DNA of 49,251 nucleotides from Nemertoderma westbladi (Eukaryota; Animalia; Xenacoelomorpha), in NCBI GenBank assembly GCA_032718475.1, contig JAUCBJ010008669.1:1-49251 (forward strand), read 5' to 3'. A program made the position numbers and the translations under genes. This document shows, in pieces, positions 1-49,251 of the stretch (position 1 is its first letter; each line of letters starts with the position of its first letter). Under the pieces are notes generated by a model. That model saw only the letters and a list, made by a program, of their open reading frames with translations. It searched no databases and had not been told where the DNA came from.

Positions 1-1722
1 GTTAAGCTCTGGAAGTGTAGGGGTCTCTAGCACAGAAGTGACTTTGGGAACAACAGGCCTAATTATTTCAGGTTCATCGACTATAGTAGGGAGTCTTTTG
101 ACCTGAATAAATTGTTCTATGGGTTCTGCACTACCTAAGTCTGTGCTAGTTAGCTGTCTTTTAACAGCTGGGGGCAAATCAGGCAATTTGCGACGGTAAT
201 ATGTTTTTCTACGCCTACTTAGATGAGATCTATTTCCTCCGCCTTCAGGATCGGTGGTCTCGCCTTCCTCCGAGGATGTGTATCCCTGGCGCTTGGGAGT
301 AGATTTTCTCATCATCTGCATTTGATTAGCAGTAAACTGTTTATTTATACTGTCTTGTGTCTCTTGCAGATTTTCCAACTCCAGTTGGGTAGTCTGCTCA
401 GAGGCTCTCCGTTCTGCTTCGGCCACTGCCCTTTCCGCCTTTGCTTCTGCCGCCGCTGCCCTTCCTTTTGCTTCTGCTTCTGCCGCTGCTGCCCTTGCTG
501 CTATTCTTTCTGCTTCTGCTTCTGCCATAGCCACCGCCATAGCCGCCGCCTTTTGTTCCTCTATCCTTCTTTTCTTTATTTGTTCTTCTCGGACTCTAGT
601 GAGGCGGAGTTTTTCATCACATTCAGCTTGGTTTGCAGCTAACATTTCGGCATCGATTGAGTCCAACACAAGCTTGGTTCCTTCACTATTAGGGGAAAGT
701 CCAGACAGCCGTCTCCTCAACTCTTCGTCTCCTAGGAATCGCTGATAGTCGGACAAATAAATGTCGATAGCGTCTCTAGTTCGCGGTTTCTCGGCGGCCT
801 CTTCGCTTTCCGCTTGAGCAAGGGTGACATCAGTTGGTTCTTCATAGGTTGATCTCTCAGCCAGCTGGGATTTCCACTGGGCCGTTTCCTGTACTTTGAG
901 ATCTACCCGATGTAGCCAAGTTTTGACAGCAACCTGCAGCGACGTGTCCTGTCTTCTTTTGGAAGTTTCCTCAAAGGCTGAGAGGATTAGTCGTATGCGT
1001 AGGGTTCTTTCGCGTATTTGATATAGCAGTTCTTCCTGCTCTTGAGGTCCGTGAGGTTGTCGAAACAGTTGTTCTTCCAATCGATCCAAGGATCCGAAGA
1101 ATCCCTGCACATATCCTGCTGCCGACCTCTTCCAAACAGCTGGATCCATTGTATCTTTAGCCACTCCCATCCTGTGTATATCTTCCCAAGTAGCCTCAGA
1201 CAGATCCAACGGGAGTCCGAGTCCGGGAAAGTTCCATTGTGATTCAACAATAGATATCAATTCTTCCCTGGCGTATCCCGCGTAATTGTCTTGGGTCGCT
1301 CGCTTATTCCTCGCCCAGTCGGCTTGATGTTCTTCAACCGCAATGAATATAGTAGTTAGCACTGCAGCAGGAAGGGTAAGAAGGGGGTCCGAGTAGACTG
1401 TAGCAGCCATCTGCACTCCGCCTTCGGGGGTCAGCTCTACAGTATCCGAACTGCTGGAGCTATCGGATCGCTGGGAAGTAGGTTCTTGACCAAGATGTTG
1501 CTGCGATAGGACAACTGCCTCTTGGTCCCGTTTTACCTGTGCCCGAGTGCCTATGATGGACCTATGGTGGACTAGCCTAGGGTCTGATACTACTGGAGGG
1601 ATGACCTTTTTTACAGTAGGAGGTGAGCCGAACTCCTTTCTTATTCGCTCCACACTCCTATCTGAATCACAGATAGTTGTATCGATCAGACTGTCTGACA
1701 GGTTTTGCTGAGTGTCAGACAT
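1..1722 (-). CDS. Gag-like/ORF1 protein of a putative LTR retrotransposon, 3'-partial (574 codons, runs off the window's left edge)
   Basis: Hand translation from the ATG at 1722 (MSDTQQNLSDSLIDTTICDSDRSVERIRKEF...) finds no stop down to base 1 (...TSVLETPTLPELN). It contains an Ala/Glu/Arg coiled-coil block (EAEAERIAARAAAAEAEAKGRAAAAEAKAERAVAEAERR). The ORF track omits it, presumably because there is no stop in the window. The gag call rests on its position downstream of a TG-starting repeat and a long leader; no capsid or CCHC motif is visible yet. Confidence 0.7.
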   Translation of the reverse strand, partial: MSDTQQNLSDSLIDTTICDSDRSVERIRKEFGSPPTVKKVIPPVVSDPRLVHHRSIIGTRAQVKRDQEAVVLSQQHLGQEPTSQRSDSSSSSDTVELTPEGGVQMAATVYSDPLLTLPAAVLTTIFIAVEEHQADWARNKRATQDNYAGYAREELISIVESQWNFPGLGLPLDLSEATWEDIHRMGVAKDTMDPAVWKRSAAGYVQGFFGSLDRLEEQLFRQPHGPQEQEELLYQIRERTLRIRLILSAFEETSKRRQDTSLQVAVKTWLHRVDLKVQETAQWKSQLAERSTYEEPTDVTLAQAESEEAAEKPRTRDAIDIYLSDYQRFLGDEELRRRLSGLSPNSEGTKLVLDSIDAEMLAANQAECDEKLRLTRVREEQIKKRRIEEQKAAAMAVAMAEAEAERIAARAAAAEAEAKGRAAAAEAKAERAVAEAERRASEQTTQLELENLQETQDSINKQFTANQMQMMRKSTPKRQGYTSSEEGETTDPEGGGNRSHLSRRRKTYYRRKLPDLPPAVKRQLTSTDLGSAEPIEQFIQVKRLPTIVDEPEIIRPVVPKVTSVLETPTLPELN

Positions 1723-4700
1723 GTTTAGTTATACAGTTGAATGTCTACTACTATAGTTTCAGTTAAAGCAAGTCTAGTAATTCAGTATGACCGCAAGCCT
1801 AGCGATTTATTACCGGTACCGTTACTCAGTGTAACGTGATATATATACAATATATTAGAATACCGGTATGCTTATAATATATATAAGTATTATTACAGAC
1901 TAGATTTGTCACAGAGTACCGGTATATAATTTTAGCACAAATATATATATATATATAGTAGGCCTATAGTGAATACCGGTATACAGCTTACACTTATAGT
2001 ATATAAGTATAATTATGAACTAGAATTAATTACAGAGTACCGGTATGATTTCAGCTCAAATTTATAGAAATAAATATAATAAGCCTATAGTAAGCACCGG
2101 TATGTCAATTATTTTTAGAATAATTGAATTCCTGAATATTTTAGGGTTACTTAGTTACTTTAACTTACTTTATTACCGTTATTTAAGCAGTAGTCCAACT
2201 GATAGTGAGACCTAGTTATTGTATGGCAGGCCTACTATTTATAAATCGTTTGATTTGATTTATAATATTTATATACCCGTTTATATGGGTTTTTGTCAAT
2301 ATTTGAAATAAATGTTATTATTTCTGGGGGAGTCACTACACAGAAGCTGAACGCCTCTCAGTGAAGTGCTATTTATTTGACACTAAAACTGATAATTCTA
2401 ATTTACCTAAGTTACTTAATACTACAAATTACTTACGATACTGATGAGATTAATTCTCTAATTAAACACAACAAAATATTACGTACGAAATTTTTAGGGT
2501 AATTTTACAGGGAACTACAAACCAGCCTAACAAAGGGTTAGAATTTCTGGTTATTACAACGGACAGGGTACTACGGTATTTGAAATAATAAGTAGTAAAT
2601 ATATTGTACTGTCCAGATAGGAAAATACCACCGCCTGACGACCTATAACCGTATCGCTATAGGTACTACGTTATGTATCACGGATTGTTCCTACCCAGAA
2701 GCTAATAGAGCTAACGAATGTGCCTATCAACCACTTTACAACACAAATATACTGCCTACACTAATTACTTCGGAAAGCACTGTACACTAAACCCTAAATT
2801 AGGTACAAGTACCGGTATAACAAATAATCAGTAGTTAAATATACTTGAACAGTTAAAAGAACCACGGCATCTGCTGGAGTGACCGAAGCACAAAATCTCC
2901 AGTCTTTACCTACGCCGAGCAGCCCTGATGTAGTACCGGGGTTAGTTTAACTATAACGGTATGTATAACAAGCACAATTACTGTAGGAATAAACTTGGGG
3001 ACATGAATGTTGCGAATAATCGCATAAACTCTGAATAATAAATATTACGCTACCCGTACAGAATACTCAAACAAAATACAAACTAAACGCTGGCAGACTA
3101 CTATCAAGCCTAAACAAACTACAGTATGTGCAGATTCTGAAACTGTTAGTTAGTATGCGTTCTAACACGGTAGTACGACTTACTCTTTAAGAGGGGATTG
3201 ACCTTACAGCTTATGGCTGCCCCAACTTACTAACGGCACTTTATCAGACCAACTCTACACACGCAGCAATCCCTTCAGACCTAAAAATAGCTAGACAACA
3301 ATCCAGCCTACAAATATTTGAGTAATAACTATTACGGTACCTGAACAGACCACACAAACAAACACAGGCTAAAACACTGGCAGACTACGATCAAGCCTAA
3401 ATAAACTACAGTATACCCTGCTAACCAGACACGCTACACGCTATTATACCAAACGTTTGTTTATATGCTTGAATCATGTTGATATGTTTTTTTTCTAAAC
3501 TTGTTTTAATCAACATGTTATTTTAACATCTAAATAACATAATATCCAATCATGTTATAATCAAACATTTGTTGATCACGTTTTTATGATACCTAAATGT
3601 AACATGTTTTATCATGTAATTATTTAACATTTGTTTTACACGTTATTGTGTAACATAAATCATACATGTTTATTCCAGCTGTTTGTTAAATGCTACTTTG
3701 TCGTGTTGAACAAACGTCCTGCACATCATTGCCAATATGTCTTAAGGCTGTTTGAATAAACCGCCTAAAATTTACCGCCAAATTCGTTTATAGGCCTATA
3801 AATCATGCAGCAGTGCATGCAGGACTGCAGTACATCAGTCAGTCAGTAGACACTCCACTGCCTGCCCCAGCCTACCAGCACCCACTCAGCCACATTCTGA
3901 GAGCTTGACAGTAGTGCTGCAGGTAGGCAGTGTGTAGGCCAGCTGTTTACTGGTTTAAGTGCTGCAATAGGGTTGACCATACTGCCATATGTTTGTTTAC
4001 TGCCGTATGCCTTGCCTATATTAACTGTTTAAGTTATTTTTAATTAAGCTTCATACTGCCTGACTGTCATATAAACTGATAAATCTTTTTATATTATACA
4101 TTATATGTTATAGGCCTACATACAGACATAACATATATAATACATAATACTGTAATATATGTCATATACATTATATATTATTTATGTACATTACTGCATT
4201 ATATCATGTATATAGGCCTAGCAGCCTAGCCTAATTGTATTGTAATACCAGAATACAGTAATATGTCTGTATGTAATGCAGTCAGGCAGTGCAGTGCCAG
4301 TAATTCGATGACGACGACAGTTTAGATTGGGCTCTGTCTTCCTGGCGCTGGTTGGTCGAAACAACAGGCAAGCGGCAAGGGCTGCACTGGCAGACTGGCT
4401 GACTGGAAAAATATTATGGCCTCCTCGAAATGCCGGCCTACTACCGGTACAGCGGTACGTTGGAAAGAATTTTCGAATCCAGATCTTCATTCAACTGTCA
4501 AGTTGACCCACATTTAATGCGAAGGTTCTTCACTTAACAGGTTTGTATTGAACTTGAATAGGCTTCTTACACATTATTACGTTATTTCAGTGATTCAAGT
4601 GATTAAAATCCTAATCCTGTAATCTATTTGGATCAAATAGAGGGAAAAAGCGCCGGCGGTCGGAAGTTAATTACACATGCCAGCATGCGGTCCCAGGCAG

Positions 4701-5367
4701 CCAGCTAAAGATACGCATCAGATTCTGGCGATGAGGTTATTATTTTACTTACTACTACTGTACTAGGCCTTGCTGTTAGGTTAGGCCCACTTGGTACTTT
4801 GGGCCGTTTATAAATCGTCAGATCGTGCATATGCTTAAACTGTAATTTAAAATAAAACATGCCTTACTCTGGCTATCTATGGTAGGTAAGTAAATGTTTG
4901 CTTTATTTTTTACTCATTTCCTCTTTATAAACCAGTCCCCAGTGCAGTGGTAATGTGAAACAGTCTGTGATGGGTTGTGGTGACTTGTGCACGTTGATCT
5001 AATTGCTCCAATGCTATACACTATATGTATATATATTATTATCATTTTAGGTGGAATATATGAGCGACAATGAATCCAATCATGTTTCCAATACGATACT
5101 CACACTGATTACCCAGACAACTAACAATACGTTGATCATTGATACTCAGAGGTGAGTTGTGATACCGCCTCTCCCTCTATCTACAACCTAACCCTATTCT
5201 AAGACAACACTAAACTCTAGACTTACCTAACCAAACCCTTTCACCAAGCTACCACTATATATCCCATGGCGATATTTTCTCGAAATATTTTCCAGTCTCG
5301 ATGTTTTATATATCGAGACGCTTTTTTATACTTTTGGAAGCAGAGACAGAAGTTGGGCGAGACAGAA

Positions 5368-7654
5368 GTCACAGCCACTCAAAGCTATGTTACAACCACT
5401 CAATGCTATGTCACAGCCACTCAACGCTATCTCACAGGCGCTCAATGCCATGTCACAGCCACTCAATGCAATGTCACAACCACTCAATGCTATGTCACAG
5501 CCGCTCAATGCTATGTCACAGCCGCTCAATGCTATGTCACAGCCACTCAACGCTATGTCACAGCCAATCAACGCTAGCCACCCAACGCTATGTCACATCC
5601 AATCAACGCTATGTCACAGCCACTCAATGATATGTTACAGCCGCTCAATGCTTTGTCACAGCCACTCAAAGCTATGTCACAGCCACTCAACGCTATGTCA
5701 CAGCCAATCAACGCTATGTCACAGCCACTCAATGCTATGCCACAGCCACCCAACGCTATGTCACAGCCGCTCAATGCTATGTCACAGCCGCTCAATACGT
5801 CACAGCCGCTCAATGCTTTGTCACAGCCACTCAAAGCTATGTCACAGCCACTCAACGCTATGTCACAGTTACTCAACGCTATGTCACAGCCACTCAACGC
5901 TATGTCACAGCCAAGCAACGCTAGCCACCCAACGCTATGTCACAGCCAATCAACGCTATGTCACAGCCACTCAATGATATGTCACAGCCGCTCAATGCTT
6001 TGTCACAGCCACTCAAAGCTATGTCACAGCCAAGCCACTCAACGCTATGTCACAGCCAATCAACGCTATGTCACAGCCACTCAATGCTATGCCACAGCCA
6101 CCCAACGCTATGTCACAGCCGCTCAATGCTATGTCACAGCCACTCAACGCTATGTCACAGCCAATCAACGCTAGCCACCCAACGCTATGTCACAGCCAAT
6201 CAACGCTATGTCACAGCCACTCAATGATATGTCACAGCCGCTCAATGCTTTGTCACAGCCACTCAAAGCTATGTCACAGCCACTCAAAGCTATGTCACAG
6301 CCACTCAAAGCTATGTCACAGCCACTCAACGCTATGTCACAGCCAATCAACGCTATGTCACAGCCACTCAATGCTATGCCACAGCCACCCAACGCTATGT
6401 CACAGCCGTTCAATGCTATGTCACAGCCGCTCAATGCGTCACAGCCGCTCAATGCTTTGTCACAGCCACTCAAAGCTATGTCACAGCCACTCAACGCTAT
6501 GTCACAGTTACTCAACGCTATGTCACAGCCACTCAACGCTATGTCACAGCCAATCAACGCTAGCCACCCAACGCTATGTCACAGCTAATCAACGCTATGC
6601 CACAGCCACTCAATGCTATGCCACAGCCACCCAACGCTATGTCACAGTCACCCAACGCTGGCCACCCATCGCTGGCCACCCAACGCTGTGTCACAGTCAC
6701 CCAACGCTATGTCACAGCCACTCAATGCTATGCCACAGCCACCCAACGCTATGTCACAGCCGCTCAATGCTATGTCACAGCCGCTCAATGCGTCACAGCC
6801 GCTCAATGCTTTGTCACAGCCACTCAAAGCTATGTCACAGCCACTCAACGCTATGTCACAGTTACTCAACGCTATGTCACAGCCACTCAACGCTATGTCA
6901 CAGCCAATCAACGCTAGCCACCCAACGCTATGTCACAGCCAATCAACGCTATGTCACAGCCACTCAATGATATGTCACAGCCGCTCAATGCTTTGTCACA
7001 GCCACTCAAAGCTATGTCACAGCCAAGCCACTCAACGCTATGTCACAGCCAATCAACGCTATGTCACAGCCGCTCAATGCTATGTCACAGCCGCTCAATG
7101 CGTCACAGCCGCTCAATGCTTTGTCACAGCCACTCAAAGCTATGTCACAGCCACTCAACGCTATGTCACAGTTACTCAACGCTATGTCACAGCCGCTCAA
7201 TGCGTCACAGCCGCTCAATGCTTTGTCACAGCCACTCAAAGCTATGTCACAGCCAAGCCACTCAACGCTATGTCACAGCCAATCAACGCTATGTCACAGC
7301 CGCTCAATGCTATGTCACAGCCGCTCAATGCGTCACAGCCGCTCAATGCTTTGTCACAGCCACTCAAAGCTATGTCACAGCCACTCAACGCTATGTCACA
7401 GTTACTCAACGCTATGTCACAGCCACTCAACGCTATGTCACAGCCAATCAACGCTAGCCACCCAACGCTATGTCACAGCTAATCAACGCTATGCCACAGC
7501 CACTCAATGCTATGCCACAGCCACCCAACGCTATGTCACAGTCACCCAACGCTGGCCACCAATCGCTGGCCACACAACGCTGTGTCACAGTCACCCAACG
7601 CTGGCCACCCATCGCTGGCCACCCAACGCTATGTCACAGCGACAGCCACTCAAC
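5368..7654. repeat. 21-bp satellite array (consensus GTCACAGCCACTCAACGCTAT), about 2.3 kb, with higher-order structure
   Basis: Directly visible tandem units, including recurring 18-bp and 14-bp deletion variants. Confidence 0.97.
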
Positions 7655-7820
7655 AATTCCCCATTTATTTTTATTTAGGTTTACATCTAGTAGATAATTT
7701 ATTGTAGATGATGAAGTCTTAGTCTAATATAATCGTAGTCCGAGCCTTATATTTTTTTAACACATAAATAAATTAATTTTCCAGATCCAAGATACGGGAA
7801 AAGTTATTCCACTTTGCTAG

Positions 7821-8481
7821 CGACGGATATCCTTGGTGGAACGGACTCCGGATTCAGTGATATCGACGGATCCTTGGTGGAACGGACTCCGGATTCAGTG
7901 ATATCGACAGATCCTTGGCGGAACGGACTCCGGATTCAGTGATATCGACAGATCCTTGGCGGAACGGACTCCGGATTCAGTGCTATCGACGGATCCTTGG
8001 CGGAACGAACTCCGGATTCAGTGATATCGACGGATCCTTGGTGGAACGGACTCCGGATTCAGTGATATCGACAGATCCTTGGCGGAACGGACTCCGGATT
8101 CAGTGATATCGACGGATCCTTGGCGGAACGGACTCCGGATTCAGTGATATCGACGGATCCTTGGCGGAACGGACTCCGGATTCAGTGATATCGACGGATC
8201 CTTGGCGGAACGGACTCCGGATTCAGTGATATCGACGGATCCTTGGCGGAACGGACTCCGGATTCAGTGATATCGACGGATCCTTGGCGGAACGGACTCC
8301 GGATTCAGTGATATCGACGGATCCTTGGCGGAACGGACTCCGGATTCAGTGATATCGACGGATCCTTGGCGGAACGGACTCCGGATTCAGTGATATCGAC
8401 GGATCCTTGGCGGAACGGACTCCGGATTCAGTGATATCGACAGATCCTTGGCGGAACGGACTCCGGATTCAGTGATATCGA
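7821..8481. repeat. 41-bp tandem array, 16 copies (GACGGATCCTTGGCGGAACGGACTCCGGATTCAGTGATATC)
   Basis: The GATATC position recurs every 41 bp from 7859 to 8474 (one variant copy). Units are head-to-tail without spacers. Confidence 0.97.
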
Positions 8482-8629
8482 TGCGGCTGAAACTGAATGA
8501 TCAATGTAACTGAAAACTCCCCGTGACGTCCCAACATTGTTGTTTTAATTGTAATTTGTTTTATCGTAAATGTTAATTGTTGTCTATTTTACAATGTATT
8601 GCCCCGGGGTGGGTGGGTGGGTGGGGGGG

Positions 8630-8857
8630 GGGGGGAACTGGACGCAATAAAAATTCATCCCTCTCCAGGGGAAATTCGACGCAAATAACAGATGATTTCT
8701 CTCAAAAATAAAACTGTAACCTAATCTATTGTGCTTAGTTTATTGTTTTGGTTAAAATAATGTGCCACTGTAACCTGCTCCTTTCCCTAAATTGAGAATT
8801 TAACATTGAGGCGGGATATTAATTCGCCAAGATGAGATTTGCGTCCAGTTACCCCCC
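8630..8857. mobile_element. Small MITE nested in the CACTA-like element
   Basis: TIR GGGGGGAACTGGACGCA / TGCGTCCAGTTACCCCCC. Its right end (GGCGGGATATTAATTCGCCAAGATG..TTTGCGTCCAG) recurs at about 29386-29440. Confidence 0.6.
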
Positions 8858-8959
8858 TTGTCTCCAATTTTGGAACATTGAAGTGAACAGGGAAATTTTT
8901 GCAACTATTTATTATATTTCAATATTGGATAATAATTTCCTTTGTGCTCTGATGGATAG

Positions 8960-9097
8960 CCCATAAAATTTTAGGAAAAGTCACAGAATCTCGGTTTTCA
9001 CAACATATCTGTTTCAAAGATACAGATTAATTTCAAAAAAATTTAAATGACCCTCACCCCCCCCCCCCCCCCCCCCCCCCAGGCCAAATAGCGTTAA
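8960..9097. mobile_element. Right end of a TTAA-specific (piggyBac-like) non-autonomous element
   Basis: Poly-C run followed by AGGCCAAATAGCG-TTAA. No matching left end was found. Confidence 0.3.
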
Positions 9098-10271
9098 AGA
9101 AGGCTGCGGTTGGTCTATATTATTACAGTTCAAATGGAATTTTGTTTCATTTTTGTATATACAGTACAATTTTACTTAAAGTTTGTGCAATGCAGTTCAT
9201 TTGTTTAATAGGTGTTGTTGTTATTGTGAACAATAACACTAGTTTTTAGGTGGTTAAGTTGTGCTGTACTGGCTACTACTACCTTGTGCTTAATAATATT
9301 CATGTTTTACACATAAATTATCTTCTTAATTCGAACAATTGCATACCATGAGAACAATCCGGTGGTCGAATCAATGGATGACCAAATTAGTGTAGAGAAT
9401 AACGATTTACAACGTTTAAAACAAACGTTTTCTTTGCATTAAAAAAACGTATATTTCCAAGCAATTTCGAAAGAACCGACGCATGATTCACGTTAGTTAC
9501 ACATGCTAGACACACGTTTAATTCAAACGTCATAAAGAACCGGCGATTGGGTAACGTTTGTTTCATGCTATTTACACGTTTACTTCTAAACGTTTATTAC
9601 ATGCCACCCGCTTGGACAAAATAACATGAAAATTACCTATTTCTGGACGTGTCGCAAACGTTTTTTCAAACGTTTGCCATGTTCAATAAAAATGTGATAT
9701 AAACGTTAAAATAACATGCAATTGTTATCAGGGTATGCAGACTCTGAAACTGTTAGTTAGTATGCGTTCTAACACGGTAGTACGACTTATTCTTTAAGAG
9801 GGGATTGACCTTACCGCATATGGCTGCCCCAACTTACTAACGGCACTTTATCAGACAAACTCTACACACGCCGTAATCTCTCCAAACTCAACAACAGTCA
9901 GACAGCAGCTCAGCCTACAATTATCTGAACAATCTGAGCAGGGTCACACGCCTTCTGCTCAATATTAGCCTACTAGGAAATAAAACCGACAGAAATAGGT
10001 AAAATCTCAATAAAAATTCAGGGCTGCAGTCCCTGATTAAGTACTAAGACCTACCAGTATACAATAATCAAAATCGAATAATACTAAATGTACTTGTACA
10101 GCAGTACTGGTACCGGTGATGACAGTTAGGCCTACTGACCTACAGAAGTACCGGTTCAGTTTTACCAGTCACTACGGTATTTTGCAACCTTATTGCCTAC
10201 TGCAATAAGATTATAAACTGTTACTGTTCGCGCTTTTGAAGACCTTTAGCAGTTTAACCTGCCAAAATTTA

Positions 10272-11430
10272 TGTCTTTTAGTTAATTAAAACACCTTTAG
10301 CATACGACAGTATTTTATGCTAATAAACAAAACATTACCCGAAGTCAGCCCATGCGCGATCATTCACCCGATGGATCTACACCCGGGAGGCTGAATTCGG
10401 CTGCTTAAATTGTATTATTGCAGTGTAAGGTTGCAGCGTAAACTTACTGTATTATTCGATAGATCGTTAATAATTAATCTCTGACAGATATTATTGGCTT
10501 TCGGGAAATATTAACAGTTCCTTTAGGACGTGGCGCTTTATCTATTTAAACAGAACTAAGACTTATACTAAAACGCAACGATACCGCTTATGATTAAAGT
10601 ATAAAGCGTATTCTTTAGGAAATACTTTGTTACCAATCACAATCATACACACTATTCTGCCGACCGTCAGTATATTTGATCACACATAAAGAGAGCAGCA
10701 ATTGACTCATGTAGGGTCTGCTAAATAACATTAGATTTAATACACACCACATTAATATAAATCGCAATTGTTATGTATAACCGGTCTCTCTAACCTGTAG
10801 TGTATCAAGAAAATTGGGAAATTTGGGTGATTTATCCGTATTATCCAAAGAGCAATATTTCCATCAACAAATAGGTACAATTAATAACTGACAGTAAATA
10901 ACAGTACAAACAATATGATTAATAGTGAGTTAAGATTGATTAGTTAAGTAAGTGAGTAGGTTTGTTAAGTTAGGTAACAGTTTATACTTTCGATAATTTA
11001 AGCAGTTTTACTAGAGTTCTTCCCAAAAAGCCGGTGTTATGGCGAAAATGGGAACACAACAACAGAATCATATAAAATCATATGACTACTACCACTATAC
11101 GAGTATACCAAAAACTCTTATTCCCCGAAGCTCCCGTCCAACACAGAGGATGAGCAGTGAGATAGGAAATTCAGTTCAGTAGCCCTGGGATAGGTCGAAA
11201 TTAACGCCCACTCAAATTCTATTGGCCGATACGGACAGCAAGGCTAAAGCAACCTCTCTAAGCTAGTTGGCCGATTAAACTGAGCCCAGATATCTCCACA
11301 CAGCACTTCAGCCAATAAGCTGGTAGCTTGCACTATTTTAGTTATAAATCTCTTTGAGAGTATTCTAGCGACTGGGGGGGAACTGGCCAGCAAAGGCAAA
11401 CGTATCAGTTATCCCACAAAAGCTTTTACA
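10272..11430 (-). repeat. Putative 5' LTR of copy A (about 1.16 kb)
   Basis: TGT start at 11430. The candidate end ...AAGACA is followed after a short spacer by TGGCAGGTTAAAC in both copies (1159 bp here, 1165 bp at 23704-24868). The 3' boundary is tentative because there is no second LTR in the window and the PBS was not matched to a tRNA. Confidence 0.4.
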
Positions 11431-12215
11431 GAGCCCAACGGCTCCTCAGCTCATTAGAACATGCTGCTTCTAGTGTTGGTCTTTTTATTAACTCCAGAAA
11501 GACCAAAATTCTGACAGTTAACTTTGAAAGTCCTCAGCAAGTCTCTGATCGGATGAGCATAAGCTCAAAGGATGGTATGCTTGAGCATGTGGACGACTTC
11601 TGTTACCTGGGATCATGGATCCGGAAGTCAGGTGAGGACCTTCGAATACGTAAGGGAAAGGCATGGGCAGCCTTGAATAGGCTTTCCAGGATTTGGAAGT
11701 CACCGAGAATTTATCGGAAACTTAAGGTCCGATTATTTAGAGCAGCAGTAGTTCCAGTACTCCTCTACGGGAGTCCATGCTGGGCTCTAACTGCTGAGGA
11801 CACCAAATCTCTGGATGGCACATTCACAAGAATGCTACGCCGGGTTCATTGTGTCAAGTACAATGCACACATCTCCAACCAGACACTATATAACATTGGA
11901 GGTGTCTCATTGGTTCCCCCAAGCTTGACACTAGAACAAAATCGCCTCCGCTTTGCAGGACATTGCTTTCGCCGTGAGGATCAGCCAGTGCATAATCTTG
12001 TACTTTGGCAGCCTCATGGAGTGAATAAGCATGGTGGACAGCCCATGACTTTCTTGAGACGCATCTTAAAGGACACTGGCCTTAAAGATGCGGATGATCT
12101 AGCAAATGTCATGGGTGATAGGGAGTTGTGGCGGTGCAATTTTGTTGACAAGCCGGCACAGCATTCTTAAAAATGCAGCTGCAATGCAGCATGCCGATCC
12201 TAGTAGTAGTAGTAG
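11431..12215 (+). mobile_element. RTE-clade LINE, 3' portion (RT thumb and C-terminus, 3' UTR, (TAG)5 tail)
   Basis: AQRLLSSLEHAASSVGLFINSRKTK, then ORF 11553-12170 with VDDFCYLGSWI, KVRLFRAAVVPVLLYG..W and RLRFAGHCFR. A short 3' UTR ends in TAG repeats. The 5' side is cut by LTR copy A. Confidence 0.88.
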
Positions 12216-12409
12216 CTTAAACGGATTAAAAGCAAAGAAATGGGAGGGCATTTAATGTTTAGACATGTGGCCCTCTAGCGGGAGACCATTGCACTGATGG
12301 TGTCTGAAAGTCTCTCAAAAATCTCAACTTTTGCTCATATTGATACCTACAAATTTTCAACTTGGCAGCTTTAAATCCGACAAAGTTATTAGCATGTCAA
12401 AATCGTAAC

Positions 12410-12441
<32 letters not shown>

Positions 12442-12556
12442 CGACGACGACGACAACGACGACGACGACGACGACGACAACTATTTGCATAAATTGACCC
12501 ACCCCCTAACAGTGTCAATTCGCTAAGGCTCCGCCAACTTCGTGGCTCGCCCCACA
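12216..12556 (+). mobile_element. Helentron-associated (HINE/DINE-like) non-autonomous element with an (ACG/ACA)n microsatellite
   Basis: Internal trinucleotide microsatellite at about 12408-12480 and a 3' hairpin GCCAACTTCGTGGC followed by TCGCCCCACA. The same end occurs inverted at about 29035-29060. Confidence 0.5.
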
Positions 12557-12559
12557 ACC

Positions 12560-13732
12560 TTTTTCTCAGTTTTTCTCATATTTCATCACTAAATTCCCTA
12601 CTACTTTTTTTATTTTTCACTGAATTTTTATCAAACATATACCAAAATATTCAGCATCTATAGGGCTAAAATAGTGAGTATTGGTTTTGTACAATGTGTC
12701 CATTTGGATGTTCTATGATCCATTATGTAACTGCTTCTCTTTGTCTACCTCAAAATATATGATATGAAAACAATACCTCAAAATATATGATATGAAAACA
12801 ATATAATAGGAAATGGGGTCTTATTCCCTCAGATACTACCTAGCATTTAGGGCCACTTGGGCCACTGTTAGTACTCAGGCACTAAGGCCCATTAAAAAAC
12901 CAAAATACCAAATCGATTGTAGTGCTCCCAACCCAACTACCACAAGGAAAACTGCACCAAACCATACAGTAATACAAGTACCAGTAAGTATTGCACGAAT
13001 AGGCTATCCCATAAATTGAGAAAAATATAGGACATTTTGTCCGCCGAAAAGGTAAGTCTAAGTAATAAATTTAATAAAAATAAAAGGGTTTCGGAGATTT
13101 AAACACTGAACCCTGGGATTCGTGGTTCTCCTCGTCAGCAGTGTGCCACGAACCCCACCCCTAACCTTATAAAACTGCACCACTAAATTAAGACAATGAC
13201 CAATATTTTAATAGGCCTTAATGGCCCAAGTGGCCCTAAATGCTAGGTAGTATCTGAGGGAATTAGGCCCCATTTCCTATTTTATTGTGTTCATATTAAT
13301 ATCACAATCCCTCTAAAGTCGTGGTTGTCTAACATCATATAAAAATATATGATGCCCGAAATATAGCCCGAACATACTAAAGCCCCCATAAAGTTTTCAA
13401 AAACAATAATTTTGTCTTGAAATTTTCACAGAACATAGCCTACATATCTAAGTTTATTGGGCCAAACACTTGGACCGAGAACTGCATCGCAGTTGGTACT
13501 ACAGATCCTTCTACATGAGATATTTTTCATAAAAATCCTCAAAATATTTCCAAATTTTGAAAAAAACCGACTTGCACTAAAAGTCCCATATTTTTCGAAC
13601 AAAATGGTTTGCGAAGGTACGGGTATCCATACTCAGTTCTCTAAGTTAAAGATCACAGATAATTGTGTTAAAGTAACAGAAAAGTAGCTATAAAAATAAA
13701 ACAAAATAGATTTAGGGTGATAACCCCCTTAA
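12560..13732. mobile_element. Kolobok-like non-autonomous remnant with an internal 60-bp inverted repeat
   Basis: Ends GGGTGATAACCCCC-TTAA. Inverted arms lie at about 12807-12868 and 13221-13281 (AGGAAATGGGG..TTCCCTCAGATACTACCTAGCATTTAGGGCCACTTGGGCCA). The left terminus was not identified. Confidence 0.4.
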
Positions 13733-13911
13733 TTAATTTGTGTTAATTGTTTAGTTTCTAATGTCGAATCTAGATTTCAGTCTGATTTTTTATTTCAATA
13801 GGCAAGTCACTCCAATTTTTAATACCTTTTTTAAAAACAGCTTATATTTATTTAAACTATATCATTTACATTTCCTATATAGAGGTAATATATTACTGCA
13901 ACTTTTTTTAG

Positions 13912-14104
13912 ATTATTATCGTCTGTATGGTTGGCGGCGTTGTCTTCGATGGCGCTTTCGGATCCATAGGAGAAGTCAGCGGTTTCGGGAAAATCTGTGG
14001 TGGGCAAAATCTTGCGTGCAATGAGGATAAATACAAATGCGTCGATAATGTTTGCGTTTGCAAAAATGATTCGATGTACTACAACTCCTTCTCAACAGCG
14101 TGCA
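13912..14104 (+). CDS. Exon of a secreted Cys-rich surface protein (end of a signal-like hydrophobic stretch plus an EB/EGF-like six-Cys module)
   Basis: Acceptor tttttttag| and donor A|gtaagt (phase 1). Encodes IIIVCMVGGVVFDGAFG...CGGQNLACNEDKYKCVDNVCVCKNDSMYYNSFSTAC. The initiating exon was not located. Confidence 0.7.
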
Positions 14105-14480
14105 GTAAGTTATGGTAGGCCCTTATGTGCTCCATCAGCAGTGCGGTCGAATTACTATTCGTTCTCTAGTAATTATTATGACTTACTCTCCAGGCTTAGC
14201 GAGGGGGGCAGGTGACGCTCCACCCCCTACAAGACCACAGGAAGGGCGCCAAAAACGCGTCTGGAGTGGGTACAGCCCTACAGATTGTACTGTGAAACTA
14301 CAGTATAAACCATCTCCAGTAGTTAGGCCTATAATCACAACAACAATTTTTATTTTGAGGAGTGAGAACTGGAATTTTATCTCATTTATTTGTATACAAA
14401 TTTTTTCCTAAATTGGTACTTTTTCCGATAATTTAAAAAAACTAAATCAAAAAATTATTTGAACATCTAATATGCCTTAA

Positions 14481-14804
14481 GCCCCGTTCACATCCAACGG
14501 TGCGTGGGCAGTAAAGTAGTCTGGTGGTATTGAAGCGGTAATAAAGCCAGTGGTACACTACCCGGAGCCCGTTCACACCCAACGGTACCGTTGCGGTAAC
14601 TGATTGTTTATCTGTCGACTGTGAATTCAACAGGAAATTACATTAATTGAATTAACATTGTTTAAATAAATTAAATATGATGAAGATGAAAAATATGTTT
14701 AAATTTAGCGCACAACTACCTGTTGGGTCGTTCACAGTCAGCGGTGTACCGCTGGGCCTGCGGTACACCGCCCGGTGTACCGTTCCGTTGGATGTGAACG
14801 GGCC
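14481..14804. mobile_element. PIF/Harbinger-like MITE in the intron
   Basis: TIR G(C/G)CCCGTTCACATCCAACGG at both ends, flanked by TTAA on both sides. A partial internal copy of the TIR lies at about 14566. Confidence 0.75.
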
Positions 14805-15094
14805 TTAATATTGGTTTCCTTTTAATAGTGGAGCTGCCGTCCATATTTATTTTAACTATTCCAGAACAAAAAAGTATTTAACAGTAATAATAGAGTACGT
14901 CATAGATATTTTATACTGTAGGCCTTTGTTATAATATTCATATAATATAGCTTTAATATGCTCGATTTTATTTTATATAACAAATTAGGGAAATAACATA
15001 TAGTAGTGGAGAGCAACTGAACTACTGTACCATGCTCAAACTGCCTAAAATTATTCCGACAATAACTAATTAAGAACTAATTATTTACAAGAAG

Positions 15095-15495
15095 TCCTTG
15101 TAGCGTGAATCCAAGATCTACTCCCTTTGTAGCCGTCCTCATTGCGTAATCCCAATCCAATTATGAATAGACATTGTGTCAGCTAGCAGTACGCCAGCCA
15201 GGATTGAGAAGAACTCAGTTTCACTATCTGGTACCTGAGTTTCTGTGTCACAATATAATAATTCAATGCCAGCCACAAATTACCTTTGGTATTTCATAAG
15301 CTCTTAGGAATTCCAGCATTTTACCTCTATGGATTGAGTCGAATGCCTTATTGAAGTCCACAAGTCAGATTCTTTGACTTAATTCCCTCAACCAGTCTCC
15401 GAAGCGCAAGTATCTGATCTATTGGTTATCTATTTGGTCGAAATCCGTTTTGGCTCTTACGCAGCCAGTTTCTCTATGTGAGGTCTAATTCTACT
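15095..15495 (-). mobile_element. Degenerate RTE-clade reverse transcriptase fragment in the intron
   Basis: The minus strand gives QNGFRPNR..DQILALRRLVEGIK, LVDFNKAFDSIHRGKMLEFLRAYEIP and DYAMRTATKGVDLGFTL, with stops and frameshifts. Confidence 0.8.
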
Positions 15496-16114
15496 GGTAC
15501 TGTATACAGTATATAATCATTTTGTTGTATATTTTGGCAGCTACCACACGTTTGTTGGTACACCGAGGTCTCGGCAACGGTATCGGTAATATGGTTTTGT
15601 TTGGCAGCTACCACAAGCAGACAGGTCCCGCGATAGTTTGTTGGTATGAAACGATATTGAAGTCTTCTTTTATTGCCGCAATATCAACAAAATAACTTAT
15701 TTTAAATATTTAATGTGTGATTGAAATATTTTCTATATTTGATTCTATATACAGTATTTATTTTATGTTTTATTTTTTATTATATTATTATTATATTATT
15801 TTGTATTACTTTTATTTATTTTTGAGACGATTATCTGATTTTTGAAACAGTCTGAGAATCTGAGAAACCGACTGTTTCAATTTATAAGAAATATATCAGA
15901 TTGTAAGCTTACTGTCCTGCGGTACTGAACCGATCATAAAGTCAGAATACATGACTTATACTGGAGCAGGAAACTGTAACTGTGGCGCGACAAAACCCAT
16001 ACTGACACAATTTTGGTAATATGCGGTTAAAAATATTAATTGATATACTATGTTTCAGTTTCATGTTGAATTAAAAATACGATTATTATTATACCAGTAT
16101 CTTTATACCAACAG

Positions 16115-16428
16115 TGCCCTGTACAACGCAAGATCTGAAAGTAGAGAACGACAAGTGCGTCTGCAAAGGAGAGGGAAAGGCCTTGACTTACAATGACGAT
16201 AACGAATACTCGTGCATTCTACCAACGGCGACGGTTGCGATTGAAACAATACCGAGTAAGACAACACCGAGTGAGACAACACCGAGTAAGACAACACCGA
16301 GTGAGACAACACCGAGTGAGACAACACCGAGTGAGACAACACCGATTGAGGTCAGTGATGGAGTTGGGATCCTGGCTGCAAGCTGTCTGGCACTCATAGT
16401 TGCTATGATACTCGCCAAGTGTATATAG
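16115..16428 (+). CDS. Last exon of the same gene: second Cys module, (E/K)TTPS mucin-like repeats, C-terminal GPI-type signal
   Basis: Acceptor ataccaacag|TG is phase-compatible with the 14104 donor. Encodes PCTTQDLKVENDKCVCKG...YSC, then 15-bp coding repeats, then SDG followed by hydrophobic VGILAASCLALIVAMILAKCI and a stop. Confidence 0.75.
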
Positions 16429-16962
16429 TTGTGTGAAATGTATCGAGTTTATTTGTTGCAAGAATCTTATTTTTAAAAATTAAATATATTAACTAAAGGC
16501 GCACTATTTATACGTAGTACAGTAGGCCCCTACACACAAACACAAAGATATAAACAGGAAAACTGGTGATTAAATTCGAGATAAAAAAGGCAATTTTTAG
16601 TATAAAATAAACAAGTTTTGATTTGTAGATTATAAATAAAAAACGTGCATATTTATTTATTTTATACAAAATTAAAATAGCAAGGTGCTACTAGGTTGGT
16701 AAATAATTCAATGTGGCAATTGCTATCACTTACCATAAAACATATGGTAAGTAATATGATTTATAATAAATGTTTAATTGATAATTCATCGAGGCTACTT
16801 CTAATAAATAAAATAACGAGAACAGTGTCAACATAGTTTTACCATTTTTTATTATCTTAAAATAGCATAAATATATTTTAATGATATTGGGCCTACTTAA
16901 ATTTATATAGAATATGTTAATTAGCTATTTAATTTGATTTGCATTCTTTATGTATTCGGATT

Positions 16963-18955
16963 TAGTACGGGCTCTGGCGGCGTTAAGCGCAATACCTTCG
17001 GTAAATTAACGAGACTATTATTTTTGGATGGAGGACCATGTTAGACGTCAGAACACAGTTGGCGATCGGTATAGCTAATTTGCATTCTAGAACTACAGGC
17101 CAAAAACAAGCTAGCTAGCCGACCCCTACCTAACTCTATGTTGGGTCCTCTGGTTGAATATAAATGTAATCAATTTTTTCAAATGAACATTTTTCTTATA
17201 GAGGGAAGACCGCCGATTAATTTAAATACAAATATATCGCCACTTTCATTTTTTAAATGCGATAAATTTACATGAGAACAAAATACATTCACTTTTTTTA
17301 AGAAACCAACATTTACATTAACTGCCATAAAATGTAGCTACTTTGGTTTAACACGTTCAAACATGTATCAAAATTTGCGCTAATTATTTCTGCATTCACC
17401 CATGCAACTCATTTTGGATGAGTACTAAATCCTCCTAGTCAATTAGCCCGATTATTATCGGGGAAACGATAATCAGAGAATATTCAGAGAAAGTATAGTC
17501 TCTCACATTTGGAAATATTTACTACAGTTACTAGGCAACTATATGTACTGTAGGGCTATGTTGTGTACCAGTGTAGGCGATTCCTTACATTATATTAATT
17601 GTTTTTTAATGTATTATACAAAATTCATGCGCTTATACATAAACTGAGTCACAGATCGTTGAAAATTCTTATAAAAATAATACAAAGATTGAACTGATAT
17701 TCTGAGAGTCAGAATTTATACTTTCGCTTTCAAACTTTTCTACTACAGTACAGTCCGTATCTCATTCTAGATACTGTTTCTCAAACTGGGTACCTTTTCT
17801 CTTACCTCACTCTTACTAACTCAAACCTGTCTGGTTTACTCAAACCCAACTCAAACTCGCGTAACCCCCCATTGTGCACTGCGTAGCATTCATACAACAA
17901 GCTGTCTGTGTTTAATGGTACACTCGCTTCTGTTATACTCTGCCTACGGGTAATTGATGGTCTCCTGCTGTTATAACATTCCCTAAACTTGATTTGTTTG
18001 TGTGTAATTAACTCCGGTAGACAGCGAGAATTAACTTGCAGACTCAGTGACTCAATTTATTTTTAAATTTCAGAATAAAAAATATTATATGCTAAATTAT
18101 TAAACTGAAGATTTATTAATTTTTTATTACATTTTCTGTTAGTATTACATCGTCAATGTTGTTGAATGTTTCTAATTATATGCTAAATTATTAAACTGAA
18201 GATTTATTCCCAGAATTAAAACTTTATCTACAAACAGACCGAGCCAGTGTGGTTTAGTTAACAACATACATTTAGTAAAGCCCACAAAGGAACTGCGTGA
18301 TTGACATGTCTTTTATGAGACACACGCAAGCCGGCCTGCCCAGCTTACCGGTCGGCCAAGCAGCAGACAGAGGCCCCTTCCCCATGTGGTGCCTCACTCA
18401 ACCAGAGTAATTATCCATCCCATACAGGAAGAGTAATGCTGAGTATGGCACAGTTGGAAGTCAACCTAACTCAAACCATGGCGCCAGACTCTAGTTTGAG
18501 TTAGATTGAGCTGGCTGCATCTTTCTGATTTCTCAACTCTTACCCCAGTCTTACCTACTGAAATTCTCCGTTGACTATCATTAGTAAAAGGTTTGAGAAA
18601 TGATACCCAGTTTGAGAAATAATATTCAGAATGAGATAGGGACTGTAGCTTATTATGTTGTGACAAAAATAAAAGTGGCGATATATTTGTATTTAAATTA
18701 ATCGCCGGTCTTCCCTCTATAAGAAAAATGTTCATTTGAAAAAATTGATTGCATTTATATTCAACCAGAGGGCCCAACATAGAGTTAGGTAGGGGTCGGC
18801 TAGCTAGCTTGTTTTTGGCCTGTAGTTCTAGAATGCAAATTAGCTATACCGATCACCAACTGTGTTCTGACGTCTAACATGGTCCTCCATCCAAAAATAA
18901 TAGTCTCGTTAATTTACCGAAGGTATTGCGCTTAACGCCGCCAGAGCCCGTACTA
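16963..18955. mobile_element. Academ-like non-autonomous DNA transposon (1993 bp) with about 285-bp TIRs
   Basis: Near-perfect inverted arms at about 16963-17250 and 18670-18955, starting TAGTACGGGCTCTGGCGG. A 3-bp ATT duplication flanks both sides. TAG termini with a 3-bp TSD and long TIRs fit Academ. Confidence 0.8.
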
Positions 18956-20412
18956 ATTAGTCCTCGATAGATGATTTGTTGTGCATATAATATTTTTCCA
19001 AGTTTTTGTCAGTTTTTGTCGTGACTTTTAAATACATCATTAGCATCCTACACAGAATAATACATGTACTGTTAAGTCTTTACAATCGGACCTCCAGCCA
19101 TAATACATTACACCTTTACAATACGGCGCGGCGCCTCAGCAGACCTGCTATCTGCAATCATAAGGTACCTAAAAATATATAAACTGCGCTGTCTTGTAAG
19201 TTGGTGAAGTCACACTACAAGATTATAATTGTATTTAATTAATAACCTACTCTATAATAATGTATTTTTGTGCTAGGTAATTCCAATGTTAATCAACTAT
19301 GCTGTAGCCCCTTTATTATTTTGAATGTTTATCTGGACATATTAATCAATTGGTGTGCACCTGTCAATTGTAATTAATTATCATTGACGCTTTACAAATA
19401 TATATTAATTATTATGTCAATAAGATAAATAAATAATTAACAATACCAATTTTTGGCTATACTACATTAGGCTAAGAGTGTTGCTCCATGTGGTTCTGAT
19501 TGAACATGCTACTGTATCAATAAAATTAGCCTATAAAAACTTATGGGTTTGTCATTGCCAGCAATGCAAGCCATTTAAGTAGTACTGTATTTGCATTCGT
19601 TTGGGTATAAAGCGCTAAAATAAATATGCGGCCTTTAAGGATTATAATGAAATAAAACCTATTGAAAATAACCTAGATTTGGTTCAGTTACCGGGATAAT
19701 ACTAGTTCCGGCTAACCCAATACAGATTGCCTATTCAGCCATTGAATGAAACACGATTAGCGGTTAAAATGCTACTACAGTACAGTAACTGTATGTAGTA
19801 GTTCTAGTCGTTCAATCTGAGGTCAAATTGGCTGAAACAATTTTTTTCCAGTCACCGAGATGAGGTCCACAAAAGTTATCGGTTAATTTTTAGTTTAGCG
19901 TTTTAATGAAAATTATTTAATATTAATTAATATTTTTACAAAATTTTAACAAATTTTCTGAAAAATTGGCTGTATAAACAGAAATATAAAAATTACAGCC
20001 GATAACTTTTAAAAAAACCCTTTCAATGATCTCGTTTTTTGATTTCGCTGATTCCATTTGCGATATCAGTTTTAATGATTGGTAGAACCTAGTCGGTCTG
20101 TCTGTCGGTTGTCTGTCAGTTTTACAATTTGGCGGACAGACAGTCATACGAAAAATCAGCGATAACTCGAGAACTGAAAGAGGTTGCGGTTTTCATATTT
20201 GAAATCCCCATTAAATTCTGCTCTAGATTAAATAAAAACAAATATTTGAAATTTGAACATGAGGAGAGGGGGGGGGGGGGGGGGGGGGGGGTAGGACCTT
20301 TTATCGTATGTTTATCGCTACCTCCGCCCATGTTAGGCGTTCCCTCTATTATAGTGCCCTATGGGGAAGATCTATGTGCCTCGATCCAAGGATCAGGTCA
20401 TTCTTGGGTTAA

Positions 20413-20463
20413 GTGGGGAGTACAGTACACCCCCCCCCCCCCCCCCCCGGATGTACTCCCCAC
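20413..20463. mobile_element. 51-bp minimal TIR element or hairpin between two TTAA
   Basis: TTAA-GTGGGGAGTACA, then a poly-C core, then TGTACTCCCCAC-TTAA. Confidence 0.55.
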
Positions 20464-21084
20464 TTAACCATATTCTATATTGTTTCTATATCTATGTTCC
20501 ATATTCTAGAACATGATGTAAGAACGAACTGAGGGTTCAGATTCATTTAGCAGAAACACTTATTACTGTGAACAATTCGTATCTGGGAATTTAAATTCGT
20601 AACTGGGAACTGAAATTTGTAATCCAAATTTCAGATTTTTAAACCTGATGAGCATTCGCAGCGTATGGTAATTTCTTTACCAGCATGCTGCTTGGTCCAT
20701 TCCTATGTAAAATAATATCAATTCTTTATAATATGGCTGCTAATTGCGCAAGAAGTTGAGCACGGCCAGCGTTCAGTCGCTCATCTAACCCAAATAAATC
20801 ACACAAATAATTTCCAAAACTAATAAATTATATTTTACTTTAGACACAAAATAATGATAATAAAACTCATCAATAAAGAGCACATAATATTAGTCAACCT
20901 AACCACCACCAATAGTCCTAACAGCTGTAGAGTTTAAGTTTATAAGAGACCTAACAGCTGTATGAAGAATACAAAAAGTAATAGCTAATAGAGTTCGAAT
21001 AATATAATTCATTGAGTTTACAATATACATAGCGAATGTATGGCGCTGTCCTAATTATCTTTTTTTCCTTCATTCTTCTTAGAT

Positions 21085-21290
21085 TTCATATCAGCATAGC
21101 CCTTATAGTCCTCCTTTGTCCACCCAGGACACCATGGTTCGAGAAGGTTATCGAGGTTATCTGAACTATAATCCAGATTGTTGTCCATAGAAACACCCAG
21201 TCTTTCGGGTTCTTTACGGGTACGACCTGATCTCCGTAATACCTCTTTTAGAAAAGTTGCTTTCTTATCAACATTACATGGGAAATGTTC
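21085..21290 (-). mobile_element. C-terminal tail of an LTR-retrotransposon Pol, probably belonging to the 22880-23703 integrase
   Basis: The minus strand reads ...KEVLRRSGRTRKEPERLG..., the RRSxRxRKxPxRL tail typical of LTR integrases. A purine tract (AAGAAGAATGAAGGAAAAAAA) follows. Confidence 0.5.
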
Positions 21291-22879
21291 ATTTATTAGG
21301 AATTACTTTCTGTAAGAATTTGATGTAATAGTAGTAATAGTAATAGTAATATTTTGGAGCGAAATAACATAAAAACGGCTCTAACGATTTCGTTAAAATT
21401 TTGCATGACGCATTTTTTTGATAATCACTATCGATTCCCGTTGGTCCCATGTCTGTCCATAGAATGTGGGTTCGAAAAATAGACATAAACTAAAAAACGC
21501 CATAGGCGCAATGATAAAACACCAGCTGGACCACATGAAAAATGTATAGAGAGGGCCTAGTGATTCTATTCAATAGAGAAAGGGCCAACTAATAATAACA
21601 AGGATGTACTTTCTGTGCCAAGTTTTTATTTAATCACTCACTCTTTCAACCCAGACTATAAACAAACATTAACTTGGTTAGTTTGTAATCTATTATCCCA
21701 TCAGCTGAATAACTCTCCCCAGTGCTTCCTAAGGGAATATCTACAAGGTGATTGACTCACTGCTTGCGCTATGTTAGGTGGTGGGTCAGTGGAATGAATT
21801 TTAGTTACACACATAGGATGCTTCTGATGAGTGTTGGTTACTAATGGTACTATACTCAGCTAATAATAATAATTTATGTATTTAAAAATCCGAGAGGGAG
21901 GGAGGTGAGTTAATGACTTGCTTGGCAAACATTAATTATATTAATCAGTCAAACCAGAGGGAATACAGAGTGGAATCTACCTATCTCTGTATAACATTTT
22001 ACCCAGCTGATAGCTCCTTTAATCCAACACAAACTCTTGCCCTGGATTCAATGAATGCGAATGTCTATTACAGTAGGTTCCTGGGAAAAGCTGGCCACCT
22101 GAATGACTTTTTACAGTAGTTATAGAGTGTACACGAGTGCGGCCTTCGTGCAGCAGAAACTGCAACCCATCTCAGCGAATAACTATAATTATAGGCCTAC
22201 TATGTCTAGTTATATATTCTGATATTGGCTTCTGACACACACACTGAAACCTACACCTAAGTTCACTGATGACTCGCAGTTCTAACTCGCCATATATGTA
22301 CTGTTAACTGTAGGGTACTATTAATAAACTATACTAATAGTGGCAATGTTCAATTAAAATCAGAGTTTGGAGGTTTAATTATGTTTTTGCAACATTAATA
22401 CTATGAGTGGTGTTTGGTATGAGATATAATTTTGATGTAGACAGGAGATGGTGCCCTAACTGCTTTAATAATTATTAGGAACAGATTATGAGATAATACA
22501 AACAATTGTTTGCTAAGTAACTTTGTTCACTACCTTGGTGCAATTTTTTATTATAAATGCTGAACATACGTGCAAATTAGAGTATAAGGTATAGGTAGTG
22601 CTGGCTGATACTGGGTGCTCATATTTGCAACCATTTGTAACAAATTGTAACCAGGGACATCAATTTGTGACAAGGTGCTCATATTTTTAACCAAACACAT
22701 TGATTCGTAATGCGGAAGTACAGATTTGTAACCAGGTATTCAAATTCGTAATTGGAAATCCAAATTCGTAACCAGGCGCTCAGATTCGAAACTGGTTTAG
22801 AGTTGATATCCTGAAAAAAAAGTTTGCGGCTTATGGCCTGTAAAAATATTAGTTTCGGTTTGGTTTAACTTCGGTTCCT

Positions 22880-23703
22880 TCACGGCGTCTTGACGCCGTC
22901 TTTAATTTTAGGAACAGTAATGTCATCACAGCTAGACTCATTATCGGAAGAAGATGAAATCTGATGGAGATCCCAATCAAATGCCTGATTGGTGGGAAAT
23001 ATGGACGTTAATGGCACTAGGAGAGCCAAATCGATTACCATGGAGCTTCTGAAGTGTAGCCATGTTCTTATCGATTTATATAACAATATACCTATCACGA
23101 CCATGGAGTTTTGACCCTTCAGATTTAATGTAAACCAAGTGACCCTCACGAACATTAGCCTTTTCAGCGGGAAGGCAACCTCGAGCCTTGCATTTGGCAC
23201 TGTAACCATGATTACGAGATTTTTCTTCATCAAGAGAAGCAGCAAGGTCATGGTCATTGAAATTCAAACGTTCACCTGAAACTTGATCTTAGCCATATAA
23301 TATCTCTTTAGCAGATAAGCCGCGGCTTCGAATTCTGGAATTCAACATTTCTACACATACTGTTAATGAAGGTGGGGTGACTGCTCCACCAGCAGGGTCC
23401 TGTCGAAGTAACTCAGATTCAAGTTCCTGTATTGCCTTTTCACCAACTGGATTCTTATTTATTTTTATTTTGTTATTATGTTATTTTGTTTTTATTTATT
23501 TGTTTTTAACTCTCCCAAACTCTAGATGAATTCCATGTTGGACAAGAAGGGGATCATTTTCAAGACATTTTAAGGAAGAGAAACAATCAACACGAACCTT
23601 TGATATCTTGAATTTCAAGGGGAGTATAGATGTGATAATAGAAGCTCAAAGGTCTGTTGCTTGTTCACTTGGAATAATTGATGCTACAGTATAGCTGGAT
23701 AAG
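22880..23703 (-). mobile_element. Degenerate Gypsy-type integrase fragment
   Basis: [89 protein letters not shown], with stops and an AT-rich expansion. It is cut at 23703 by LTR copy B. Confidence 0.75.
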
Positions 23704-26700
23704 TGTAAAGGCTTTTGCGGATATAACTAGTAATTTTCCCCGCAAAGTACTCTGTAGGTGTTTTAGCGGACATAAAAAGCCGTTTTCTTACTGTGTAGGT
23801 GTTTTAGTGGACATAAAAAGCCATTTTTCTGTATGTGTAATTTAGCGGACATAACAAGCCATTTTATGCCGCAATACGCCAAAATACTCTTAATACAGTG
23901 TAGTTCAAATGACGACATCTATCAGCTGATATGTCGATGTGGAGCTTTTTGGCTTTCTTTGTTCGGCTCACTCAACCAATCAGAGCGATTTTCATTTTAT
24001 CTTGTACAGAAGCCTATGGAAGATCGCGCAATGCATTATGGTCTTTGTTTACCTTTTTTCCTGAGCCCAGAACATCGGCTTTGGAATTATTCTGTGTTTC
24101 AGACTTTAGCCAAACATTAGAACAGCTTTGATTATAGAAACGTATAACTGTTATCAAACCTGTCATATCTCATACAAACTGGTCAGACTCATATTATACT
24201 ATACATACCTTTCACCGCATTATTTTTACTGCTTTTACTGTCGGTTATTAATTGTTATCAGTTGATGGATATGTTGCTATATTTAGAGAATATCGATAAA
24301 GAATCATAAAACCCCAATCTTCTTGATATACTGAAGGTTAGAGAGACCGGTTACATATAGCAATTGCGACTTACATTATAGTGGTTTTGGAGTGAATTTA
24401 ATGCTCTTTCATACCTATTTCATACCATACCTACATGTGTCGGTTGCTATTCTCCTTATATATGATCAAATTTAGTGAAGGTCGGCAGATCAGAGTGCAG
24501 CAGTGTGCGGTAGTGTGCATGAGTGTGACAGATAACAAAGCATTTCCTAAAGAATGCGCTTTATACGAAAATCATTAGCCATCCCGTTGTGTTTAGTGTA
24601 AGTCATAACTCTGTTTACATACTTAGAGCGCCACGTCCTAAAGGAACTGTTAATATTTCCCGAAAGTGAATAATATTTGTCAGAGATTATATATTAACTA
24701 TCAATCGAATAGTACAGTAAGTCTACACCGCAATAAGGTCAGAGCTTCCGAATCCAGTCTCCCTTAACCGTGGGTGAATGGTCGCGCATAGGCTGGCTTC
24801 GGCTAATGTAACCTTGTGTGTATCAAATACTTGTTATAAGCTAAAGTCGATTTATAAACTAGAAGACACCTAAAATTGGCAGGTTAAACTGCTAAAGGTC
24901 TAAAAGCGCGAACAATAACAGTTATTCTTTCTTTATTGCAACGTAGGCAATAAAGGTAAAAGTACCGGTCGACCGGTACCCTGTAGGCCTAACTACCTAA
25001 ACACCCGAACCGGTACTTACAGCAGTACAGGTACTAGTATTATTTCGATTGTGATATATTGTATATTGTAGGCTGTTAGAGGATTAGGGATTGATCACCC
25101 CTTATTCCTTTGTATGGTCTACTTATTTCTGTCAGTTTTATTTATTTGTAGGTTAATATTGAGCAGAAGGCATGTAAGCCTGCTCAGATTGTACAAGTAA
25201 TTTGTAGGCTGGATTGTTGTCTGATTGTTGTTAAGTCTGAAGGGATTGCAGTGTGTGTAGAGTGTATGTCCGATAAAGTACTAGTTAGGAACGTGGGGGC
25301 ATCCATTGCTGTAAGGTAGATCCCCCCCGAAAGAATAAGTCGTGCTACTCGGTTAGAACGCATACTAACTAACCATTTCGGAGTCTGCACATACTGTAGT
25401 TTATTTAGGCTTGATAGTAGTCTGCCAGCATTTGGTTTGTATTTTGTTTGTGTAGTCTGTACGGGTAGTGTAATATTTATTATTCAGAGTTTATGCGATT
25501 ATTCGCAACATACACCACCCTAAGTTCATTCCTACAGTAATTGTGCTTGTTATCCATACCGTTATAGTTAAATTAACCCCGGTACTACATCAGGGCTGTT
25601 TGGCGTAGGTAAAGACTAGTGATTTTATGCTCTAGTCACTCCGACAGATACCGTGGTTCTTTTAGCTGTACAAGTATTTTTAACTGCTGGTTATTTGTTG
25701 TATAAGTACTTGTACCTAATTTAGGGTTTAGTGTACAGTGCTTTCCGAAGGTAATTAGTGTGTAGGCAGTATATTTGTGTTGTAAAGTGGTTAATAGGCA
25801 CGTTAGCTATAGTACGCTGCGGTAATTAACTTCTAGGTAGGAACACTCTGGGTACATAACATAGTACTTATAGAGCTGTAAAGCTAGAGACTATAAGTCG
25901 TCAGACGGTGGTATTTTCTTATCTAGACAACGCAATATATTTACTACTGCTTTATTATTTTCAAATACCGTAGTATCCTGTCCGTTGTAATAACCAGAAA
26001 TTCTAACCCCTTGTTAGGCTGGTTTGTAGATTTCTTGTAAAATTAACCCTAAAAATTTGTACGTATAATTATTGTGTTTATTTAGAGATTATAATCTCAC
26101 CCTGTAATTGTACCTAATTTGTAGTAATAAGTAACTTAGGCAAGTAGAATTATTTGTTTTAGTGTCCAATAAGTAGCACTACACTGAGAGCGTACAGCTT
26201 CTTTGTAGTGACTCCTTACCAGAAATAATAACATTTATTTCAAATATTGTAACAAAACCCATTAAACGGGTATATATATATTATAAATCAACTCAAACCA
26301 ATTTATAAAATAGTAGGCCTGTCATATAACAATTAGGTCTTAATATCAGTTGGACTACTGCTTAAATAACGGTAATAAAGTAAAGTAAAGTAACTAAGTA
26401 ACCCTAAAATTCAGAAATTCAATTATTCTAAAATAATTGACGTACCGGTATTTACGATAGGCTTATTATATTTATTTCTATAAATTTAAGCTGAAATTTT
26501 ATACCGGTATTCTGTAATTAATTCTAGTCTATAATTATACTTATATATTATAAGTGTAAGCTGTATACCGGTATTCACGTTAGGCTTATTATATATCTAT
26601 ATATTTGCGCTGAAATTATATACCGGTATTCTGTGACGAACCCTAATATTCGATCCGTAATAATACTTATATATACTATAAGTGTATACCAGTATTCTAA

Positions 26701-26760
26701 TATATTGTATATATATCACGTTACATAGAGTAACGATATCGGTAATTAATTACTAGGCTA
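23704..26760 (+). mobile_element. LTR-type retroelement copy B: 5' LTR and leader only, no coding region
   Basis: Inverted homologue of copy A. It starts TGTAAAGG, and similarity ends roughly 75 bp before the position of copy A's ATG. Confidence 0.75.
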
Positions 26761-27304
26761 ACAGTTGATACTTAATTAATTCTATTAAATTCTATTAAAT
26801 CTATTAATTCTATAACCATCACCTTATGGCTTCTGGGACAACCGATAATCCATGTATAATAGCGATTGGAGGTTAAACAGTAGTCCTACAGTATTTAAAA
26901 TAATGACTCAGTATTATGCATAATCTTCATCTGTACATATTACATTGCATAGAGACTAAACTTTTCATTGGAATTATATTTCCGACATACTGTAGAATTA
27001 TTAATACACGCTGCCTTTCAGGAAGCCAATTGTAGATTACACGGGGGTGACAAAATGTTTTTGTACCATCACTATACCATCAATACCATCACTTCCCAAT
27101 GGATAGTGAGATTCAAAATTCCCGCATTGTACTGTAAACCGCCAATCATGAGCGTTTGTTTCCGTTAATTTGTTTACGATTTATTTTATTTATATAGGTT
27201 ATGATATACTGCAGTACTGTAATAAACGATCGCCGCCCTACTTACACAGTCACCGTCCAGACCAGCAGACCCTTATGACACCTATCGCTACACAATAGTT
27301 TTAC

Positions 27305-27495
27305 GGCCATGCCATGATACACCGCAGCGAGCGGTCGATGTGAGATGCGACTTTTAGTATGATACACTATAGGAGCAGCAGCAGCCATTTGTGGTGTATC
27401 ACCCATAGAAAATAATATGTTCTATTTTTAAAAAGTGGCCGCTTGCCGCAGCCGCTCGCCACTGCCGCTCGCCGCTCCTGTGGTGTATCATGGCC
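27305..27495. mobile_element. PIF/Harbinger-like MITE just upstream of the PRDM9-like ATG
   Basis: GCCATGATACACCGCAG on the left and CTGTGGTGTATCATGGCC-TTAA on the right. Confidence 0.65.
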
Positions 27496-27658
27496 TTAAC
27501 TTTGGCTACTGGTACCCACTGTATCACTGAATATTTTCGATTATCAGTATGTTCTACTTCTAGAATAACAAAATAGTCCAACTATATTGTAATATACTAT
27601 ATATTGTAGTTGGTATTTTTATACCAATTTAATCATATTATATTATTAATTCTTTGAG

Positions 27659-30600
27659 ATGTCAATGAATATTGCTGCTGAAGAGAACGGGTTCGATTCC
27701 ATCCGTCACTATTTCGATGACAACGAATGGGAAGTGATGAGCATCTTCGATAAATGTCGATCGTTGGCATTGAAGGAGCAGTTCGAAATGCTTACGTCTT
27801 TAGGTTTTAACGAACTCAGAGCCAAGCCAATAGATCCTCCAGACTTTATGAAAAGAAAGACCATTAGGATGTCTGGTAGGAAAGTTATTCCTGAAGATGA
27901 GATTATTGGAAACAATGATGAACCGATGAATATGATAGTTGAGGGGGAAGAAGAAAATGGATCACTCTCAATGGATCATTCCATGTTTGATGATGTTACT
28001 GAGGACTGGAGGATATTGCCGTGGATTTCTGTGAGGATGATTCTGACGAGAAATCCGTGGCCTGTACCAACTCGGATCTTATTACAGAAGGAACACGACG
28101 GTTTCGCCGCCAGGTCCATATGAATGGTACAGCGACAGCATCGAGCGTAGCGAGGGAAGTAGCAGCAGTCCAAGTGGAGCGGATCACGGTAGTTGAGAAC
28201 GGCCATATTAATTAAATAATTTAGTTTTTATATATTTCCCGAGGGATATTATTTATTAGGAGCCCGCTTGACAGCGGGATACTTACTGTAAGAATCTCAG
28301 GGATACTTTCTGTAAAAATCTCAGGATACATTACACTGACTGACATACTGACTGACATACTGACTGATAATTATCTAGGTTAAGGCACTTCCTGCCTGGC
28401 GATTTTGATGAAATTTTGCAAGTACATTGCTTTGGTGGTTCATAATCGCGTTACAAAATTTCAGATCGATTCTATGTGTGGTATTTGATATATTTAGTTT
28501 TTTGACATTGTTTTGTCGCGAAATTAAAAGCAATGGCAAAATAACAGCTGGTGTTCATGATGAAATATGGCTTAATATGTTATACACAGTCATAGAAAAA
28601 CGTGTTGGTTGCCAAGTCACATAAGCTGTTGGTTTCTAATGTATTACCCCATAAGCTGATTGCTCTCCCAGTGCTTCCTAAGGGTATATCTACAATAAGG
28701 TTACTCACTCTGCTATGTTGAGGGGTGGATCAGGATAATTAATTTTAGTTACACAAAGCAGTGTGTTGTGTCCTATTGCAGTCGATACTCACTGTGGATT
28801 GTAAAATGTTTTGTCTGGGAAGAGATATTCCGCTTGACGACGGGGTAATACCTATAGAAGGAAACTAAATTTGTTATTTGGCTCTATTCGTTGTTATTTA
28901 TCTGGTTGTGCATCATGGGCATTTTTTATAAATATTCGGTAATCGTATCTTATATCTTGTAAACATGCTTGATAATGAAATTATTTGCTTCATATTATAT
29001 TTTTGTTAGTGGTAGCTAAGTTGCATTTTTTATTATGTGGGGCGAGCCACAAAGTCAGCTAGCCTCACGCCTTGCAGTTTAGACAATTTTAGTTTACTTA
29101 CTGCTGACTGACAGTTCTTTGTAATAGTCTTGGCTAGGATTTTTCCCCCGGGCTCCTTCCAGCCAGCTTGCTGGCTTTCTAGTCTCAACATAAAGTTTAC
29201 CCGTTGCAAATTCGCGCTGCTATTGAACAACACCATCAAAATACCTTGAAATATTTATTGAGGGAAAAATTATTGGGGGGAAAATCTCCAGTAATGGCGA
29301 ATCTTAATAACTCGATTGTGGTTAAGTAAGTAAAGTAAAAATATATATATCACAATATCAATTATGCAATATCATGTATGGATTTGGCGGGATATTAATT
29401 CGCCAAGATGGGATTTGCGTCCAGCCCCCCCTGTCTCCAAGTTAACTAGTAAATTCCGACTGCTGGCCTATCCTATAGTTTAGGTCGCTTAACCACATTA
29501 ATTATGGCCTTTTGAATGAATTCGTTTATTGTTTTTGTAGAATAGCCCTTCTCTATAATCTGGTTATTTCCCTACATTGTTAAAGCATATCATACACTGT
29601 TTTTTTGTAAGAAAGTACAACCTAAACTGCTTCTTTCCTTAAACCTCAATTATTGGTAATTTCAAAATTATAAAATAAATGTAAAATAAATTTATGTTTT
29701 CACATTTTTTGGGGTGTGGGTTTAATACATTCAATGTGTACATGTATTTATTTTTGGGAAGATACATTTCTTTTGGAGAAAATTTGTATTTATTTTTGGG
29801 AGTTTGTCATTCATTTCGGTATGGATCATTGGTTTTGGGGATAAAAAAATTGTTATTTGGTGATGAACAATAAATTTTGGTGTTGGGATAATGTTTTGGT
29901 GTGACCCGAAAATAATATATTTTATTTGGTTCCAGATATTGTTTTGTGCTGACATTGTTTAAATTGATGAGATATACTATAATTGTTTTTGTGAAATTTA
30001 CTGTAATAGCCTAAAATAACCTACTTGCAATCTCAGTGTGGGAGATTACACTAACTTTATTTATACCGCATGATATGTACCAAGTTTGAAACTTGTTGTA
30101 GGAGGGATTTACATTTGGTATATTTTCCATCCTAAATAAGTTCCCCAAAATAACGCCCATAACTCGAGATATGCGAATATTCATTCAATCAATCAATATA
30201 TCTATCTGAATAAGATTACAATATGTGGCAATTTTAATACCCAATTAAAAACATCTATAAAATTGGCAATTAATTAAAAATGGCCGCTTTCAGCCACAGA
30301 AGTGAATTTAGTGACTTTATCTCCGACCGATATTATCAGGGAAACAGGAGGTTTTAATTCGCCATCGTTTATCGTTCCAACTCATTACATCGAGGAAATA
30401 AAATAACAGCTAGAATGTATCTGATCCAGCGATCTATCTGATCCAGCGATTGATCTGTTGGAGGATGTTGATGACGTCAGTTCCGGTAGACACTCGGTTA
30501 CTGTTGCTCCAGCTGTACTGTGTGCCGAGGATTTGGTTAACGATAAACTCCCTAACAGTTTGGGACGTGTTGATTCCGAAGCTGAAAGGACTTCTTGTGG

Positions 30601-31943
30601 TGGAAGTCCGACCCCAGCAGCTGAGCGAGAAGAAATGGCTAAAGTGGTTTCGGGTTCTTCTACAGTTGAGTCGCATTTAAATATCATCGTCACTCCTAAA
30701 TCGACGGCTTCTTTCGAACCCCGATGTGGTTTACGTCCCAGAAAGGAGGTCCCCGATTACGCCAACCGCAACTGCCCTATGAAAGCCTTAAACCAGTTTA
30801 TATTCTGCGACCTTTGCAGAGAGGAATATAATGAATTACAGTGTCCGGTAAACATGGGGAGTTTAACTTCATTTCGAATATCGAAACAACTCTTGGTGGA
30901 AGAAACTGGGCCAGCAGAACAATTCCGTTGTGTTTGGAGATAAAGAAATCTCTAATTAAAAATAAAGGGGTGTTTACCAAGGTCGACCTGAATCCGGGAA
31001 CATTATTTGGTCCTCATGACGGAGAGAGGAAACCAGGTAAACCTAAACCCGGGAAGTCTGATGGTTACAGCTGGTTGATGTTGGACGATCAGGGTAGATA
31101 CTTTACTATCAGCGGGAGACAGGAGTTCAAGTCGAATTGGATGCGCTTTGTAAACTGCGCCAAATGGGAACAGGAACAAACCCTTTGTGGGTTCCAGTTG
31201 GGAGAGGATATATATTATCGAGTCTGTAAACCAGTTGAAGCCGGTATGGAACTCCTTACTTGGTACAGAACTAGTTACGCAGAAGAAATGGGCTTAATTA
31301 ATAAACATCCAAAGGATAAGAAATTGGGGATGAAAGTTTTGGAAGACGGGATGATTCTGTGTACCGGATGTGGCAGATACAATTCTGATAATCAGGAGGC
31401 AATTCTTAGACACCAAAGTAGTCTAGGTGGATGTGCTGAGAGAAAGAGATTGGATTTAGCTCATGATATAGATTTACCTAAATTCCCTTGTGAACATTGC
31501 GATGTCGTCTACATGGTGGAATCTTTTCTTGTTTCCCATTTAAAATGGAAACACAATGAACCCGGCTCTACTCCAACAGGTTCGGGTTCCAACATTCCTA
31601 CTGGTCCCAAGAAACGTTCCAGTTTAGATAAACCTGTTGATAGTTTGGGATTAAGTTCCTGTGGGAAAGTGTTCCGATTTAAATGCCAACTAATGGAACA
31701 CGAAAGGGTTCACTCTGGTGAAAAACCTTACAGTTGCAATGTTTGTAGTAAATCATTCAACCAGAGTTCCAATCTAACAGCGCACCAACGCATCCACACA
31801 GGAGATAAACCCTACAGTTGCAACATCTGTAGTAAATCATTCACCAAGAGTTCCGATCTAACAACCCACCAACGTATCCACACAGGAGATAAACCCTACA
31901 GTTGCAACGTCTGTAGTAAATCATTTTACCAACAGTTCCAATC
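27659..31943 (+). pseudogene. PRDM9: PRDM9-type histone methyltransferase pseudogene (aKRAB, SSXRD, zinc knuckle, PR/SET, C2H2 array)
   Basis: FDSIRHYFDDNEWEVMSIFDKCRSLALKEQFEMLTSLGF...PPDFM matches the SSX/PRDM9 KRAB pattern. RCGLRPRKEVPDY is SSXRD-like. FCDLC..CP/KHG is the knuckle. GVF..FGPHDG..YSW..SNWMRFVNCA..EQEQ..IYYR..ELLTWY..Y is PR/SET. These are followed by post-SET finger CEHC..HLKWKH and TG(E/D)KPY-linked fingers. Lesions: frameshifts near 28000 and 30849, a 2.2-kb insertion, a 17-bp duplication, an in-frame TAG, and LINE truncation. Confidence 0.88.
28213..30404. mobile_element. Composite insertion splitting the PRDM9-like gene (HINE-like element with nested repeats)
   Basis: No GT donor or pyrimidine-rich acceptor at the junctions. 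It has (ACTG)n-like microsatellite at about 28335-28366 and TATTTCCCGAG / CGAGGAAATA near the ends. It contains copies of repeats seen at about 21690-21815, 8810-8867 and 12532-12556. Confidence 0.6.
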
Positions 31944-32157
31944 ATCTTGTACTTTGGCAGCCTCATGGAGTGAATAAGCATGGTGGACAGCCCATGACTT
32001 TCTTGAGACGCATCTGGCATTGAAGATTCGGATGATCTAGCAAATGTCATGGGTGATAGGGATAGTTGTGGCGGTGCAATTTTGTCGATAAGCCGGCACA
32101 GCATTCTAAAAAATGCAGCTGCAATGCAGCTGCAATGCAGCATGCCGATCCTAGTAG
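31944..32157 (+). mobile_element. 3' end of the same RTE LINE family, fused to the PRDM9-like zinc-finger array
   Basis: Nearly identical to 11995-12206 (ATCTTGTACTTTGGCAGCCTCATGGAGTG...CATGCCGATCCTAGTAG). Confidence 0.92.
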
Positions 32158-32347
32158 TGGTGCTTTATGTGGTAGGCCTACCATTGTAGGCTGCTTGTCA
32201 GTCTGTCAGTGTGGTACTGCTACTGCATTATCTGAGTATTGGTACGTGCGGTAGTGTAGGGAGTTCTGCAATTGCCTGAGTGATGTCTGAATTGCGATAT
32301 TGCAACTATATCATGTACTGGTCCGGTACCTTAATCTTATTAAACAT

Positions 32348-34464
32348 TAGGCCTCGATCGGCAATCGGAGTTGGGATTTGGCCGGAGTAGTTAATTTGGC
32401 CGGAGCCGGAGCCGGAGTTTTCAAAAATTTTTAAAATTTAGGCCTAATTATTTATTTAAAAAAAAATAAAGTATGGTTATCCTTCGCCAATCGCTCATCA
32501 TAATCAATCATAGGTCTAATTAATTTCATAATTTATAGATTTACGAATTTTCAATTTAAAATTTAAGTAATTAATTTATCATGGACAGACGGCCTGACGC
32601 TGACGGCTAAAAATTACCTACAGCTGTACAGTGCCTAACTCACTAACTCTCTAACTGTGGTAGATAGGTGTGTACTGTACGTACCGTACCCGTACCAGTA
32701 CTGCAGTAGGGTAAACTGGGATGAAGTGAGCTACTTTTGCAGTTTTTGTGTTTTAAAAATAGTTAATATCACATTGAGGTAATTCCACTGCATTCCTTTG
32801 TGCACGTGCACTACATTATTGCTCTAAACCATCTCACAAAAATAAAAACATAATTTGCATATTAAATAGGAAAATTATATCTTTTGTTTAGAGCACACAA
32901 GTAGCTCAATTTACCCCACTCATGGGGCAAAGTGAGCTATCTCTAAAATCATTTGCAAAACTATTTTAACCCCAATCAGTCATTGCTATGATAGAATTAA
33001 TACATAATTTGCCTATTAAATAGGCAGATTATGTATTTTTTTTGGCCTGTCGAATAGCTCACTTTACCCCACTCATGAGGCAAAGTGAGCTTTCTCTCAA
33101 ATTAGGTCCAAAACCATTTTACCCCAATCAGTAATTTTCCGGTGATAAAGTGAACCATTTTTATGTTTTAAAAAAATCATCAGAGAAACATATACCAATT
33201 ATCTCGGGTCATACATACATGTACAAACAATGGAATCCAAACAAATTCTGTGCTTCCAATTATAAAAAAAAACTTACTTGCTGAACAGCATGCTACTACA
33301 AACAATAAACCTGAATACACAGCACAGCACATCGTAGTAGTGGATATTGTAGGCCTAATAGTTCTGATTTGTACGTTTATTTATTAGACCCACTTAGGCC
33401 CTAACAGCTAAAACCTAAAGCATAAAGAATATAGGACCAGACATCCAAACAACGCTCTGTTACAAATAAGAGATATAATGAAATACAAAATAATAAACAG
33501 CACGAAAATTTCAATAGCTCACTTTACCCCATTGCCAATAAAATAAAGGGGTAAAGTGAACTAAATTAATTAATTAAATAAATAAATAATTAGTTACAGA
33601 ATGATAAAAAAAGTGTATGGGATATCTCAAGTATAACTTATTTACCATTTATTTGCGGTAATGACAACTCTCTATCTTAATTCGTTGTTTATAATTTTTT
33701 ATTTTAAAATCAATAACCAAAAAGTGTGAATTTTCAACTTTTTTTTTCATATTTTGTAAAAATATTGTTTGCTTCGAAATTTCAAACTGTCATAATTTAT
33801 TTCGTTTATTAGATCAAAGCTAGGATATTTGTAGACATTGTAATGATTTTAGAGAATTGAAATAACAAAAATTTATATATTTAAAAAAACAAAATAAAAA
33901 ATAGCTCATTTTTCCCCTAGCTCACTTCACCCCAGCTTACCCTACAGTATGCTGGCATGACAGCAGTAAATAAATGGCTGCAGTCAGGCAGTGGTATGAT
34001 GTACAATCATAGCATTTACAATTTTTACAGTAGGGCTGTAATAGTCTGCTAGTCAGCCAGTACTGCAGTGCCAGTACTGCAGTACAGAGTACGATACCCA
34101 CCATTATTTTGGTGTATGTGTTGAAAGGCCTATTACTGCTGTACAGGTACTGTAATATTACATTGTTAGGCTACCATGATACAGCAGTACGGTACTGTAT
34201 TACCTACTAAACTGAAACATTTTAAAGTTCACATTGTCATACAGACCTGAAGTGCTGGACGCACTAATATTGTGTGACTCAGAGTCAGTCAGTCAGTCAC
34301 TCATTGGCTGTAAGTAAATACTGCAGTAGTATGCTTGATATTGAAGCTGTACTACAGTACTTATAGTGTAAATAATTGTCCAGATTAGAATATGCACAAA
34401 ATATAATACTTTATTAAAAAATTAACACCGGCAATATTTTTACCGGAGCTCCGATCGAGCCCTA
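32348..34464. mobile_element. hAT non-autonomous element
   Basis: TIR TAGG(C/G)CTCGATCGG, an exact 8-bp TSD TTAAACAT (32340-32347 and 34465-34472), and subterminal GCCGGA repeats. Confidence 0.88.
32701..33947. mobile_element. Tc1/mariner-pogo-like non-autonomous element nested in the hAT element
   Basis: TIR GTAGGGTAA(A/G)CTGGG(A/G)TGAAGTGAGCTA with TA flanks. Internal palindromic copies TAGCTCACTTTACCCC..GGCAAAGTGAGCT lie at about 32902, 33055 and 33515. Confidence 0.8.
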
Positions 34465-35499
34465 TTAAACATATGTTTTACAGTACAGTATCGGTACTGT
34501 TACAGTGGAACAGAGTTACCGGCACCGGTACCGTCTTCAGGTCATTGGCGCCACCCACCAATCAGCTTGGCAACAGCAACCATGCAGCCATGGAAGTTTT
34601 GAAATTATGTGGACTCAAGACTGACTGACATTGTCAGGTTGTACCAGCTGACCTTTATTCCATGTTCCGGTATCCACTACTGCACTAGGTACCCCAACAG
34701 CCCAATACTGCCTCTGTATGTAGCAGTGTCATTTGCGACTTCGACTTTTGGTATCGCTACTGCGCTAGCGCTACGGGCAAACTGGACTAACCGATGAGCG
34801 AGACCCGAGGACTGAAGAATGCATTGAATTTTTTGTGTAGTTTGACTGTGGACTTCTATGACATCGATGCCAAGCTGCCAATGCGAAAGTTTTTTTAAAG
34901 TAAAAGTTTGGTTAAATTTTCTTAATTATTTATTTAAATTTCTTAAGTACCGATTTTGGGATAGAATTGCTCAATTTTAATCAGTATCTAATAACCGAGC
35001 CTCGTCCTGCGCGATGGCCCCACAAATGTATGTATAATTTTATTAGCAGTACTATAGGCCTTTTGTCCACTTATGCAACAATATTGTAGGAACAATCAAA
35101 TGATACTGATAAAGGAAGGATGACCTACCCAGTGGTCTTTTAGAATTATTAATTTTTACCTAATGTATACCGGTACCTTACTTAATTTAGTATCAATTCT
35201 TTAATTGATTAATATAATTATTTGAATATTATCAGTTAGCACCATTAAACGGTTGACAACCTACTGTACTGGAAATAGGGAATCGGTGAGTGTCTAAAAA
35301 AAGAATGGAAATTCCGGGTATGAAGTAATAAAAGAGAGTTTAAAAGGTTGGACACGATGAAAAAAAGGCAGTGAATTGAAATAAAAATACGATAAAAACA
35401 CTTGAGTTCGTGAAAGGTCTAAAAAGTAAAAAGAGTTACAACTAAAAATAAATAAAATAAAAAAAGGCTCTATCGATCTGTTGAGGGAGTTAGAGAGAG

Positions 35500-37990
35500 A
35501 GCGTTAGAGAGAGTATAGACCTTCAGACAGGGCAGGGTCCATGGTCCCAAGGATGGAGGCCGTGTTGCCGATGAGAATGGCTATTTGGAGGCATTGTAGG
35601 AGGAACTGATGGGATCGCGGCTCCTGAGTGGTGGCAAGGAGACAAGTACCAATCACCTTAATGAATGCCGCTGTCTCAGGGCCAGGGCGACCAAGGGTCT
35701 CAAAGGCAACAGGGTAGGAGTACCCTCGGTCAATCAGTTCCTGGTACTTCCGATTCTTTAGGGATTCTGCCTCCTCAATGACACGGCCTCAAGCCAACAC
35801 AGTCTGGGCGAGGTGGCTGGGCGTGAGCGGGTCCGCAATGGTTGCGTCCCAGACCATTGTGCGCCCGTGGCTCTATGGGATGAGCATAACCCTGTCAACG
35901 TGCTTCCCTTCTCCCAGGCACATGCCTGGTGGTTCGAGCGGGGCTGGGACCCCACAGCTAGCAAGCGACCGGCGCATGATGTCATTGACCATCGAGTGAC
36001 GTGGATGGCAGCCAGCACTCCTCATGCAAGACAGGCCATGAAGCCCATCTGCAGAGACATCCTTAAGACAGCATGCACAACTGTGGGGCTTGGTGACCTT
36101 ACAGCTAAGGCGGATGGCGACGGATATCCTGAACTGGGTGTCAGTTAGCTTAAGGCCCAGCGAGCTGACTGGGATGGCATCGAGCCAGCAACTGGATACC
36201 GGATCCTCGATGGAGTTGAGGCGGACAATTTCCGAAGTTGACACACCATCTCGTCTAGAGCCACCAGGTGTTGTCAGGGAGTGCGGTACGCCAGGATGTT
36301 AGGGCGTTAGAAGAAATAGAGGGGGGACCAGAGGCCAGGAAGAGGCGCCCCGTAAGAGTAGTGCAGGCTGCCGCTGCAGCCAGGAAGGCAGATGGTGCGA
36401 GCAGCACTGTAGAACTCAACCCGAGGCCTCCCATCTGGGTGGGAGACAGGACTGAGCCCAAGCGGTATCATTAATGCGGACATTCGCAAGGTCCTGGAGT
36501 GCGCTCCAAAGGGTCGAATCATACTCCTCCAGGAGGTCACTGTGCTGGAAACACAGCACAGTCTGGAGGAAGTATGTCAACCGGGGTATGGTGAACGAGT
36601 TCCGAAGAAGGAAGTAGGCATGGTGGGAGTCGAGGAGGGGAAGGCTTTGTCACGGAGACAGGAGGTGGTGGCGCAGTCCCCGATTGGTGCTCCAAGCATC
36701 ATGAGTTTCCCCAGAGGAGGTGTCAGGATGCCCCTGCAAACACTGCCAAACTCTCCGATGATGGAAGTGCGGGACTCATTGGACTCAGCTCCAAGGAAGA
36801 ACAGCTTGCTCTTTACTGGGTTTATGGTGAGCCCATACTTCCTCCCCTTTCAATGACTTTGCGCAGTTCCCCTAGCAAAAGAGATTCCATTCATCCAGAA
36901 AACCACACATGAACCCCGACTGAAGGGACTGAATGGTGGGATTCACAGTGTCACCAAACAGTCGGGGTCCATCAGTGTCACCTTGCTGGACTCCCTCGTC
37001 CCTCCTCCCGAGAGGAGGGTCTCCTCCCCATAGACAAGGAAACTGGTGGCACAATATGCCGCCAGCATGTAGTTATACACACTGGGGTAGTTCTGGTGCA
37101 CTGTTTCCAGGAGGGTGTCTTGCCAAACTGAGTTAAAGGCATTCGAGAAGGCAATCTTTAGGAGAACCATACCCAGATGAACCATGGAGTAGGAGAACCA
37201 TGTGAAGAGTGCCCTTGCAGTGTAGGCAGCTGCTTCCGCTCTATTCTTGGTCCCTATCCCTAGTTGTACATCCCCGTACGAATGTGATTGTTCAGCCTTG
37301 GTAAGGAACCACACGAACTTCGAGCATAGGCGGTGGAAAGAAAATCCCACGGCAATCGGACGCACCCCGCCCCCAGATTTACTGAAGGCGAACAGATTCG
37401 CACCGAAGAACGTGGGGCAGATGGGTAGGGGAACCTTACCAGCAACAACCACATCGACGAAGCGGTACAGGTTGGCAGTGAGGTGGATAGCCGCCTCCCC
37501 ATTAGTGTGGCCTATCAGTTTGTGGAGGATCAGAGGGCGCATACCATCAGGACTACCAGCACTGCCGGACGGGAAAGTCGCAATGAGCTCCACATGGTGA
37601 TGTTGGTTCTGTTACAAGGGGAGGAGGATTGCGTCTGTCGGAAGGGCAGAAAGGGTCTTTAGTCCTTAAGAGTGTTGAGGGTCTCTGGCGTGTTGGGGGC
37701 CATTGAGTCCCTCGAAGCCACCAACCGGATGGCCCCCATTCATGCCCCCATCCTCAATCTTCTCCACCACTGCAGCAGCGAGTCGTATCGTCTCCTCATG
37801 TTCTTTGGCTTGATGGGTTCTGGGTTGGGGTTTGGCAGTGGTACATGATAGTGGATCGCTACGGAACTCTTGAATCCTTCAGTTGCTTTGGGACACGAGC
37901 ATCTTTGTTTGACACCACCCACCCCTTTTTGGGGCGGGGATGCAGTGATGAAAGCGGAGGAGGAGTTTTATCCACTCTGTGGCACCCTCC
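35500..37990 (-). mobile_element. Degenerate CRE-like non-LTR retrotransposon (RT plus restriction-like endonuclease)
   Basis: Across frames: GSAGSPDGMRP, GGGVRPIAVG, QLGIG..AEAA, FSNAFNSV, GVQQGD..GP, GGLGL, WLDAIPVSSLGLKL, CAC..GLHGLSC, WDAT and PVAFETLG. There are many frameshifts. Confidence 0.85.
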
Positions 37991-38039
37991 GGGTTGGCGA
38001 CAACTGAGGAGAGGACCTCGGAGAGGAGAACACCATTTT

Positions 38040-38143
38040 GGTCCTAGACTTCATTTTGTTCTAGACTTTGCTGATGGCCTAGGAGTACTCTCAGAATCAA
38101 TAGAGGGAGCCCAACAATGCCTATTCAGCTCATTAGAACATGC
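38040..38143 (+). mobile_element. Short RTE RT fragment (FADD region) of the same family as 11431-12215
   Basis: LDFADGLGVLSESIEGAQQCLFSSLEHA. It shares GAGCCCAAC..TCAGCTCATTAGAACATGC with 11431-11464. Confidence 0.75.
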
Positions 38144-38662
38144 AATTGGTTTTATGATCTATTATAAAACACGATTAAATTTAGTTTCCAAATCAGAAAA
38201 CCACATATCAATAGCTCTTCTAGTTTTTGAGTTTATGATTCCCATTCACAAACATGCCACTATTTTAGCAATTGGTCTCAAAATTCTTTGAGTGTCTCCG
38301 TAGTAATCAGTGCTTAAAATGTATCAAACAACTTTTTAGTTAATCAAATTTAATACTATTTATAACAAACCTGTAAATTACCATAAATTTTCAGCACCAC
38401 CTAGCGGCGCCGACTCATTTTCCCATATTTGCCTGATATTTTTGTTAAAACTGAAAAACCATATCGAACGGATGTCCGCGGTGTAGTCACATAATGCTCA
38501 TTGCATGAAGTACATCTTGGTCACCACCGGTAGGACAGCGGCACAATCGATGTCCCTAGACCACGACCAGTTTCTAACCGGCGACGCTACGATGATAAAC
38601 GCAACGGGTATAGCTAATCCGAAGTTTATCTGGAATTCCAGAACTGTAAACTTGTACCTGTA

Positions 38663-38767
38663 ACCCTGTGGCCTATTGGTTGTAGTCTTGGCTTCCACCT
38701 CGATGTCCCAGGTTCGAATCCGACACCACGCTGATGAAACCCATTAAGGTCAAAACGCGTACATGGT
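38663..38767 (+). ncRNA. tRNA-derived (Pol III A/B box) element ending in a decayed minimal type I hammerhead ribozyme
   Basis: A box TGGCCTATTGG and B box GGTTCGAATCC (38711-38721), followed by ACCACG-CTGATGA-aACC-cattaa-GGTC-aAAA-CGCG-TA-CaTGGT. Confidence 0.6.
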
Positions 38768-41109
38768 TTGGAGATATATGAGATATTAATTTCAAGAAAA
38801 ATTACGCGATTCCTAAATTTGTACACTACCCAGTTTAAAAGTACGCATGTGATGGGATTAGTCCTACAATTGCGCCAATAAAAGATAAGTTATTTTCGGT
38901 AAAATAAACTTATCATTCGAGGTTAAGACCACTAGATCCCTTCCTATAATAAATGTATAATAACAAACACCTCGAAAAATACAGCTTGCCAGCACATTGT
39001 TACTAACATTCAATAATGCTGATAAGAAAATTGTGAATTTTAGTTTATAGGTGTCTTTAGGTTGGCATTTTTTATTCCTGCGATAATTTTATGGTGCCAA
39101 AAGAAATATTCACGTATATTTTTGTACATAAATATCCTGCACCTATTACATGTATTATTTCAAATTTACTGGTTCGTTTGTAATTCTGAGGCACAAAATA
39201 AGCCGTGTTGCTTATAAGCAACAGAGTTTAGTAAAGGACTGGGAAACGGATCAGAACAGTGGAATTTTAGGTTTTCCCTTTATATGATGTAAAAGCCTTT
39301 AAAATGTTTTTAAAAAATGTAATCCCGACAGTGAAAGTTTTTATTCCATCGGTAATGAGGGTTTATTTTTCGAGTTACACCCATAAAAACAATAAAAACA
39401 CCCCTTCTGTAACGTCTTGGGGCCCTTCCACCTTCTGGGACTCCTGCCATTTTAGAGTTGAATTTACAACTTAAAAGTTGAATTTTTAAAAAAAGTTTTA
39501 AATTTCAACTCAGTTGAAATTTGAACTTCTCCCAGACTGGAATAGGCCTATATCGTCTCCAAATTTTTATTTGCTTACAGCTGTACCTGTACGGTATGCA
39601 GGTATGTAATAACTGAATAAAGGGCGGGAAAACCTGGAAAAGGCTCGAATCTGGAAACAGCTAGAAACACCTTGTTTTAAGGTCGGAAACATCCGCTAGA
39701 AACACCTACCGCCTACCGGTATGTAGATTTATCTAGAATGAGGCAGAAAACTACTGAACTATGTTTTGCTAGATGTTTTTGCGAAAATTCAAAATTAAAC
39801 GTCATAATTAAAATTAACTACCAGTCGCGGTCGTTACATGTCCGTTGCCATGCAAATCCGAGCTGGAGTTTTAAATTACAGAATTGATAACAATTTAGTC
39901 AGTAAATCAATCAGGTAATTCAGTAGAATGCACTGCGTTGTACCCCCGACTGGAATACCGGTACTTACAAAGAGCGCGCCGCAGAACTCGGCGGCGCGGC
40001 AATTAGATTTTAGTGCGCCATACAGCCATACTACAACCAGACAACACCAGCTCCAGTCTCTATGACCACAAATTCAACTGTATTTCGAAAATACAGTAGG
40101 CCTACTTTCAAATTTTGAAATTTGTTTGCTGTGTTTCCTATATGGAATATTGACAAAAAGCGCGCCACACGGATTCTGGTTAAACGAAAAGCGCGCAGCC
40201 ATGACATTCAATGTGCGCCAACCGCCAACCATTGAAAGATTGACCATTAAATTTTGCAATTATTGTAATCATTTATCAGTTTATACTGCAGTACCTACGC
40301 TACAGACATAGAGTTAGACCCACTCCTACTGTATTTTAACATGAAAATGCGAGCCCAGCGAGCAAGAAAATTTTGCAGAAATGTATAAACATAACATGAA
40401 TAGGCGTACAGTAATACTGTAATATTCAGATAGTAGGTCAACCGATTGTTTTTAAATACAGATGTGATTAAATTGCGAGCGTAGCGAGCAAGAAAATTTT
40501 AACATTTTTGGATCAACCGACTATTTTTTACCCACAGATGTGATTATGAATTAAAATCGGAGAGTCGGAGTGTAGCGAGCACGGAAAATCTGCTGAATCG
40601 TGGTTTTGGTTTTAGGCTATATTGGTGTGAACAATTGAAAAACCTTTCAAACAACTCATATTTTGAAAGACATTAAAACTTTGGCCTGATTGGCCATGAT
40701 GATTAACGTGGATTGGATACGCTGATACAGTACCTTCAATGCTCATTCCAGCAATCTGTAGGTTTGTCCATAATGTGGGAGTGCAAAACAGTTCAAGGTA
40801 CGGAACTACCGGTACTTATATAGGTTAATAAACAAATACTGTAATAAAATATCACTGTATGTAATCAAATATCCCTATTCTATTATAGTTATTAGACAGT
40901 TAGAATGATGAATAAGAGCTGAAGAGTAGAGCGTACAGTAGGCAGGTATAACACACAAACGCGAGCGAAGCGAGCGAAAATTTTTAAGGCCTAGGCCTAA
41001 CTCTTTTTAAAATAGACTCTCTGGTAGACCGATATAATTTCAAGTAGAGTGGCTGGATGGATATGTTACTATGCCAATGCATTTTGCTACCGTACATGAC
41101 ATCCATTTC

Positions 41110-41222
41110 CGCGCCAGGATCCTCAATGCGCGCCACACGCCACTGTTCCTTCGCGCCAGGATCCTAAATGCGCGCCACACGCCCCTGTTCCTTCGCGCCA
41201 GGATCCTAAATGCGCGCCACAC
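41110..41222. repeat. 42-bp minisatellite, about 2.7 copies, in a GCGCC-rich element with four GCGAGCG(T/A)AGCGAGC-like motifs
   Basis: Repeats of CGCGCCAGGATCCTAAATGCGCGCCACACGCC.CTGTTCCTT. The motif copies lie at about 40350, 40475, 40570 and 40961. Confidence 0.8.
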
Positions 41223-41514
41223 ATGTTGAGCAAACTCTACATAAATTCCAACCTGGCTGTGTTTAAAGAGAGATAATGGAGTAAAATTAAATTAGAGAAC
41301 ATGTGAAAGAAGTTAAACATTACCAGTACCGGACCGGAAGCACAGTAGGTAGGAATAGGACATTTTGTTTGACATAGGCTATTAAAACAGCTGGCTGTGC
41401 AAGAGCGCGCCGCAGATCTGCACTTAAACCTGTACAGCTGTAGCCTAAGTATTCCAGTCAGGCTTGTACCGGTACCGTTCTTACTGCAGTAACTTGAGTA
41501 GACTACTCATACTC

Positions 41515-42972
41515 CAGTTAGGTACAATGGCCAAATCTGGCAATGATTGTGATTGCCATATTTGGCAACCAAGCAAAATCTGGCAACATTTCTGATTGCC
41601 TGATTTGGCAACTATATAAAGCCGTTGTTGCCATATTTGGCAACTTAACTAACTCATTGAATATGGATTATATGGTTCTGCGTCATTAAGTCCTTCTATG
41701 GCAGTATGGTCATTCCTTAGATCCTGAAATGTTAATGTTAGGCCTAGAAAAAAGGCAAAGGGGTAGGGCCAGGTTACAGGTTATACTTATACCAGTCAGC
41801 CAGTAGTGGCATATTCTAAGTTCTAACCAATACAGCAACATATACTAATAAATTAGGTGAGAATGAGAGTCAATAACACAAACACAGACTGACTGGTGTG
41901 GTGATAGTTTTTTTTGCTTTTTTTTGACATTTTTGCTAGTAATCTCTGGCGCTGCTTGGGGAGGCAGGGAGGTGGTTGATTGTTGTTTGTACCAATAATA
42001 CATAATAGTTTAGTAGTTAAAGATTGTAACTGTGTAATGCTGATACAATTGCCCAGCAATCTACATCATCCTTCACTCTATATCAGTTCAGTATACTGGC
42101 TGACTGGTCTGGTATCAGGGTATATCTATCTTTCCATTCCTACATCAGTATTCAGTACATACAGAACAGACATATAATGAAAATAATTTCATCCCGTTTT
42201 TCATTAGCTGATTAGGGCCTACTAGAAACAATTTGTTGAATCCCTTAACCTGCTAACACGCGTTTTGGTGTTCTCAGTCTTTCTAAATTTTGACACTATT
42301 TTTCTTCCGTCACGCCGTTTCTCAAACTTTAATGCCCTCTTGCCTTCTTGCTGCCTTTTGGTGATGTTAACGTTCTGACGTTGTCAAATATTATTACGTT
42401 TATTTCCATTTCAGCCTTTGCAGCATGTGATTCTTTAGATTTGTTTATGCCTATACCATAGGGCCTATACCAGTCTACCAGTACGGTATCTGTTACAGAC
42501 TCATCCATCTGTCCATTAACATATTAACAACATATCAAATAGGCCTACATTCTGACATTTCATCAACTAATAATGTTTATAAATCATCACAACTCGACTA
42601 GGGTAAGCAAGCAGTAAGCAATTTTGAAGTAATTTACAATGACAGGGTTACTGACAGGACTGCACAATAATAATTGTTGCCAAAAATGGCAACCATTATT
42701 TTTCTTTAATTCTAATGGTTGCCAAAAATGGCAATAATTATTTTAGGCACATTTCGGCCTATTGCTAAGAGAAATTCAGACGATGATTTTTTTTCTTATA
42801 CGGTCAATTATATTAAAATTTCGCGCTCTTTTCACTTAATTATTTACCAAAATGCGATTTTGCTTCTGGGCGTGCGAAAATTAGAAAAACCAAAAGTTGC
42901 CAGATTTGGCAATAAACATTGCCATATGTGGCAACTTTTGAGGTTGCCAGATTTGGCCATTGTACCTAACTG
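41515..42972. mobile_element. Non-autonomous DNA transposon with perfect 29-bp TIRs and a 5-bp TSD (superfamily unclear)
   Basis: CAGTTAGGTACAATGGCCAAATCTGGCAA at both ends, with TACTC on both flanks. Subterminal TTGCCA-N3-TGGCAA palindromes are present. Confidence 0.85.
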
Positions 42973-43389
42973 TACTCATGAACGATTCCGACTAAACTGA
43001 AGGCTTCATGACGGCGACAAATTCTCGGTTGAACATAAACATGGCAGATGGCACATGGAGTAAAAGTAAACCCGAGAACAAAGTCGCCGAGTCCAAATAT
43101 ACCAGGAATGGAAGGCTGATAAACTCTGGTCTAAGGTCTAGTCTAGTACCGGTACAACGCAGTGTATCCACACCGGTTGAATTGTTCCACACTCCTACAC
43201 ACTGGTTGAATTGTTATCTATTCTGCAATTTAAAAATCCCGCTCGGGTTAACATAGCAACGGAGCAACGAATTTTCGTCGAAAAAAAATATGCCGAACTA
43301 TTGTTTTTTTCTGCCTCAATAATTATGATTCTAGGTGTTTCAATATGTTTCTGGCATTAAAACTAGGTGTTTCCACTTTTGAGTACGCA

Positions 43390-43620
43390 CCTTTGCTAAC
43401 AGGGTTGTACCCATCTGGAACTCTCTCTACTGGATAACGTTGTTGATTCTTTAACTGTAAATAGTTTTATTGATAATTTATCTACTGTAGATTTCTTTCC
43501 CTTCTGGAATTTGCATAGATTTTTTATATATTCTGCACTCCATAGTATATAGGCCCCCAAGTAAAGCTTTACTGGGTTGTCTTCTATGGTGGCCCATTTA
43601 GAGTCATTAAAATAATAATA
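43390..43620 (+). mobile_element. 3' end of a CR1/L2-group LINE
   Basis: FANRVVPIWNSL..DNVVDSLTVNSFIDNL, the typical CR1 ORF2 C-terminal motif, then a short UTR and an AAT tail. Confidence 0.65.
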
Positions 43621-44598
43621 TTGGGATAAATGCTTTTGCTTGCTTGCTTTGCATTACTTGTTGTTGTATTTAATTTATTTTGTTATTATGGTGCCAGTAC
43701 AGTACCGGTACACACTAACATACATTACGGTATGTTTTAGTTCTTTATTGTACTTCTTAAAATGCTTTGAAATTGTATTAATAAAAGATAATTATTGAGG
43801 GCTTGTAACTAACCAAAACAATAAACGGAAGTCAATGCACATATTACAGTTTCATAATCAGTTACAAGAACTTAAGTTTTTGTTTAAGTATTAGGTACCG
43901 GTAGTTAATTAATTAAGTGCCAAACATTTTGCTCTGGCGAAGATTGGACGCGGGCGAAGGTTGCTGCATAGGAACTTTTGTAGTTTCATACAACCGCGAC
44001 CGTACGTTGTTCCCAGTATGTCCGGGCACACTGTGTCTTTAAATGAATCGCCAATACTAATAAAATATTTAATATATATCTTTAAACCTGTAATTTAGAA
44101 CCGTACTGGTACCTGATTAGTTCAGAAGTTAATGTCAGTCTTGTTCCAGTCTTCTTATCATTATTTATAGTCATTCTTATCATACAAATATACCAAACAA
44201 TACATGGAGTAAGGAGATGGGCTGGCTGACGTAAAAATGTTAAGATACATATTTAAAATTAATTATTTATTTTCAATTACCGTTTGCTGATTTGGCCCTG
44301 GGGCCCTGACTTCAATGTAACCTATTCCCTCTCACATACCGGTCATTAACCTTTTGTTATAAAAATTAAAACGGGTGTTCTATTTTAGTGTGGGTGAGTA
44401 ATATTTTTGAACTCTGTGAAAACATTTATATGCTATCAAGAAATTGCCGAGATGTTGGCGTTGTGAATTTGCATGCTTTCGCATCATCGCTCGGTCCTTC
44501 GAATCTCCCAAATACTGGTGGTCAGTTCCATCCCTAGTTCAAACTGATACGCTAATCGCGTAGTGCAAATTCATGTATTGATAGTTTTATTTTGGTTA

Positions 44599-44853
44599 CA
44601 TTTGCTTGCCGCTATCACTATAACCTGCGAAGTTTTACTGAAGATTTAATAATGGATCAACATATTAATTTATTGAAAGAGAAATCATCTGGTGCCGGTA
44701 TAATTATAAAGAGAGAACCAACAGACTCCGCCCCCTATTATCTTGATGTTAAACAAGAAAACTGTGTTTACGGATCATCTCCCATCGAAGATCACAACAA
44801 TTTGTTCGGTAGAGTAAATGTTGTCCCTGTACTAGAGTACTGTACTGTAGTTC
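44599..44853 (+). pseudogene. Tandem partial duplicate of the 5' part of the zinc-finger gene
   Basis: MDQH.NLL.EK.SGAGIIIK...VPVL is duplicated. CATTTGCTTG..ACTATAACCTGC marks both unit starts (44599 and 44854). No fingers follow. Confidence 0.85.
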
Positions 44854-45043
44854 CATTTGCTTGTCACTGTCACTATAACCTGCTCTTTTCCGTTACAGCG
44901 ACATGCAACTTTTGAATGCCCTTGTATCATCTATTTATTATATTTATATCGCATGGAATTTATAATTGTGAAGAGTTTGACATACCTAAAACTACTGCCA
45001 CCTGTATTTAATGTATTGATTAAGTTTTACTGAAGATTGAATA

Positions 45044-46309
45044 ATGGATCAACATACTAATTTATTGATAGAAAAATCTGGTGCCGGTATAATTATAAAG
45101 AAAGAACAAACAGACTGTATAATTATAAAGAGAGAACCATCAGACTCCACCCCCTATTATCTTGATGTTAAAAAAGAGAACTGCGTTTACGGTTCATCTC
45201 CCATCGAAGATCACAACAATTTGTTCGGTGCAGCAGTAGATATTGTCCCTGTACTAGATGACGAAGATATTTCTTATGAACCATCTGGAGGTTATTTTAT
45301 TGTTGAAAAACGGGAAAACGACAGCCCAGACTGTTGGTATGGTAGGCCTATTGGAACTGAAGGTACTGAAGCGACAATCAGTTGTGCAACAACAGATTCC
45401 GGTAGTTCTAATGAAACTGTTGGGGAGTTGGTATCTTCTTCAGATACCAGTTCCTGTTTGCATTGTAATGAATTATTTAATGACGAAGGAAATTTAGAGA
45501 GACATATAGAATCCGTTCATAAAGACGTAGAGAATAAGAATAAATGCGATTATTGTGAGAAACTGTTTAAAAGAAAAACTTATGTAAAGTACCATGTTGA
45601 CGATATCCATAAAGGTATAAAATATAAGTGCGATTATTGTAATAAAGAATTCAGCTATCAAACAAATCTAAACACCCACATTAATTTTACCCACAAAGGT
45701 ATCATCAAGTATAGCTGCTCTGATTGTGGAAAATCATTTGCTAGAAAAGACGTACTAAAACAACATGTCGACTCTATACATAAAGATATCAAACATAAGT
45801 GCGATTATTGTAATAAAGAATTCAGCTATCAAAAGAGTCTAAACACCCACGTTAACTTTGCCCACAAAGGTATCATCAAGTATAGCTGCTCCGATTGTGG
45901 AAAATTATTTGCTACAAAAGCCGAACTAAAACAACATGTCGACTCTATACATAAAGATATCACACATAAGTGCGGTTATTGTAATAAAGAATTCAGCCGG
46001 GAAAGGAATCTAAACACCCATGTGAACTACTTTCATAAAGATATCAAGTACAACTGTTTCGATTGCGAAAAATCATTTGCTACTAAAGCCGTACTAAAAC
46101 AACATGTCGAATCGGTTCACAAAGATATAAAACATAAATGTGATTATTGTAATAAAGAATTCAGTTACAAAGACGTACTAAAACAACATGTCGACTCTAT
46201 ACATAAAGATATCAAACATAAGTGCGGTTATTGTAATAAAGAATTCAGTCGGCAAGACTGCCTAAACACACATATCAATTCTGTTCATAAATCTAAAATC
46301 TACCGGTAA
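45044..46309 (+). CDS. C2H2 zinc-finger protein, 421 aa, 10 fingers
   Basis: Uninterrupted ORF with ten CxxC-x12-H-x4-H units. The acidic N-terminus has IKKE, IKRE and VKKE motifs. An upstream acceptor-like tcttttccgttacag lies at about 44884-44898. Confidence 0.92.
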   Translation: MDQHTNLLIEKSGAGIIIKKEQTDCIIIKREPSDSTPYYLDVKKENCVYGSSPIEDHNNLFGAAVDIVPVLDDEDISYEPSGGYFIVEKRENDSPDCWYGRPIGTEGTEATISCATTDSGSSNETVGELVSSSDTSSCLHCNELFNDEGNLERHIESVHKDVENKNKCDYCEKLFKRKTYVKYHVDDIHKGIKYKCDYCNKEFSYQTNLNTHINFTHKGIIKYSCSDCGKSFARKDVLKQHVDSIHKDIKHKCDYCNKEFSYQKSLNTHVNFAHKGIIKYSCSDCGKLFATKAELKQHVDSIHKDITHKCGYCNKEFSRERNLNTHVNYFHKDIKYNCFDCEKSFATKAVLKQHVESVHKDIKHKCDYCNKEFSYKDVLKQHVDSIHKDIKHKCGYCNKEFSRQDCLNTHINSVHKSKIYR

Positions 46310-46999
46310 CAAAATTGTTGTATTTTGTAGTGAACTATATATATATTTGTAACTGATCAAATACATTGATTTTAAGGTTATTAATGTTTTCAGTGAATCT
46401 GATTTTAATGCAACATAAACGAAATCAATCAATGAATCAAAGTGAAACTTATAAATTAGTAGCATGTCGAGTTATATCCCCTTTGACTCCCTTCAACCGA
46501 TTCCCACTTATTCCCATGCACTTATTCCTGCACTTATTACTTTTTTACCAAAACAATAAACGATCACTTTAACAATTCAGTGAATTGGGAGCACTTTACA
46601 GCGGCACTATATCGGTCTAATTCATAAGCCATACAGTTCCCTACAAGCACCAAGCACCAGTATAATTTTGCTGCTTCTGTGAAAAATTTTTGTCACTGAG
46701 AAGTTTTTCTCTGCGGTGGTTTGGTTATGAAAAATTTACTATGTTCCCCCTACGTATAGCACAATATTGTTATAAAATAACCATCAAACTATACACGCTG
46801 ACAATGAGACAAATCACCACTGCTTTATTTTACATAGTAGCAATTTATAAAATATACAGCGCGGGAAATACAAAGTTACAGTAATTTAAGCTGGTGTCAG
46901 CTGTCAGCTACTTACATCATGTAGCATGCTAGTAGCTCAAAGTTTACTGTTTGTCACCGGTATTTATTATCTTACATATTAAATAATTAAATAAATTCC

Positions 47000-47450
47000 T
47001 GAATACCTAGATGGGATCGGGGATGTCATGGATACTGGGGGAGGGTGTCTGACATTTCCATGGCAACGAAAGCATGTCGCGATCCCCCTTATCCCTCACA
47101 TCCAATGCCAATCTCCAACCAGACATCATGTACTCCATCTATCTATATTGATGTTAACGAAACACTCCCTTTCTATGAGGCCGTTGACGGGAATATTTAA
47201 AGACGTCATCAATATCTATAGCAACAGCGACGTATCGATCAAGTACACTATACTGAAATCTTATAAACTTCCTCAAGTTTCTCATTAATAATGTTACCGA
47301 AGTTATCAACATGGTGTATGAAAGATTCTCTCCGCTTATAGCTTGTGTAAGCGGATTCAATTCCACTTCATTACCCACCAGAAAATGGGATAGTGGCATT
47401 TTAGCAATATGCCGGAGATACGAGATTACCAATATTAATCTCGTATCACA
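47000..47450 (-). mobile_element. Highly decayed N-terminus of an L2/CR1-type ORF2 (AP endonuclease region)
   Basis: FLVGNEVELNPL resembles the LLxGDVExNPGP motif at the start of such ORFs. It is followed by weak APE-like stretches (RQRPHRKGV, CLVGD). Confidence 0.35.
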
Positions 47451-48048
47451 ACCAACATTTGGGGGGGGGCAACACAAGCCCCGAAGCCACATAGAAAGGA
47501 AGGTTAGAGGTCAAACCACCTCGGAGGGAACGCAGCTAGTACAGGCTAGCAGCAGAGGGGAAACACTCCCAGAGAGTGCCAGGGTGACAAGTAGCATATT
47601 AGCCAATAGAGGGGAGGGAAGCACGTGATAGGGGACAGGAAAGCATCCACTGGGTAGGAGGCCAAGGTAGAGTAGGAGGTGAAGCAATATTAGTGTATCA
47701 ATCATATATTATGTCAGATTCTTGGATTGGTACATCAGTTGGTTATTCAGTTTAGTGCAGACCAGTAAAAATTATTCACCGTCATTGGCTGTCATCGGCA
47801 CTATCATACCGGTATCCATTACATCTGTATTTCTGCCGTATTAATTGTGCTATCATTTCTAACATCAAGAAACAACATCAAACTCTTATTGTTTTTCTCC
47901 AATGGCCTCGGCCAAGCTGTTAGCACCATCCCAGAACAGAACGGTGACGCTTATAACAATTTACCTGGTCGGGATCTCTGATCCCGTCACAGTGAATAAT
48001 TGCCAACTGCTAAAACTGTGACTGCCAGACTTAGTAAAAGAGTAAAAG

Positions 48049-49251
48049 ATGAGCGAAGGAGAGCCCCAATTATCTGAGGGAGAGAGAACACTGCCGCGGA
48101 CCCCGGACGATACCAACCAAATGATCCATAAGGCCGCGACGAGACGGTATCGGTCAGTGATGGCAGATTCGCCGATCCGGTAGCCCAAGCGGAGGGCGGC
48201 CGTCAACCACGAGGGAGGGACGAGTCGACGCACGACGGCGGTCGGAGTACCGAAGTCGCCAGCCAGCCACAGGCCGAGGGCAACGGACGGCCCACCGGAA
48301 CGGCGACGGTGGGGCCGCCGGTACGACGCCGAACCAGGAGAGGTGGAGGAGTCGGCGAAGAGGACGTCGGGACGAGTGATCGGCTACGACGGGCCTACAA
48401 CGCCACCAAGAAGCTACTGAAGGAGGCCAGAGAGGGAGGAAAGGTAGATCAGCCTAAGTTACACCAAAGGCTAGGTGAGTCGAACAAACATTTCCGGTAT
48501 TTAGTCCTTTTTGGACAGGGAGAACTGGCGAGTGAGAGAGCGAGGGGGGTTGCCACCGAACTATTTGAACTGTGGTGATCCAGGATTATGGAGCCTGAAG
48601 TAGTGTACGTAGGGCCTTACTTAGTGGATGCTAGGGGAATTAAGTTAGTGGGTTGGGCGGTTCCGCACTAGGGTGAACCAGAGGTTAACCCCGAGGATTC
48701 GGTCTCGTCGGTTAGCGAGAACCCCAAAAAGCGGGGGAAAGTTAGTAGGACATAGAGGCGACGGGAGTCCGTCGCGACAGATAAGTCCGCTACATCCTCC
48801 GCGAAAGCAAGAAGGGTGTTGGAGATAGATCTGGCGTGTCAACTAGACATGGTGGTGCTAGACCAGAAAGAGTTAGAGAGGCAGCTGGACGAGGGAACTG
48901 CGTTATTAGAGAAAGAAAGAGTGTTAGCGAGGGAATGTAGAGAGAAAGCTGAGATGGTGGCGAGAAACTGTAGAGAGCGGGAAGAGAAATGAGCGCGAGG
49001 AGCGAGAGGCGAGAATAGAGAACGAGCGCAAAGAGCGAGAAGCGAGAGAGGTAGCGAGGGCAGAGAGAGAAACAAACGAGCGTAGAGAGCGAGAGGCGAG
49101 AGAGATAGAAATAGCGAACCAAAGTTTGCGAGAGGATAGAGAGAGAGAGAGAGAGCGGGAAAGCGTATGCGGGATGATATGCATACCCGGCTGAGGGGGC
49201 TTATGCAATATGAGGCTAAGCAAAATCGCCGATTAGAACTGGTGCAGTTGG
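48049..49251 (+). mobile_element. Degenerate gag/ORF1-like region with a GA-rich coiled-coil segment, runs off the right edge
   Basis: GC-rich, strand-biased, with stops and frameshifts (…KELERQLDEGTALLEKERVLARECREKAE…). It is preceded by a possible short TGT…ACA repeat (47712-47958) and TGG. Confidence 0.4.

What the first reader, a model, noticed from the sequence alone, without database searches (positions are those of the whole stretch)
27659..31943. Complete-architecture PRDM9 (aKRAB, SSXRD, knuckle, PR/SET, ZnF) in an invertebrate-looking genome
Seen: all PRDM9 modules occur in the canonical order, spread over four ORF fragments. Established: this full combination is what directs meiotic recombination hotspots in mammals and some other vertebrates, and its KRAB is the ancestor of KRAB-ZFP domains. 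Full-length invertebrate homologues are known but little studied functionally. Inference: this disabled copy implies a functional parent or a PRDM9 family in this genome, and possibly PRDM9-directed recombination outside vertebrates.
Basis: partly seen in the sequence, partly recalled or inferred. Interest (0 to 1): 0.85.

Follow-up and report, generated by a model that had tools for sequence, protein, structure and literature searches.

The report
Dead copy of multiplied PRDM9 family
This is a broken copy of PRDM9, the gene that places recombination hotspots in mammals, in a likely invertebrate animal whose genome holds many related copies that lack the usual introns inside the main domains and whose reads keep the enzyme's key residues, so some copies are probably still active, though a role in recombination is untested.

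Summary
Partly confirmed. aKRAB, zinc knuckle, PR/SET and C2H2 fingers are real and in PRDM9 order (custom aKRAB HMM E 8e-11; PR best match PRDM9, 92 bits). The SSXRD fails Pfam and a custom HMM: only its basic half remains, so 'complete architecture' is overstated. The copy is a pseudogene: frameshifts, two stops, His for a catalytic Tyr, and a LINE end cutting the finger array. Contigs from three DNA runs (two samples) show many paralogs; one class has about 12-20 times the depth of this locus (a rough measure). Paralog contigs lack the knuckle frameshift and one stop, read Tyr at the catalytic site, and differ in aKRAB mostly silently (12 of 17 listed codons). KRAB and PR/SET-to-finger regions are unsplit by introns, unlike the roughly 10-exon canonical gene, which suggests a retro-derived lineage later duplicated as DNA. 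No intact full-length paralog, expression or recombination role could be shown. Full-length invertebrate PRDM9 and paralog birth-and-death are already in print (cnidarians, termites, salmonids), and this scan noted PRDM9-derived families in other genomes. The intron-poor, amplified, SET-keeping family is the new part.

The parts
27659..28188 (+). Predicted first coding exon (ATG to predicted donor); an AG just before the ATG leaves room for an upstream exon. Holds a frameshift between 27928 and 28009 and a 10-nt deletion at 28077 relative to paralog contigs
   Evidence: Frames; X5 record 25 has 66 nt where the window has 80, and 10 extra nt at 28077 (also in an X2 contig); ATG context. Exon limits are inferred
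27692..27862 (+). Ancestral KRAB (A box plus PxxFM B part) in one reading frame, no intron
   Evidence: Custom HMM E 8e-11; Pfam negative; a paralog contig spans 27691-27928 without gaps
28189..30299 (+). Predicted single intron (GT..AG, phase 1 at both ends) with imperfect inverted-repeat ends; both ends are shared with paralog contigs; high-copy repeats inserted at about 28250-29180 and 29370-29550
   Evidence: Phase bookkeeping (other GT/AG pairs also fit); inverted-end score reached by 10 of 5000 random pairs; joints 28235 to 29183 and depth table. Splicing not shown
30300..30721 (+). Linker at start of predicted second exon, with stop codons at 30404 (TAA) and 30422 (TGA)
   Evidence: paralog loose ends behind 30420 read an open codon at the TGA; paralog state at 30404 not among the rows shown
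30722..30796 (+). SSXRD remnant: basic half in place, acidic tail absent
   Evidence: Fails Pfam and custom HMM; aligned by position; paralog letters at 30785-30796 give no acidic tail either
30806..30855 (+). Zinc knuckle, broken by 2 extra bases at 30850
   Evidence: paralog contigs lack the 2 bases (X2 761.5 of 765.2 depth, X3 399.5 of 751.1); an X1 contig 30465-30928 matches the window with 1 difference and 0 gaps
30853..31299 (+). Pre-SET and PR/SET domain, no intron; His at 31015 in place of the first catalytic Tyr, the other two Tyr kept; Arg at 31267 in the WYG motif
   Evidence: paralog contigs read Tyr and Gly. Mapping of the three Tyr to Y276/Y341/Y357 is recalled, laid on the alignment
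31360..31554 (+). Two proximal fingers after PR/SET (one degenerate, one C2H2), same ORF as PR/SET
   Evidence: Pattern scan
31660..31943 (+). Start of the 84-bp C2H2 array: one finger lacking its first Cys, two whole fingers, one cut finger with one extra T
   Evidence: the two whole units differ at 9 of 84 nt and 5 of 28 residues, 3 of them at helix positions -1, +3, +6
31941..32161 (+). 3' end of a LINE that cuts the finger array; no target-site duplication seen and no rest of the array in the window
   Evidence: Matches 11992-12210, the end of a LINE-like ORF; very high depth and loose ends at 31944; tblastn finds no continuation

Best explanation
The locus is a broken PRDM9-family gene, one of many related copies in this genome whose KRAB and PR/SET-to-finger regions have no introns, likely because an ancestor was copied back from mRNA and then duplicated as DNA; some sister copies are probably still active and would bind DNA through the 84-bp finger array and methylate histone H3 nearby. 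Shown: domain order, lesions, unsplit domains, paralog contigs with the open or conserved state at several lesions. Inferred: the single intron, the retro-origin, the copy number (about 6-20 loci from depth), and that any one paralog is whole. From established PRDM9 biology: H3K4/H3K36 trimethylation by a PR/SET with three tyrosines. For the living members I put about 45% on a derived gene-regulatory or repeat-marking role, 35% on hotspot placement and 20% on none being whole.
For: Membership; PRDM9 HMM 155.6 bits (147-157 in 10 size-matched draws) against PRDM11 HMM 108. Decay of this copy; of 24 exon-2 codons where most paralog depth differs from the window, 5 are silent and 19 are not, as expected without selection (20% silent), and several put the window off the conserved residue (Tyr, WYG Gly). 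Family: 146, 205 and 246 contigs laid on 30270-31720 in X1, X2, X3, of which 122, 179 and 212 are under 99% alike; one aKRAB contig class has depth 604, 1888, 553 against 39-54, 74-143, 16-44 for contigs matching this locus (ratios 12-21), with the same 20 listed differences in all four runs. Constraint: those 20 differences give 12 silent of 17 codons against 19% expected (p 5e-6; p 0.002 against 33%). Intron loss is shared: gap-free paralog contigs span 27691-27928, 30852-31083, 31048-31246, 31312-31518, whereas the papers give KRAB on 2 exons, SET on 2-3 and 10 exons in all. DNA-level duplication: paralogs share both intron ends and a 23-nt upstream piece.
Against: No contig spans the gene, so linkage of the high-depth aKRAB class to an intact PR/SET and finger array is not shown. 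The tool warns that depth is no copy number; if the locus contigs are single haplotypes the ratios halve. The tables showed only 40 of 354 and 40 of 144 difference rows, and I used 20 and 26 of them. The knuckle frameshift is confirmed only in X1, which may be the assembly's source sample. The PR tree puts the window on a long branch (1.36) and cannot reject a grouping with PRDM11 (p-AU 0.31) or with the vertebrate-type PRDM9 clade (0.40); no other PRDM subfamily was in the tree. Several GT/AG pairs fit the intron. X5 holds the aKRAB class but only one diverged 165-nt piece of exon 2, unexplained.
Confidence: 0.7

Rival explanations
1. The living paralogs are true hotspot-placing PRDM9s: several loci with different finger arrays mark H3K4me3 plus H3K36me3 in meiotic cells and draw double-strand breaks.
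For: Paralog contigs keep the first catalytic Tyr and show no listed change at the other two (104 rows unseen); aKRAB under purifying selection; remaining fingers are 89% alike and 3 of 5 residue differences are at DNA-contact positions; salmon PRDM9 has a weakly predicted SSXRD yet directs hotspots; several full-length paralogs coexist in 10 of 28 cnidarians.
Against: SSXRD fails every profile, and my HMM does detect the salmon motif (P0032); Baker et al. tie fast finger evolution to KRAB plus SSXRD; in salmonids 6-14 copies include mostly one full-length one; only two whole fingers are left to judge; an ordinary intron-rich PRDM9 may exist elsewhere in the genome and could not be searched for.
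Confidence: 0.3
2. The copies are passengers of a mobile element, satellite or segmental duplication; the silent-site excess dates from a functional ancestor and no whole copy works today.
For: A single gap-free contig class at 12-20 times local depth means near-identical recent copies; depth is uneven along exon 2 and some paralog contigs break off or skip parts (tables 5, 7, 8); the window is rich in repeats.
Against: No transposase, helicase or element ends flank the gene in the window; the high-depth class keeps open frames and conserved residues wherever rows were shown.
Confidence: 0.2
3. The breaks are assembly errors and the gene is intact.
For: Two indels sit in short A or T runs (30850, about 31925); the 30850 indel was seen only in X1.
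Against: An X1 contig matches across 30850 with 0 gaps; an X2 contig (other sample and study) matches 31186-31341 with 0 differences, including the WYG-breaking change; two stops, a 10-nt deletion, His for Tyr and a LINE end are not homopolymer errors.
Confidence: 0.03
4. The PR/SET belongs to PRDM11 or another subfamily and the N-terminal likeness is chance.
For: PRDM11 is second by score (82 bits); a FastTree run put the window near PRDM11 with support 0.22; AU test does not reject it; Pfam misses KRAB and SSXRD.
Against: HMM scores 147-157 against 108; aKRAB E 8e-11; PRDM11 is described as vertebrate-specific and without fingers; the IQ-TREE run puts the window in a 96-supported set with the invertebrate PRDM9s.
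Confidence: 0.04

Closest known systems
Canonical full-length PRDM9 (human, mouse, salmonid alpha1; PDB 4C1Q, 4IJD, 6NM4)
   Same: aKRAB, knuckle, PR/SET, proximal finger and 84-bp finger array in the same order; best PR/SET match
   Different: This copy is broken; SSXRD lacks its acidic tail; domains are not split by introns (canonical: 10 exons, KRAB 2, SET 3; PMC11703093 passages); PR only about 41-46% identical to any database protein
Cnidarian full-length and truncated Prdm9 paralogs (bioRxiv 10.64898/2026.09.07.749791)
   Same: Invertebrate PRDM9 with recent duplications and birth-and-death; Y276 substitutions occur
   Different: At most four full-length paralogs per species, KRAB and SET each on two exons; here a class with 12-20 times local depth and unsplit domains
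Salmonid Prdm9 paralog sets (PMC11703093)
   Same: 6-14 copies per genome, many with frameshifts or stops
   Different: Those arose by genome and tandem duplication and keep the exon structure; usually one is full-length
Coelacanth aKRAB zinc-finger genes (PMC8835667)
   Same: Multi-copy family with aKRAB, usually on a single exon
   Different: They have neither SSXRD nor PR/SET and exceed 200 copies; this family keeps PR/SET with its tyrosines
PRDM11
   Same: Knuckle plus PR/SET, second-best score
   Different: No KRAB, no fingers, vertebrate-specific; lower HMM score

Membership tests
PRDM7/9 subfamily | PR/SET closest to PRDM9 among PRDM subfamilies | tested here: met
   Best of 15 solved PR sequences; HMM 147-157 vs PRDM11 108 bits
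PRDM7/9 subfamily | PR/SET groups with PRDM7/9 in a tree | tested here: inconclusive
   Long branch; inside a 96-supported set with invertebrate PRDM9s, but PRDM11 grouping not rejected (p-AU 0.31); no other subfamilies in the tree
PRDM7/9 subfamily | N-terminal ancestral KRAB | tested here: met
   Custom HMM E 8e-11, next best window peptide E above 1; Pfam KRAB negative
Full-length (canonical) PRDM9 | SSXRD motif before the knuckle | tested here: not met
   Pfam and custom HMM negative; only the basic half in place; paralog letters also lack the acidic tail
Full-length (canonical) PRDM9 | Zinc knuckle before PR/SET | tested here: met
   CxxC..C..H across the frameshift
Full-length (canonical) PRDM9 | Uninterrupted reading frame | tested here: not met
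   Frameshifts, two stops, LINE end in this copy; whole paralogs could not be assembled
Full-length (canonical) PRDM9 | Three catalytic tyrosines | tested here: not met
   This copy has His at the first; most paralog depth reads Tyr there (X1 231 of 413, X2 6139 of 6139, X3 1135 of 1292)
Hotspot-directing PRDM9 | Homogenised 84-bp finger array varying at DNA-contact residues | tested here: inconclusive
   Two whole fingers only; 3 of 5 differences at -1, +3, +6; no genome-wide rank possible
Hotspot-directing PRDM9 | Meiotic expression, H3K4me3+H3K36me3 marks, breaks at its motifs, ZCWPW1/2 present | not testable with these tools
   No genome held; no RNA holder listed
Processed pseudogene (fresh retrocopy) | No introns, no shared flanks, target-site duplication or poly(A) | tested here: not met
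   Intron-like stretch and an upstream piece are shared with paralogs; the intron loss is family-wide, not private

The most novel reading that the evidence does not exclude
This animal has amplified an intron-poor, retro-derived PRDM9 lineage into roughly a dozen near-identical loci that keep aKRAB, an active PR/SET and fast-changing finger arrays but have shed the SSXRD acidic tail: either the largest multi-locus hotspot system known, or an enzyme-keeping intermediate on the path from PRDM9 to KRAB zinc-finger-type regulator families, reached independently in an invertebrate.
Probability: 0.25. Interest if true: 0.7.

Novelty: new variant of a known kind. Interest (0 to 1): 0.42.

Why it matters
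A dead invertebrate PRDM9 alone is ordinary. The family behind it matters more. PRDM9 is dosage-sensitive and usually works from one full-length locus; the cnidarian preprint's maximum is four. If several of these copies are whole, the species is a natural test of how many PRDM9 loci can share hotspot placement, of whether SSXRD is needed, and of the idea that single-exon aKRAB finger families arise from retro-copied PRDM9.

Tried and rejected
Whole-genome search: no genome held, so no tblastn for paralogs, an intron-rich parent or ZCWPW1/2. Expression: no RNA holder listed; this is no evidence either way. Word-indexed protein searches: PR region gave 1 hit of 62 candidates, aKRAB piece 0 of 52. 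The all-representatives search gave 1615 hits, none near-identical, so no protein of this family was retrieved. PDB search with the aKRAB piece: 0 hits. Metagenome contigs: 176 pattern matches, 0 confirmed. SSXRD HMM: no window hit. Trees: 151-row FastTree and 54-row IQ-TREE both leave the position unsure; the phylum could not be read from them. I first read the 2.1-kb stretch as a fresh transposon insertion and rejected that because paralog contigs share both ends. I first read the 17-bp repeat at 30418-30450 as a frameshifting duplication and rejected that because paralog letters there have the same length. Lack of exon-2 cover in X5 is not used as evidence. Earlier scan notes: none near this place or like this sequence. 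Paper searches returned mostly off-topic lists. No structure or complex prediction was run; it would not decide anything here.
Full report
What was checked. The window is 49,251 bases with no N, mostly 33-42% GC with a few richer repeat stretches, and many repeats. No whole genome is held, so paralogs could be seen only through contigs of public runs. The phylum is not determined; the PR domain is about 41-46% identical to its best database matches and sits with invertebrate PRDM9s in the IQ-TREE run, on a long branch, so 'invertebrate' is likely, not shown.

Domains. Pfam finds PRDM2_PR (110 bits), SET and C2H2 fingers in ORF 30835-31977 and nothing in the three upstream pieces. I built KRAB and SSXRD HMMs from database proteins only, seeded by Pfam-validated regions and iterated on the 161 proteins then held. 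The KRAB model hits 27692-27862 at E 3.5e-7 in the first round and 8e-11 in the last, best of 1547 six-frame peptides, next best E above 0.4. The SSXRD model never hits and scores -0.3 bits on the relevant peptide alone. A combined SSXRD+knuckle model aligns the basic half and the knuckle (17.5 bits), but the acidic tail present in the 38 references printed is absent. Paralog letters at 30785-30796 give no acidic tail either, so the weak SSXRD is a family trait rather than decay of this copy. Weak SSXRD predictions are known in salmon and eel PRDM9 (PMC5519329 section 23), but my model does detect the salmon motif.

Subfamily. Among 15 solved PR-domain sequences the order is PRDM9 (92, 90, 90 bits), PRDM11 (82), then 63 or less. 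An HMM from 32 KRAB+SSXRD-bearing proteins scores the knuckle+PR read-through 155.6 bits (147-157 in 10 draws of 16), an HMM from 16 PRDM11 proteins 108. Trees are weak: branch length 1.36, and neither a PRDM11 grouping (p-AU 0.31) nor a vertebrate-type grouping (0.40) is rejected. The 54-row tree used 32 KRAB+SSXRD rows, 8 of the 16 PRDM11 rows and 13 others; no other subfamily was available. Membership rests on scores plus the aKRAB.

Lesions. In order: a frameshift between 27928 and 28009, a 10-nt deletion at 28077, stops at 30404 and 30422, 2 extra bases at 30850, His for the first catalytic Tyr at 31015, Arg in the WYG motif at 31267, a first array finger without its first Cys, one extra T near 31925, and a LINE 3' end from about 31944 that matches 11992-12210. 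The Y276/Y341/Y357 labels are from the papers; their placing on the alignment is recalled. An X1 contig (30465-30928, 1 difference, 0 gaps) carries the 30850 indel, though X1 may be the source sample. An X2 contig from another study matches 31186-31341 exactly, so the locus and its WYG change are real in a second animal.

The family. Six runs of one species label were listed, three holding the stretch (shares 0.70, 0.39, 0.19; two studies). I laid four (X1, X2, X3, X5). On 30270-31720, 146, 205, 246 and 1 contigs were laid; 122, 179, 212 and 1 are under 99% alike, in several classes of different depth. Over the aKRAB one class has depth 604, 1888, 553 and 29, with the same 20 listed differences in all four runs, against 39-54 (X1), 74-143 (X2) and 16-44 (X3) for contigs matching this locus. 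The ratios are 12, 13-21 and 13-14. The tool warns that depth is no copy number, and the figures halve if the locus contigs are one haplotype; I read them as roughly 6-20 loci. Paralog contigs lack the 2 bases at 30850, have an open codon at 30422, and read Tyr at 31015 and Gly at 31267. The 20 listed aKRAB differences (of 34 in the X2 contig; 40 of 354 rows were shown) fall in 17 codons, 12 silent, against 19% expected (p 5e-6). Of the 40 exon-2 rows shown (of 144) I kept the 26 carried by most depth in at least two of X1-X3 and dropped 14; they fall in 24 codons, 5 silent, which fits neutral decay of the window copy. The two sets cover different regions and comparisons, so their contrast (Fisher p 0.003) is only descriptive. 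No contig spans the gene, so a whole paralog is not shown.

Gene structure. aKRAB A and B are in one frame, and SSXRD remnant, knuckle, PR/SET and fingers are contiguous. Gap-free paralog contigs span 27691-27928, 30852-31083, 31048-31246 and 31312-31518. In print, KRAB lies on two exons, SET on two (cnidarians) or three (salmonids), fingers on their own exon, ten exons in all. Carrying the paralog's frame through X5 record 25 makes the GT at 28189 phase 1, matching the AG at 30298-30299; other GT/AG pairs also fit, so the intron is a prediction. Its two ends are shared with paralogs at high depth, and joints 28235 to 29183 show that about 0.95 kb of repeat came later. Its ends form an imperfect inverted repeat (score reached by 10 of 5000 random pairs), a hint that it came from an old DNA element. 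So this copy is a DNA-level duplicate; the intron loss is older and most simply explained by reverse transcription of an mRNA (inference). An unchecked scan note describes an ordinary intron-bearing gene in the same genome, which suggests that intron loss is not genome-wide.

How it would work. This copy makes no product beyond a short aKRAB peptide, if transcribed at all. Whole paralogs would, by established PRDM9 biology, bind motifs through the finger array and trimethylate H3K4 and H3K36. The two whole fingers differ at 9 of 84 nt and 5 of 28 residues, three at -1, +3 and +6, which looks like PRDM9 but is too little to rank. With SSXRD eroded and many copies, I think a derived regulatory or repeat-marking role (45%) slightly more likely than hotspot placement (35%); 20% that none is whole.

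What is in print. bioRxiv 10.64898/2026.09.07.749791 (parts 1-4 of 7 of the text and passages): full-length Prdm9 in all 28 cnidarians, one inferred, up to four per species. PMC12047536 (passages): full-length PRDM9 in two termites. PMC8835667 (passages): aKRAB in protostomes; PRDM9 usually has few paralogs; coelacanth single-exon aKRAB finger genes without SET. PMC4760075 (passages): PRDM11 vertebrate-specific. PMC5519329 (passages and section 23). PMC11703093 (passages). No supplements were read; their gene tables could hold similar cases. In eight searches (terms around PRDM9 with invertebrate, SSXRD, retrogene, intronless, expansion, copies, single exon) I saw no report of an intron-poor, amplified PRDM9 family that keeps PR/SET; two of these searches were off-topic and the library lacks most subscription papers. 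Unchecked scan notes report complete PRDM9 and PRDM9-derived SET-less families in other genomes (108 notes hold the word, 8 shown).

Verdict. The amplified, intron-poor, SET-keeping family is a new variant worth a genome-wide look. Interest 0.42.

Noticed in passing
window 45041-46309 (+): Single ORF of 422 aa with 10 C2H2 fingers (Pfam) arranged as a 171-bp two-finger repeat, 85% matches; 30-40% identical to the PRDM9-type fingers, so not their continuation; upstream pieces duplicated at 44687-44810 and 45076-45229.
   Followed up: partly
window 28189-28215 and 30270-30299: The ends of the predicted intron form an imperfect inverted repeat that begins at the GT donor and ends next to the AG acceptor, as a transposon-derived intron would; no target-site duplication seen.
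   Followed up: partly
window 5368-7553 and 7829-8481: 21-bp minisatellite of about 106 copies with long open frames, next to a 41-bp array of 16 copies at 98% matches.
   Followed up: no
window 1778-3315 / 25200-26778 and 9736-10914 / 24219-25389: Dispersed repeats of 1.6 kb (85%) and 1.2 kb (73%) in inverted orientation.
   Followed up: no
window 16962-18956: 2-kb stretch bounded by 292-bp inverted repeats, 98% alike: likely a young non-autonomous DNA element.
   Followed up: no
window 11358-12210 (+): 3' part of a very high-copy LINE-like element (DUF6451 hit); the same family cuts the PRDM9 finger array.
   Followed up: partly
window 35873-37611 (-): Two broken ORFs that look by recall like reverse transcriptase and endonuclease parts of a non-LTR retrotransposon; no Pfam hit.
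   Followed up: no
window 1-1728 (-) and 47961-49251: A 576-aa open-ended, coiled-coil-like ORF and GC-rich ORFs at the other end, no Pfam hit in the two scanned and no likeness to each other; possibly retroelement Gag-like genes.
   Followed up: partly
run X5 on window 27691-28220 and 30852-31016: X5 holds the high-depth aKRAB class on a 1514-nt contig but only one diverged piece of exon 2; low coverage, filtering or a real difference between animals cannot be told apart.
   Followed up: no
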